The notes beneath the pieces were generated by a model. That model did not search any database. It was not told the DNA's origin and saw only the letters and a program-made list of their open reading frames with translations. Below, piece after piece: positions 1-45,224 of a stretch of DNA of 45,224 nucleotides. Position 1 is the first letter of the stretch; every line of letters begins with the position of its first letter. Source of the DNA: Rhodanobacteraceae bacterium (GTDB taxonomy: Bacteria; Pseudomonadota; Gammaproteobacteria; Xanthomonadales; Rhodanobacteraceae); assembly GCA_035253005.1 (NCBI GenBank), contig DATFCO010000220.1, positions 1 to 45,224 of the forward strand. Reading direction: 5' to 3'. Both the position numbers and the translations under genes were made by a program.

Positions 1-173
1 CTGTCCATCGCGTCGACCCTGCGCAGGTCCCAGCGGTAGCTGTGCGGAGTTTTCAGTTGCCGCAAGTCGCGCAGCAGCCGGCGGCGGCGCTGCTTGTCCA
101 CCAGCAGGCTCCAGGAACCCGACAGCGCAATGTGCCTGTCGCCTTCGCGTTTCCAGCTTGGTGCCGTTGCCAT
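1..173 (-). CDS. 5' fragment of a chromosomal gene running off the window edge (MATAPSWKREGDRHIALSGSWSLLVDKQRRRRLLRDLRQLKTPHSYRWDLRRVDAMD...), function unknown
   Basis: ATG at 173-171 opens a minus-strand frame with no stop before position 1. Codons are strongly G/C-ending. Absent from the ORF track because it is truncated. Lies outside the att repeats. No clear RBS. Confidence 0.4.
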   Translation of the reverse strand, partial: MATAPSWKREGDRHIALSGSWSLLVDKQRRRRLLRDLRQLKTPHSYRWDLRRVDAMD

Positions 174-283
174 GGAGAAGTTCTGCGAACGATCTTCATG
201 ACAGCCAATCCCAAACTCCCGGTGAAGAGCGGGTGAAAGACGGAAAGCGCTGTGGATGCGCTGACGGAGAACCGCGCAGGGAT

Positions 284-305
284 GTGGACCGTGATGGGGT
301 CGAAC
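284..305. repeat. Degenerate second copy of the tRNA-Lys 3' end (20/22 identity to 45151-45172); probable old att scar
   Basis: gtggaccgtgatggggtcgaac versus gtgggccgtgatgggatcgaac in the tRNA gene. Mismatches at 288 and 299. Confidence 0.55.
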
Positions 306-359
306 GCTGCGCGCTTAGCAGATGCCTTTAACGGCATCTGCTGCGCAGCGTGAGCTCGA

Positions 360-407
360 ATCTGCGCGGCTCAGGTCATGCCTTGAATGACATGACCTCG
401 CGCAGAT
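360..407. other. Long imperfect hairpin of unknown role (REP-like or scar-associated)
   Basis: Outer arms atctgcgcg (360-368) and cgcgcagat (399-407). Inner arms aggtcatg (373-380) and catgacct (391-398). 4-nt bulge, 10-nt loop. Confidence 0.5.
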
Positions 408-474
408 GAGGGCCATGGATGGCGAACGGGCGAACGCGCCAAGGATGGAACGAAGCGAAAGAGGCGAGGAAATT

Positions 475-492
475 GTGGGCCGTGATGGGATC
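475..492. repeat. att site at the tRNA-distal ICE end: exact 18-bp direct repeat of the tRNA-Lys 3' end
   Basis: gtgggccgtgatgggatc is identical to 45151-45168. The extended match 470-492 versus 45146-45168 is 21/23. Confidence 0.8.
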
Positions 493-642
493 TGATTGTT
501 ATTGCAAGCAACTGATACATCAATATGCGCAGGAATGATACGTTTCGCCGTATCCCCATCAGTATCCCAACTTGGACTCGGGTATTACTCGCCAATCTAG
601 TACGGGCTCGTGCCAACGCAGACAATCTGGCAGCGCCATAGG

Positions 643-2175
643 CTAACTTCGTACACGACTATGGCTGCGGCGCTCTTGACATCCCCACTCGCACTGGTCA
701 TCAGCGGCAAGGTTTGTGTTTACTCGCCCACCATTGAGAAAGTTCAATGTGGTGATCTCATTCAGCAGCTGGCATTGGTTCTTTAGGACAGTTTGCTGCA
801 GCAGCCTCGCCCCGAGAAGCAGTGCGGCTCCTAAGGAAACGAAGCCGGCAGAAAATTGAGTGGGCGGACGCGTCGCAAAATTATTGAGCGTCGCTTCGCC
901 GATACTTCCGCACTGTGGGTTAGCGAGATATTCCTCGACGGCTTCTACATTCAAGCCTTGCTCGACCAAGAAATCTCTTCGCGCGCCGGGAAGCATCTGA
1001 CGGAGCTGTCGTTCGAGCTCACGGATGTTCTCTCCATCACGCTCTTTGGGGTTAAAGCACGCCAGGCAGGCCGCGCCGGGACGCTGCGAGTACCAATTGG
1101 TTCGAGCGGTCATGTCGAGGGTGCTTCCACCCATCAACAACCGTGGCTGCAGCCCCTGGATGTCCTGTCTGGAGATTCCCTTGTCAACGCAGGACGCGAC
1201 GATCTCGAATTCAGAGTTGTCGACTTGACGAGCAACATCAGATCTGAGGCCCCGTCGAATATCGGAAACATAAGTTTTCACCGTCCCATCGTATGGGAAG
1301 GTCTCAATTCCGCACGCCAGCAATGCGGAAGAGATCGCATCCACCTTTTTGTGGGACACATCCTGTGCGCCCGCAAGAAAACAACGATTCAAATTCGTAC
1401 CGTCGTAAACGTCATCATCTACCAGAATGAAATATCCCTGGTCGAGCTCCATGTTCTGCATCAAATAGGCGAGACCATTTCCAACTGCGCCCAGACCGAA
1501 GATATGGATAGGACAGAGGCTGAGTCCAGACACCTCAGGGCCATCTTCAAGCGCGCACCAATCTTCATTCGATTCACCGGACCACAAGGAATAGCCCGCT
1601 GCGCTCAAGAAACGACCTCGGGTGATACCCCGGGTGCGTTTGAAGACTTCGCCGGCCGCTAACGTAGCTCCAAAGAAAGGCCCAAGCGGATTTCTCGAGT
1701 TGGGAGAGGCATTGCGAGGGGCTTTGTCGGGCTCACCGACCCATGCGCACCAACCATCGGCAATGACTGTGATTACCTGACGTTCCGCTGATAGCGCGAT
1801 CGAAGGAGAAGTGTTGCCGATAAGGATGAGATGATCTGGGTCGTGAACAGTCGCAGATGTGCAGATGGAAACCGCGTCTCCTACGGCCCAGCTCACGAGT
1901 GCCTCAAGGCAGTTGGGGAAGGTTTCAACCGCTTGGCCGTTCGGCAATCTAACTACTGCTGCGGTCGATCTTGCTACCACCTCCAAATGTCTCACTAATC
2001 CAACCTGACGACAAAGAAGATTCACCAGACAAGTGACAAGTAGCTGTCCGGATCGAGAGCTTCCCCACTCATCCGCAACAACAATGCGCACGGACTGAGC
2101 ATCGGGCTGAAGCATATGGGATAGGCCGTCGGCGGGGCGAAGATGCCGGTCGCCAATCTTTTTGACGCCGCTCAT
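643..2175 (-). CDS. bilD: E1-like ThiF-family Ubl-activating enzyme (Bil-type system, BilD-like)
   Basis: 510 aa. Has the GLGAVGNG nucleotide-binding loop, DDDVYDGTNLNRCF (ThiF/E1 D.D....SNLNR-type motif) and a CLAC pair. Its start shares ATGA with the JAB stop (2172-2175). Last gene of the Ubl-E2-JAB-E1 operon. Confidence 0.85.
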   Translation of the reverse strand: MSGVKKIGDRHLRPADGLSHMLQPDAQSVRIVVADEWGSSRSGQLLVTCLVNLLCRQVGLVRHLEVVARSTAAVVRLPNGQAVETFPNCLEALVSWAVGDAVSICTSATVHDPDHLILIGNTSPSIALSAERQVITVIADGWCAWVGEPDKAPRNASPNSRNPLGPFFGATLAAGEVFKRTRGITRGRFLSAAGYSLWSGESNEDWCALEDGPEVSGLSLCPIHIFGLGAVGNGLAYLMQNMELDQGYFILVDDDVYDGTNLNRCFLAGAQDVSHKKVDAISSALLACGIETFPYDGTVKTYVSDIRRGLRSDVARQVDNSEFEIVASCVDKGISRQDIQGLQPRLLMGGSTLDMTARTNWYSQRPGAACLACFNPKERDGENIRELERQLRQMLPGARRDFLVEQGLNVEAVEEYLANPQCGSIGEATLNNFATRPPTQFSAGFVSLGAALLLGARLLQQTVLKNQCQLLNEITTLNFLNGGRVNTNLAADDQCEWGCQERRSHSRVRS

Positions 2176-2705
2176 CTCAGATCCTCTACCTGGACTTCTC
2201 CCGGCACAAGAATCACACGCGCTTTCGCTGACTGCTCGTCGAGGAGATGCCAGTACTCATTCTGCCACTCGTGCACACCCACCCCGCTTGGAAATGCTGG
2301 AGCATGGTTCCCGTAGAAAGGAAACACCATCGATAGTGCCTTCCTGCTGCTCGCCATTTCATCGTCGTATCTTGAGTGCTCAACGTTTGCACCAGGATGA
2401 CTGTGAATTTGCGCCAAGGGCTTCCAGATATCGGGCAGGCGGCGAACCACTTCAGTCAAGGCCTGCGCCGAAACCAAATAATTTCCCCAGCTCATTCGCT
2501 GGCGCGGGGCGACGACATAAGCCACTGTGCCGTTCCCAGCGGCATCTCGAACTCCGTACCACAGCACTCCACTTTCACGACGTCTTGCGGCTCTTAGCAG
2601 AGCAAGTGTCGATGTCAAGGCCGAGAACGGAACCCGAAGCTGAAGGCCATTGGGCTCGTACGCTCGCGCCGATGGTGGACGTAAGACGTCGTCTTCATTG
2701 TCCAT
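2172..2705 (-). CDS. bilC: JAB/JAMM (MPN+) metallopeptidase, Ubl-processing/deconjugating enzyme (BilC-like)
   Basis: 177 aa. Complete JAMM signature: E44 in ESGVLWYG, then H101-S-H103-PGANVEH-S111-RY-D114 (HxHx7Sx2D). Overlaps the E2 stop by 11 nt. Confidence 0.88.
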   Translation of the reverse strand: MDNEDDVLRPPSARAYEPNGLQLRVPFSALTSTLALLRAARRRESGVLWYGVRDAAGNGTVAYVVAPRQRMSWGNYLVSAQALTEVVRRLPDIWKPLAQIHSHPGANVEHSRYDDEMASSRKALSMVFPFYGNHAPAFPSGVGVHEWQNEYWHLLDEQSAKARVILVPGEVQVEDLR

Positions 2706-3216
2706 GTTTTGGAAACGGTCCTTGGTAGAAAGAAGCCATTGCTCTCTTTATTGCGTTGACGGTGGTCCAGAAGTTATTGGTTTCGGACCACAGGTGCTCT
2801 TGCGCGACGTTGTGCTTTATTTCGTAGAACTCCAGAGTGGCCGAACAACAAATGAGCTGGATCTTGTTTGTACCGTGTGGGTAGGCAACATGTGTCCGGC
2901 ATTCTCCGCTCGTAAGCTGCGGAACAAAGTGCTGATCCTGCGGGTAGGAGTAACTCAGCGTCTCCGGATTCACGAACTGCGCGCTGGGAGGCCAAGTCCG
3001 ATATGCATGGAAGCCCAAACGCAGCAGATAATCGTCGGTGTTCCCTTGGTGCACCCCGGAGATCGGGATTAGCAACGTGAGCTTATTCGGGCGCGACCAC
3101 CCTAACTCTTCAATCGAAGTCGCACCGAGCATTCTCAAAACGCGCGGCAGATCCTCCTCCAAGGCCGCCGCGCCCGCCGCGGGATCTATCGCCGGAGATT
3201 CGTTGATTTGCGCCAT
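2695..3216 (-). CDS. bilB: E2-like (UBC-fold) Ubl-conjugating protein (BilB-like)
   Basis: 173 aa. YRTWPPSAQFVNPE resembles the UBC Y..PP...F...NP core. Candidate catalytic Cys at 106 or 123/124 (IQLICCSATLEFY). Its ATG at 3216-3214 directly abuts the Ubl stop. Confidence 0.7.
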   Translation of the reverse strand: MAQINESPAIDPAAGAAALEEDLPRVLRMLGATSIEELGWSRPNKLTLLIPISGVHQGNTDDYLLRLGFHAYRTWPPSAQFVNPETLSYSYPQDQHFVPQLTSGECRTHVAYPHGTNKIQLICCSATLEFYEIKHNVAQEHLWSETNNFWTTVNAIKRAMASFYQGPFPKHGQ

Positions 3217-3519
3217 CTAGGCGCCTCCAGTCTCCGACGCGATGCTGAACCGGTAATCGGTAATAACGCCTTGATCACGTGCTTGTTCCAGCGTCAACCC
3301 GAGATCACCCATCAGAGATTTCGGATGGTGCCCAGCCGTTTGGAAAACGTCCTTGGCTCTGCGCGCGATCTTGAGTTCTACATACGACTTGTCCCAGACC
3401 TGCGCTAAGGTGGCGGTAATAGATTCGGAGAACGTGACCTTCTCGGCTTCTTTGATGTCCTGGACATGGACCTCAACGTGCTTGGGGTGCCGCTTGGATT
3501 CTTCTGCTTGCTCATTCAC
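3217..3519 (-). CDS. bilA: Small ubiquitin-like (beta-grasp) protein with C-terminal ...SETGG-A (BilA-like)
   Basis: 100 aa. GTG start at 3519 with AAGGA 8 nt upstream. C-terminus is GGA-stop (diglycine plus one residue). First gene of the operon with E2, JAB and E1. Confidence 0.72.
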   Translation of the reverse strand: MNEQAEESKRHPKHVEVHVQDIKEAEKVTFSESITATLAQVWDKSYVELKIARRAKDVFQTAGHHPKSLMGDLGLTLEQARDQGVITDYRFSIASETGGA

Positions 3520-3594
3520 TGGAGTGATCCTTCTTGACTGGGGTCTTCAGATATGATTCTATTCGTTGCAGCTGTAGGACGTATTCGATGAGAA

Positions 3595-3610
3595 ACGTAT
3601 CGTCTTACGT
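3595..3610. promoter_or_regulatory. Candidate operator: ACGTA-N6-TACGT inverted repeat just downstream of the putative -10
   Basis: acgtatcgtcttacgt. A third ACGTA half-site lies at 3579-3583. Sits in the divergent intergenic region between the Ubl gene and the XRE gene. Confidence 0.3.
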
Positions 3611-3617
3611 GCGAAAC

Positions 3618-3646
3618 ACTCTACTCGGCAGCGCCTGAGCCGTCAA
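3618..3646 (-). promoter_or_regulatory. Candidate sigma-70 promoter for the Ubl-E2-JAB-E1 operon
   Basis: The minus strand reads TTGACG (3646-3641), a 17-nt spacer, then TAGAGT (3623-3618). It lies ~95 nt upstream of the GTG at 3519. Confidence 0.4.
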
Positions 3647-3678
3647 GACTTGGGCGTTTTTTCGCGCACGGAGAAAAA

Positions 3679-4029
3679 GTGGAATTAAAAATCAATGATT
3701 TAGGAAAGATGGTTGCCGATAAGCGCGGAACTCGTGGGGTTAGGGCAGCCGCTTTAGAAGCAGGCGTGAGCCCCGCGACACTCTCCAGGGTGGAGAACGG
3801 CCACATGCCCGATCTCGCCACTTTTGCCAGACTATGTAAGTGGGTCGAACGAGATCCGCGCGAGTTCTTAGGCATGGAGCTGAGCAACGACCAAGCGACA
3901 ACCCCAACGGCGGTTGTGCATTTCAAGAAAAAGAAGACAGTCGCAATGGACACTGCAACCGCGCTGGGACATTTGATCATTGCTGCGCAGAATGCATTGC
4001 GTGCGCGTGAAAGCCTTCTGGGCAAGTGA
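3679..4029 (+). CDS. XRE-family helix-turn-helix transcriptional regulator (CapH/ImmR-like)
   Basis: 116 aa. HTH segment RGVRAAALEAGVSPATLSRVENG. GTG start at 3679 preceded by GGAGA. An alternative ATG at 3709 has AGGAAAG upstream. Followed 3 nt later by the ImmA-like gene. Confidence 0.8.
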   Translation: MELKINDLGKMVADKRGTRGVRAAALEAGVSPATLSRVENGHMPDLATFARLCKWVERDPREFLGMELSNDQATTPTAVVHFKKKKTVAMDTATALGHLIIAAQNALRARESLLGK

Positions 4030-4032
4030 CCC

Positions 4033-4596
4033 TTGCGACGTGGCTTCAAAGCTCAAGCGGAAAAGAACGCCGCAGCAGCGAGAGCTGCGCTGCAGCTGGC
4101 AGAGATTGCGCCTCTGGACCCTTGGGAGTATGCCGCGCATCTCAACGTGACCATTCTCGATTTCGAGACACTTGGCTTGAATACTCAAGTGACTCGTCAA
4201 TTGATAGAGGTCGATGCTTCAAGTTGGTCAGCAATGACCTTGCAAGAGGGAAATGCTTTTGCGATCGTGATCAACCCTGTCCACGCAAAAGTGCGGCAGC
4301 GGAGCGATCTCATGCATGAGTTGTCGCACATTCTCCTGCGGCATGTTCCCGCTCGCGTAGATGTCGCCCCATCAAAACTGTTGCTCCTGAGTGACTACTC
4401 CGACGAGCAGGAGCAAGAAGCAGATTGGCAGGCGGGAGCACTCCTAGTGCCTCGGGATGGGTTACTGCGTTTGCGCTCGCGCCGGCAAAGCGCGGCAGAT
4501 ATTGCAGAGCATTTTGGAGTCAGCGCCGCACTTTGCGAATGGCGCTTGCGCATGACTGGAGTGGATGTCCAAATGCGTCGCTCTACGAACGGCTGA
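4033..4596 (+). CDS. ImmA/IrrE-family (COG2856) zinc metallopeptidase (CapP/ImmA-like)
   Basis: 187 aa. HEXXH as HELSHILLRH, plus downstream EQEADWQAGALLVPRDGL, typical of ImmA/IrrE. TTG start at 4033, 3 nt after the XRE stop. Confidence 0.8.
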   Translation: MRRGFKAQAEKNAAAARAALQLAEIAPLDPWEYAAHLNVTILDFETLGLNTQVTRQLIEVDASSWSAMTLQEGNAFAIVINPVHAKVRQRSDLMHELSHILLRHVPARVDVAPSKLLLLSDYSDEQEQEADWQAGALLVPRDGLLRLRSRRQSAADIAEHFGVSAALCEWRLRMTGVDVQMRRSTNG

Positions 4597-4623
4597 TGCT
4601 ATTCAATGGTAGTGGTATAGGGG

Positions 4624-4648
4624 AAAACGCGGGCTATATAAGCCCGCG
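4624..4648 (-). terminator. Probable intrinsic terminator of radC
   Basis: 8-bp GC stem cgcgggct/agcccgcg (4628-4635 and 4641-4648) with a 5-nt loop. Followed on the minus strand by TTTT (4627-4624). Overlaps the radC stop. Confidence 0.45.
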
Positions 4649-5116
4649 CTGCGCCATGGAGGTCGCCGTCTCGCCGATGACGAAGTGGTCGAGGACGCGA
4701 ACGCCAATGAGAACCAGAGCATCGCGCAGCTCGCGCGTGATCGCGCGATCCGCCGCGGAAGGTTCTGAGACACCCGAAGGGTGATTGTGCGCGAAGATCA
4801 CGGCGGCGGCATTGTGCCGGATGGAGGCGCGTACGACCTCACGCGGATGAACTGAAGCGCCATCGAGCGTGCCATTGAAGAGCTTTTCGCACGCGATGAC
4901 GCGATGGCGATTGTCGAGGAAGATGCAGTGAAACTCTTCGTGCGGCAGCGCGCCAAGTCGAATGCGCAGGAACTGTTCGGTGTCGCGCGGACTCTTCAAC
5001 TCGGCCTGGCGCTCGAGCCGCCGGCGTAGGATGTCTTCCGCAGCAACGAGAATCTCGTGTTCGCAAAACGGTGTGGTGACGTGATAGTCGTTCAACATGT
5101 CGCGGCGGTGACTCAT
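4634..5116 (-). CDS. radC: RadC-like JAB-domain protein
   Basis: 160 aa from the ATG at 5116 (GGAG RBS upstream). Motifs [20 protein letters not shown] and HPREV are typical of RadC/UPF0758. The longer track ORF to 5290 is Arg-rich and was rejected. Confidence 0.85.
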
Positions 5117-5510
5117 GTCTGATCTCCTTCGGCGCTGGATTGCACCGTGGGAAGTCAGGCGCGTAGCGGGATAGCACCAGCGCACCGCAAGCAAGCGCGC
5201 AGCGCGCAGCGGCGGGCGGAACGCAGTGGAGCACCCCTTGCGGGTTGCGCGGTGCGACCGCGAAGCAATGATGACCACGATAAGGTGCAATTCCCCGCAC
5301 GAAGACAGACATGCAAAGCGGAGCCGCGATCGGCGAATACACGAATCTGTGTTTGCGAGAGACGCGGCGGTGAGTTTCCTGCGTTGCGGAGCGCCAGCGA
5401 ATCAGCGCGCGAACACTTCTTGTTCCAGCATTCGCCTAAGCGCAACCACGACCGATGCGGACGAAGCACGCGCCGCAGAGCCGAATTATTCAGTGATCGG
5501 CAGAAGTGCT

Positions 5511-5981
5511 CTATGAACGCAAGCGATCGTCGTAGATGAACCTACGCACCCTCGTGGCCTTGCAGCGCTTTGCATCCGGATGAGCTGGATTGATCAAGAT
5601 GTTCAGCTCCTCGGGGACGATCACCGAAGGCACCCGAAGAATCGCACTCACCCCTGAGCGCACCCATGTTTCGCCGACCTCGATGGACGTCAGCCCGGCA
5701 GGCTGTGCATCCCATCCAACCGGAGGCCTCGCAATCTCGGTCGCCTCATTGAACACTTCATCCGGAATGTCGATGCGGATGAGATAGCGATTCAATGGAA
5801 GCGAGTGGGTGCCGATGTGGACCAAAGTTTCCAATACGGCCAGCCCGATGTTCGGCGACGAATAGACGATCGCCGTCCCTTTGTCGTTCCAGCGTCCGCC
5901 GGTGTCCTTCGCTCCGGCGCCGGTCATGTCATCGCAGTGGTAGCTCCTCGCTTCGACGGCGATACGCCAAGCGGTGGCCAT
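5511..5981 (-). CDS. RES-domain toxin
   Basis: 156 aa. R-E-S signature elements GGRWN, LAVLE and RVPSVIVP. Its start shares ATGA with the upstream antitoxin stop (5981). Confidence 0.8.
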   Translation of the reverse strand: MATAWRIAVEARSYHCDDMTGAGAKDTGGRWNDKGTAIVYSSPNIGLAVLETLVHIGTHSLPLNRYLIRIDIPDEVFNEATEIARPPVGWDAQPAGLTSIEVGETWVRSGVSAILRVPSVIVPEELNILINPAHPDAKRCKATRVRRFIYDDRLRS

Positions 5982-6550
5982 CAGGCGTACGCGCCCGATT
6001 GCGATTGTTGCAGAATTTTCAGGACTTCCTGGGCGCCGACTGCCGTATCAAGCAACTCGGCCGGTTTGCGATCGCCTAGCGCCGGAACGGGTGTCTGCAC
6101 CCACTCACCGACCCACTTCGCCGCATCGAATCCTTCCGGATTGCCGCTCTCATCGACGATGCGCTGTGCTTCACCGATCAGCTTGCTGACATCCAACACA
6201 CGCTCGCTCTCCGATGGCGACAACGGCTTGTCGTTTTGCAGCTTGCGATGAACAGACTGGATAGCGACCCCCGTCCATCGGCTGAAAGTCTTTTGATCCG
6301 TTCCCAGATCCTTCGCGATTCTTTTGAAGACTTCGGGCGAGACTCCGTAGCGCAGCACTTCGACCAAGAATCCCGGTTCTGCTCGACGGATCATGGTGTA
6401 GGTGTCGCGATCGAAGTCGTCCCTGCCCGTCAGCTTGCGCGCGAGGCCTTTATTAGTCTCCAACATCGCACTTCCCGAGCTGGTTTGAGCGTACGCAGTA
6501 AACCGACCCGCCGCGGCGGACCTCTCGCTTCTCCGAAGAGCCTTACTCAT
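5981..6550 (-). CDS. Xre-like antitoxin with C-terminal DUF2384 domain (MbcA/ParS-type partner of RES toxins)
   Basis: 189 aa from the ATG at 6550 (AAGGAG RBS). The C-terminus ...FDAAKWVGEWVQTPVPALGDRKPAELLDTAVGAQEVLKIL is typical of DUF2384. Translationally coupled to the RES gene. Confidence 0.75.
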   Translation of the reverse strand: MSKALRRSERSAAAGRFTAYAQTSSGSAMLETNKGLARKLTGRDDFDRDTYTMIRRAEPGFLVEVLRYGVSPEVFKRIAKDLGTDQKTFSRWTGVAIQSVHRKLQNDKPLSPSESERVLDVSKLIGEAQRIVDESGNPEGFDAAKWVGEWVQTPVPALGDRKPAELLDTAVGAQEVLKILQQSQSGAYA

Positions 6551-6816
6551 CGTCGTCTCCTTTGAGAGCAGATTATAACTCATTTGAGACAGCAATGTTT
6601 GCCGGCAAAACCCCTCAAAGAAGTCGCAAGTCGAATCCTGTCCTCCCAAGCCATTCCAATGTCAAGGCTTCGCATCACCATGGCGTCTGAGAATTTACTG
6701 ATGCACCGCAAATTCAGCTTGACACAACGGTGTTCTTTGACCTACCTTTGAAAAAACGCCAATAAACGTAGCAGTTTTTTTGCGTTTTTTTATAAACAAA
6801 CAAGAAGAATTTTGGC

Positions 6817-7317
6817 ATGCGCTTTCCTGCCCGTCTCACTTGCTTGGCCTTCACCTCCATCGCCCTTGCCCCCGCTTGGGCGGGTCCCGCGTCGGTGGAA
6901 TCAAACATTGACCGGGCCATCGAGCAGGCAAACGCGATGGTAAAGCTCGGCGTGTCGCAACCCGAAATCGAACGATGGCTGCTGCAGCAAGTGCAAGGCG
7001 ACAGCGACCCCGGCCAAGACTCCCCGGCGACCGTGACAGTCCAGACGGCGCCACCCACGTGGGACGTGTACGCCACCGCCGCTTGGGTGGAGCAGAAAAC
7101 GGCCATGACCGGGGGTGCCGAATCGCAGGGGGAAAACGTTTACATCAGGACTAGACTCGACACGAGCCAGGCGGACGAGGGCCTTATTTATGGCCAAGCC
7201 GAAAAAGCCGATGTCGATCAGCGAGGGACTGAAGCGGCGGACCCTCTACATGCCCCGAACTCCGCGCAGCGAACCGACGATGTACGAGTCGGAGCTGGCG
7301 GACCAACTCGCCAATAA
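6817..7317 (+). CDS. Hypothetical exported protein
   Basis: Clear signal peptide MRFPARLTCLAFTSIALAPAWAGP. Coding-like codons up to ~7110. The 3' third overlaps a better-looking frame starting at 7190, so the true end is uncertain. Confidence 0.45.
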   Translation: MRFPARLTCLAFTSIALAPAWAGPASVESNIDRAIEQANAMVKLGVSQPEIERWLLQQVQGDSDPGQDSPATVTVQTAPPTWDVYATAAWVEQKTAMTGGAESQGENVYIRTRLDTSQADEGLIYGQAEKADVDQRGTEAADPLHAPNSAQRTDDVRVGAGGPTRQ

Positions 7318-7519
7318 CGCCATTCGTCAGCTATGCATCTTCCAGACGGAAGAAGGTTTCAGCCTGAAGGCCTTGCCCATCTGGAAAGATGAGTTCATCA
7401 CTCTGATCGGAACCGCCACGAAGGAGCCTCGCCAATACAAGTCCCTCGACCGTCTGCTCCGCACCATTCAGCAACACGGACCACTGCCGCCGACGCTGCT
7501 GCTCGGCACGCACAAGTGA
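7190..7519 (+). CDS. Hypothetical protein upstream of virB2
   Basis: ATG at 7190 followed by strongly G/C-ending codons (MAKPKKPMSISEGLKRR...). No family recognised. Confidence 0.5.
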   Translation: MAKPKKPMSISEGLKRRTLYMPRTPRSEPTMYESELADQLANNAIRQLCIFQTEEGFSLKALPIWKDEFITLIGTATKEPRQYKSLDRLLRTIQQHGPLPPTLLLGTHK

Positions 7520-7551
7520 TCTAGCACTTCCACTCATTCTTGGAGATTGAA

Positions 7552-7899
7552 ATGGCGTCAACCCGCCTGGCTTCGTGCGGCCCGTTTTTGCAACGCAACG
7601 CCGGTTACTTGCAGTGCTTTCTGAGTTTGACCTTCATGGTGTGCAGCGCGGTGATGCCGCATCTGGCCTTGGCGCAAGACGCGGGTGGCATGGATCTGTG
7701 CACCAAGGCGAACAGTGCGCTGACCTGGATCAAAGAAGGCGTGTTCTTCATCCTGATCGTGGCGGTCATGGGTTCTGGTGTGTTGGCCGCCTTCGGCCGC
7801 ATGTCCTGGCACACGGTCGGTCAGGTACTGATCGGTGCGATCGTCGCCGGTGTGGCAACCGAAGTCGTCACCGCCTTGTACGGCTCGGGTGGGTGCTGA
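7552..7899 (+). CDS. virB2: VirB2/TrbC-type pilin
   Basis: ATG at 7552 with GGAGA 5 nt upstream (the track TTG at 7540 is less likely). Signal-like N-terminus ending ALAQD and two hydrophobic helices. Sits ahead of virB3 and virB4. Confidence 0.75.
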   Translation: MASTRLASCGPFLQRNAGYLQCFLSLTFMVCSAVMPHLALAQDAGGMDLCTKANSALTWIKEGVFFILIVAVMGSGVLAAFGRMSWHTVGQVLIGAIVAGVATEVVTALYGSGGC

Positions 7900-7901
7900 G
7901 C

Positions 7902-8234
7902 ATGGCAAACGGTTTGCGCAGCGATCCTCTCTTCGGTGGCTTGGCCCGTCCACCCGTGTTACTGGGTTTGCCAATTCAAGCGCTCCTCCTGATCACGGCC
8001 AGCAGTGCTTGCGCCTATCTCGTCGCCAACATGCTGCAGACCTCGGTGGCATGGAAGATCGGAGCGCTCGGTGTCGGCGTGATCCTCTACGGGATCGCTC
8101 GCTTGGTCTGCGCCAAGGATCCACGCGCGTTCCGCTACCTCGCATTGCAACTCAACACCAAAGCGATGCACCGCACCCGCAAGTTCTGGCGGGCGGGCTC
8201 GTATTCACCCATGCCACATCGCAAGCGCCGCTGA
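7902..8234 (+). CDS. virB3: VirB3
   Basis: 110 aa from the ATG at 7902, 2 nt after the virB2 stop. DPLFGGLARPP matches the VirB3 signature. One hydrophobic hairpin. Confidence 0.8.
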   Translation: MANGLRSDPLFGGLARPPVLLGLPIQALLLITASSACAYLVANMLQTSVAWKIGALGVGVILYGIARLVCAKDPRAFRYLALQLNTKAMHRTRKFWRAGSYSPMPHRKRR

Positions 8235-8244
8235 AGGAAAAGCC

Positions 8245-10662
8245 ATGTTTGCGCCCAGACAAGGCCTCGCCAATGCGGCAAGGCCACTGACCGACTTCAT
8301 CCCGTATTCCGCGCACGTCTCCGCATTCAACGTGCGAACCGTCGCAGGCGATACGCTCACGACGATCAGGATCGCCGGCGTCGCGCATGAAGCCGCGGAT
8401 GACGAGGACATTCAGGCTTGGCACGACGCACTCACGGGGTTGCTTCGCAACATCGCAAGCGACGATGTTGCGCTGTGGCTGCATACGGTCCGCGAAGCCG
8501 CTGCCGAATATCCGGCAGGCACCTTCGAGAACGACTTCGCCGGGCGGTTGAATGAGCGCTATCGCGCGAGTCTCTCCGGCGTACAGCTCATGGCCAATGC
8601 GCACTATTTGACCTTGCTGGTACGCGGCAAGTCGCGCGGCCGGAAGCTGCTCGACTTCGGCACCAAGAAGACCACCGTCGGCGTGCTCGAATCCATCGCC
8701 GAGGCATCAGCGCGTCTCGACGAGCTGGCCGAAATGGTGCTCTCAGGTTTAAGCCGTTATGCACCACGTCGGCTTGCGACCTATACGCGCAATGGCATTG
8801 TGTACTCCGAAACGCTGGAGTTCTTCTCGTACCTCGTGAATGGCGAATGGCAGCGCATCGCGGTCCCGAAAGGCTGTGCCGCATTTGGAATGGCCAGCTC
8901 GCGCGTCTCTTTCGGCGTCGATCAGTTTGAAATCCGCAGCGCAACCGACAGCCGAATCGGCGCGATGCTCTCTGCGAGCGCCTACCAGATCGAACGGACC
9001 GAACCCGGTCACCTGAATGTATTGCTGACGCTGCCGTTCCCGTTCGTACTCACGCAGTCGTTTGCGATCTTCGGACGTACCAAGGCGATGGCCGCGCTGC
9101 AGAAGCAGCAGCGGCTGCTGATCAACGCCGAGGACGTCTCCCAATCGCAAATTGCCGACATCGGTACCGCCCTGGATGATCTCGCCAGCAACCGCGTGGT
9201 GTTTGGCGAACATCACTTGAGTCTGCAGATCCTGGCCGGCACACAACGCGAGCTGATCGAGCGCCTGTCGGATGCCAAGGCGGCGCTTTCCGAGTGCGGC
9301 TTCGCGACCGTGCGCGAGGACGAATGCGTCGAAGCTGCTTATTTCGCGCAGTTGCCGGGCAACTTCACGATGCGCCCGCGCCCCGCTCCCATCTCCAGCA
9401 GCAACATCGTCGGGTTTACCGGCTTCCACAACTATCCCACCGGACGTCGAGAAGGCAATCAGTGGGGGCCGGCCGTCACCCTGCTGAAGACGGCGTCCGG
9501 CACGCCGTTCTACTTCAATTTCCATCTACCGCCGAGTTCGAAGCGCAGCATCGACGAAGCTGACATCGACGAGCGCGTCCCCGGACACACCCTGCTGCTT
9601 GGACCCACCGGCGCCGGCAAGACGGTCATCCAGACCTTCATGCTGTCGCAGTGCGAGAAATACCGCCCGACCGTATTCACCTTCGACAAGGATCGCGGTC
9701 AGGAAATCTTCGTGCGCGCCCTAGGCGGGCAGTATTTCACTTTAAGAAACGGCGTACCGACCGGCTTCAACCCCTGCGCACTGCCGGACACGCCCGGCAA
9801 CCGCTCGTTCCTGATGCAGCTCGTCAAACGTTGCATCGCCGGCGAAGATCCTCGGTTTCAGTTCTCGCCTTCGCGCGAGCGGGAAATCCACGAGGCGGTG
9901 AATGGCCTCTACATGATGCCGTTCGCCTCACGCCGCTTCTCGGCACTCAAGGAGTTCTTTGATCCTACCGATCCGAACGGCAACGCTGCGCGCTTCCGTA
10001 AGTGGTGCGCGGGCGGATCGCTCGGCTGGCTACTCGACAACGAAGTGGACACGCTGAACCTGGCCACCGGACGACACTTCGGCTTCGACGTGACGGAATT
10101 TCTTGACAACGACGAAACCCGCACCGTGACCGTCATGTACCTGTTCCATCGAATGGAGCAGCTGATCGATGGCCGCCGCTTCATCCTCAATATGGACGAG
10201 TTCTGGAAGATGCTGCTTGATCCAGTATTCGAGGGCAAAGCCCTCGATGCGGTCAAGACCTATCGCAAGCGCAACGCTCTGGCGATCTTCGGCACCCAGA
10301 GTCCTTCGGATGTACTTCGCTCGCGGATCAGTCGCCAACTGATCGAGCAGTGCGTGACGCAAGTGTATCTGCCAAACCCGAAAGCCGCCCGCGAAGACTA
10401 CATCGACGGATTCAAATTGACCGAACGGGAATACGACATCGTCCGCAAGGACCTAGTCGAACAGAACCTCCGCGGCTTTCTCTTCAAGCAAGGCTCCAAC
10501 TCCACCGTCTGCGAATTGAACCTGCGTGGCTTCGAGCCCGAACTGGCGGTGCTTTCGGGTACGGCAGCGTCGGTGGAACTCGCCACGCGGGCCATCGCAC
10601 AAGCGGGCAACGATCCGAACCTTTGGCTGCCCGTCTTCGAACAAATGAGGAGAGCGCAATGA
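8245..10662 (+). CDS. virB4: VirB4 ATPase
   Basis: 805 aa. Walker A LLGPTGAGKT. Size and position are typical of VirB4/CagE. Confidence 0.92.
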   Translation: MFAPRQGLANAARPLTDFIPYSAHVSAFNVRTVAGDTLTTIRIAGVAHEAADDEDIQAWHDALTGLLRNIASDDVALWLHTVREAAAEYPAGTFENDFAGRLNERYRASLSGVQLMANAHYLTLLVRGKSRGRKLLDFGTKKTTVGVLESIAEASARLDELAEMVLSGLSRYAPRRLATYTRNGIVYSETLEFFSYLVNGEWQRIAVPKGCAAFGMASSRVSFGVDQFEIRSATDSRIGAMLSASAYQIERTEPGHLNVLLTLPFPFVLTQSFAIFGRTKAMAALQKQQRLLINAEDVSQSQIADIGTALDDLASNRVVFGEHHLSLQILAGTQRELIERLSDAKAALSECGFATVREDECVEAAYFAQLPGNFTMRPRPAPISSSNIVGFTGFHNYPTGRREGNQWGPAVTLLKTASGTPFYFNFHLPPSSKRSIDEADIDERVPGHTLLLGPTGAGKTVIQTFMLSQCEKYRPTVFTFDKDRGQEIFVRALGGQYFTLRNGVPTGFNPCALPDTPGNRSFLMQLVKRCIAGEDPRFQFSPSREREIHEAVNGLYMMPFASRRFSALKEFFDPTDPNGNAARFRKWCAGGSLGWLLDNEVDTLNLATGRHFGFDVTEFLDNDETRTVTVMYLFHRMEQLIDGRRFILNMDEFWKMLLDPVFEGKALDAVKTYRKRNALAIFGTQSPSDVLRSRISRQLIEQCVTQVYLPNPKAAREDYIDGFKLTEREYDIVRKDLVEQNLRGFLFKQGSNSTVCELNLRGFEPELAVLSGTAASVELATRAIAQAGNDPNLWLPVFEQMRRAQ

Positions 10663-11351
10663 AACGCACGATCTTGGCGATGACACTTGGTTTCGCGCTG
10701 GCCGGCGGTATCGCGGCCGCGATCACGCCGCCGATTACGTACGCACAGGAAATCGTAATCGATCCGGCCAATCTGCAAGAAGCCATCGCGCAGTACATGG
10801 AGATGATCCAGCAACTGGAGCAATTGAAGGCCCAGCTTGATCAGGCCAAGCAGCAGTACGCCTCGCTCACCGGCAACCGCGGATTGGGTTTGATCGATCC
10901 GGAAGATTACAACGCCAACATTCCGACAAACTGGCACGAAACGCTGGCGGCGATGCAGAACGGCGGACAGGTGGGTGCATTGGCAAACCAGATCAGGAAT
11001 GAGGCCTCCGAACTCAGCCAGCCGCAGTTTGCCGGTGTGGATTCAGGCGTGACGCAATTGCTGGGCACGCACATGGACAACGCCGCGACCCAGCAGGCCT
11101 ACAACGCCCAGGTGCTCGATGACAGTTCGCAACGCTTCCAGCGGCTGAATGAACTGATGGCGCAGATCGACAGCACCACGGACATGAAGTCGATCGCCGA
11201 GTTGCAGGCACGCATTGAGATCGAGAACGGAATGCTCATCAACCAACTGCTGCGGCTGCAGGCGGCGAACCAGCTCATGCAGCAGAACAAGGAAGTCCAG
11301 CAGCAGCACGAAACCCAGGACGACTACAAGCTGACCGCCGCGAAGTATTGA
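10659..11351 (+). CDS. virB5: VirB5/TrbJ-like minor pilus protein
   Basis: ATG at 10659 shares ATGA with the virB4 stop. Signal peptide MKRTILAMTLGFALAGGIAAA, then a Q/L-rich coiled coil. Confidence 0.7.
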   Translation: MKRTILAMTLGFALAGGIAAAITPPITYAQEIVIDPANLQEAIAQYMEMIQQLEQLKAQLDQAKQQYASLTGNRGLGLIDPEDYNANIPTNWHETLAAMQNGGQVGALANQIRNEASELSQPQFAGVDSGVTQLLGTHMDNAATQQAYNAQVLDDSSQRFQRLNELMAQIDSTTDMKSIAELQARIEIENGMLINQLLRLQAANQLMQQNKEVQQQHETQDDYKLTAAKY

Positions 11352-11365
11352 TTGGAGAACTTCTG

Positions 11366-11644
11366 ATGAAACGAATTCCGATGCCGCTCTTCCTTGCTGC
11401 CGCGATGGTGGCACTTTCCGCCTGTTCGCACTCCGCCGATCCGGTACCCGACTATCACACGCTGCTGGGCAAGCAAAATCAAGCAAAGCGCGACGCTGCT
11501 TTCGCAAAGTGCAACGAATCTCCAACCCAAGCAGACCGCATCAACAATCCATGGTGCGGCGTCGCAGAAAAAGCCGAGACCTGCCAAGAAGCCATGGACG
11601 CTTACGACGGAAAGCCACCCGCTTCTTCTTGTCCCAAGAAATGA
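11366..11644 (+). CDS. Small lipoprotein between virB5 and virB6 (entry-exclusion-like position)
   Basis: ATG at 11366 with GGAGA 7 nt upstream. Lipobox ALSAC. The mature part is Cys-containing and hydrophilic. Confidence 0.65.
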   Translation: MKRIPMPLFLAAAMVALSACSHSADPVPDYHTLLGKQNQAKRDAAFAKCNESPTQADRINNPWCGVAEKAETCQEAMDAYDGKPPASSCPKK

Positions 11645-11662
11645 CCAGACGGACGATTCAAC

Positions 11663-12733
11663 TTGGCTAACACCCGCATTGCTCACTGGCTGCTCGATTC
11701 GATCGTCACCACGACGACGAACTACGTCAACTCCGCCTCCACAACGATGGTCGCCCTCATCGGCGGCGCGGCGACCGCGTTGCTCACCATCTATGTGCTG
11801 TTGTGGGCCGCGGGGCTCGCGAGCGGGCGAATCAGCGAGCCGTTCACCGATGGCGCGAAACGCGTCATCCGTATCGTCGTCATCGTCGCTTTCGCCTTGA
11901 CGGCCGGCTTCTATCAAGCCCAGGTCGCGCAGTTCTTTCTCCAGACGCCCAGCGCCCTTGCAGCCGATCTGGTCGCGCCGGGTTCGAACTCGGGAAGCTC
12001 GCCTACGACAATCGCCGATGTCCTCGATGACGCGGAGAACCAGGGAATCGAGATTGGCGACAAAGCCTGGTCTCGTGGAAAGTCGGAAGGTGGGGTAAGC
12101 GGCTTGGGAGGCATTGGTTTCTATTTTCTGGCGCTAGTGATCTGGCTTTCGGTCACGGTCATCGTCGCGCTCGCGTGCGGGATCATTTTCATGGCCTTCA
12201 TCTCCACTGCGTTGCTTCTGGCGATTGGTCCGCTTTTCATTCTGCTGGCCATCTTCCGTGCCACTCAGCGCTTTTTCGAAGCCTGGCTCGGTCAGGTCGT
12301 CAATTTCGCCATCCTGTTTCTTCTGGTCGCCTGCGCGATCAGTTTGTGCTTCCACTTCTTGAGCGATTACCTGACGCAAATCAACACCGACCAGTGGGAC
12401 GAGCTGGTCATCGACACCTTGAAAGTCTTCGGCGCGACGCTGGCCACGCTCGCCGTCCTGTTCCAGACACGCGCGATCGCCTCGGCCTTGGGCGGCGGAT
12501 TGGCGCTGCAGACCCAAGGCATGTTCGGACGCTTGGTGGAAATCGGCGTGCTCGGCATCGGTGTCAGCCGTGCGATCGGTACCGGCCATTCCCATAAGGG
12601 CTGGTCACGCGACCGCGCCGAACGCGGATTGCCGATGACTCCGAGTGAACATCTGTCCCGGCACCTGCGCAGCCAAAACGCCTTGGGGCTCGTGAGGCGC
12701 ACTTGGCAGGTCCGCGGCCGAAACGCCGTCTAA
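11663..12733 (+). CDS. virB6: VirB6/TrbL polytopic membrane protein
   Basis: 356 aa with multiple hydrophobic helices, in the canonical position. TTG start, so the exact start is uncertain. Confidence 0.75.
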   Translation: MANTRIAHWLLDSIVTTTTNYVNSASTTMVALIGGAATALLTIYVLLWAAGLASGRISEPFTDGAKRVIRIVVIVAFALTAGFYQAQVAQFFLQTPSALAADLVAPGSNSGSSPTTIADVLDDAENQGIEIGDKAWSRGKSEGGVSGLGGIGFYFLALVIWLSVTVIVALACGIIFMAFISTALLLAIGPLFILLAIFRATQRFFEAWLGQVVNFAILFLLVACAISLCFHFLSDYLTQINTDQWDELVIDTLKVFGATLATLAVLFQTRAIASALGGGLALQTQGMFGRLVEIGVLGIGVSRAIGTGHSHKGWSRDRAERGLPMTPSEHLSRHLRSQNALGLVRRTWQVRGRNAV

Positions 12734-12747
12734 CCAAAGGAACCGAT

Positions 12748-12909
12748 ATGCATCGACTTGCACCGCTATTGCGGGGAGCCTTGGCTATGGGCGCTCTGCT
12801 TTTATTGACCGCCTGCGCTTCCACACCGGCCAAGCCGCCGGAGTGCCACGGCGCCTACACGCCGATAAACACCCCCGACCACTACCCCGCCACGGAGAAG
12901 AAATCGTGA
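12748..12909 (+). CDS. virB7: VirB7-like small lipoprotein
   Basis: ATG at 12748 with AAAGGA RBS. Lipobox LLTAC. 53 aa. Its stop overlaps the virB8 start (TGATG). Confidence 0.65.
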   Translation: MHRLAPLLRGALAMGALLLLTACASTPAKPPECHGAYTPINTPDHYPATEKKS

Positions 12910-13592
12910 TGAACGATTCTGCGGAAACGTTGGCCTTTCTGGATGCTGCCAAGGCTTGGGAAACCGATCAAATCGTCCGCGTGCAACGATCAGAAAGACG
13001 CGCTTGGATCTTCGCGAGCCTCGGGATGGCGACCGCGCTCGCCGCGGTCATTGCACTTGCCCTGCTGACGCCGCTCAAAACGGTAGAACCTTTCGTGGTG
13101 CGTGTGGACAAGAACACCGGCGCGACCGACATCGTGACGCGCCTGACCGATCAGAAAGAAACCTACAACGAAGCGATCGACAAGTATTTTCTCAGCCGTT
13201 ACGTGATCTACCGCAACTCCTACTCGAATGCGATGGCCTACCCGGACTACGAAGCGGTCACAATCATGTCGTCAGCACAGGTAGCCGATTCCTACTTCGA
13301 GCAGATCAAACCAAACAATCCGCATTCCCCAACCGCCGTCTATGGGAAAGATGGTCAGGTCGATGTGTCGGTCAATGCCATCGCATTTCTGGGCAAAGGC
13401 GTGGCGCAGGTGCGGTTCACGCGAACCGAATACCTACCCAATGCGCAGGGCCAAACCACGCGCTGGATCGCAACGATCACTTACCGCTATCTGAATCCGC
13501 CGACCACGGAGAGGGCCCGGCTGGTTGATCCGATCGGTTTTCAAGTCAGCGATTACCGCTTCGATCCGGAAACAGCTCCGACGGGAGGCTGA
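12909..13592 (+). CDS. virB8: VirB8
   Basis: ATG at 12909. A single N-terminal TM helix (IFASLGMATALAAVIALALL) followed by a periplasmic domain, in the canonical position. Confidence 0.8.
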   Translation: MNDSAETLAFLDAAKAWETDQIVRVQRSERRAWIFASLGMATALAAVIALALLTPLKTVEPFVVRVDKNTGATDIVTRLTDQKETYNEAIDKYFLSRYVIYRNSYSNAMAYPDYEAVTIMSSAQVADSYFEQIKPNNPHSPTAVYGKDGQVDVSVNAIAFLGKGVAQVRFTRTEYLPNAQGQTTRWIATITYRYLNPPTTERARLVDPIGFQVSDYRFDPETAPTGG

Positions 13593-13594
13593 CC

Positions 13595-14467
13595 ATGCGC
13601 ATACTTTTCGTTGCCCTACTTCTGATCCCGATGCTCGCTTTCGGAGAAACCATCCCCAAAGGCGGGCCGGTCGATGCCCGCATCAAGACCGTGGTCTACA
13701 ACGCTTCGGATGTGGTCAAGATCGTCGGTCACTATGGTTACTCGACCGACATCGAATTCGCCCCTGACGAGCAGGTGCAAAGCATTGCACTCGGCGACTC
13801 CCTGGCATGGGAGGTTGCCCCATCGGGATCGCACCTGTTCGTGAAGCCACGTGAAGACAATGCAGTCACCAATGCGACCGTGGTGACCAATCGGCGCGTG
13901 TACCAGTTTTCACTCGATGCGCGGCATGCCGCCGGTCTCACGGGCGCCCACAGTGCGGGCATGTTCTTCGAGGTGCGTTTCAGCTATCCGCAGGATGAGG
14001 CAGCTCTCGCACACGCGCAGCGTACAGAAGCAGACCGCGCACTACTGGCGGCGGAACTCGATGCTCCGCCCAAACCCATCAACTGGAACTACTACGCATG
14101 TGGCGAACGCGCGCTATGGCCGTCCGAAGTCTACGACGATGGCCGATTCACCTACTTGCGTTTTCCAAACGCGCAGGAGATCCCAGGCGTCTTCATCATC
14201 AACGCGGACCACACCGAAAGCCTGGTCAACGGCGAAATGCGAGGCGACCAGTACGTGGTGCAAGCGACCACACGCAAGCTGATTCTGCGCCGCGGCCAAT
14301 CCGTTGCCTGCATCGAAAACCGCAGCTACAACCCGCGGGGTGTCGCGACACCCACCGATACGACCAGTCCGGAGGTGCGACGCACGATCCGTGCGCAACG
14401 ATCGCCGGCGGATGTAGGCCCCGCGCAAAGCACGACGTCTGAATCGTCGCAAGGAAACTCCCAATGA
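13595..14467 (+). CDS. virB9: VirB9/CagX/TrbG
   Basis: Signal peptide MRILFVALLLIPMLAFG. VVYNASDVVKIVGHYGYSTDIEF is typical of the VirB9 N-terminal domain. Confidence 0.85.
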   Translation: MRILFVALLLIPMLAFGETIPKGGPVDARIKTVVYNASDVVKIVGHYGYSTDIEFAPDEQVQSIALGDSLAWEVAPSGSHLFVKPREDNAVTNATVVTNRRVYQFSLDARHAAGLTGAHSAGMFFEVRFSYPQDEAALAHAQRTEADRALLAAELDAPPKPINWNYYACGERALWPSEVYDDGRFTYLRFPNAQEIPGVFIINADHTESLVNGEMRGDQYVVQATTRKLILRRGQSVACIENRSYNPRGVATPTDTTSPEVRRTIRAQRSPADVGPAQSTTSESSQGNSQ

Positions 14468-15591
14468 ATGTGTCCCCCGCAGATGAACCCGCAGCGCGTG
14501 GCATTCCGCAGGTGGGCCGGCCGCGCAAAGGCAGCAAATGGCTCATGCTGGTCGTGGTGGCGCTCGGCATCGTACTCGTCATTGCACTTGGCGTTCGAGC
14601 GATGCTCGGTGCACTGACGAGCCGCAACCAAACCTCGCACGTTGCAACCCTTGCGCCCACTCTGCCCGACCTGACGCGCAGTGCCTTCGACAAGCAGACC
14701 GCGCCGCCTCCGCCGCCCACGATGCCGTCCTCTCCGATCGTCGGCGGACAAGCTCCAGCGCCACAAACGCCTGAGCAAAAAGCTGCTGCCGATCTCGCTG
14801 AACGCCGCAAACGGGCGCCGCTGCTTGTGCTCGGCGGCAGCGCCCCGACCAATCAAACGGACAGTTCGTCCGCAGCGCCTTCGACTTTTCCGGGTCTACC
14901 TTCGCTCGCGCAAGCGCATGCCGCGAACACGAATGAGCCCTCGCAAAGTACCCTTTCGAGTGCATTGAGTGCCACGCGCACGACCGAAGTCAGCGCCTCG
15001 CTGCTCCGCGATCCAAACATGACCCTGACTGAAGGCATGTTTCTCGACTGCATCCTGCAGACCGCCTTGTCCAGCGAAGTGCCGGGCATGACGAGCTGCG
15101 TGCTCTCGCGCGATGTTTACTCGACCAACGGCAAGGTGCTGCTGCTGGAGCGGGGTTCGCGTCTGGTGGGCCAGTACCAGTCTGCGCAGCTACGTCAGGG
15201 CCAAAGCCGGATTTTCGTGCTGTGGACGCGTGTCGAAACGCCCGACGGCGTCATCATCGATCTGGATTCGCCCGGAACCGACGCACTTGGCCGCTCGGGC
15301 CTTACCGGTAAGCTCGACACTCATTTCTCTGCGCGGTTCGGCTCCGCGCTGCTGCTCTCGGTCGTCGATGATCTGGCATCGGCCGCCGTGCAAAACGGCA
15401 ATGGCTCGAACAACAACAGCCTGACCTTCACCAATACCACGAATTCGGCCAACGACGCGGCAGCAATCGCCGTCGAAAACACCATCAACATTCCGCCGAC
15501 GCTCACCTTGGCGCAAGGTTCGCACATCAACATCTTTGTCGCGCGCGATCTGTACTTTGGAAACGTGTATGGACTCGCCGCTGCCCGTTGA
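14464..15591 (+). CDS. virB10: VirB10/TrbI
   Basis: ATGA overlap with virB9. N-terminal TM helix, Pro-rich linker (PPPPPTMPSSP), and a conserved C-terminal barrel region. Confidence 0.85.
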   Translation: MNVSPADEPAARGIPQVGRPRKGSKWLMLVVVALGIVLVIALGVRAMLGALTSRNQTSHVATLAPTLPDLTRSAFDKQTAPPPPPTMPSSPIVGGQAPAPQTPEQKAAADLAERRKRAPLLVLGGSAPTNQTDSSSAAPSTFPGLPSLAQAHAANTNEPSQSTLSSALSATRTTEVSASLLRDPNMTLTEGMFLDCILQTALSSEVPGMTSCVLSRDVYSTNGKVLLLERGSRLVGQYQSAQLRQGQSRIFVLWTRVETPDGVIIDLDSPGTDALGRSGLTGKLDTHFSARFGSALLLSVVDDLASAAVQNGNGSNNNSLTFTNTTNSANDAAAIAVENTINIPPTLTLAQGSHINIFVARDLYFGNVYGLAAAR

Positions 15592-16621
15592 ATTCTCCGA
15601 AAACTCAGGTTCAACACTCGGTGCATCCACCGCGGTCGAGACGTTCCTGGCGCCGCTGCGACGACTGCTCGCCGGGAACGTGACCGAGGTCGTGATCAAC
15701 CGTCCCGGTGAAGCATGGACGGAAGATCGCGAAGGTTGGCGCCGACACGCAATCCCTGCTCTGACCTACGAGCACCTGCGCACCTTCGCGACCTTGATCG
15801 CCAATTCCACCCAACAGACGATCCAGGAAAGTGCGCCGCTCATATCCGCATCGCTCCCCACTGGCGAACGTGTGCAGGCGATCGTGCCTCCGGCGGTGCC
15901 GGCCGGGACGGTGAGCTTCACTATTCGCAAGCCCTCGCCTTTGCGTCTCACGCTTGATGACTATGAAGCGGCCGATGCATTCGATGGCGTAACCATCGGA
16001 GAGGATCCGTCCGAGCGGCTGGAAGAAAAGCTCAGTGGACTACTCGCCGCGCATCGCATCCGCGAGTTCCTTGAACGCGCCGTACGTACCAAACAGAACA
16101 TCGTGATTTCCGGCGCGACCGGCTCCGGTAAGACCACGGCGATGAAGGCGCTGGTTGACCTGATTCCGGCAAGCGAACGGCTGATCACCATCGAAGACAC
16201 CCCGGAGCTCGATGTCCTCAAGCAACCCAATCACGTCCGGTTGTTCTATTCCAAAGATGGACAAGGCGTGTCCAAGGCCACGCCTAAGATGCTGCTGGAA
16301 GCATGCCTGCGCATGAAACCTGATCGCATCCTGCTGGCCGAGCTGCGCTCGGATGAGGCCTTTTACTTTATCCGCAACATCAATTCGGGCCATCCGGGTT
16401 CGATCACCTCGGTCCACGCGACCTCGCCACGCCTGGCCATCGAACAGCTGATGCTGTTGGTGAAAGAGTCCGCGGGCGGCGCACACCTCTCGCGCGAGGA
16501 CATCAAACAACTGCTGTTCATGCTCGTCGATGTCGTGATCCAGTTTTCCGTTGTCGACAAAGTTCGCCGCGTCACCGGTATCTACTATGACCCGCAGCGC
16601 AAGCGCACCCTTCTGGGTTAG
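15569..16621 (+). CDS. virB11: VirB11 traffic ATPase
   Basis: Walker A GATGSGKTT. The ATG at 15569 overlaps the virB10 end. RILLAELR and SGHPGSITSVHA boxes are present. Confidence 0.9.
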   Translation: MDSPLPVEFSENSGSTLGASTAVETFLAPLRRLLAGNVTEVVINRPGEAWTEDREGWRRHAIPALTYEHLRTFATLIANSTQQTIQESAPLISASLPTGERVQAIVPPAVPAGTVSFTIRKPSPLRLTLDDYEAADAFDGVTIGEDPSERLEEKLSGLLAAHRIREFLERAVRTKQNIVISGATGSGKTTAMKALVDLIPASERLITIEDTPELDVLKQPNHVRLFYSKDGQGVSKATPKMLLEACLRMKPDRILLAELRSDEAFYFIRNINSGHPGSITSVHATSPRLAIEQLMLLVKESAGGAHLSREDIKQLLFMLVDVVIQFSVVDKVRRVTGIYYDPQRKRTLLG

Positions 16622-18434
16622 GGCATTCCTGATCGCCATGCTGGCGCTGGCCGCAGTGCCTGCGTGGCTGTGGCTGGCCGGCCATGTGTTCGTGTGGCTG
16701 GAATTCCGCGGGCACGATCAACCGATCGTGCACCTGATGACTTGGCCTGCGTATTTCCATCATTACAGAGTTGTCGCCGGTGTCAGGCGTCTTCTGATCC
16801 TAAGCGGAGGCGCGGCGAGTGTGGTCGTGCTTGCCCCGATGGCACTGCTCTTTGTGAAGCCGAAGCGTCCGCTGCACGGCGAAGCAAGATTCGCAAAGTC
16901 ATTCGAAGTCCGCAAAGCCAGGCTCTTCGAATCAACGGACGATGGAATCATCATCGGCCGATTGGGCCGCAAATTCCTGACCGCCGGTCTTGCGAAGTAT
17001 CCGCACGTGATGCTCGCCGCGCCCACGGGTGCGGGCAAAGGTGTGGGCGTCGTGATTCCGAATCTTCTCAACTGGAACCACTCGGTGATCGTCCTGGACA
17101 TCAAGAAGGAGAACTGGGAAATCACCGCCGGTTTCCGTGCGGCGCACGGGCACGACGTTTTCCTGTTCGATCCCGCCTCGCCACAACGCCTGACGCATCG
17201 CTGGAATCCGCTCGCCTATGTACGGGAAGACCCCGCACTGCGTGTGGACGACATCCAGAAGATCGCTCACATTCTCTTCCCCGACATCGCCGGTACTGAT
17301 CCCATCTGGACGGCTTCATGCCGCTCATTGTTCCTCGGTTTGGTGCTCTATCTGCTGGAGACACCGGGCAAACCGGTCACGCTGGGCCAAGTCGCACGCG
17401 AATCCTTCGCCGGCAACGATCAGCGATTTGCCAAGCTGATCGAAACGCGACAAGCGGAGGGCAAGCCGTACAGCACCTCCTGCGCGCACGCATTGCTGGA
17501 CTATGTGCACACCTCCGACAACACCCGCACGTCGATCCGCAAGACCTTTACGTCACGATTCGAGTTGTTCCTGAACCCGATCATCGATGCGGCTACGGCG
17601 GCGAATGACTTCGATCTGGAAGCGCTGCGTCGCCGGCGCATCAGCATTTATCTCGGTATCACGCCGGACAACCTTGGCCGTCTTGCACCTCTCCTGAATC
17701 TCTTCTTCCAGCAGGTCGTGGACCTCAACACGCGCGAGCTGCCGGAGCACAATCCTGCACTGCGGTATCAGTGTCTGCTGTTGCTGGACGAATTTCGTTC
17801 ACTCGGCAAGATGCCCTTGCTGGTCGAAGCCGCGGCGTTCCTGCGCGGCTACGGCGTGCGGCTGTTGCCGATCTTTCAATCGCCGAGCCAGATTCGGGAA
17901 CTCTATGGCGAGGAGGCTGCCAAAGCCTTCTTCCATAATCATCCGCTCCGCATTGCCTACACACCGCCGGATATGGCCACTGCTTCGGAACTCAGCCGCG
18001 AGTTGGGCACGTACACTTACAAGGCGACCTCCACTTCGCGACCTTCGGCCTTCTCCAAGGGCTCGCGCTCCATGAGCGAATCGGATCACGCGCGCTCACT
18101 TCTGCTGCCGCAGGAAGTCAAGGAACTCGGCGATACTGAAGCGCTGATCCTGGCCAAGGGCTGCAAAACCATTCGTGCCGACAAGATTTGCTGGTATCGT
18201 GATCCGGCTTTCAAGGACCGTCCGCTGCCCGCCCCGCAACTCGCACCGATGCCTTTGACGGTCCATGCGCTCGAGCCAGACCATTTCCAATCGAACAACG
18301 GAGGATCGGAAAACGAACGCTCGCTGTCGGATTTCAACCTCGACTTGTCCGACGTGCAGATCCCCACCGGGGAAATTACAGAAGCCGAGGCCGAAGCGCT
18401 GGCGGATCAGCTCTACGCCGCCATGACGCGTTAA
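16587..18434 (+). CDS. virD4: VirD4/TraG type IV coupling protein
   Basis: Walker A AAPTGAGKGVGVVIPN and N-terminal TM helices. Start is uncertain: the ATG at 16587 overlaps virB11, and 16638 is an alternative. Confidence 0.88.
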   Translation: MTRSASAPFWVRAFLIAMLALAAVPAWLWLAGHVFVWLEFRGHDQPIVHLMTWPAYFHHYRVVAGVRRLLILSGGAASVVVLAPMALLFVKPKRPLHGEARFAKSFEVRKARLFESTDDGIIIGRLGRKFLTAGLAKYPHVMLAAPTGAGKGVGVVIPNLLNWNHSVIVLDIKKENWEITAGFRAAHGHDVFLFDPASPQRLTHRWNPLAYVREDPALRVDDIQKIAHILFPDIAGTDPIWTASCRSLFLGLVLYLLETPGKPVTLGQVARESFAGNDQRFAKLIETRQAEGKPYSTSCAHALLDYVHTSDNTRTSIRKTFTSRFELFLNPIIDAATAANDFDLEALRRRRISIYLGITPDNLGRLAPLLNLFFQQVVDLNTRELPEHNPALRYQCLLLLDEFRSLGKMPLLVEAAAFLRGYGVRLLPIFQSPSQIRELYGEEAAKAFFHNHPLRIAYTPPDMATASELSRELGTYTYKATSTSRPSAFSKGSRSMSESDHARSLLLPQEVKELGDTEALILAKGCKTIRADKICWYRDPAFKDRPLPAPQLAPMPLTVHALEPDHFQSNNGGSENERSLSDFNLDLSDVQIPTGEITEAEAEALADQLYAAMTR

Positions 18435-18456
18435 CCAACTCTCAAAGGAGTTCACT

Positions 18457-19173
18457 ATGAGCAATGAAGCACCCGAACTGCCGGAAGGCGGTCGTGCCCC
18501 CAACAAGCGGCCTTTGAACGAAATCCGTCGTATTGGCGGCGAAAAAGGCAGTCCCGACCGCACCATCCCCGAACACCTGAAGCCGCACTATCACCAGGAC
18601 GGCAACGCCTTCCGCTCGGCCTACCGTCCGGACCGGATCGAGTTCGTGGATCGCGGCAGCCGCATGCACGCCTATTTCCCGATTAGTACCTTCACCGTGC
18701 GCGCGCTCGCGGAGATCGCCGTCGCGCGTGGCTGGAAGGAACTGGAAGTCACGGGCTCCCAGGACTTCCAGCGATCGGCCTATGTCGAAGCCGCCACGCG
18801 TGGGCTGAAGGTCCGCGGCTACGAACCGACGGAAAAGGATCTGGAAATCCTGCAACGCCGATCCGAAAGGCGTGAAGCCGAAAAGAACCCGCTGGTGCAG
18901 GCGTTTCTCGCCGCGGAATCGAAGAAAGACCAAGAAAGCGCAATCAAGAAATATCCGCAGCTCAAGGCGGCATTCCTTGCCGATGCTGCCGCCAAGGCCA
19001 TCGCGGAGGCGAAAATCGATTCGAAGAAGGCTGCGGAGAATTTCGTCTCCCGCTTCCGCGACTCCATTGCAATCGCTCTTCACACAGGACGCGCTTTGCC
19101 TGCGCCCGAAGTTAAAGCAGAACCAGCGCGTCCTTCCAAAATCGAGGAGAGGAACCGGGATCGCTCGCGATAG
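18457..19173 (+). CDS. LPD7-like (large polyvalent-protein-associated domain 7) protein
   Basis: 238 aa. ...ALAEIAVARGWKELEVTGSQDFQRSAYVEAATRGLKVRGYEPTEKD matches my recollection of the LPD7 core. Lys/Glu-rich tail. Immediately downstream of the coupling protein. Confidence 0.55.
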   Translation: MSNEAPELPEGGRAPNKRPLNEIRRIGGEKGSPDRTIPEHLKPHYHQDGNAFRSAYRPDRIEFVDRGSRMHAYFPISTFTVRALAEIAVARGWKELEVTGSQDFQRSAYVEAATRGLKVRGYEPTEKDLEILQRRSERREAEKNPLVQAFLAAESKKDQESAIKKYPQLKAAFLADAAAKAIAEAKIDSKKAAENFVSRFRDSIAIALHTGRALPAPEVKAEPARPSKIEERNRDRSR

Positions 19174-19179
19174 CTCCTT

Positions 19180-19208
19180 GGCGCCAGCTTCCTTGCGGGG
19201 CTGGCGCC
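19180..19208 (+). terminator. Hairpin between convergent LPD7 and cusA genes, possible terminator
   Basis: 9-bp stem ggcgccagc/gctggcgcc with an 11-nt loop, followed by ttcatatt. Only a weak U-tract. Confidence 0.35.
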
Positions 19209-19333
19209 TTCATATTCGGCCGTTTTTAGTATTCTGGTACTTCTACAGAAATCTGAATCGGATTCTGAAATGGTTGCGAAACAACGGCTGATCTACGCAC
19301 TCGTGTGCATCTCCGCATTGCGCTGTTGCTGAG

Positions 19334-22300
19334 CTATTTGTCGCGCGCACTTCGCCCTAAATCCCGACGGCTGATCAAAGGTGGGCGTCTCCTCAGTCGC
19401 TGCCGTTCGAGCAACCGGAACGCCGCGGGAATCACCAACATGGACAGGATCGGTGCGGTGATCATGCCGCCGACCATCGGCGCGGCGATTTGCCGGGTCA
19501 GCTCCGATCCTACGCCACCGCCGAGCATGATCGGAAGCAGACCGGCAATGATCACCGCGACCGTCATCGCGATCGGTCGCACGCGCATCAGCGCGCCTTC
19601 GCGGATCGCTGCGTCCAGCGCTTCGTCGGTCACGGCGCCCGCTTCGAGCTGGCGCTGCCAAGCGTGGCGCAGGTACAACATCATCACCACACCGAACTCC
19701 GCGGTGAGCCCGGCCAGTGCGATAAAGCCGATCACGTTCGCCACGGATATCTCGTAGCCGAGCAACCAAGTCAGCCAGAAGCCGCCGACCAGCCCGAGCG
19801 GTACGGTCAGCAGGATGATCCCGGCCTGCGCGGTGTCGCGGAAGATCAGGTAGATCAGCAGGAACACGATCACGACCGTCGCCGGTATCACGTACCGCAA
19901 GCGTTCCTTCGCGTGCTGCAGATACTCGAATTGCCCGGCCCACCCCAGCGTGTAGCCGGGCGGCAACTTCACCTGCTGCGCGATCGCCTGTTTCAGCGAT
20001 GTCACCAGACCGCCGAGATCGCCGCTCGGCGTGTCCACATAGACATAGGTGGTCGGCACGCTGTCTTCGCTCTTCAGCATCGGCGGGCCGTTGGTCACGA
20101 CGAGATCGGCGACCTGGCCCAAGGTGAGTTGTGCGCCGTTGGCCGCCACGATCGGCAGCGCGCGCAGGCTCGCCAGCGAATCACGCTCCGAGCGCGGATA
20201 ACGCAGCACGATCGGAAAGCGCTCCAGACCCTGCACGGTCTGGCCGATCGGCTCGCCACCTACGACGGTGCTGATCAGCGATTGCACGTCCTGCTGGGTC
20301 AAGCCGTAGCGCGCAGCGGCATCGCGGTGGACTTTTACTTGCACGTAGCGCCCGCCGGCGCTGCGTTCGGCGATGACGGAACTGACGCCAGGCACCGTGC
20401 GCGCCACGTTCTCGATCTGCCGGGCGATGCGTTGCAGCTCGTTGATGTCGGGCCCCAGCACCTTGATGCCGATCGGCGTCTTGATGCCGGTGGACAGCAT
20501 TTCGGTGCGGGTACGGATCGGATACACGAACAGGTTGGTGAGGCCCGGCACCTTCACCGCGCGATCGAGTTCCGCTTTTAGCTTGTCCATGGTCATACCG
20601 GGACGCCACTGATCCTGCGGCTTGAAAGTGATCGTGGTATCGAACATCTCCAGTGGCGCGTTGTCGGTGGCGGTCTGCGCGCGGCCGGCTTGGCCGAACA
20701 CGTGCGCGACTTCCGGCACCGTCTTCAACATGCGATCGGTTTGCTGCAACAACTGCGCAGCCTTGCCGGCGGATATCCCCGGCAACGCGGTCGGCATGTA
20801 CAGCAGCGTGCCCTCGTTCAACGGCGGCATGAACTGCGAGCCGAGCCGCGATATCGGCAGCAACGCAGAGACCAGCACGATCGCCGCGACGATCAGCACC
20901 GTGCGCGGCGCACGCAGCACCCATGCGATCAACGGCCGGTAGAGTTCGGTCAATGCGCGATTAAGCGGATTGGCGTGCTCGGGGCGGATGCGCCCGCGCA
21001 CCAGATATCCGATCAGCACCGGAATCAGCGTGACGGACAATCCGGCCGCCGCCGCCATCGAATAGGTCTTGGTGAAGGCGAGCGGCTTAAACAACCGGCC
21101 TTCCTGCGCCTGCAAGGCGAACACCGGTACAAAGGAGAGCGTGATCACCAGCAGGCTGAAGAACAGCGCCGGGCCGACTTCGGCGACCGCTTCCGCGATC
21201 AACTCCCAGCGTTCGCGCGCGGTGGGTTCACCACGATCCTCAGGCGCGAGATGCCACGCCTCCAGATGCTTGTGGGTGTTCTCGATCATCACCACCGCCG
21301 CATCGACCATCGCACCGATCGCGATCGCGATGCCGCCCAGCGACATGATGTTGGCCGAGACGCCTTGCCAATCCATCACGATGAAGGCGGCCAGCACGCC
21401 CAGCGGCAGCGTGAACACCGCGACCAGCGAGGAACGCAGGTGCCCCAGGAACAGCGCGCAGACCAGCGCGACGATGATGAATTCCTCCAGCAGTTTTTCG
21501 CCGAGATTGCCGACCGCGGAATGGATCAGCTTCGAGCGGTCGTAGGTTGGTACGATCTGCACGCCCGGCGGCAAGCTCTTCTGCAACTTCGCGAGCCGCG
21601 CCTTGACCGCGTTGATGGTGGTGAGCGCGTTCTTGTTGTAACGCATGATCACGATCCCGCCGACCACCTCGCCCTGGCCGTCGAGTTCGGCGATGCCTTG
21701 GCGCACGGTCGGTCCGCGACGGATCGTCGCTACCTCATCCAGCAGCACCGGCGTGCCATCCTTGTTGGTGGCGACCGGAATGCGCGCGAAGTCCTCGTGC
21801 GATTGCAGATAGCCTTCGCTGGACACCATCAGATCGGCTTCGCCCTGTTCGATCACCGAACCGCCGCTGGCGCCGTTGGCCTGCTTGATCGCGTTCTCGA
21901 CCTGCGGCACGGTCAATCCGCGCGTGGCCAGCGCCAGCGGATCAATAACGACCTGCCACGCCTGCACCATGCCACCCACCGTCGCAACTTCGGCCACGTT
22001 CGGTACGGTCTTCAACCGGTAGCGCATGAACCAGTCCTGCAGCGCGGTCAACTGGCCCAGATCATGGCGGCCAGTGCGATCAACGAGTGCGTATTCGTAG
22101 ATCCAGCCGGCGCCCGTGGCATCGGGACCGAGCGCCGGGCTGATACCGGCCGGCAGCTTGTCGCGCGCCTGGCTCAGATATTCGAGCACGCGAGAGCGCG
22201 CCCAGTAGGGGTCGGTGCCGTCCTCGAACAGGATGTAGACGTAGGAGTCGCCGAAGAACGAGAAGCCACGCACCGCCGTGGCGCCCGGCACCGACAGCAT

Positions 22301-22516
22301 CGTGGTCTCCAGCGGATAGGTGACCTGATCCTCGACTAGTTGCGGCGCCTGACCCGGCCAGGACGTGTGCACGATGACTTCCGTGTCCGACAGGTCGGGC
22401 AGCGCGTCGAGCGGTGTGCGCAGCAGCGCGATGACACCGGCAATGGCGAGCGCCAGCGCGGCAAGCAGCACCATGCCGCCATTGGCAATGGACCAGCGGA
22501 TCAGACGAGCGATCAT
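19334..22516 (-). CDS. cusA: Heavy-metal efflux RND pump, CusA type (Cu/Ag)
   Basis: 1060 aa. IAIAIGAMVDAAVVMIEN is the CusA-type TM4 signature, rather than the CzcA DFG..DGA form. ATGA-coupled to cusB. Confidence 0.9.
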   Translation of the reverse strand: MIARLIRWSIANGGMVLLAALALAIAGVIALLRTPLDALPDLSDTEVIVHTSWPGQAPQLVEDQVTYPLETTMLSVPGATAVRGFSFFGDSYVYILFEDGTDPYWARSRVLEYLSQARDKLPAGISPALGPDATGAGWIYEYALVDRTGRHDLGQLTALQDWFMRYRLKTVPNVAEVATVGGMVQAWQVVIDPLALATRGLTVPQVENAIKQANGASGGSVIEQGEADLMVSSEGYLQSHEDFARIPVATNKDGTPVLLDEVATIRRGPTVRQGIAELDGQGEVVGGIVIMRYNKNALTTINAVKARLAKLQKSLPPGVQIVPTYDRSKLIHSAVGNLGEKLLEEFIIVALVCALFLGHLRSSLVAVFTLPLGVLAAFIVMDWQGVSANIMSLGGIAIAIGAMVDAAVVMIENTHKHLEAWHLAPEDRGEPTARERWELIAEAVAEVGPALFFSLLVITLSFVPVFALQAQEGRLFKPLAFTKTYSMAAAAGLSVTLIPVLIGYLVRGRIRPEHANPLNRALTELYRPLIAWVLRAPRTVLIVAAIVLVSALLPISRLGSQFMPPLNEGTLLYMPTALPGISAGKAAQLLQQTDRMLKTVPEVAHVFGQAGRAQTATDNAPLEMFDTTITFKPQDQWRPGMTMDKLKAELDRAVKVPGLTNLFVYPIRTRTEMLSTGIKTPIGIKVLGPDINELQRIARQIENVARTVPGVSSVIAERSAGGRYVQVKVHRDAAARYGLTQQDVQSLISTVVGGEPIGQTVQGLERFPIVLRYPRSERDSLASLRALPIVAANGAQLTLGQVADLVVTNGPPMLKSEDSVPTTYVYVDTPSGDLGGLVTSLKQAIAQQVKLPPGYTLGWAGQFEYLQHAKERLRYVIPATVVIVFLLIYLIFRDTAQAGIILLTVPLGLVGGFWLTWLLGYEISVANVIGFIALAGLTAEFGVVMMLYLRHAWQRQLEAGAVTDEALDAAIREGALMRVRPIAMTVAVIIAGLLPIMLGGGVGSELTRQIAAPMVGGMITAPILSMLVIPAAFRLLERQRLRRRPPLISRRDLGRSARDK

Positions 22517-23883
22517 GGGTGCGCTCCGTGACCGCTCGAAGCCGACGATGCGGGCATCGGCATGCCAGGCATCGCGTTCATCTTCGAGTTGCTTGAAGGC
22601 GGGGCAGCGGGCATGTTCATGCCGGACATGCCTCCATTGCTTGCAGCGGGCGTCGGCTTTGGGCCGGTGTTCAACCGCTCCAGCGCGCCGGACAAGCTCG
22701 CTTCCGAATCAATCAGGAACTGTCCCGAGGTGACGATGCGTTCGCCGCCGCGCAGGCCGGCAAGGATTTCGGTCAGGCCGTCTGACGAGCGCCCGGTCTT
22801 CACCCGCACCGGTTTGAAGCTGCCATCCGGCAATCGCTCAATGACACGCGTCGCGGTGCCGTCGGCGATGATCGCTTCGTCCGGTACCAGCGGATGCGCG
22901 GCATGCGCCGTACCCTTGATGCGCAGATTTGCGAACATGCCCGGCGCCAGATCGCGTTTCGGGTTCTGCAGCACGATGCGTGCGCGCTGGGTGCGGGTGG
23001 AGGGGTCCACTTCGGGCAGCAGTTCTTCTACCTGGCCTTGGAAGGTTTCACCGGGCAGCGCACTGACTGTCGCCATGATCGGAGTGCCGGCGCGGACGCC
23101 ACCGCTCATCGCCTGCGGGATGGCGGCATCCACCCACACGGTATCGAGTCCGTTCAACTGCATGATCGGCGCACCGGCGCTGATCTGCTGGCCTTCCGTG
23201 GCATCGAGTGCACTCACCACGCCATCCATCGGCGCACGCAAGGTGATTGTCCCGCTGCCCGCGCGCGGTCCGCGAATCGTTGCGTCATCCATGCCCAATG
23301 CATGCAGGCGCGCACGCGCAGCACCGCGCAGTGCGCGAGCATCGGCCGACTTCGCGTTGCCCAACGCGAAATATTCCGCCGCCGCCGCGCTCCATTGCGG
23401 CGCTAGGATTTCCGCGAGCGGCTGGCCTTCCTTGACCGTCGCGTACGGCGCACGTACGTACAGCTTTTCGATGGTGACATCCGTGCGTGCGCTGACGGTG
23501 ACGGCGAGGCGCTGATCCCACGCGATGGTGCCGGGCACGTGCAGCGTGTCGGGGAGCGTTCCGGTTTTCACCACTTCGCTGCGCACGCCGAGGTTCTGCT
23601 CGACGGCCGGATCGATACGCACCACGTTCCGACCTGCGCTGCCGTTCTGCTCGACGTACTTGGGCACCATCTGCATGCCCATCGGCGAAGTGCCCGGATG
23701 ATTGAAATGCTGCTCCGGCACCATCGGGTCGTACCAATAGAGAATCTTCTTGCCCGAAGATTGCGAAGATGCGGTTGCACTGCCCGATGCGGCTGGCATG
23801 GACTGCCGCGCGATGAAGTAGCCGATGATGCCGGCCACGACCAAGGCGACCGCCGCCCCGACAAAGAAAAGAATGCGTCTCAT
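22513..23883 (-). CDS. cusB: CusB-type periplasmic adaptor with Met-rich C-terminal tail
   Basis: The ATG at 23883 shares ATGA with the cusC stop. YWYDPMVPEQHFNHPGTSPMGMQMVP metal-binding segment. The tail is ...GGMSGMNMPAAPPSSNSKMNAMPGMPMP. The upstream 82 codons of the track ORF were rejected. Confidence 0.88.
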   Translation of the reverse strand: MRRILFFVGAAVALVVAGIIGYFIARQSMPAASGSATASSQSSGKKILYWYDPMVPEQHFNHPGTSPMGMQMVPKYVEQNGSAGRNVVRIDPAVEQNLGVRSEVVKTGTLPDTLHVPGTIAWDQRLAVTVSARTDVTIEKLYVRAPYATVKEGQPLAEILAPQWSAAAAEYFALGNAKSADARALRGAARARLHALGMDDATIRGPRAGSGTITLRAPMDGVVSALDATEGQQISAGAPIMQLNGLDTVWVDAAIPQAMSGGVRAGTPIMATVSALPGETFQGQVEELLPEVDPSTRTQRARIVLQNPKRDLAPGMFANLRIKGTAHAAHPLVPDEAIIADGTATRVIERLPDGSFKPVRVKTGRSSDGLTEILAGLRGGERIVTSGQFLIDSEASLSGALERLNTGPKPTPAASNGGMSGMNMPAAPPSSNSKMNAMPGMPMPASSASSGHGAHP

Positions 23884-25175
23884 CACGGCGTCTCCGCAGT
23901 CGAACCGGAATCGGGAATCAGGTAGGCAAGTGCCGCCCAGGCTTTGCCCCAGGCGGCAAGTGCGTTCGCATAAGCGATGCGCGTATCGATCTCGTCGCGG
24001 CGCGCTTCCAGCCAAGGTTGTAGCGAGCCACCGCCGCGGTACAGCGCCAGCGCTGTACGCGCGCGATCGGCCGCCAGCGGCAGCAACTCGTCGCGATAAC
24101 GCCGCACCTGCTTGTCGTCGCCTTGCCATTTGGCGATGGCCGCGGCGACCGCTTCACGCTGCGCGCGGCGAGCATCCTCGTGCTCGGCCCGCACGGCATC
24201 GCGTTCGGCGTAGCGCGCGCTGATGTCGCGATCCTGCCGGTTGCCGGGAAAGATCGGCAGGCTGACACCGACTTCCAGGCTCATCATATCGGTGCGATGG
24301 ATGCGCTCGCCGTACATCAGGCTTACGCTCCAGTCCGGATGCTTTCCGGCCTTGGCGAGATCGAGTCTGGCCTGCGCCTGATCTTCGCGCGCACTCCAGT
24401 CCAGCAGCGGCGCCTGCCGGTCCACATCAGCGTGCAATTGTGCGGGAGAGGCGCGTAGATCGGAAAAATCCGGTGGTTCGGCCAGCGCATCGTTGGCGCG
24501 ATCACCGATCCAGCGTTGCAGCGCCGCGCGCGCGGCGGTGATGTCGGCATCCGCCGCGTCAATCTTGTTTTCGAGTTCCACGGCGGCAGCTTTCGCGGAC
24601 AGCGCATCGGTCGCATTGCCGATACCACCGGCGAGATTCGCTTTCGTCGCTTTCACCGCCAGCGCGGATTGCTCGCGCAACTCGTCCAGCAATGTGCGTT
24701 CGCGCTGCGCGGCCCACAGCATCACCCAGGCGTTCGCGGCGGCGCGTTTCGCATCGAGCCGCATGACCACGCTGTTGGCGTTGGCAAGTTGCACATCGGC
24801 TTGCGCGACATCGCCCATGGCCTCGCGCTTGGCATGCGCAGGGATCTCCTGCATCAGGCCGACCTTGCGCATGGTCATGAAATCGGCCGAAGCGTCGAAC
24901 GCCTGCGGACCGGTCGCGGTGAGATTGTCGATCCCCGCGATCAGCTTCGGATCGGGCAGTTGTCTTGCCCGCACGGCATCGTCTTGCGCCGCTTGTGCGC
25001 GCAGCAATTGCGCCTGCACTTGTGGCGCCTGTGACGCTGCGATTCGTGTCGCCGCATCGAGCGTCAGCGCCGAATCATCACTGGCCGCACATAACCGCTG
25101 TGCGATCAACGCCAATACCAAGGCAATCAGGAAACGCGGCGCGCGCCAGCGCCGCCGAAGCATGGAAAAACGCAT
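23883..25175 (-). CDS. cusC: CusC/TolC-family outer-membrane factor
   Basis: 430 aa with an N-terminal signal. GGAGG RBS 5 nt upstream of the ATG at 25175. First of the cusCBA order. Confidence 0.85.
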   Translation of the reverse strand: MRFSMLRRRWRAPRFLIALVLALIAQRLCAASDDSALTLDAATRIAASQAPQVQAQLLRAQAAQDDAVRARQLPDPKLIAGIDNLTATGPQAFDASADFMTMRKVGLMQEIPAHAKREAMGDVAQADVQLANANSVVMRLDAKRAAANAWVMLWAAQRERTLLDELREQSALAVKATKANLAGGIGNATDALSAKAAAVELENKIDAADADITAARAALQRWIGDRANDALAEPPDFSDLRASPAQLHADVDRQAPLLDWSAREDQAQARLDLAKAGKHPDWSVSLMYGERIHRTDMMSLEVGVSLPIFPGNRQDRDISARYAERDAVRAEHEDARRAQREAVAAAIAKWQGDDKQVRRYRDELLPLAADRARTALALYRGGGSLQPWLEARRDEIDTRIAYANALAAWGKAWAALAYLIPDSGSTAETP

Positions 25176-25236
25176 AAGACCTCCGCAAACGATCGGCCAC
25201 GGCTGCGAATGCAGCCGCGGAGGAACACGCGGAGGT

Positions 25237-25635
25237 CTAGATCAGCAGGACTCGGAAGCGCAGCGTGGGCGGAATGCCGGATCGTCGCCACGCAGCATTC
25301 TGCCCGTACTGGGCGGTGAAGACCGGCAATGCTTGCACGAGCGGCTGGGCGGGTAGCAGCGCCGGCAGCGACAACGGCGGCACATTGGGCAAGCGCGCAT
25401 CCTGCGTCGAAGCGGTTTGCTGCGCGCAATGCTGCGCGCACAACGCCGGCGCCTGCTTCTGCTGGGTCATCGGCATGCCGGCGCAATGTGCATTCATTGC
25501 GACATCACTCGTAGGCAATTCCGAAGCGCCACACAGGTAAGACGCGAACGCCACCTGCTGGAACAGCAGCGCAAGCACCGCCAGCAGCGTCAGCCGCACG
25601 CGGGTTCGTTGGTTCGGGCGAAAAAGCCGTTTCAC
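25237..25635 (-). CDS. CopL/DUF2946-like small Cys/His protein heading the cusCBA operon
   Basis: 132 aa, GTG start, N-terminal hydrophobic segment. Shares HC.GM (NAHCAGMPM), a Cys cluster (CAQHCAQQ) and a Pro-rich tail with the copL product at 38401-38811. Confidence 0.6.
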   Translation of the reverse strand: MKRLFRPNQRTRVRLTLLAVLALLFQQVAFASYLCGASELPTSDVAMNAHCAGMPMTQQKQAPALCAQHCAQQTASTQDARLPNVPPLSLPALLPAQPLVQALPVFTAQYGQNAAWRRSGIPPTLRFRVLLI

Positions 25636-25682
25636 GCCTTTACTTTACAGCACTTTTTCAATGACCATCCAGTTGGCTGCGA

Positions 25683-25701
25683 TATACCTTATCAGGGTAT
25701 A
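25683..25701. promoter_or_regulatory. Candidate CsoR/RcnR-type operator
   Basis: TATACC-ttatcag-GGTATA inverted repeat ending 9 nt before the GTG at 25710. It overlaps a TATAGT -10-like hexamer (25698-25703). Confidence 0.45.
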
Positions 25702-25709
25702 GTATTTGT

Positions 25710-25988
25710 GTGACACACACCATCCGCGACAAAGCCAAGCTTCTAAATCGCGTCCGCAGGTTACGTGGACAATTAAACGGCATCGAAAGGGCTCTGATCG
25801 AGGAGCGCGAGCCGGCGGACATCCTGCACACAATTGCGGCCTGCCGGGGTGCGATCGATGGCTTGCTCGGCCAAGTCATGGAAGGCCATATCCGCGAGCA
25901 CGTGCTCGACGAGCACCGCAAGGCCACACCAGACCAGATGCGGGCCGCGGAAGATTTGATTGCTGTGCTCAGGACTTATCTGAAATGA
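25710..25988 (+). CDS. RcnR/CsoR-family metal-responsive repressor (DmeR-like)
   Basis: 92 aa. The N-terminus MTHTIRDK and ...IAACRGAIDGL...EGHIREH align without gaps to my recollection of E. coli RcnR (H3, H60, H64). GTG start. ATGA-coupled to the CDF gene. Confidence 0.85.
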   Translation: MTHTIRDKAKLLNRVRRLRGQLNGIERALIEEREPADILHTIAACRGAIDGLLGQVMEGHIREHVLDEHRKATPDQMRAAEDLIAVLRTYLK

Positions 25989-27010
25989 ATTCTCGCCATT
26001 CCCACAGCCATGCTGGGGACGAAGATGTTTCCGGCCATGATCACTCGCCCGAATACGATCATCACCACAGTCACGATCAGGGTGGGGGGGTTCTGGGCTG
26101 GGTGCGCAGCTTGTACGGCCACACCCATGACATTGCCGAGCGCGTGGACGCGAGCATGGAGTCCGACGAACGGGGCATCCGCGCGCTCAAGATTTCACTG
26201 GTGGGACTGGGAGCTACAGCGATCGTGCAACTGGCGATCGTGTTGTTCAGTGGATCGGTCGCGCTGCTCGCCGACACGATCCACAACTTCGGCGACGCCA
26301 CCACCAGCGTTCCGCTGTGGATCGCGTTCGCTCTGACCCAGCGCGGCGCCAGCAAGCGTTTCACCTACGGCTATGGCAAAACCGAAGATGTGGCCGGCGT
26401 CATTATCGTGCTGGTGATCTTCTTCTCTGCCTGCGTGGCCGGTTATGAATCGGTATTGAAACTCATCCATCCGCATCCCATGACGCATTTGGGCTGGGTC
26501 GCGGCGGCGGCGGTTGTCGGTTTTATCGGCAATGAAGCGGTGGCAGTGTTCCGTATCCGCGTCGGCCGCGACATCGGTTCGGCGGCGCTGATTGCGGATG
26601 GTCAGCATGCGCGCGTCGATGGCTTCACCAGTCTCGCCGTATTGATCGGCGTGATCGGCACGGCCTTTGGCTTAGCAATCCTGGACCCGATCGTCGGCTT
26701 GCTGATCACTATCGCGATCCTGTTTATCGTCAAGGATGCTGCACTCTCAGTGTGGCTGCGGCTTATTGATGGAATCGAACCGGGAATCCTCGCTCAAATC
26801 GAACACGCACCGACCCATGTGCCAGGTGTGATATCGGTGCGCGACGCGCGTGCGCGCTGGGTTGGTCATCGCGTACACAGCGACATCGAGGTTCAAGTGG
26901 ATCCCGCGTTGTCGGTGCGCGAGGGCGAAGCAATCGCTGCCGCAGTCGAGCGCTCAATGAAAGAGCACGTGCGCCTACTCGGCAGCGTAGTGGTACGTGT
27001 GAGTCCCTAG
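25985..27010 (+). CDS. Cation diffusion facilitator exporter with His-rich N-terminus (DmeF-like)
   Basis: 341 aa from the ATG at 25985. The N-terminus is MNSRHSHSHAGDEDVSGHDHSPEYDHHHSHD. Six TM helices with HNFGD and similar CDF motifs. Confidence 0.85.
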   Translation: MNSRHSHSHAGDEDVSGHDHSPEYDHHHSHDQGGGVLGWVRSLYGHTHDIAERVDASMESDERGIRALKISLVGLGATAIVQLAIVLFSGSVALLADTIHNFGDATTSVPLWIAFALTQRGASKRFTYGYGKTEDVAGVIIVLVIFFSACVAGYESVLKLIHPHPMTHLGWVAAAAVVGFIGNEAVAVFRIRVGRDIGSAALIADGQHARVDGFTSLAVLIGVIGTAFGLAILDPIVGLLITIAILFIVKDAALSVWLRLIDGIEPGILAQIEHAPTHVPGVISVRDARARWVGHRVHSDIEVQVDPALSVREGEAIAAAVERSMKEHVRLLGSVVVRVSP

Positions 27011-27012
27011 CT

Positions 27013-29400
27013 TCATAGCCGCGCCTTGCGCAAACGCAAGGCGTTGCCGATGACCGAAACCGAGGACAGGCTCATTGCCAGCGCCGCGATGATCGGGCTC
27101 AGCAGCCAGCCGAACACCGGGTACAACACGCCCGCCGCAATCGGGATGCCGAGCGTGTTGTAGGCGAAGGCGAAGCCCAGGTTCTGGTGGATGTTGCGCA
27201 CCGTCTGTGCGGACAGATTGCGGCCGCGCAGGAGTCCGCCGAGCTCGCCTTTCAACAAGGTCACCTGCGCGCTTTCCATCGCGACGTCGGTGCCGTCGCC
27301 CATCGCGATGCCCACATCGGCCGCCGCCAGCGCCGGCGCATCGTTGATGCCATCGCCGGCCATCGCAACCTTGGCGTCTCCGTTGCGCAAATCCTCGATC
27401 CGCTTCGCCTTGTCTTGCGGCGTCTGCGCAGCCGCGTATTCCTCGATCCCCAACGCATCGGCCACTGATCGCGCGGTCGGTTCGGCGTCGCCTGTCAACA
27501 TCACGATTCGCAAGCCTTGGGCGCGCAACGCATCGAGCAGTTTGCGCGCTTCCGGCTTGATCGCGTCTTCGACCGCCAGCGCACCGGCAACTTGGCCGTC
27601 AACGGCCAGGTACATGGTCGTCTTCGCCGAAACGCGCAAGGCGTCGAGACGTTCGTCTTTCGGCAGCGTGACGTGCAATGACTCCATCAACGCTGCGTTG
27701 CCGAGCGCAACCTCGCGATTGCTCACCTTGCCGCGCACGCCTTGTCCCGTGATGGCGTTGAAGTCGGTGACTGGGAGCAATGTCAGGCCGCGCTCGCGGG
27801 CACCGGCCACGATCGCGCGTGCGAGCGGATGCTCGCTCATCGCTTCCAGGCTGGCCGCGAGAGTCAGCGCTTCATCATCGGCCATGTCGCTGAGGGTGAC
27901 CACGTCACTCAGGCTCGGCTTGCCTTGGGTCAGCGTGCCGGTCTTGTCCAGCACCAGCGTGTCCACCTGCGCCAGTGCTTCGATCGCCGCGGCATCGCGG
28001 AACAACACGCCGCTTTCGGCACCGCGGCCACTGGCGACCATGATCGAGATCGGCGTGGCCAGACCCAGCGCACAGGGACAGGCGATGATCAGCACCGCCA
28101 CCGCGTTCACGATCGCGTACGCGATGCGCGGTTCCGGCCCGATCAGGAACCAGGTGATGCCGGTCAGGATCGCGATCACGATCACCGCCGGTACGAACAC
28201 GCGCGAGACCCGATCGGCCAGCCGCTGCAGCGGCGCGCGCGAACGCTGCGCCTGCGCCACCAGCGCCACGATCTGCGCCAGCACGGTTTCGTTGCCGATC
28301 TTGTCGGCGCGCATCGTCAAAGAGCCGTTGGCATTCACGGTGCCGGCGGTCAATCGGTCACCCGGGCGCTTGCCGACGGGCATCGGTTCGCCGCTCAGCA
28401 TGGATTCGTCCACGCTGCTCGACCCTTCCAGCACTGCACCGTCCACCGGAATCTTTTCGCCGGGGCGGATGCGCAGCACGTCGCCGACGTGTACCTGTTC
28501 GATCGGCACGTCGCGTTCCTCGCCATCGGCCTCGATGCGCCGCGCTTGCCGTGGCGCAAGATCGAGCAGCCGCCGGATCGCCGCCGAAGTCTTGCCGCGC
28601 GCACGCACTTCCAGCCATTCGCCGAGCAGTACCAGCGCCACGATCACGCCGGCTGGTTCGAAGTACACGCCGATCATGCCGCGCGCATCGCGGGTGCGCG
28701 GTGGAAAAATCTGCGGCACGAAGGTCGCGACCAGGCTGTAAACGAACGCGACCAGCACGCCCAGGCCGATCAGCGTGTACATGTTGGGTGAGCGATTGCG
28801 CACACCCATCCAGCCGCGCCGGTAGTAGTCCAGGCCCAGCCACAACACCAAAGGCGCGGCCAGGATCAGTTCGGCCCAACGCAGCACATGGGCCGCTGTT
28901 CCAGCGAATTGCGCGCCGAATACATGCGGCACCATCGCCACCGCAAACAGCGGAATCGCCAGCACGACGGCAATCCAGAATTTTCGCCGCACCCTGCGCA
29001 GCTCGCTGTCGTCTTCTTCGGAGGCTGGCATCAACGGCTCCAGCGCCATGCCGCAGATGGGGCACACACCGGGACCGATCTGCCGGATTTCCGGATGCAT
29101 CGGGCAGATGTAGACCACGCCCTCATCGTGGCTGCGCGGTTGCGCGGCGGACGCAAGTTCCAGGTAGCGCCCGGGTTCGGTGACGAACTTCTCACGACAA
29201 CGCGCCGAGCAAAAATGGTATGCCTGACCTTGGTGTTCGGCGTGATGCTCCGTCGATGCGGAATCGACTTGCATTCCGCAGACCGGATCGGCAACCCGAT
29301 TCGCCGCCGGTTCCGCCTCGCAGTGTCCACAGCAGCCCTCGGTTTGTACCGAAGGTTCATGCTCGTGGTGATGTTCGTGCGCGGGCAATTGCTCACTCAT
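27013..29400 (-). CDS. Copper-translocating P1B-type ATPase with a non-HMA N-terminus
   Basis: 795 aa. CPC ([11 protein letters not shown]), DKTGTLT and GDGINDAP are present. N-terminal [19 protein letters not shown]...FCSARC (YHS/TRASH-like) and CPMHPE...CPICGM. Confidence 0.92.
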
Positions 29401-29821
29401 CGGACAGGTCCTGGGTCAAGGCGTGCAGAATCGGGCAGGCATCGGGATCGCCGCGCCCCGGACATCGCTCGATGAGGTGTTTCAGGCCCCGCCGCATGCG
29501 TTGCAATTCCTGGATGCGCAGCTCCAGCTTCGCCAGCCGTACTTCCGCACGCTGCTTGACGTTGCGCACGCCTTTCTCGTGATCGGCCGACAGCGCCAGC
29601 AGTTCGCGGATGTCATCCAGTGTGAAACCCAGCGCCTTGGCGCGGCGGATGAACTTCAGGCGATCGATGGTGCTGCGGTCGTAATCGCGATATCCGGAGT
29701 CGCGGCGGCGCGGGGCAGGCAACAAGCCTTCGCGCTCGTAATAGCGGATGGTATCGATCGGGACGCCCGCGTTGCGCGCGACCGCGCCGATGGTCAGATG
29801 TATTCTCGGTTGGATGTTCAT
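29393..29821 (-). CDS. MerR-family heavy-metal regulator (CueR-like)
   Basis: 142 aa. [28 protein letters not shown]-terminal metal loop [11 protein letters not shown]. Overlaps the ATPase start by 8 nt. Confidence 0.88.
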
Positions 29822-29827
29822 GCGGCC

Positions 29828-29859
29828 AGTCTAAACCATGGACTATGGTCCAGAGTCAA
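29828..29859 (-). promoter_or_regulatory. MerR-type promoter with over-long spacer and internal dyad
   Basis: The minus strand reads TTGACT (29859-29854), a 19-20-nt spacer containing TGGAC-cata-GTCCA / ACCAT-agtcc-ATGGT, then TTAGAC/TAGACT (29834-29828). The -10 ends ~7 nt before the ATG at 29821. Confidence 0.55.
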
Positions 29860-29900
29860 ACGGGAATTCCGTCCTCTTTGACAATGTCATATTCACACAG

Positions 29901-29919
29901 TAGCTTATCAACTAAGCTA
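29901..29919. promoter_or_regulatory. Candidate MarR operator
   Basis: Perfect TAGCTTA-tcaac-TAAGCTA inverted repeat, 16 nt upstream of the marR ATG. Confidence 0.5.
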
Positions 29920-29935
29920 TTAGCAGAGCCTTTAC

Positions 29936-30475
29936 ATGTCAGCCAAACACAAGGATGAACTCATCCACGAGATCGTGACGCGGCAGATGCACCGCAACAG
30001 CACAGCGGCCGTGTTGTTCCATCAGGCCTTGGCGGAACGCCTGGGCCTTGGCCCGACGGATCACAAAGTCTTCGATCTGCTGCGGGAGCACGGGCCGATG
30101 TCGGGCAGCGAACTGGTCGCGCTCACCGGGATCACCAGCGGCGCCATTACAGGCGTGATCAACCGTCTGGAACAAGCGAAGTTCGTGCGGCGGGAGGCAG
30201 ACGCCAAAGACGGACGACGACAGATCTTGTCGCCGCAGACCTCGCGCATACGCGAACTACATGCCGTGTTCCATCCCTTGCATCAGGAACTCGCGAACGT
30301 GCTGGAAAAGTTCGATACGCGGCAACTGGAGGCCATCGCTCAATTCCTGATCCAAGGCACAGACCTGCTCTACCGACATTCGGCCGTGCTTCGGGCATAT
30401 GCGCTCGCGGGTGCCCTTGAGTCGCGCAGATTAGAAGAAAAACCCAATAAAACTGCCAAGCGCGTACCTCGATGA
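29936..30475 (+). CDS. MarR-family transcriptional regulator
   Basis: 179 aa. Winged-helix region DHKVFDLLREHGPMSGSELVALTGITSGAITGVINRLEQAKFVRR. ATGA overlap with the next gene. Confidence 0.85.
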   Translation: MSAKHKDELIHEIVTRQMHRNSTAAVLFHQALAERLGLGPTDHKVFDLLREHGPMSGSELVALTGITSGAITGVINRLEQAKFVRREADAKDGRRQILSPQTSRIRELHAVFHPLHQELANVLEKFDTRQLEAIAQFLIQGTDLLYRHSAVLRAYALAGALESRRLEEKPNKTAKRVPR

Positions 30476-31116
30476 CTCCGAAAATCCGCAAATTCCTTCT
30501 CACCACGCATATCGCCTGCACGGTCGGCTGGCTGGGCGCCGTCGCCGCATTCCTGGCTCTGAGCATTGCCGCATTGACCAGCCGGGAGCCAGAAGTCATG
30601 CGCGGCAATTATGTCGCGATGGACCAGATCAGCCGGTTCGTGGTGAGTCCCTTGAGCTTCGGTGCGCTTGCCACTGGACTGCTTCAGGCGCTTGGCTCGG
30701 CCTGGGGACTGTTTCGCTATTACTGGATTACGGCCAAGTTCGGACTGGCGATCGTGGCGACAGCGGCGCTGCTGATGCACCAATTCAAAGTCGTCGGCGT
30801 GGCGGCGAAGGAAGCTGCTGGAACGAATGCACCCCTGTTGACGGGCGCCATGCTCGATCCTTTGAAAATCGAACTGGTACGCGCGCCGGCTATTGCGATC
30901 GCCGTGCTGCTCACGATTCTGGCGCTGGCGGTGTACAAGCCGTGGGGACTGACTACCCATGGTCGGCGCACACAGCCGCAGCGAGCAATAGCAAGCCAGC
31001 CATTCGTGTCCGGAATGCCTTTGGGTCCGAAGCTTTTTCTCGGCGTGATCGCAATGCTCGTGCTGACATTCATAGTGTTGCACCTAACCGGGCATGGCTT
31101 CGGCCAACATCATTGA
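30472..31116 (+). CDS. Integral membrane protein (about 4-5 TM), unknown function
   Basis: 214 aa. Hydrophobic helices throughout. Translationally coupled to marR. Confidence 0.65.
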   Translation: MTPKIRKFLLTTHIACTVGWLGAVAAFLALSIAALTSREPEVMRGNYVAMDQISRFVVSPLSFGALATGLLQALGSAWGLFRYYWITAKFGLAIVATAALLMHQFKVVGVAAKEAAGTNAPLLTGAMLDPLKIELVRAPAIAIAVLLTILALAVYKPWGLTTHGRRTQPQRAIASQPFVSGMPLGPKLFLGVIAMLVLTFIVLHLTGHGFGQHH

Positions 31117-31216
31117 CTGTTACTCTCCATTAACGGAGGCCAGCGGCGGTGCTCTGCTGGGAATCAAGAAGAGATGCAGCAACATGCAACTAGTCCTGAT
31201 CTTGGTTTACCCGACG

Positions 31217-32074
31217 TCAGGAATCGCGCAGGAAGATGGTTGAGTAACGCCGCTCATGGTTCCGGTGCCGTTGCGAAAACGGCTCCAGGCCTGTCGCAAA
31301 GTGCGGATAGCGTTCACCGCGCACCAATCGTGCTTCGTCGTGAATGCGCTGCAGCTCGTACGCGAGTGGAACGAGGCCGCAGATGCGTGTGCACCGTTCT
31401 CTCATGTCCAGATCCATGCCATCGATGAACAATGCCGAACGTTGCTTCAACAAGGCCGCAATGTTGTCGAACAGGCGCCTTGCAAGGGGCCGGCGCAGAT
31501 TGCACATCACATTCTGCGCCATGACGATGTCGGCCGTCGAAACTCTTAGCCGGAAATCCGGACTCAACGCGTCGGCCTGTTCAAAGCGAACTCGACGAGC
31601 GATCTCCGGCCTCACGACCAATCGATCACCCTCTTGTTCAAAGGTACTTCGGACGAAGTCGGCCGTAACCAATGGATTGGCGTGCACCGTGTCGATGGAA
31701 TAGCTTGCCCCACGGGCGATCGCGAGCACATCGGGATCGATGTCATAGGCATCGATCGCGAACGCCAGTTGCGGCCGGCGCTCGAGCAGCACTGACGCGA
31801 CCGTGAACGGTTCCGCGCCCGTAGAACATCCGATAACCACGATGCGAATTGGGTCTGGCCGTCGGTGCGCTTCGAGAAAGTCAAGTACAGGGCCGACAAG
31901 CGCATCCAATTGCGCAGGAAGACGATGGAACTGCGTAAAGGTGAATCCGGGGCGATCCTCGAAGTGAAGGGCGAGACGATACCTGAGCGCTTGGCCACTG
32001 GGGGAATCTGCGAACCGACGCAGTCCCGGCACGGTTTTCAGCAACTGTCTGGCTGCGCCGTAGACGATGGACAT
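31217..32074 (-). CDS. CheR-like SAM-dependent methyltransferase (orphan)
   Basis: 285 aa. VVIGCSTGAEPFTVASVL (CheR motif GCSTGEEPYS) and AYDIDPDVLAIARGASY. GAGG RBS. No other chemotaxis genes in the window. Confidence 0.7.
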   Translation of the reverse strand: MSIVYGAARQLLKTVPGLRRFADSPSGQALRYRLALHFEDRPGFTFTQFHRLPAQLDALVGPVLDFLEAHRRPDPIRIVVIGCSTGAEPFTVASVLLERRPQLAFAIDAYDIDPDVLAIARGASYSIDTVHANPLVTADFVRSTFEQEGDRLVVRPEIARRVRFEQADALSPDFRLRVSTADIVMAQNVMCNLRRPLARRLFDNIAALLKQRSALFIDGMDLDMRERCTRICGLVPLAYELQRIHDEARLVRGERYPHFATGLEPFSQRHRNHERRYSTIFLRDS

Positions 32075-32271
32075 GCGATCACCTCTGCTTAAAGATCAAC
32101 ACTGCGTATGATCAGGAACAGGTCGATCAGCCGCGCAAACATTGGATGTTCCCCCTTTGCTTTTCTGCCTCAAGACCGGGAACGGCGGTAATCTGCTTGA
32201 TCCCGGTCTTGACGGTCCTCCGTTCAATCATTCGGCCGGAAGCGCCCAGCGAATCGCGGAGCGCATGTTCG

Positions 32272-32619
32272 CTACATCGCTGCGCAAGCCTCGGCGCAGC
32301 CGCGGCAGGCTTCCGCACAGCGTTTCACCTCGGCATCGTCGCCCATGCGTTCGCACGAAGCCGCGCATTGCCGGCACACCTCGGCGCAGGCGTTGCAAAC
32401 GACCGTATGCACCTCGGCGCCTCGCAACATTGTTCGTGCGCAGGTATCACAGATGTCGGCGCAAGCCGACATCAACGTGATGTGCTGCGGGTCGGCATGT
32501 TCGCCGCCCTCGCCGAGGCAGTAGTTGATGGTTTCGAGGCACGTGGCTTCGCACTGCTGGCAAGCGAGGATGCAGTCGTTCATAGCCTGCGAGCGGTGTT
32601 CCGCGGAATGGTGAGTCAT
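32272..32619 (-). CDS. Cys-rich four-helix-bundle copper-binding protein (DUF326/Csp-like, no signal peptide)
   Basis: 115 aa from the ATG at 32619 (AGGA RBS). 18 Cys, mostly in C-x2/3-C helical spacing (CILACQQCEATC, CADICDTC, CNACAEVCRQCAASC, CAEACRGCAEAC). Confidence 0.75.
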   Translation of the reverse strand: MTHHSAEHRSQAMNDCILACQQCEATCLETINYCLGEGGEHADPQHITLMSACADICDTCARTMLRGAEVHTVVCNACAEVCRQCAASCERMGDDAEVKRCAEACRGCAEACAAM

Positions 32620-32702
32620 GGCGTATTCCTTCTTCCTTGAAGCAGGCGAAGCGCGGCGCGCCTGCATCGCCGTCCCTGATCGCAACGTCCCTGGCTGCAC
32701 GC

Positions 32703-33074
32703 TCACTGCGTGTCAGGCTTGATCCAGGTCACCGTGCCGTTCATGCCTTCGGTGTGCAGTCCAAAGCGGATATGCTCGCCGGCTTTTACATCTTGCAGCA
32801 GTTCCGGCTTGGCGGCTTTGAAGGTCATGGTCATTGCCGGCCAGTGGATCGACTCGATCGCTTGATGCTTGATCGTGATGGTGCCCTGATCCGCATCGAC
32901 GGCCTGCACGACACCCACACCTTCGGCATTGCCGGATTGCATCATGCCTTTCATACCGGGCATGTTCTGTATCGGCATGTCCTGCATTGGCTTGCTCGGG
33001 GTTTCCTGCTGAGCGAGCAGTGCTGGCGCGCAAAGAAGCGCGGCGATGCTCAATGACATTGCGATGTACCTCAT
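32703..33074 (-). CDS. cusF: CusF-like periplasmic copper-binding protein
   Basis: Signal peptide, then a Met-rich stretch (MQDMPIQNMPGMKGMMQ), then GVVQAVDADQGTITIKHQAIESIHWPAMTMTF, the CusF core. GAGGAG RBS. Confidence 0.85.
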   Translation of the reverse strand: MRYIAMSLSIAALLCAPALLAQQETPSKPMQDMPIQNMPGMKGMMQSGNAEGVGVVQAVDADQGTITIKHQAIESIHWPAMTMTFKAAKPELLQDVKAGEHIRFGLHTEGMNGTVTWIKPDTQ

Positions 33075-33131
33075 GATCGGTTCTCCTCGTTACGCGGTAG
33101 TTGCGTTTGAAATTCAGCGTCGATGTCCAGT

Positions 33132-34004
33132 TCACATAAGCGCCATCGGCGCACCGCCCCAGATCGCCGCAATAGCCGCGCCTGCGGCCAATGCGAGAAA
33201 AGACAACAGGGTCATCCACGCAAGCTGCGCGGGTGCGACTTTCCCCATATCCGACATTCCAGGCTGGTCTGCTGACGCGGCGTGTCGATGCGCGGAACTC
33301 GACGGGATCGGACTTTCCTGCCCGCCGCGATGCTCCTGCGCGAGCGCAGATTGCGGCACACGCACGGTCATCATGCCGTGCTTCATGTGCTTGGCAACCA
33401 GCCACCAGTTGATCGGATAGGCGGTGAGAAACCCCACCAGCAGCGACATCGACATCAAGAACCAGAAGGCGGGGTCGGCCGGATGGTGAGCATCGGGTAC
33501 GTGTTTCATCGTCAGGATCATGGTCGGAATCATGCCGGCCATCAGCAGATTCATGGAGAGCAATTCCGGAAAAAATGTCTTCGCCAAGGAACGTTTGTAC
33601 GACCCGCCCATCATGTCGCGCATAAACAACGCCTGGAAAATGGTCCAGCCGAACCCGAAGCCCAGCAGGTATTCCAGAACCACATGTACGACATCGGAAA
33701 AATGCATCAGGCTGGCAAACACCGCGCCCGCCAAGATGCCGACGCCGTCGCCTGCACAGCAGTGCATCGTCGAACCCAGTACCTGTCGCCAGCGCACGGC
33801 CACGTATTGCTCGTGCAATCCCGACAACGGCTCGCGGCAGCCGAGCACGTAGAGAAACGCGCCGAGCGGGCCGGTATAGGCCGTCAGCAAGACGAAGCCC
33901 CACTTCAGCACTGGAGACTCGGGCGTGGAACGTATGTCCACGGCGACGAACAGCACCGATAGCGCGGTGAGCAGGAACCAGAGCAGCATTACGCCATCCA
34001 GCAT
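33132..34004 (-). CDS. Polytopic membrane protein, DUF4396-like
   Basis: 290 aa from the ATG at 34004 (GGGAG RBS). The HCCAGDGVG motif sits in a TM helix. His/Met-rich C-terminal loop. Confidence 0.6.
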   Translation of the reverse strand: MLDGVMLLWFLLTALSVLFVAVDIRSTPESPVLKWGFVLLTAYTGPLGAFLYVLGCREPLSGLHEQYVAVRWRQVLGSTMHCCAGDGVGILAGAVFASLMHFSDVVHVVLEYLLGFGFGWTIFQALFMRDMMGGSYKRSLAKTFFPELLSMNLLMAGMIPTMILTMKHVPDAHHPADPAFWFLMSMSLLVGFLTAYPINWWLVAKHMKHGMMTVRVPQSALAQEHRGGQESPIPSSSAHRHAASADQPGMSDMGKVAPAQLAWMTLLSFLALAAGAAIAAIWGGAPMALM

Positions 34005-34092
34005 GGGCTTGCTCCCGCATGCATTCGTTCCACGAGAGGGGCTGCACGGAGTCCCGCGTGCAGCGCCTTCAACACCAGCGCGCATCGCATGA

Positions 34093-35154
34093 CTATTTCG
34101 CCTCCGACTTCGTTTGCCAGTCGATCGCGATGATCTTCCATGCACCGTTGATGCGCTTCAGTTGCATCGCTTCGTGACTACCTACCGTGACGGGCTTGCC
34201 TTTGGCCGTGGCCAGGATTTCGTTCTCCGTGACCACTTGTGCGCGATCGCCTGATTCGGCGGATACGCGTGACAGCCGTTTGACTTGCGCGTTCTTGAGA
34301 AAGGCAATGTCCTTTCCCAAATGATGCGAGGCGTACTCGGCGCGGCTCTGGCTCGATCCGTCTTCGCTGATGCGTGCGTCATCGGCCAACAACGCCAAGG
34401 CTGCCTCGCGACCGCCGTTTGCGAGCGCATCCTGGAAAGCTTGTGCCGCGACTTCGGCTTGCGGCGAGCCGCCAGGCTTCAGTTCGGCGTTGGATGCCGC
34501 ATTCCCCATGTTCATGCCGGTCATCGATGCAGACATGGACATGTCCGGCGCGCTGGCGCTGTCGTGTTGGTTTTGACGCGCATCGGTGTCGCCATGATGG
34601 TGGCTGTGACTATCGCCTTCATCCATGTCCATGTCTTCGTCCGGCGGCGCCTTGGCAACAATGTCCTTGTATTGCTGCGGCGTCATGCCCGGCAGCTTTT
34701 CGATAAACGCGACCATGCTCCAAATGGTTTGGTCGTCGTGGCTGCCGCCCCAAGCCGGCATCGCGCTCATCTTGATGCCGTGCTTGATGACCCAGAAGGC
34801 GTCCTGCGGATCTACGTGCATCTTCGACAGGTTCGGAGGCTGCGGATACATGCCCTCGCGCAGTTCCGAGTTCTCTACGCCCGGCTGCAAGTGACAGCTC
34901 GTGCACATCGCGGCGTACTGGCCCGCACCTTTCAGGATCAGTTGCGGATCGTCAAGATTCGGCACCTTGATGTTTTCGGAACGCACATGGATGGAACGGT
35001 CGCGCACCGTCTGCATGGCGCTGTAAGTGAGCGACCAGTGATGATCGTCGGCGCCGATGTTGTACAGACCGGAATAGCCAAACAGCGCCAGCACTATGGC
35101 GATCAGCACCAGGACGGCAACAACGACGATGACGTGTTCGGTATGTCTTTTCAT
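34093..35154 (-). CDS. Membrane-anchored c-type cytochrome fused to a Met/His-rich linker and an NTF2/SnoaL-like domain (CopM-like position)
   Basis: 353 aa from the ATG at 35154. N-terminal TM anchor, one heme motif CTSCH with distal MPAW, linker DEDMDMDEGDSHSHHHGD...MSMSASMTGMNMG, and a C-terminal ~120-aa NTF2-like region. Confidence 0.75.
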   Translation of the reverse strand: MKRHTEHVIVVVAVLVLIAIVLALFGYSGLYNIGADDHHWSLTYSAMQTVRDRSIHVRSENIKVPNLDDPQLILKGAGQYAAMCTSCHLQPGVENSELREGMYPQPPNLSKMHVDPQDAFWVIKHGIKMSAMPAWGGSHDDQTIWSMVAFIEKLPGMTPQQYKDIVAKAPPDEDMDMDEGDSHSHHHGDTDARQNQHDSASAPDMSMSASMTGMNMGNAASNAELKPGGSPQAEVAAQAFQDALANGGREAALALLADDARISEDGSSQSRAEYASHHLGKDIAFLKNAQVKRLSRVSAESGDRAQVVTENEILATAKGKPVTVGSHEAMQLKRINGAWKIIAIDWQTKSEAK

Positions 35155-35167
35155 GCGATTTGCCTTC

Positions 35168-36487
35168 TTAAAACCAGACATGGAGACCGGCGATGAATTG
35201 CAATTCGCCGGCATGTTGACCTTGTGCGCGCGCGAAGTCGGCCGTGCGCCCATAGCGCTGCCGCCAAACCACGCCGACGTAGGGAGCGAATTCGCGCTTG
35301 AACTCGTAGCGCAGGCGCAACCCGAGCTCGACATCCGAAAGACCCGAGCCGATGCCGCGTTGCGGATCGTCCTTGCCGTACAGATTCACCTCGAACTTCG
35401 GTTGCAGCACGAGGCGCTGTGTCAGCAATTCCTCATACTCGAATTGCACGCGGGCCGCGGTGCGACCGTCTTGGCTGAGGTAGAACGTGCCTTCGGTGTC
35501 GAACCAGTAGGGCGCCAAGCCCTGCACGCCGAAAGCAGCCCAAGTGCGGTTCGGTCCCTCGCCGAAGTCCTCGCGCAAGCCCAGTTGCGTGCCCCAGTAG
35601 GTGCTGATGGCGTGATTCCACAGCGCTTCCGTGCGCAGGTCTTCGAGTCGGCCATGCGTGTATTCGCCCTCAGCCTTCAGCCACAGCTTGTCGAAGTCCT
35701 CGCCGTACCAGAATTCGCCATCGAGGAACACGGCGTTGTTGCCGTGGTTGTCATGCGCATATTCGAACTGGTCGAGCAGCAACATGCCTTCCTTGGCGTG
35801 ATCGGACATCTCCATGCCGGACATGTCGGTGTAGCGGTAACCGTCCGAATAGTCCGGACTGCGCGCGTCCGGTGGCGCCTTGCCGCCCTGCATGGACGAC
35901 ATGTCCATGCCCTGCATGGAATTCATGTCCATGCCATGCGAACTCTCAGCGAGTCCATCGGGCATGGGCCGAGTGCCGATCATGTTGCCGTTGTCCAAGC
36001 GCTGCATTTCCTTTGGTTGCGAAGGTTGCATCGGCATCTGCTGCGTGCCCGGCATGCGCTGCATGGAAGACATGTCCATGCCCTGCATTTCCGTTCCCGG
36101 CTGCGCTGAAGATGGGGCAGGTACCGGCGCCGCTTGGGAGGGGGCGGTCTGCCGAGGCATTTGCATGCCCGGCATGGAAGACATATCCATGTCGTGCATT
36201 GCATGTGCGGAGCTTGCCGGAGCCGGCGCGGCGGTGTGGTTGTGCTGTTGTTTCTTCGGTTTGGCCGGGTGCGCAGGCATCTGCATGCTAGGCATAGAGG
36301 CCATATCCATCCCATGCATGGTTTGCGAGGACGAGGCAGATGCCGGCGCCGATGAAGACTTTGCCGGTTGCGACATCTGCATGCCTTGCATGTCATCCTG
36401 CGCCATCGCCGGGGCTGCCAGCATCAGACCAAACGCAACTGCCGTAACGCGGGAGCGCTTCGCGGAAAAAGAAATATTCTCGTTCAT
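35168..36487 (-). CDS. copB: CopB/PcoB outer-membrane copper resistance protein
   Basis: 439 aa. Signal peptide, Met-rich repeats, a C-terminal beta-barrel region ending ...HVWF. ATGA-coupled to copA. Confidence 0.9.
   Translation of the reverse strand: MNENISFSAKRSRVTAVAFGLMLAAPAMAQDDMQGMQMSQPAKSSSAPASASSSQTMHGMDMASMPSMQMPAHPAKPKKQQHNHTAAPAPASSAHAMHDMDMSSMPGMQMPRQTAPSQAAPVPAPSSAQPGTEMQGMDMSSMQRMPGTQQMPMQPSQPKEMQRLDNGNMIGTRPMPDGLAESSHGMDMNSMQGMDMSSMQGGKAPPDARSPDYSDGYRYTDMSGMEMSDHAKEGMLLLDQFEYAHDNHGNNAVFLDGEFWYGEDFDKLWLKAEGEYTHGRLEDLRTEALWNHAISTYWGTQLGLREDFGEGPNRTWAAFGVQGLAPYWFDTEGTFYLSQDGRTAARVQFEYEELLTQRLVLQPKFEVNLYGKDDPQRGIGSGLSDVELGLRLRYEFKREFAPYVGVVWRQRYGRTADFARAQGQHAGELQFIAGLHVWF
35880..36390. 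repeat. Imperfect tandem repeats encoding M(H/Q)GMDM.SM(P/Q)-type motifs inside copB
   Basis: At least five copies of catggaNgacatNtccatgcc-like units are visible on the plus strand. Confidence 0.7.
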
Positions 36488-38286
36488 GCCGTCACCACTT
36501 CGCGGAACATGCCCGCTTCCATGTGGTAGAGCAGATGGCAGTGGTAGGCCCAGCGACCCGGGTTGTCGGCGGTTAGCGCATAGGTCACGCGCTGAGCGGG
36601 TTGCACGTTGATGGTGTGCTTGCGCGCGATCACCTCACCGTGCTCGTTTTCCAGTTCACTGAAGATGCCGTGCAGGTGGATCGGATGATTCATCATGGTG
36701 TCGTTGACCAGCACGATCCGCAGCCGCTCGTTGAATTTGAAATGGATGGGTTGAGCGTCGGAGAACTTCACGCCGTCGAACGACCAGACGAAGCGTTCCA
36801 TGTTTCCCGTGAGATGCAATTCGATCTCGCGATCGGGTTTGCGTAGATCGGTTGGGCCTTCAACGACGTGCAAATCGGCATAGGCCAGCACCCGGCGGCC
36901 GTTGCCGCGCAGGCCGACACCCGGATCGTCGAGATCGGTACGCGGCATATCCACGTGCATGTCCACGCCGGGGTTGCCGTACTCGGTACGGGCGTGGTGG
37001 GCCTTGACCATGCCGCCCATGTCCATCCCGGACATTTGTTCGTGCTGCATTCCCGGCATCGATGGCATGCCCATGCCAGACATCGCGCCTTGATCCATGC
37101 CCGGCATGTTGGACATTCCGGACATGCCGTGGCTTTGGGCCATCGCTCCCATCATGTCGACCATCGTCAGCGTAGGCACCGCGTCCATCGTCGGCACCTC
37201 GGCTTCCGTGCTTGGCCGAGGGCTGAGCGTGCCGCGCGCATATCCGCTGCGGTCGATGGATTGCGCGAAGATGGTGTAGGCGCGGTCTTCCTGCGGCTGC
37301 ACGATCACGTCGTAAGTTTCCGCGACCGCGATGCGGAACTCGTCCACCTGCACCGGGTACACGTCCTGACCGTCGGCCGAGATCACGCTCATCTTCAAGC
37401 CGGGGATACGCACGTCGAAGTAGCTGTTCGCCGAGCCGTTGATGAAACGCAGCCGCACGCGTTCGCCCGGCTTAAACAGGCCCGTCCAGTTGCCAGCCGG
37501 CGGCACACCGTTCATCAGATAGGTGTAGGTGAAGCCGCTTACGTCGATCACGTCACGCGGGCTCATGCGCATGCGGTTCCACATCTGCCGCGCCTGCAAG
37601 GCGCCGCGCAAGCCCAGCATCGAGGTGTCGCGCAGAAAATCAGGCAACGTGAGCTGGTTGAAGTTGAAGTAGTCGCTTTGTTTTTTCAGGATCGCGAAGA
37701 TGCGTGCCGGATCGAGATCGGTCCAGTCGTTGAGCATCACTACGTAATCGCGATCAGACGGATTGCGTTCGCCGTTCGCCGGCTCGATCACCAGTGGCCC
37801 GTACGGGCCGTTCTGTTCCTGAAAGTGCGAATGCGAGTGATACCAGTAGGTGCCGCTCTGCTTCACCGGAAAGCGGTAGACGAAGGTCTCACCCGGCGCG
37901 ATGCCGGGAAAACTGATGCCCGGCACGCCGTCCATATTCGCGGGCACGATGATGCCGTGCCAGTGGATCGAGCTTTGCACCGGCAATCGGTTCGTCACGC
38001 GCAGCGTGACGGTGGTACCCTCGCGCCAGCGCAGGATCGGCGCGGGCAATTGACCATTAATGGTGTGCGCAGTGGTCGGATGTCCGGTGAAGTTGGCCGG
38101 CGTCGGTGCGATGTCCAGATCGAACTCGGTGCCGGAGAGAACGCCCGGCGGGCGCGTCTGCGCCGACGATGATCGTGACCAAACGCCCAATGCGGCGGCA
38201 GCGCCACCGAGCGCTAGGCCCTGCACGAAACGGCGGCGCGAAAACATCGGCGACGAGTCCGTGCCGAGCGGATAACGACCCTTCAT
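36484..38286 (-). CDS. copA: CopA/PcoA multicopper oxidase (Tat-exported)
   Basis: 600 aa. Tat motif SRRRFVQG. Copper-ligand boxes HWHG, YHSHS, HPIHLHG and HCHLLYHM. Internal Met-rich loop. GGGAG RBS before the ATG at 38286. Confidence 0.93.
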   Translation of the reverse strand: MKGRYPLGTDSSPMFSRRRFVQGLALGGAAAALGVWSRSSSAQTRPPGVLSGTEFDLDIAPTPANFTGHPTTAHTINGQLPAPILRWREGTTVTLRVTNRLPVQSSIHWHGIIVPANMDGVPGISFPGIAPGETFVYRFPVKQSGTYWYHSHSHFQEQNGPYGPLVIEPANGERNPSDRDYVVMLNDWTDLDPARIFAILKKQSDYFNFNQLTLPDFLRDTSMLGLRGALQARQMWNRMRMSPRDVIDVSGFTYTYLMNGVPPAGNWTGLFKPGERVRLRFINGSANSYFDVRIPGLKMSVISADGQDVYPVQVDEFRIAVAETYDVIVQPQEDRAYTIFAQSIDRSGYARGTLSPRPSTEAEVPTMDAVPTLTMVDMMGAMAQSHGMSGMSNMPGMDQGAMSGMGMPSMPGMQHEQMSGMDMGGMVKAHHARTEYGNPGVDMHVDMPRTDLDDPGVGLRGNGRRVLAYADLHVVEGPTDLRKPDREIELHLTGNMERFVWSFDGVKFSDAQPIHFKFNERLRIVLVNDTMMNHPIHLHGIFSELENEHGEVIARKHTINVQPAQRVTYALTADNPGRWAYHCHLLYHMEAGMFREVVTA

Positions 38287-38400
38287 GTGAAACTCCCGAA
38301 TAGCGCATTACGCGCTGGATAAGATCAAGACGCGCGCTGACCGCGAGGCGAGTCGCATACACGCGCGTGGACGAGCGGCGCGAGGCGCCGCGATCGGGAG

Positions 38401-38811
38401 TCAGGCGATGGGTGGTCGCAAGGGTGGCGCGGATTGCGCCAGCGCCGGTTCGGAGTGGATCAATGAAAGTGCGGGGTCATGTGCCGGCTGCACCGGTACG
38501 CCAAGGTATGGTACAGCGGCAATGGCGCTGCACAAGGAAGCACAGTAACAACCGCCGTTCTGACAGCAACCGTGTTCGCTGCCAGCCGGATGCGCCGGCA
38601 CTGGATGGTGCGATGTGCGCGACGACATGTGCATCATGCCCATGCCATCGCAATGCGATTTACTCGCGGTTGTTGGTGCGTGCGCAGCGGGCACACCGAT
38701 CATTGCGATCGGATGCGCGAACGCGTTAAACGCCAGCGCACTCCACGCCAAAAGCGCCAGTGCCAGCAGGCTCCGAAAGAGACCTGAACGCGGGTCGAGC
38801 GAATGCCTCAT
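38401..38811 (-). CDS. copL: CopL-like Cys/His-rich protein upstream of copAB
   Basis: 136 aa. N-terminal hydrophobic segment, SHCDGMGMMHM, GCCQNGGCYCASLC, and a Pro-rich tail ending PPLRPPIA. Position matches copL in Xanthomonas copLAB. Confidence 0.65.
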   Translation of the reverse strand: MRHSLDPRSGLFRSLLALALLAWSALAFNAFAHPIAMIGVPAAHAPTTASKSHCDGMGMMHMSSRTSHHPVPAHPAGSEHGCCQNGGCYCASLCSAIAAVPYLGVPVQPAHDPALSLIHSEPALAQSAPPLRPPIA

Positions 38812-38880
38812 GCCACCAGCATAGACTGGTGTCGGCCAATCCTCAACTTCAGTCCCGAAGATGACCGTGGCCCGCTGCGA

Positions 38881-39897
38881 TTACTTAATTACCCGATCGC
38901 GATTGCGCTCCTCCATCAACTTCTTGGCCTTCGCAATGAAATGTTCGCGTTCGGTCAGCGCCGAGGGCATCGCGCTCACAAACTGCTTTATCTCCTGAGC
39001 CAAGGCAACCTGCCCGGCCTCCTCGAACGCGGCGGTGAGCATATTCCAAGCGCGGAGAGTTTTTCGTTGCCGCTCCTTCGCGGTCTTCGCAAACGACGAC
39101 GCTTCGTCTTTACCCGATGTCAAAGTCTTGACCGCTTGCTGCAACTTCCACTGAGTTACTCGCGACGCGCGCCTCGCGTCCATATGTCGAATTTCCTGGC
39201 GCTGCCCTTTTTGGACCACGCCACGCATGCGACGCGGGGTGGCTTCCGCGGCTATCCCGCGGGCACGCAGTTCAAGAGCAAAAGCATCGCGCCACGCTTG
39301 CAAATCGTTTTTGCGCGGATCTAACCGTTGTCCGTTGCGGCCTCTAGTCAGCACGCTTAAATGGGCGTGAGGGTTCTCAGGTTGTTTCGGGTCGGTGCCC
39401 TGGCTGTGGTGCGCGAGCAAATAGTCGTGTTCGCCGCCGAAGTTTTTCCGGGCGAAGGCCCTTGCCGCTTCTGCGACGGCTCTGGGGTCTGTTCCTGACG
39501 GCATCGACAGAATCAGATTGATGGTGTCTCGCGCCCTGCCCGGACGGTCGACGCTTGCTTCACTCCACCATTCTTCAGCCAAACTGCGTACGTTCGCGGC
39601 GCCTGCAATCAAGGTGCCGTCTTCGCGCTCAGTGACGAGCTTGCCGTTGCGGGTGATATAGGCCAAGTGTTCTCTCAAACTGCGCCGCCCCCGCGCGCTC
39701 CCCGTGATTTTCACCATTACCTCTGGCCGACGACCGGCGACTCGTCCGATCCGACCCAGCGCTGCGTTCATCTGCTGCGCGCGTGACAACCCGGATTTTT
39801 GTGCACTGGACGATCGTCGCTGCTTCTTCGCCCGCACTGGTGTCTGAAAGACCAGACCCGCCGGGCCAAGCAGCAATTTATCTTTCGATTCAGCCAT
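38881..39897 (-). CDS. VirD2-like relaxase (MOBP-type relaxase/mobilisation nuclease domain)
   Basis: 338 aa. LREHLAYITRNGKLVTERE parallels the VirD2 Tyr motif, NLILSMPSGTD is motif II, and YLLAHHSQGTDPKQPENPHAHLSV is the His-triad motif. Overlaps the mobC stop by 8 nt. Confidence 0.82.
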   Translation of the reverse strand: MAESKDKLLLGPAGLVFQTPVRAKKQRRSSSAQKSGLSRAQQMNAALGRIGRVAGRRPEVMVKITGSARGRRSLREHLAYITRNGKLVTEREDGTLIAGAANVRSLAEEWWSEASVDRPGRARDTINLILSMPSGTDPRAVAEAARAFARKNFGGEHDYLLAHHSQGTDPKQPENPHAHLSVLTRGRNGQRLDPRKNDLQAWRDAFALELRARGIAAEATPRRMRGVVQKGQRQEIRHMDARRASRVTQWKLQQAVKTLTSGKDEASSFAKTAKERQRKTLRAWNMLTAAFEEAGQVALAQEIKQFVSAMPSALTEREHFIAKAKKLMEERNRDRVIK

Positions 39898-40444
39898 CCG
39901 AGCGGTGCGCGCGATAGGTGGCCCGGGTGATGGTGGCGATCATTTCACGGCGTAGCTGCTCGATCGCCTTGGCCAAGGCATCGAGTTTCAAATTGCTGAC
40001 GTCGAATTCTCCACTGCGTAGCAACCGGTGCGTGATCGTGTTGAGATTGCGACCCACGGCCGATAATTCGCGAATTGCGGCGCGCTGGACCTCCAGTTCC
40101 TCTCGGGCGAACGGTATCGCGCCTTCGAGACGGTACCGCAGCAGGCGCACAATCCATGCTTGCGCGGAATAACCCTCGGGTTCCGCCAAGGCTCGGATGG
40201 CTTGGATTTCGGCTGGCCGCAAGCGCAGCGAGAGCTTTCCGCTCTTGCCACCCTGTCCACCTCGGATTCCCGCCTCGGACGCGGCGAGCTCACTGCCACG
40301 GTTGCCGGTAATCACCGCGACCGCCATCCGCCGCAGAAGCATTGACTCGCTCAGACCTTCTGTTTGTGCAACAAGCCGAAATCGATCCTTGACCGTCCGG
40401 CTGCAATGCGCTTTCAGGTTTGGCACGACGGCTTCTCGACACAA
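39890..40444 (-). CDS. mobC: MobC-family relaxosome accessory protein with RHH-like repeats
   Basis: LSAVGRNLNTITHRLL is the MobC signature. Two RHH-like segments. TTG start, so the exact start is uncertain. Confidence 0.7.
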   Translation of the reverse strand: MCREAVVPNLKAHCSRTVKDRFRLVAQTEGLSESMLLRRMAVAVITGNRGSELAASEAGIRGGQGGKSGKLSLRLRPAEIQAIRALAEPEGYSAQAWIVRLLRYRLEGAIPFAREELEVQRAAIRELSAVGRNLNTITHRLLRSGEFDVSNLKLDALAKAIEQLRREMIATITRATYRAHRSDG

Positions 40445-40456
40445 TTAGAGTCGACG

Positions 40457-40535
40457 GGAATGGGCCAAACGTGGGCGCCATCCCTATCCTGCACTAGCCC
40501 ATTCCTCCTCGAGAAAATGTCAGCATGCTGACATT
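40457..40535 (+). other. Candidate oriT with RP4/Ti-type nic core
   Basis: 9-bp inverted repeat GGAATGGGC (40457-40465) and GCCCATTCC (40497-40505) flanks cccTATCCTGCac (core 40485-40492). A 20-bp perfect palindrome aatgtcagcatgctgacatt lies at 40516-40535. Located between parB and mobC. Confidence 0.5.
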
Positions 40536-40556
40536 CCGTTGCTCTTGGCGGCATCT

Positions 40557-41522
40557 TCAAATCCACTCGATGGATTGCAGTTTTAACGCGGCAAGCGGCG
40601 CGAAAAGGGAGCCGCGCTCTTCACTTTCAAGCCGCACTGAAGCCACACCGTCTATAAGCTGCTGGCAGTGATAATCAACAATCCAGTTTGTGCCGTCATA
40701 AAAAACGAAAATTCGGACCGGTGGATGCAGAGTCATCTGCTTCGATAGAGATGAGCGCTCAGCCAGTGGATTGTCATCGCGACTTCCACGCGTCGCTTTG
40801 ATCGCTTGCTGGGGTTCGGAAGCATCGCTCTTGCCCGTAGACGTAAGCGACCGCATTGAGCTGTCCAGTGAGCAAGACAATTGTGCCTCGCCCCTTGCAC
40901 GCTCGACCATTGAACGGCTGATCGACATTGAGGAGTTGAGAAGCGCTGTCGCAGCGGCTGGCCTCGCATCATGCAAACGATGCAAGTGGGCCAATGTAGT
41001 GATGTCGGTAATGCGGCCCTCTCGCAGTGCGGATACGATCGGCTCAGGCATGTTGTCCACTGCTGCGTACGCGGTGACCCAGGTTCGGCTCTTGCCGAGC
41101 GACCGGGCCAGTTCTGCGTGGGTCGTACCTGACGCCAGTTCAGCCGACACCACGCGGTAGATTTCCCAGTGCGTCAATTCCTGGCGCTGGATGTTTTCGA
41201 CCAACTGCGCGCGGGCGCTTAGATCATCGCGCACTATCACGTCGATCATCTCCAGCCTTAGCTGACGAGCCGCGCGCCAACGCCGCTCGCCGGCGATCAG
41301 CAAATAGCCGTCGTCGCGACCGCGTACTACCGGTGGCTGGATGATGCCGTTTGCGCGGATGCTCTCCGCAAGTTCATCCAAGGATTCTTGATCGAAGGTC
41401 TTGCGTGGCTGATTCGGGTCCGGGTGAATGACATCCACTCTGACCCGGCGAAGCCCCTTGCCTTCGTCCTGCGCCCGAAGCAACGCGCCTACGTCGCTCA
41501 AGGAAGAAAGGTCAAGCGCCAT
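40557..41522 (-). CDS. parB: ParB-like partition/nuclease-domain protein
   Basis: 321 aa from the ATG at 41522 (GGAGG RBS). DPNQPRKTFDQESLDELAESIRANGIIQPPVVR and LIAGERRWRAA are ParB boxes. Confidence 0.88.
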   Translation of the reverse strand: MALDLSSLSDVGALLRAQDEGKGLRRVRVDVIHPDPNQPRKTFDQESLDELAESIRANGIIQPPVVRGRDDGYLLIAGERRWRAARQLRLEMIDVIVRDDLSARAQLVENIQRQELTHWEIYRVVSAELASGTTHAELARSLGKSRTWVTAYAAVDNMPEPIVSALREGRITDITTLAHLHRLHDARPAAATALLNSSMSISRSMVERARGEAQLSCSLDSSMRSLTSTGKSDASEPQQAIKATRGSRDDNPLAERSSLSKQMTLHPPVRIFVFYDGTNWIVDYHCQQLIDGVASVRLESEERGSLFAPLAALKLQSIEWI

Positions 41523-42279
41523 GCGGCAGCCCTCCCATCCTTTCAATGAGGTGCGCAATGACCCCTTTCATTTCGCGGCCGGCTTCGCGAGCCGAAGTTT
41601 TTCGCATCGCCCAAACGGGCTTCTTTTCGCTCGCCGCCTCGCCAATGCTGGTTCTCAGCAGGATCGCTCTATGGACCACTAGCTCAGGGTATCTCTGCAG
41701 GAGCGAAACCAGATTTGCTTTCTGCGCGGGGCTGTGGGAATTCACCCGGCTGGGAAGCATGCCGATGACCTGCAACGCCGGGTTCAACTTCTGCCGGATG
41801 CCATAGATCGTCTTCAGCATGGCGGTAATGCCAGCGATGCTGTAGCTCTGCAACTCGATTGGAGAGATGACGTGAGATGCCGCCGCGACCGCGGCGAGCA
41901 TGCGCACCCCGAGTGCTGGCGCCGTATCGATCAGGCACAAGTCGAACTGCGCAGCCTCCGAAAAACTGCGGAGGTGATTGACGAACGTTGAAATGACTTC
42001 GGGTTTGGCGCGATCGACTTCGAGCAAGCCCGGATCGGCACCTACTGCCACGATGCCAGCTTCTCCTGGCGACGGTAGTTCAAGCGGCTTGGGTTCGAAC
42101 AGCGCTGAAGCAGGCACTGCGCTCGCGAACTCGACAAGACTGGCTGTCGTGTTCCGTTGTGGATCCAGGTCGATCACCAGCACGCGGTTTCCCGCTTCCG
42201 CTGCATAGTGAGCTATGTGCACGAGCAGCGTGGTCTTGCCGACGCCACCCTTTTGGTTGGCAATCACGAGCGTCTTCAT
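41512..42279 (-). CDS. parA: ParA/Soj-family ATPase
   Basis: The deviant Walker A NQKGGVGKTT and VLVIDLDPQ are both present. Confidence 0.9.
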   Translation of the reverse strand: MKTLVIANQKGGVGKTTLLVHIAHYAAEAGNRVLVIDLDPQRNTTASLVEFASAVPASALFEPKPLELPSPGEAGIVAVGADPGLLEVDRAKPEVISTFVNHLRSFSEAAQFDLCLIDTAPALGVRMLAAVAAASHVISPIELQSYSIAGITAMLKTIYGIRQKLNPALQVIGMLPSRVNSHSPAQKANLVSLLQRYPELVVHRAILLRTSIGEAASEKKPVWAMRKTSAREAGREMKGVIAHLIERMGGLPHGA

Positions 42280-42344
42280 GGTGTGTTCCAGCCGAGGGAA
42301 TGCAGTGTGGAGACAGGCCGCTGTGGATCAGCGGCATCGGCTGT

Positions 42345-42656
42345 TTATCTGGACGATGATCTCATCTTTTTGGGCGGTTCAACGACGATCAGAGAGCCCT
42401 GCAAGGGCCATTCGCCGGTCAGCTCAGCGATCTTCTCGAATGCCGCGTTTTCGGCTGCATACCAGGCGCTGACCGCCAGCACCTGCGGCATGATCTCCGC
42501 GATTTCAGCTTCGTCGTCGAGATCGTTGAGTTCTACCGTCGCTGCAAAAGCATCCTCGATGGTGACCCTGCGTTTCTCAAGTTCGGCCTCTGCGGCTCGG
42601 GTTGCGGCGGCGATCTGTTCGTCGGTTCCGGGCACGTACCAAAGCGAAAGCTTCAC
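42345..42656 (-). CDS. Small acidic hypothetical protein
   Basis: 103 aa from the GTG at 42656, with AAGGAG 5 nt upstream. Rich in E, D and A. No family recognised. Confidence 0.5.
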   Translation of the reverse strand: MKLSLWYVPGTDEQIAAATRAAEAELEKRRVTIEDAFAATVELNDLDDEAEIAEIMPQVLAVSAWYAAENAAFEKIAELTGEWPLQGSLIVVEPPKKMRSSSR

Positions 42657-42767
42657 GAGAACTCCTTCTGCCAACGTGCGCCCACGTACGAACGGCGCGC
42701 GCAAGAGGCAATTGTGTCAGATGGGCGGCGCTGGCAGGCAATCGGCCGCGCGCGTCGATGGCAGCGA

Positions 42768-42998
42768 TCAGGCGCGTTTCTTCGCATCGCGCTCGGCGAT
42801 GCGCTCGGCAATCCAGGTTTGGATTTCGACTGAGCTCCAGGCACTCGCCCTTTGCCCAATCTTTACAGGCTTCGGAAACTCGTCCCGGTCCATGCGCCGA
42901 TAGAGTTCGGAGCGGCTCAGTCCTGTATGCGCCTTTACTTGCGGAAGGCGCAACAAAGTAATTTCAGGAGCGATAGTTGCATCTGTATCAATCGGCAT
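42768..42998 (-). CDS. alpA: AlpA-family (HTH_17) regulator/excisionase-like protein
   Basis: 76 aa. LLRLPQVKAHTGLSRSELYRRMDRDEFPKPVKIGQRASAWSSVEIQTWI is the AlpA core. Confidence 0.85.
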   Translation of the reverse strand: MPIDTDATIAPEITLLRLPQVKAHTGLSRSELYRRMDRDEFPKPVKIGQRASAWSSVEIQTWIAERIAERDAKKRA

Positions 42999-43150
42999 CG
43001 CAGTGGTCCTTTCGCGCCCGCGCCGGATTGCGTGAGCGGCCTTGAACGAGGCGATGCCTACTATCTACATCTGTGCGCGGACTTCATCATGCGAACTCGA
43101 ACGATGGCTACGCAGCCGGCACGATATGTACGCAACCCGTTTAATGCATA

Positions 43151-43636
43151 TCACTGCGCCGCGGCTTCCCGCGACCACGCGGTGACCCAGCGTTGCACCG
43201 TCACGGGATTTTCAATGACGGGATGCTTGGCGATCACTGCGCGAGCGAAAGCGGCGGCGGACTTGTACACCGTCTTGCCGGCGCGCCACTCCAGCCACAG
43301 TTTGAAGGTTTCCCGCATGGCCGCCTGCTTGGGATCATTGGCGAGCTTGGCCGAGACGGCGGCCTTGGCCTTTTCCAACGTTAGTGCGCGATGCGCGACA
43401 TGGATCAACGCCGCGACAGCCTCCGGGCTGAGCGGGTGCTCCCGGCAGTACGCCACCGCTTCGTCCATGTCGGCATAGCGCAGATTTTCGAAAACGCGTT
43501 CGGCTTCCTTCTTCGCGGCAAGGAAGCGCGCCACCAACGGTTTGAAAGACTCCGCAGTCTTCAAGATTCCTGGGTAACGCTCGGGATTTTCGCGCAGTTC
43601 ACGCAGAGTAATTCGCTTCTTGGCAGTCGTCACCAT
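43151..43636 (-). CDS. Hypothetical protein (helical, basic), ICE core next to the integrase
   Basis: 161 aa with good coding-type codon usage. No recognised motif. Confidence 0.55.
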   Translation of the reverse strand: MVTTAKKRITLRELRENPERYPGILKTAESFKPLVARFLAAKKEAERVFENLRYADMDEAVAYCREHPLSPEAVAALIHVAHRALTLEKAKAAVSAKLANDPKQAAMRETFKLWLEWRAGKTVYKSAAAFARAVIAKHPVIENPVTVQRWVTAWSREAAAQ

Positions 43637-43717
43637 TGAATACCTTCTTTCTTTTACTTATTGAGTCGAGATCGGCTGCAACGCGGACTTACGATTTCTC
43701 TCTATCACCTGCCCTTT

Positions 43718-45070
43718 TTACGCGCATCGCTTCAAAGGAAGAGGAAGCGCACGCAAGGTGTCAAGGTGATCTGCCCATGCCTGCATCATTTTCCGACGCT
43801 CCTCCATGTACGCGGCCTTGTTGTAAACAGCTCGCACGCCCTGCCCCTTGTGCGCCAACTGTCGCTCGATCGCGTCCGGATTCCAGCCCAGCTCGTTCAG
43901 AAGCGTTGATGCCATGTGCCGGAACCCGTGTCCGGTCATGGTTTCCCCGTCGTAGCCAAGGCGGCACAGCGCGGCGTTGATGGTCGCATTCGACATCGGG
44001 CGTTTGGGATCGCGCACCCCCGGGAACAGATATTTTCCGTGGCCAGTGAGTGCATGCAGCTCGCGAAGAATTTTGACCGCCTGCCTAGCCAATGGCACCA
44101 CATGCGAAGGTGTTTGTGGATCCTCCTTCAGCTTTTTCTTGAGTTTGCGCCGCATGGCTGGAATCCGCCATTCCGACGAAGCAAAATCCACTTCCGCCCA
44201 TTCGGCGCCGCGCAGTTCCCCGGGGCGTACAAAGAACAACGGGGCCAAACGCAATGCGCAAGCAGTGGGAAACTGTCCCTTAAAACCATCGATGGCACGC
44301 AGCAATGCAGCCACGTCATCTGGATCAGTGAGCGTCGCATAACTCCGTTTGCTGTGCTCAGGCAAGGTGCCTGCCAGATTGCCCGCCGGGTCCCGACTGA
44401 CACGGTCATCGCGCCCTGCATACCGGAAGACGGCACTAATTTGTTGGCGCAAACGATGCGCCATGTCCAGCGTCCCCCGCCTCACCAGGCGATCGAGCAG
44501 TGGACGGATTTCTGCGGTACCGAGATCCGCGATGGGTGTTTTGCCGATCCAGGGAAAGGCGTGGATCTCCAACCGCCGCCGTTCCTTCTCAAATTGGCTC
44601 GCAACCCACCCGCTCTTCTTCATGGCCAGCCATTCGCGGGCAACAGCCTCGAACGAGTTGGCAGCAGAAACTTTCAATCTGGCGCTTTCGGCCCTCTTCA
44701 ACAGGCCTGGATCGTTGCCTGCGCGTATTGCCATGCGGGCCTTGTCTCGCGCATCCCGCGCGTTCGACAGCGACACCTCTGGATATGCACCTAATCCGAT
44801 CCGTCTCTCTTTTCCAGCGTGCCGGTACTTCAAACGCCACCACTTCGAACCGGTTGGAGAAACTGTCAGGTACAAACCGCCCGAGTCGTACAGGTTGTAA
44901 GGCTTATCTCCAGGCGCAGCCTGACGCACGCGCGCATCCGTTAACCTCGCTACTTTCTTCAAGATTCCTGTCCTTGGGGATACCGATTGAGAAAACCGAT
45001 GCAAATCAGCTCCGGTATCCCCAACGGTATCCCAACTTTCGGCAGGCTGCAACGGGATGAGAGAGGACAT
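43718..45070 (-). CDS. int: P4-type tyrosine integrase (DUF4102 N-terminal arm-binding domain plus phage integrase catalytic domain)
   Basis: ARLTDARVRQAAPGDKPYNLYDSGGLYLTVSPTGSKWWRLKYR is the DUF4102 signature. C-terminal HGFRHMASTLL...LAH...Y catalytic residues. Start is ambiguous: ATG 45070, TTG 45079, or TTG 44962, which gives MKKVARLTD. Confidence 0.9.
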   Translation of the reverse strand: MSSLIPLQPAESWDTVGDTGADLHRFSQSVSPRTGILKKVARLTDARVRQAAPGDKPYNLYDSGGLYLTVSPTGSKWWRLKYRHAGKERRIGLGAYPEVSLSNARDARDKARMAIRAGNDPGLLKRAESARLKVSAANSFEAVAREWLAMKKSGWVASQFEKERRRLEIHAFPWIGKTPIADLGTAEIRPLLDRLVRRGTLDMAHRLRQQISAVFRYAGRDDRVSRDPAGNLAGTLPEHSKRSYATLTDPDDVAALLRAIDGFKGQFPTACALRLAPLFFVRPGELRGAEWAEVDFASSEWRIPAMRRKLKKKLKEDPQTPSHVVPLARQAVKILRELHALTGHGKYLFPGVRDPKRPMSNATINAALCRLGYDGETMTGHGFRHMASTLLNELGWNPDAIERQLAHKGQGVRAVYNKAAYMEERRKMMQAWADHLDTLRALPLPLKRCA

Positions 45071-45148
45071 CACGCACAAAAAAACCCGCTAGGAATGCGG
45101 GTTTCATCGAGTCTCGGGGATGACGTGGGACGCGGCTGGATCGCTATA

Positions 45149-45223
45149 TGGTGGGCCGTGATGGGATCGAACCATCGACCAACGGATTAAAAGTCCGCTG
45201 CTCTACCGCTGAGCTAACGGCCC
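45149..45223 (-). tRNA. tRNA-Lys (anticodon UUU)
   Basis: The reverse complement folds as a cloverleaf: acceptor GGGCCGT/ACGGCCC, D stem GCTC/GAGC, anticodon stem GCGGA/TCCGT with loop CTTTTAA, T stem GATGG/CCATC with TTCGATC loop, and an encoded CCA. Confidence 0.92.
45151..45168. repeat. att core within the tRNA-Lys 3' end (partner of 475-492)
   Basis: Exact 18-bp identity with 475-492. Confidence 0.8.
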
Positions 45224-45224
45224 G

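Follow-up and report, generated by a model that had tools for sequence, protein, structure and literature searches.

Does the four-gene cassette at positions 3519–643 of the minus strand encode a bacterial ubiquitin-like protein (Ubl) conjugation system, and if so, does it belong to one of the Bil types published so far? Among bacterial systems, Bil offers the clearest parallel to eukaryotic ubiquitination, and a target is known for only one Bil system, type I. We analysed the window, that is, the whole 45,224-nt stretch of DNA, and find that the cassette is a diverged relative of antiphage Bil systems and not a new type of machine, canonical in neither of the published types. Our main reading, to which we assign a probability of roughly 70%, is that of a diverged BilABCD-like Ubl conjugation system with its own HTH/M78 switch, riding as cargo on an ICE integrated at tRNA-Lys, at the edge distal to the tRNA. 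An earlier note, made from the letters of the DNA alone, had proposed a bilABCD-type operon. It named as outcomes speaking against this proposal (i) a 100-aa protein without a beta-grasp, (ii) a 173-aa protein without a UBC fold and (iii) an E1 that clusters with MoeB/ThiF sulfur-transfer enzymes, and it called for profile and fold searches. None of these three outcomes was seen.

The list of open reading frames resolves the cassette into four translationally coupled genes on the minus strand, encoding a Ubl (BilA-like, 3217–3519, 100 aa, GTG start), an E2 (BilB-like, 2695–3216, 173 aa, UBC-like fold), a JAB/JAMM metallopeptidase (BilC-like, 2172–2705, 177 aa) and an E1 (BilD-like, 643–2175, 510 aa). 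At the junctions, the Ubl stop TAG abuts the E2 ATG with no gap, the E2 and JAB genes overlap by 11 nt, and the JAB and E1 genes have ATGA in common; purine-rich stretches resembling ribosome-binding sites precede Ubl, E2 and E1. Layout, coordinates, strand and junctions are all as the earlier note had described them, and every motif that it quoted was found in the four translations. Bil in the broad sense is characterized by four separate genes, for Ubl, E2, JAB/JAMM and E1 in this order. The arrangement recurs in 19 of 19 genome loci from several phyla and also in remoter plasmid and metagenome relatives; the proposed bilABCD gene order holds. Because this order is conserved across several phyla, we take the open reading frames to be real and not due to chance.

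The E1 carries GLGAVGNG and DDDVYDGTNLNRCF. Its N-terminus is an inactive-adenylation-like domain with R10, its active ThiF domain contains G227xGxxG232, D253, N263–R264 and D331, and cysteines of the Zn type are present at C370/C373 and C495/C499. C422, located in an insertion, is the candidate catalytic cysteine; R10, C370/C373, C422 and C495/C499 are conserved. The E1 matches PADLOC BilD at 6e-26 and 89 bits, with only profile positions 35–284 of 453 covered, PDB 8tyz_A (BilD) at 5e-7 and the crystallised Ensifer aridi BilD with 23% identity over 419 aa (BLASTP 2e-12). Precomputed Pfam annotation places BilD_N and ThiF on the E1 and on all 119 other listed proteins except one 303-aa fragment. 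By its sequence, the E1 is BilD-like, and it groups with BilD and not with MoeB/ThiF. Its ThiF domain does match PDB MccB and the ThiF/MoeB models of NCBIfam weakly (E about 1e-2 to 1e-4), as a sulfur-carrier or peptide-adenylation system (MoaD/ThiS–MoeB/ThiF or MccB-like) would. The ThiF/MoeB matches, however, cover the nucleotide-binding core only and stay far under the cut-offs (e.g. 22 bits versus 159–437), the E2-fold protein and the JAMM peptidase are fixed partners, and the BilD_N pseudo-dimer domain is part of the E1; together these effectively refute such an identity. Nor did a check of the cassette neighbours reveal MoaE, ThiG, rhodanese, a microcin gene or a CD-NTase, which bears out the earlier statement that CD-NTase and sulfur-carrier partners are missing.

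In the JAB protein we confirmed the JAMM residues E44, H101xH103, S111 and D114 named beforehand, and they are invariant in 15 homologues. The protein matches PADLOC BilC at 5.5e-6, PDB 8tyx_B (BilC) at 8e-4, where E44 pairs with the mutated E33, and Pfam Prok-JAB at 5e-5, where its 23.5 bits lie just under the 25-bit gathering cut-off.

The E2 contains YRTWPPSAQFVNPE, the motif WPPSAQFVNP and the cysteines C106, C123 and C124, all three of which had been put forward as active-site candidates. In the wider E2 family C123 alone is invariant, whereas C106 and C124 vary; since these two are not conserved, C123 is most likely the conjugating cysteine. The model of the E2 has a UBC-like fold (pLDDT 87), and its best PDB matches in Foldseek are the BilB chains of 8tyz/8tz0, followed by UBE2R1, UFC1, Ube2W and a CBASS E2, with weak E-values (1e-2; TM 0.34–0.53). 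Support for a relationship to BilB is weak with single sequences; in hhalign, the profile of the broader E2 family aligns with E. aridi BilB at a probability of 94% (E 1e-7), pairing C123 with the catalytic C138, E129 with E144, Y131 with H146 and H135 with H151. Alignment and fold search thus indicate the BilB homology, catalytic Cys and adjacent conserved His of a Bil system in the broad sense, and with the E1 and JAB matches, the profile and fold searches show homology to Bil proteins for three of the four products.

The Ubl is a single beta-grasp (residues about 14–95; AF2 model, pLDDT 84) with a flexible tail SETGG-A, and Foldseek matches its model to SUMO, archaeal ubiquitin, FAT10 and PI3K ABD. 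The tail, to which the earlier note had pointed, is invariant as SETGGA in 30 homologues, so that the beta-grasp and conserved C-terminal Gly of a broad-sense Bil Ubl are both present; many family members additionally carry a coiled-coil-like extension at the N-terminus. The GG-A tail parallels G97–A98 of E. aridi BilA, which is cut by BilC between these two residues, and by this analogy conjugation is predicted to use G99 once A100 has been trimmed, presumably by the JAB protein, which may possibly deconjugate as well. The Ubl profile aligns with E. aridi BilA at an hhalign probability of only 0.8%, and the type I profiles PADLOC BilA and BilB gave no match to Ubl and E2, respectively. Since neither these nor the type II profiles were matched, the E2 and Ubl assignments draw on fold prediction, one profile–profile alignment and synteny; the Bil-like character of the whole follows from the architecture and the homology of E1, JAB and E2.

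Type I Bil, known from Collimonas sp. OK412 (Hor et al., bioRxiv 10.1101/2023.09.04.556158), modifies the phage central tail fibre and is the sole Bil type for which antiphage activity is proven and a target known; its Ubls (163 aa) consist of two beta-grasp domains, in most cases with Gly as the last residue. The cassette shares its gene order and enzyme classes, including the JAB match to BilC and the 89 bits of the E1 on BilD, but the Ubl is single-domain and ends in GG-A. Where type I combines an ISG15-like two-domain Ubl with matches to PADLOC BilA–D, the window proteins match neither BilA nor BilB and BilD only in part. Bub (6E/DUF6527) and type II CBASS Cap2/Cap3 have in common with the cassette an E1/E2/JAB conjugation chemistry that is often under CapH/CapP or CapW. 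Bub differs by Ubl–E2, JAB–E1 or E2–E1 fusions and a DUF6527 protease, and in type II CBASS an E2–E1 fusion acts on the CD-NTase; the cassette contains no fused proteins and no DUF6527 protein is encoded among its neighbours.

Type II Bil comprises the CEHH/6C operons, represented by E. aridi TW10 (PDB 8tyz, 8tz0, 8tyx; Chambers et al., bioRxiv 10.1101/2023.09.26.559546); published Bil biochemistry includes E1–E2–Ubl structures and conjugation to lysine. In type II, a single-domain Ubl whose Gly-Ala tail the JAB trims is known, as are divergent regulators of the CapH/CapP type, and the novelty that had been suggested for a single-domain Ubl paired with an XRE/ImmA switch was overstated, both being published already. 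The cassette shares with type II the gene order, the single beta-grasp Ubl of ~100 aa ending in Gly-Ala, a catalytic Cys in the E2 that has a His close by, a PPS..FV.P motif, divergent CapH/CapP-like regulators and coiled-coil N-termini on some Ubls; of the conserved Gly plus short tail of type II, the tail is present as GG-A, and its removal by a BilC-like enzyme is predicted by analogy. It may be asked whether the cassette is simply an ordinary catalogued type II Bil without a distinct clade of its own, the more so as the catalogue holds a Bradyrhizobium coiled-coil Ubl and clade members occur in Bradyrhizobium, and 1 of 16 relatives touches Metal_CEHH (E 0.009). We consider this unlikely. 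The E. aridi proteins match Metal_CEHH (BilB, 5e-101), Prok-E2_C (PF14459; BilD, 7e-77) and DUF2604 (PF10790; BilA, 6e-36) very strongly, whereas E2, E1 N-terminus and Ubl of the window match none of them at E ≤ 0.1. The E1 is no closer than the 23% identity to E. aridi BilD given above, plasmid type II E1s (‘E2 ligase fold family C’) are 22–24% identical, and on the type I-derived PADLOC BilD model the window E1 outscores E. aridi BilD, which reaches 51 bits. The E2 motif is C-E-Y-H (C123, E129, Y131, H135), a variant of CEHH in which the residue corresponding to His146 of E. aridi is Tyr, and a predicted beta-hairpin occupies the place of a long disordered loop in E. aridi BilB. Judged from its sequence, the cassette is part of a small clade in which the GG-A tail is invariant and the E2 carries C-E-Y-H, and whose members span Proteobacteria, Acidobacteria, Planctomycetes, Nitrospirota and Verrucomicrobia.

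Divergent from the cassette, on the plus strand, lie genes for an XRE-family HTH repressor (CapH-like, 3679–4029, 116 aa, Pfam HTH_3 1e-5) and an M78/ImmA–IrrE-type Zn peptidase (CapP-like, 4033–4596, 187 aa, HELSH), a pair placed upstream of and divergent from its operon as published for CapH/CapP. The peptidase matches Pfam Peptidase_M78 at 1.7e-13 (residues 78–171) and PADLOC capP at 1e-9 (profile positions 20–143 of 242). CapH/CapP act through ssDNA-stimulated cleavage of the repressor; CapP consists of two domains (peptidase and GAF) with an ssDNA-binding groove between them. With its 187 aa, the window protein probably has no room for the GAF domain at the C-terminus, and for this reason the ssDNA trigger may not apply. 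Promoter scan and reading of the sequence place the cassette promoter/operator at 3574–3646 of the minus strand, in a promoter region common to the cassette and the divergent HTH/M78 pair, with a −35 element TTGACG (3646–3641), a 17-nt spacer and a −10 element TAGAGT (3623–3618), and with an imperfect inverted repeat, GTAGGACG (3574–3581) and CGTCTTAC (3601–3608), downstream of the −10 element. CTTGAC and the arms TAAGACG...CGTCTTA are conserved in the intergenic regions of two further loci (L009, L017).

The element that carries the cassette is bounded by an 18-bp att repeat, GTGGGCCGTGATGGGATC, at 475–492 and at 45151–45168, the latter copy within the 3′ part of tRNA-Lys (45149–45223, minus strand); 0 chance matches are expected for this repeat. 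The repeats enclose a complete 44.7-kb ICE with metal-resistance cargo, recognized by att repeats at a tRNA gene, integrase, relaxase, coupling protein and T4SS. In other contigs with the same element, identity ends at 475–478 and the flank differs beyond; the same element thus occurs in two flanking contexts, which differ from the repeat outwards. The cassette sits 150 bp inside the repeat at 475–492, opposite the tRNA-Lys/integrase end. It is indeed the last cargo set before the att site, as the earlier note had it, but the term ‘att-distal’ used there is misleading, the cassette being distal to the tRNA-Lys end. This position, right at one end of a complete ICE, raises the question of whether HTH and M78 form the ImmR/ImmA-type excision switch of the element, with a Ubl cascade that serves ICE biology and whose targets in conjugation might be transfer proteins, recipient factors or competing elements; ImmR/ImmA pairs do govern the induction of ICEs and prophages, and relatives of the cassette sit on conjugative plasmids. 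We regard this as very unlikely. The HTH gene travels with the cassette in unrelated genomes, the pair stays adjacent and divergent at loci without conjugation genes in the stretches examined, and M78 proteins beside homologous cassettes are highly similar to that of the window (phmmer E 1e-73 to 1e-76). As the pair is always adjacent and divergent, with a conserved operator in the cassette promoter, we assign the regulator to the cassette.

For the diverged BilABCD-like system, homology suggests the following course, the biochemical part of which is well supported by inference. Bound to the inverted repeat that closely follows the −10 element, the HTH repressor would hold the operon low until the M78 peptidase, activated by a stress signal that is probably linked to DNA damage or ssDNA, cleaves it and so lifts the repression. 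The JAMM peptidase would then strip Ala100 from pre-Ubl and expose Gly99, which the E1 would adenylate (GxGxxG, R10, D331) and take over as a thioester on C422 of the mobile insertion. From there, the Ubl would move to C123 of the E2, next to H135, and be transferred to target lysines without an E3; the JAMM peptidase may also undo conjugation. By analogy with type I Bil, the targets would most likely be phage structural proteins, leading to defective progeny virions. Tagging of host rather than phage proteins as a general, DNA-damage-induced stress response is a further reading, in line with the stress-response role explicitly proposed for type II Bil and Bub, with CapH/CapP-type switches answering to DNA damage and not to phage specifically, and with the remaining ICE cargo, which is stress and metal resistance. 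The sole Bil system with a known target nevertheless modifies a phage tail fibre, and homologous cassettes adjoin type I R-M and Abi_C genes (L028) or SIR2_2/DUF4238 genes and integrases (L030), which makes host tagging improbable in our estimate.

It is doubtful, and more so than either host tagging or an ordinary type II assignment, that GG-A Ubl, C-E-Y-H E2 and short single-domain M78 mark an unrecognised third Bil lineage with trigger and targets unlike those of type I. The trigger might then be, for example, the ssDNA of conjugative transfer and the targets phages that exploit the T4SS pilus of the ICE, or competing mobile elements; carriage by the ICE would in that case be functional and not incidental. 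Independent of this, detection that depends on the PADLOC BilA/BilB or type II Pfam profiles would probably miss systems with such a Ubl and E2. Study of the clade would add to the sequence diversity known for E2s and Ubls of bacteria, test the generality of Ala trimming by the JAB and of E3-independent transfer, and show whether such systems move as ICE or plasmid cargo, a gain that we expect to be incremental rather than conceptual.

Bil-like relatives of the cassette are found on rhizobial and Ralstonia plasmids, namely S. fredii GR64 pSfreGR64b (NZ_CP137018.1) and R. pickettii pRp12D0 (NZ_CP104383.1), where RefSeq annotation is generic only. In both, ImmA/IrrE and HTH genes are likewise divergent from Ubl–E2–JAB–E1, and identity to the window proteins amounts to 44–47% for E2, 44–50% for JAB and 31–35% for E1. 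Their ImmA/IrrE proteins have about 290 aa compared to 187 aa here. The C-terminal domains of the plasmid Ubls are 34–42% identical and end in ...TGGA or ...TGGAQS; the S. fredii Ubl differs in its length of 237 aa, with Multi_ubiq domains preceding the homologous C-terminal beta-grasp.

We found all four genes of the cassette on the minus strand, as Ubl (3519-3217, 100 aa, GTG start), E2 (3216-2695, 173 aa), JAB (2705-2172, 177 aa) and E1 (2175-643, 510 aa), at exactly the coordinates proposed in an earlier note on this DNA. The junctions described there were reproduced, with the Ubl TAG adjoining the E2 ATG, an E2/JAB overlap of 11 nt and an ATGA common to JAB and E1, and all motifs quoted were present in the sequences. 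Purine-rich, RBS-like stretches lie upstream of Ubl, E2 and E1. Searches with an E2 profile recovered 19 genome loci from Alpha-, Beta-, Gamma- and Deltaproteobacteria, Acidobacteria, Planctomycetes, Nitrospirota and Verrucomicrobia. Since the same cassette is kept in the same order in 19/19 loci, the four ORFs are, on comparative sequence evidence, real genes. Some metagenome contigs seemed to have lost the JAB and M78 peptidase genes, but their DNA is 100% identical and the difference is one of gene calling.

The earlier identification of the cassette as a Bil-type operon proved correct, and none of the computational tests proposed for its refutation refutes it. E1 matches Pfam ThiF (1e-12) and the PADLOC BilD model (6e-26), and precomputed Pfam annotation places BilD_N and ThiF on E1 and on all 119 other proteins listed bar one 303-aa fragment. 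The closest solved relative of E1 is the E1 BilD of the type II Bil operon of Ensifer aridi (8tyz_A, 5e-7; Chambers et al., bioRxiv 10.1101/2023.09.26.559546), with 23% identity in an alignment of 419 aa that covers both adenylation-like halves. Within the E1 family (n=27), R10, the GxGxxG motif (227-232), D253, N263-R264, D331, the cysteine pairs C370/C373 and C495/C499, and C422 are kept, all of them invariant except C499 (at least 90%). Compared with E. aridi BilD, R10 parallels the Arg9 finger, the two cysteine pairs parallel the zinc site, and C422 is located in an insertion, like C417 of BilD. A sulfur-carrier reading of the cassette was rejected on the scores of E1 against NCBIfam ThiF/MoeB models, which fall far under the model cut-offs; CBASS and Bub readings were also rejected. 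JAB matches Prok-JAB at 5e-5 (23.5 bits, slightly under the 25-bit gathering cut-off), PADLOC BilC at 5.5e-6 and the solved BilC 8tyx_B at 8e-4. Its E44 is aligned with the catalytic Glu33 of 8tyx_B, which is mutated in that structure, and E44, H101, H103, S111 and D114 are invariant.

Ubl lacks a match to any sequence family. Its model is a confident beta-grasp (pLDDT 84), for which Foldseek returned SUMO, archaeal ubiquitin, FAT10, GABARAP and ubiquitin-fold domains, and its SETGG-A C-terminus is invariant across homologues (n=30). Single-sequence and clade-profile searches of Ubl and E2 against PDB sequences yielded nothing relevant, and hhalign comparisons of their narrow profiles with E. 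aridi BilA and BilB, respectively, were insignificant. No method tried gave a sequence-level link between Ubl and BilA, and the putative assignment of Ubl as BilA-like rests on predicted fold, tail and synteny. Ubls of the family are mostly ~140-175 aa long with an Ala/Glu-rich, coiled-coil-like N-terminal extension (homologue alignment A1); no such extension is present in the window Ubl or in the four Ubls closest to it (100 aa, 81-82% identical).

For E2, searches of Pfam, PADLOC, NCBIfam and PDB sequences gave no family match. In the E2 model (pLDDT 87), a beta-meander is flanked by an N-terminal and a C-terminal helix, and its top structural matches in the PDB, at modest E-values of about 1e-2, are three BilB E2 chains (8tyz, 8tz0), followed by UBE2R1, UFC1, Ube2W, a CBASS E2 and the TSG101 UEV domain. 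A library-wide profile search retrieved only 87 related clusters (50% identity) among 1.84 billion representatives. Of the E2 profiles tried against E. aridi BilB, only the broadened one, derived from these 87 clusters, succeeded (hhalign, 94% probability, E 1e-7), and in the resulting alignment C123 corresponds to the catalytic C138, E129 to E144, Y131 to H146 and H135 to H151. Cys106, Cys123 and Cys124 had all been proposed for the active site; because C123 is the only cysteine of E2 that is invariant in the wider family, the candidate active-site residue is C123 rather than C106 or C124. Several E2s of the clade (homologue alignment A3) give weak matches to Pfam DUF7665 (PF24702), 5 of 16 at about 0.1, with the best match (1.4e-4) to the E2 of a Ralstonia plasmid (L035, 2944-3447); DUF7665 may represent a so far uncharacterised Pfam family of BilB-like E2s.

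The window proteins gave zero matches to Pfam Prok-E2_C, Metal_CEHH and DUF2604, whereas the type II reference proteins of E. aridi match these families at 7e-77, 5e-101 and 6e-36, and zero matches to the PADLOC BilA and BilB models, which are derived from type I. The PADLOC BilD model, which E1 matches over part of its length only, scores the window E1 (89 bits) above the type II reference (51 bits). [quoted passage not shown] Distant relatives with the full architecture occur on a Sinorhizobium fredii conjugative plasmid, the Ralstonia plasmid and two metagenome contigs (together L031, L033, L034 and L035). They came up in a search for canonical type I sequences but are non-canonical by PADLOC, and they carry the divergent HTH and M78 pair, in L033 as one fused protein, and in 3/4 the Ubl ends in ...GGA(QS). 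As far as sequence comparison reaches, the cassette fails the marker profiles of both named Bil types and represents a diverged Bil lineage, set apart by these profiles and characterised by its GG-A tail and C-E-Y-H E2 motif. The lineage is modestly new and mostly escapes the marker profiles now in use for types I and II; some members, e.g. Bradyrhizobium coiled-coil Ubl operons, may already be listed under type II.

Divergent HTH (3679-4029) and M78 peptidase (4033-4596; HELSH; PADLOC capP 1e-9) genes are located 159 bp upstream of the cassette. The intergenic region contains a predicted sigma-70-like promoter directed towards the cassette (TTGACG, 17 nt, TAGAGT) and, just downstream of it, an imperfect inverted repeat (GTAGGACG 3574-3581, CGTCTTAC 3601-3608). 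This operator-like repeat (1 mismatch) was missed by the repeat search and detected by cross-locus alignment; two homologous loci (L009 and L017) share both arms as well as the -35 hexamer. The HTH and M78 pair travels with the cassette in many unrelated contexts, so that we regard it as part of the cassette rather than of the ICE. In the literature, 15% of type II Bil operons have a CapH/CapP-like divergent arrangement, CapP being a peptidase activated by ssDNA and CapH its cleavage substrate. Unlike CapP, the window M78 protein (187 aa) is too short for a second (GAF) domain, and its sensing step may therefore differ from that of CapP. A gene for a RadC-like JAB-domain protein (4634-5290, minus strand; Pfam RadC 2e-42) directly adjoins the M78 gene, and a RadC homologue is also found 3′ of the cassette in L027.

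We infer every step of the mechanism for the window cassette by analogy with E. aridi type II Bil, which provides direct experimental precedent for each. Under stress, the M78 peptidase would cleave the repressor. JAB would then trim Ala100 of Ubl, E1 would adenylate Gly99 and form a thioester at C422, and Ubl would be handed to C123 of E2 and from there to target lysines without an E3; JAB may also deconjugate. Phage tail-fibre modification as the biological outcome has precedent in type I only. The novelty claimed for the single-domain Ubl and for the XRE/ImmA pairing did not hold, both being already in the literature, and it is no surprise to find defence cargo on an ICE or plasmid.

The ICE is bounded by an 18-bp repeat at 475-492 and 45151-45168, the latter inside tRNA-Lys, with 0 chance matches expected. 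Between the repeats are genes for a tyrosine integrase, ParA, ParB/KorB, a NikA-like protein, a MobA/VirD2 relaxase, a VirD4/TraG coupling protein and VirB3/VirB4/TrbL/TrbI-type T4SS components; plasmid sequences gave no megablast match to the T4SS region. The cargo for resistance to copper and heavy metals comprises an RND pump (ACR_tran, 19334-22516) accompanied by a CusB-like fusion protein (22513-24129), a CDF transporter (25706-27010), a P-type ATPase with HMBD/YHS domains (27013-29400), CopB (35168-36487) and a multicopper oxidase (36484-38286). Because an identical element occurs on other metagenome contigs with a different flank, identity ending at window 475-478, this switch confirms the predicted ICE boundary and the recent mobility of the element. 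At least two chromosomal flanks are seen, MlaE/ABC/MlaD (window, L002) and a 186-aa ORF with a formate/nitrite transporter (L001, L003, L005), and L006 carries two att-repeat copies 79 bp apart. The cassette is the final gene set within the tRNA-distal att repeat, with a GC content (0.54-0.57) slightly lower than the rest of the element. Homologous cassettes elsewhere adjoin type I R-M and Abi_C, or SIR2_2/DUF4238 and integrases, in what are defence-island-like settings.

A CheR-type methyltransferase gene (31217-32074, minus strand) lies within the cargo region, adjoined by ORFs 32713-34047 (444 aa) and 34285-35196 (303 aa), which lack Pfam matches at E <= 0.001. A type II TA pair, made up of a RES-domain toxin (5511-5981, minus strand; Pfam RES 2e-28) and an Xre-like-HTH/MbcA-ParS_C antitoxin (5981-6649, minus strand), is situated between the T4SS genes and the Bil-like cassette. 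The gene next after that of the T4 coupling protein (18457-19173, plus strand) encodes a protein with LPD7 (large polyvalent protein-associated domain 7), which could act as an anti-defence or establishment factor that is transferred.

Follow-up and report, generated by a model that had tools for sequence, protein, structure and literature searches.

Regulator genes and the divergent ubiquitin-like operon

The window, by which we mean the whole 45,224-nucleotide stretch of Rhodanobacteraceae DNA analyzed here, contains near its left end an XRE-family repressor gene and an M78/ImmA-IrrE zinc metallopeptidase gene that are divergent from a ubiquitin-like (Ubl) operon (Table 1). The first-pass annotation had placed the two regulator genes 3 nt apart and the Ubl-E2-JAB-E1 operon across a 159-bp intergenic region; the coordinates and the divergent arrangement were confirmed, and the two gene products match HTH_3 and Peptidase_M78, respectively. 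The six genes and the 159-bp control region constitute a cargo cassette (approximately positions 643 to 4596) just inside the left end of an ICE.

Table 1. Coordinates of the cassette genes, control-region elements, and left ICE repeat in the window
Feature	Position	Strand	Details
Left attachment repeat of the ICE, TGGGCCGTGATGGGATC, 17 bp	476-492		Perfect direct repeat; partner at 45152-45168
E1, BilD-like, 510 aa	643-2175	-	Final gene of the cargo operon
JAB/JAMM deubiquitinase-like peptidase, BilC-like, 177 aa	2172-2705	-	Prok-JAB; PADLOC BilC
E2-like protein, 173 aa	2695-3216	-	Assigned by gene order and Sinorhizobium counterpart
Ubl, 100 aa, predicted single beta-grasp	3217-3519	-	GTG start at 3519; C terminus ...ETGGA
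Candidate promoter of the XRE-peptidase transcript	3534-3563	+	TTGACT; spacer of 17 to 18 nt; TG-extended weak -10 (TTCTAT)
Operator-like half-site array	3576-3618		Conserved columns in 23 loci with differing cargo
Half-site AGGACG	3576-3581
Half-site GAAACG	3592-3597
Half-site CGTCTT	3601-3606
Half-site GAAACA	3613-3618
Imperfect palindrome GAAACG-TAT-CGTCTT	3592-3606		Within the operator-like array
Candidate Ubl-operon promoter	3618-3646	-	-35 TTGACG (3646-3641); 17-nt spacer; -10 TAGAGT (3623-3618)
XRE-family repressor gene, CapH-like, 116 aa	3679-4029	+	GTG start; GGAG ribosome-binding site
M78/ImmA-IrrE zinc metallopeptidase gene, short CapP-like, 187 aa	4033-4596	+	TTG start

The XRE protein exceeds the gathering score of Pfam HTH_3 (E = 1e-5) and consists of a helix-turn-helix (HTH) domain (residues 5 to 64), a variable linker, a conserved AVVHF82-K83KKKTV segment, and a C-terminal helix (residues 90 to 113). 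F82 followed by K83 is conserved among the homologues and falls in a linker modeled with low confidence that precedes the C-terminal helix. The fold matches of this protein include DdrO and the N-terminal domain of CapH, amid generic XRE HTH proteins. In a single-sequence PDB search the C-terminal 52 aa did not match the C-terminal domain of CapH, and searches of the same kind with the whole repressor or with the peptidase returned nothing meaningful.

The peptidase gene is co-oriented with the XRE gene (TGA ccc TTG at the junction), and its TTG start is supported because homologues align from residue 1. Its product matches Pfam Peptidase_M78 (E = 1.7e-13) and PADLOC capP (E = 1e-9), and a profile search recovered CapP 7t5t (E = 0.006) and IrrE (E = 0.09), both weak similarities. 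The catalytic residues of the predicted zinc site, H95-E96-x-x-H99 and E127, are intact within the motifs HELSH (residues 95 to 99) and EQEADWQAGALLVP (residues 126 to 139); E96, H99, and E127 are invariant both among close relatives and in a wider set, and H95 is invariant among the former, its conservation in the latter exceeding 90%. The structural model (pLDDT, 91) comprises the peptidase domain and a short helical C terminus only, with IrrE (3dti/3dte) and PprI (8slm) as the best fold matches. No GAF domain is present in the 187-aa protein or its predicted structure, and the stretch from HExxH to E127 is free of cysteine in the window peptidase and in 29 other aligned sequences. All relatives are similarly short (184 to 199 aa; n = 30).

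The divergent operon, with its gene order Ubl-E2-JAB-E1 and an approximately 500-aa multidomain E1, has the architecture of a Type II Bil (CEHH/6C) operon. The E1 matches ThiF (E = 1e-12) and PADLOC BilD (E = 6e-26), its top PDB match is the E1 (BilD) of E. aridi (8tyz; E = 4.9e-7), and Pfam BilD_N is recorded for a protein identical to it. The JAB protein lies slightly under the Pfam cut-off for Prok-JAB (E = 5e-5), matches PADLOC BilC (E = 5.5e-6), and contains a JAMM motif, HSHPGANVEHSRYD (HxHx7Sx2D), as read off the translation. Domain-family searches gave no family match for the Ubl. Its conserved C terminus contains a glycine that the JAB protein is predicted to expose, as in Type II systems, and all seven of the homologues compared end in SETGGA. 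Its relatives bear an additional N-terminal coiled-coil-like extension of about 50 aa; according to the literature, five Type II Ubls have an N-terminal coiled coil.

The E2-like protein, searched alone or as a profile, has no match in PDB (chains of the E. aridi system included), Pfam, or NCBIfam. It is 47% identical (E = 7e-59) to the E2-position protein that a Sinorhizobium plasmid encodes in an operon of the order Ubl-E2-JAB-E1, and the residues invariant in its alignment (C106, H109, C123, C124, E129, and H135) would fit the Cys, Glu, His, and His conserved in the CEHH type. The E2-like and Ubl assignments are therefore indirect, made from gene order, from homology to the Sinorhizobium E2-position protein, and from the invariant Ubl terminus. 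Since the Sinorhizobium E1 and E2 also have no PDB match, the Type II assignment rests on architecture and not on close homology. Apart from the distance of its E1 and the E2-like protein without a PDB match, the window system differs from the E. aridi reference in that its host is a gammaproteobacterium of the Rhodanobacteraceae instead of a member of the Rhizobiaceae and in that the operon rides on an ICE.

Conserved control region

Comparison of the control region among loci revealed candidate promoters and an operator-like array that recur with different cargo. The candidate promoter of the Ubl operon is sigma-70-like and keeps a constant offset in most loci, having the best minus-strand score in 14 of 29; in 25 of these 29 loci a -35 hexamer at this offset ranks first or second. 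The rightward candidate promoter is a poor match to the consensus; TTGAC and TGATTC occur at a like relative position in many loci. Across cargo types CGTCAAG is invariant or nearly so, and the -10 and half-site boxes are also conserved. RARACR half-sites occur at 3.1 per 100 bp, compared with 0.38 in shuffled sequences, an approximately 8-fold enrichment that is partly circular because the pattern was derived from the very sequences counted. The operator palindrome, which a generic inverted-repeat finder overlooked and cross-locus comparison revealed, was found in 21 of the 29 loci. No Rfam family was detected in positions 3300 to 4800.

Relatives of the pair and their cargo

The first-pass annotation had called for a survey of the co-occurrence of the pair with E1/E2/JAB operons. 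Among the 41 GTDB loci with both genes, the XRE gene is directly 5' of the peptidase gene in every case, and the divergent neighbor is a Bil-like operon in 7, another ThiF/E1 operon in 16 (among them operons with Multi_ubiq plus DUF6791-ThiF), and CBASS in 7, the last consisting of a CD-NTase with SAVED-HNH or patatin. The CBASS-facing relatives (L007, L014, L017, L019, L021, L025, and L030) are 52 to 69% identical to the window pair. The divergent layout is also present on two plasmids. The pair and its conserved promoter/operator cassette travel as one module across Bil-like, E1/ThiF, and CBASS operons. The Bil operon of the Sinorhizobium plasmid, homologous to that of the window, adjoins a long HTH/peptidase pair (296-aa peptidase) with no sequence relationship to the window pair.

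Pairs of XRE and COG2856 proteins were predicted earlier to be toxin-antitoxin systems. An addiction module of XRE antitoxin and COG2856 peptidase toxin, stabilizing the cargo or the ICE, would be consistent with the antitoxin-first gene order, with the title "CapP toxin" of PDB entry 7t5t, and with a weak NCBIfam match to "spr1629 family repressor/antitoxin." It would leave unexplained the strict divergent linkage to defense operons and the fixed, conserved offset of the cargo-facing promoter. Moreover, the characterized relatives are transcriptional regulators, and the ICE already holds a RES-Xre toxin-antitoxin pair 1 kb from the XRE/peptidase pair, so that we consider an addiction function very unlikely. 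Among 45 loci with peptidase relatives, a weak Xre-antitoxin match was found in one, a RadC homologue in two distant loci, and VirB4 or RES in none.

The mobile element around the cassette

The element is delimited by the 17-bp repeat, of which there are two exact copies with none expected by chance, the right copy being inside a tRNA-Lys gene. Otherwise identical ICE copies with another left flank diverge exactly at positions 475 to 478. The XRE/peptidase pair is inside these boundaries and, as previously proposed, at the end opposite the integrase. Mutations suggested by the gene calls in the identical copies (a peptidase of 94 aa or uncalled, a JAB of 52 aa) were gene-caller artifacts, the DNA being 100% identical.

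Sister ICEs were located through VirB4 homologues. The closest sister ICE, L136/L137, has a VirB4 93% identical to that of the window and DNA 85% identical over window positions 4616 to 19173, the homology beginning 20 nt past the peptidase stop codon; it has no XRE or M78 homologue, and its slot holds a different Bil operon. In L138 (VirB4, 84%) the slot contains MerR/MerC/RND metal-resistance genes. When metagenomes were scanned with RadC for sister ICEs, all of the RadC genes recovered were distant and had unrelated surroundings, and 39 loci with RadC relatives have no XRE/peptidase pair. The pair is independent of the ICE backbone.

It had also been proposed that the pair serves to induce the ICE that carries it. 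Like ImmR/ImmA, it would then act on genes for excision or transfer while lying at the far end of the element from the integrase. The pair does lie inside an ICE, as does that of ICEBs1, where ImmR and ImmA have the same two-gene layout. In both ICEBs1 and phage phi105, repressor and protease are co-transcribed (as predicted here), and the operon under their control runs in the opposite direction; in both, ImmA is like the window peptidase a short protease with no GAF domain. The genomic comparisons do not bear this proposal out. The pair is missing from one sister ICE, another has mer/RND genes in its place, none of the 45 peptidase-relative loci adjoins a T4SS, and the 39 RadC-relative loci are without it. 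The RadC gene, to the right of the peptidase gene, converges on it, and therefore the two share no promoter. No second site for the operator palindrome was found above chance elsewhere in the ICE, and toward the integrase the backbone encodes a ParB/KorB-type regulator of its own. The operon next to the pair is defense cargo, unlike the xis and transfer genes regulated by ImmR/ImmA, and we regard control of the ICE by the pair as extremely improbable.

In this ICE family, one end slot is exchanged among two Bil types and metal-resistance genes.

A probable CapH/CapP-like switch

CapH/CapP was first described by Lau et al. (2022) in the CBASS of E. coli MS115-1 and Thauera, and the same name has since been applied to pairs at Type II Bil, Bub, 6A/6E, and DISARM systems. 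Papers of the Corbett laboratory (2022 to 2024) place CapH/CapP pairs upstream and divergent of Type II Bil, Bub, 6A, and 6E operons; both genes are present in 168 of 544 Bub operons, and Type II BilABCD (CEHH/6C) operons with CapH/CapP were reported in the preprint of Chambers et al. (2023). [quoted passage not shown] A CapH/CapP-type layout at ubiquitin-like operons is thus already published and is not new.

We consider it probable that the window pair is a CapH/CapP-like repressor-protease module controlling a Type II Bil-like operon, and that approximately positions 643 to 4596 are portable cargo in a tRNA-Lys ICE. Comparative genomics lends strong support to the earlier suggestion of a Ubl system made inducible by the pair, which most likely switches on the operon under stress. 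As in CapH/CapP, the XRE HTH gene comes first and the Pfam06114 peptidase gene second, upstream and divergent of a defense operon and with a common control region; the peptidase has an HExxH-plus-Glu active site, and the repressor, of about 110 aa, has an HTH domain, a small C-terminal element, and a conserved aromatic-basic pair at positions 82 and 83. Relatives of the pair adjoin CBASS, the setting of the first CapH/CapP; the window copy faces a Bil-like operon. The peptidase differs from CapP in its length (187 aa versus 291 aa for the Thauera chain 7t5t), in having neither GAF domain nor cysteine-switch loop, and in that its similarity to CapP is seen by profile only. Furthermore, the operator of E. 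coli MS115-1 lies upstream of the -35 element, in contrast to the position of the candidate operator here, between face-to-face promoters.

In the proposed mechanism, the XRE protein would oligomerize through its C-terminal helix and bind the (A/G)A(A/G)AC(G/A) half-sites at positions 3576 to 3618. This array would be between, and just downstream of, two candidate face-to-face promoters (leftward, 3646 to 3618; rightward, approximately 3534 to 3563), and because of this location binding would repress both the Ubl operon and the regulator genes. Upon a stress signal, the zinc peptidase may cut the repressor between the HTH domain and the C-terminal helix, the candidate site being the conserved VVHF82|K83KKK. 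With the HTH domain parted from the oligomerization element, DNA binding would be lost and the operon transcribed. Cleavage of an XRE repressor near its C-terminal dimerization region, as proposed here, would parallel DdrO/IrrE (PprI) of Deinococcus, and it is IrrE and PprI that the peptidase model most closely matches in structure. IrrE differs in that it has a GAF domain, controls a dispersed DNA repair regulon, and is encoded by a gene that is neither adjacent to nor co-transcribed with the repressor gene as in the window pair.

The signal may be DNA damage or ssDNA if CapH, IrrE, and ImmA are a guide; a DNA damage trigger is borrowed from the characterized CapP, IrrE, and ImmA. Alternatively, the pair could switch the Ubl operon in response to something else, either a phage protein or the ssDNA and repressor-free state of conjugative entry. 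The peptidase has neither the cysteine switch nor the GAF domain thought to gate CapP and IrrE, and the cassette is carried on a conjugative element, both of which would suit such a trigger. The characterized members of the family, however, respond to DNA damage or ssDNA, and the ssDNA-binding site of CapP is not known to lie in its GAF domain. We judge a trigger other than DNA damage to be rather unlikely.

For the study of what Type II Bil and Bub systems act on and what sets them off, a compact copy bearing its own switch would be a practical means of turning such a system on. The locus adds to the published layout a regulator pair and control cassette that behave as one portable unit, re-used before Bil operons, other E1 operons, and CBASS, and a pared-down peptidase from which the presumed sensor domain is missing. 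It also indicates that homologous Bil operons have recruited unrelated regulator lineages, and it provides candidate operator and cleavage-site sequences that are open to direct tests.

A bolder reading of the switch, which we consider unlikely, is that the peptidase lineage without GAF domain and cysteine switch, together with the fixed face-to-face promoter/operator cassette, is a distinct "plug-in" regulator whose signal is unlike that of canonical CapP. If so, expression of the defense operon could be tied to ICE transfer. A fresh recipient would express the operon as long as the repressor had not yet built up, or expression would follow activation of the peptidase by single-stranded transfer DNA. 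The ubiquitin-like defense of the ICE would then be timed to conjugation and not to chromosomal DNA damage.

Regulator genes and proteins

The XRE repressor and M78 (ImmA/IrrE-type) zinc-peptidase genes beside the Ubl operon probably form a CapH/CapP-like switch for that operon, with a putative trigger, cleavage step, operator, and promoters. Their coordinates and the 3-nt gap between them, as claimed in the first-pass annotation, are exact by ORF reading, Pfam, and PADLOC, and the ORFs, domains, and layout confirm a repressor/peptidase pair next to the operon.

In PADLOC, the peptidase is matched best by capP (E = 1e-9), and the catalytic residues H95-E96-x-x-H99 and E127 are kept across 30 relatives with 35 to 81% identity. 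Its structure was predicted with confidence (pLDDT 91) as an M78 domain with a short helical C terminus, whose closest folds are IrrE and PprI (probability, 1.0; TM, 0.49 to 0.55), and a profile search with the family found CapP (7t5t) at an E value of 0.006 and IrrE at 0.09. In contrast to characterized CapP, the peptidase is short and lacks the GAF domain of CapP/IrrE, being too small to hold one. Neither this protein nor its aligned relatives have a cysteine between the zinc ligands.

The repressor model consists of an HTH (residues 5 to 64), a low-confidence linker (65 to 89) that holds a conserved AVVHF82-K83KKKTV motif, and a helix (90 to 113). CapH of E. coli is cleaved between F82 and R83, where its C-terminal oligomerization domain begins, and the truncated form no longer represses; the parallel with F82-K83 of the window repressor is suggestive.

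In contigs L048 to L052, whose DNA is 100% identical to the element, gene calling gave a peptidase of 94 amino acids or none, and a JAB protein (gene at 2172-2705) of 52 amino acids. The TTG start and the overlap of genes here are prone to misannotation, and annotation-based surveys would therefore miss such pairs.

Features of the regulator pair, the facing operon, the region between them, and the surrounding element
Feature	Position	Strand	Description
ICE direct repeats	476-492 and 45152-45168		17 bp, perfect match
E1	2175-643	-	ThiF; PADLOC BilD E = 6e-26; BilD_N on record for identical protein
JAB	2705-2172	-	PADLOC BilC E = 5.5e-6; JAMM motif seen
E2-like	3216-2695	-	Invariant Cys, Glu, and His residues; Sinorhizobium fredii homologue
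Ubl	3519-3217	-	Every Ubl homologue ends ...SETGGA
Candidate regulator promoter	about 3534-3563	+	Weak, TG-extended -10, from recurring TTGAC and TGATTC
Operator-like half-site	3576-3581		AGGACG
Operator-like imperfect palindrome	3592-3606		GAAACG-TAT-CGTCTT
Operator-like half-site	3613-3618		GAAACA; abuts -10
Candidate cargo-operon promoter	-35 3646-3641, -10 3623-3618	-	Conserved columns, sigma-70 consensus match
XRE gene	3679-4029	+	116 aa; GTG start; ribosome-binding site GGAG; Pfam HTH_3 E = 1e-5
Peptidase gene	4033-4596	+	187 aa; TTG start; Pfam Peptidase_M78 E = 1.7e-13
MarR regulator	29936-30475
CheR-like methyltransferase	31217-32074
Integrase	43718-45079

The facing Bil-like operon

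The four genes of the cargo operon lie on the strand opposite to the pair and start 159 bp from the XRE gene; the divergent Ubl-E2-JAB-E1 order claimed earlier is borne out by gene order, the ThiF/BilD and BilC matches, the SETGGA terminus, and E2-like homology. The top PDB match of E1 is E1(BilD) of E. aridi (E = 4.9e-7). The Ubl and E2-like products have no family-model matches, and their assignment is based on the SETGGA terminus, the invariant Cys, Glu, and His residues, and 47% identity (E = 7e-59) of the latter to the E2-position protein of a multiubiquitin-E2-JAB-ThiF operon on an S. fredii plasmid.

The operon fits the description of Type II Bil in its gene order, its E1 of about 500 amino acids, the CEHH-like conserved residues of its E2-like protein, and its apparently single-β-grasp Ubl, whose relatives have an N-terminal coiled coil as reported in a few Type II Ubls; it is only distant kin of the E. 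aridi Type II reference. The window Ubl itself, at 100 amino acids, lacks the N-terminal coiled-coil-like extension of about 50 amino acids that most of the closest homologues carry (about 140 to 150 amino acids; L002, L004, L008, L011, and L018 were compared).

Association of the pair with cargo operons

Window proteins were mapped onto 45 loci of GTDB genomes, each with a peptidase relative. The XRE gene lies directly upstream of the peptidase gene on the same strand in all 41 loci with both genes. Opposite the pair, 7 loci have a homologous Bil-like operon, 16 have an operon of another ThiF/E1 type (several with Multi_ubiq and DUF6791-ThiF, the 6E/Bub type), 7 have CBASS (a CD-NTase with a SAVED-HNH or patatin effector), and the remainder have uncharacterized operons; two more metagenome/MAG contigs and two plasmids have the same layout. 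Neither VirB4 nor RES neighbors occurred at any of the 45 loci, a weak Xre-antitoxin match was found in one, and a RadC homologue was found solely in two distant loci.

For the converse comparison, related ICEs were found through VirB4. The closest sister ICE (L136/L137; VirB4 93% identical) aligns with window 4616-19173 at 85% DNA identity, so homology starts 20 nt past the peptidase stop codon. Leftward of this junction (3495-6154 in L136/L137, 643-4615 in the window), the slot of the sister ICE is filled by a UvrD-like helicase and another kind of Bil operon in opposite orientation, probably Type I (Pfam BilA_UBL_2, BilB-like, JAB, and BilD_N). The sister ICE has no XRE or M78 homologue. 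In a more distant ICE relative (L138; VirB4 84%), MerR/MerC and an RND pump occupy the slot. As a hotspot for cargo, this ICE end slot has captured ubiquitin-like systems twice.

The absence of the pair from the sister ICE and the variety of facing operons mark the pair as part of an exchangeable cargo cassette outside the ICE backbone. The first-pass annotation had also offered the pair as the induction switch of the ICE itself, as in ImmR/ImmA. We rejected this reading, which is strongly opposed by the sister ICE without the pair and by the 45 relative loci without VirB4 or RES. Inducibility of the Ubl operon by the pair is the best explanation, given the published CapH/CapP precedents and the linkage of the pair to Bil, ThiF, and CBASS operons rather than to the ICE backbone.

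The arrangement of pair and operon is already published: CapH/CapP was defined on CBASS, with similar pairs noted beside 6A and 6E ubiquitin-like operons (Lau et al., 2022). Of 162 Type II Bil operons, 25 have such a pair upstream, with a single exception to the divergent orientation (Chambers et al., 2023), and pairs accompany 168 of 544 Bub operons (Ye et al., 2024). On S. fredii plasmid pSfreGR64b (L140, 849-5479), a homologous Bil-like operon (E2-like 47% and E1 35% identical) is accompanied by an HTH/ImmA-IrrE pair of 118 and 296 amino acids without detectable sequence similarity to the window pair, which indicates that regulators and cargo have recombined repeatedly.

Control region

When sequences preceding the XRE gene were aligned from 23 loci with differing cargo, CGTCAAG proved fully or almost invariant; in reverse complement it supplies a TTGACG -35, followed at 17 to 18 nt by a conserved TAnAnT -10. 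This candidate minus-strand promoter, directed toward the cargo operon, scores highest of all sigma-70 matches on the minus strand in 14 of 29 loci, and in 25 of 29 a -35 hexamer at this offset ranks within the two best minus-strand matches. Directly downstream are conserved (A/G)A(A/G)AC(G/A) half-sites, with a density of 3.1 per 100 bp versus 0.38 in shuffles and with the palindrome form in 21 of 29 loci, both partly circular figures, the pattern having come from the same data. No second copy of the palindrome above chance was found in the ICE, and the control region has no Rfam family match.

TTGAC and TGATTC recur closer to the cargo start across loci. Judged from sequence, the two candidate promoters appear to face each other, with starts about 40 bp apart and the operator-like array between them. 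If both are real, a single repressor array could shut off both transcripts. Such a face-to-face arrangement (3534-3646), drawn from consensus matches only, departs from the usual assumption that divergent genes have a back-to-back layout.

The element and its ends

Within the window lies an entire tRNA-Lys-integrated ICE of about 44.7 kb, delimited by the two 17-bp direct repeats. In the copies in other metagenome contigs (L048 to L052), 100% identity holds solely from 475-478 rightwards and the left flank differs, which fixes the left end of the element there. The flanks of these identical copies are of two types, MlaE (as in the window) and formate/nitrite transporter, indicating that the element has inserted into two sites or two hosts.

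From the left, the Bil-like operon and the pair are followed by RadC, a RES-Xre toxin-antitoxin, a VirB-type T4SS, Cus/Czc/Cop metal-resistance genes, a relaxase with NikA, ParB/KorB with ParA, and the integrase. RadC (JAB-like; convergent with the peptidase gene) and the RES toxin with its Xre/MbcA/ParS antitoxin (4634-6649) belong to the conserved ICE backbone and are 83 to 89% identical in the sister ICE. The large metal-resistance cargo (19334-29400 and 34093-38286) includes a CusA/CusB/OEP-type RND pump, a CDF transporter, a heavy-metal P-type ATPase (YHS and HMBD domains), CopB, and a multicopper oxidase. Near the integrase end, 38881-42279 encodes a MobA/VirD2-like relaxase and NikA-like, ParB/KorB-like, and ParA proteins; as a regulator of the backbone, the KorB-like protein is more plausible than the XRE/M78 pair.
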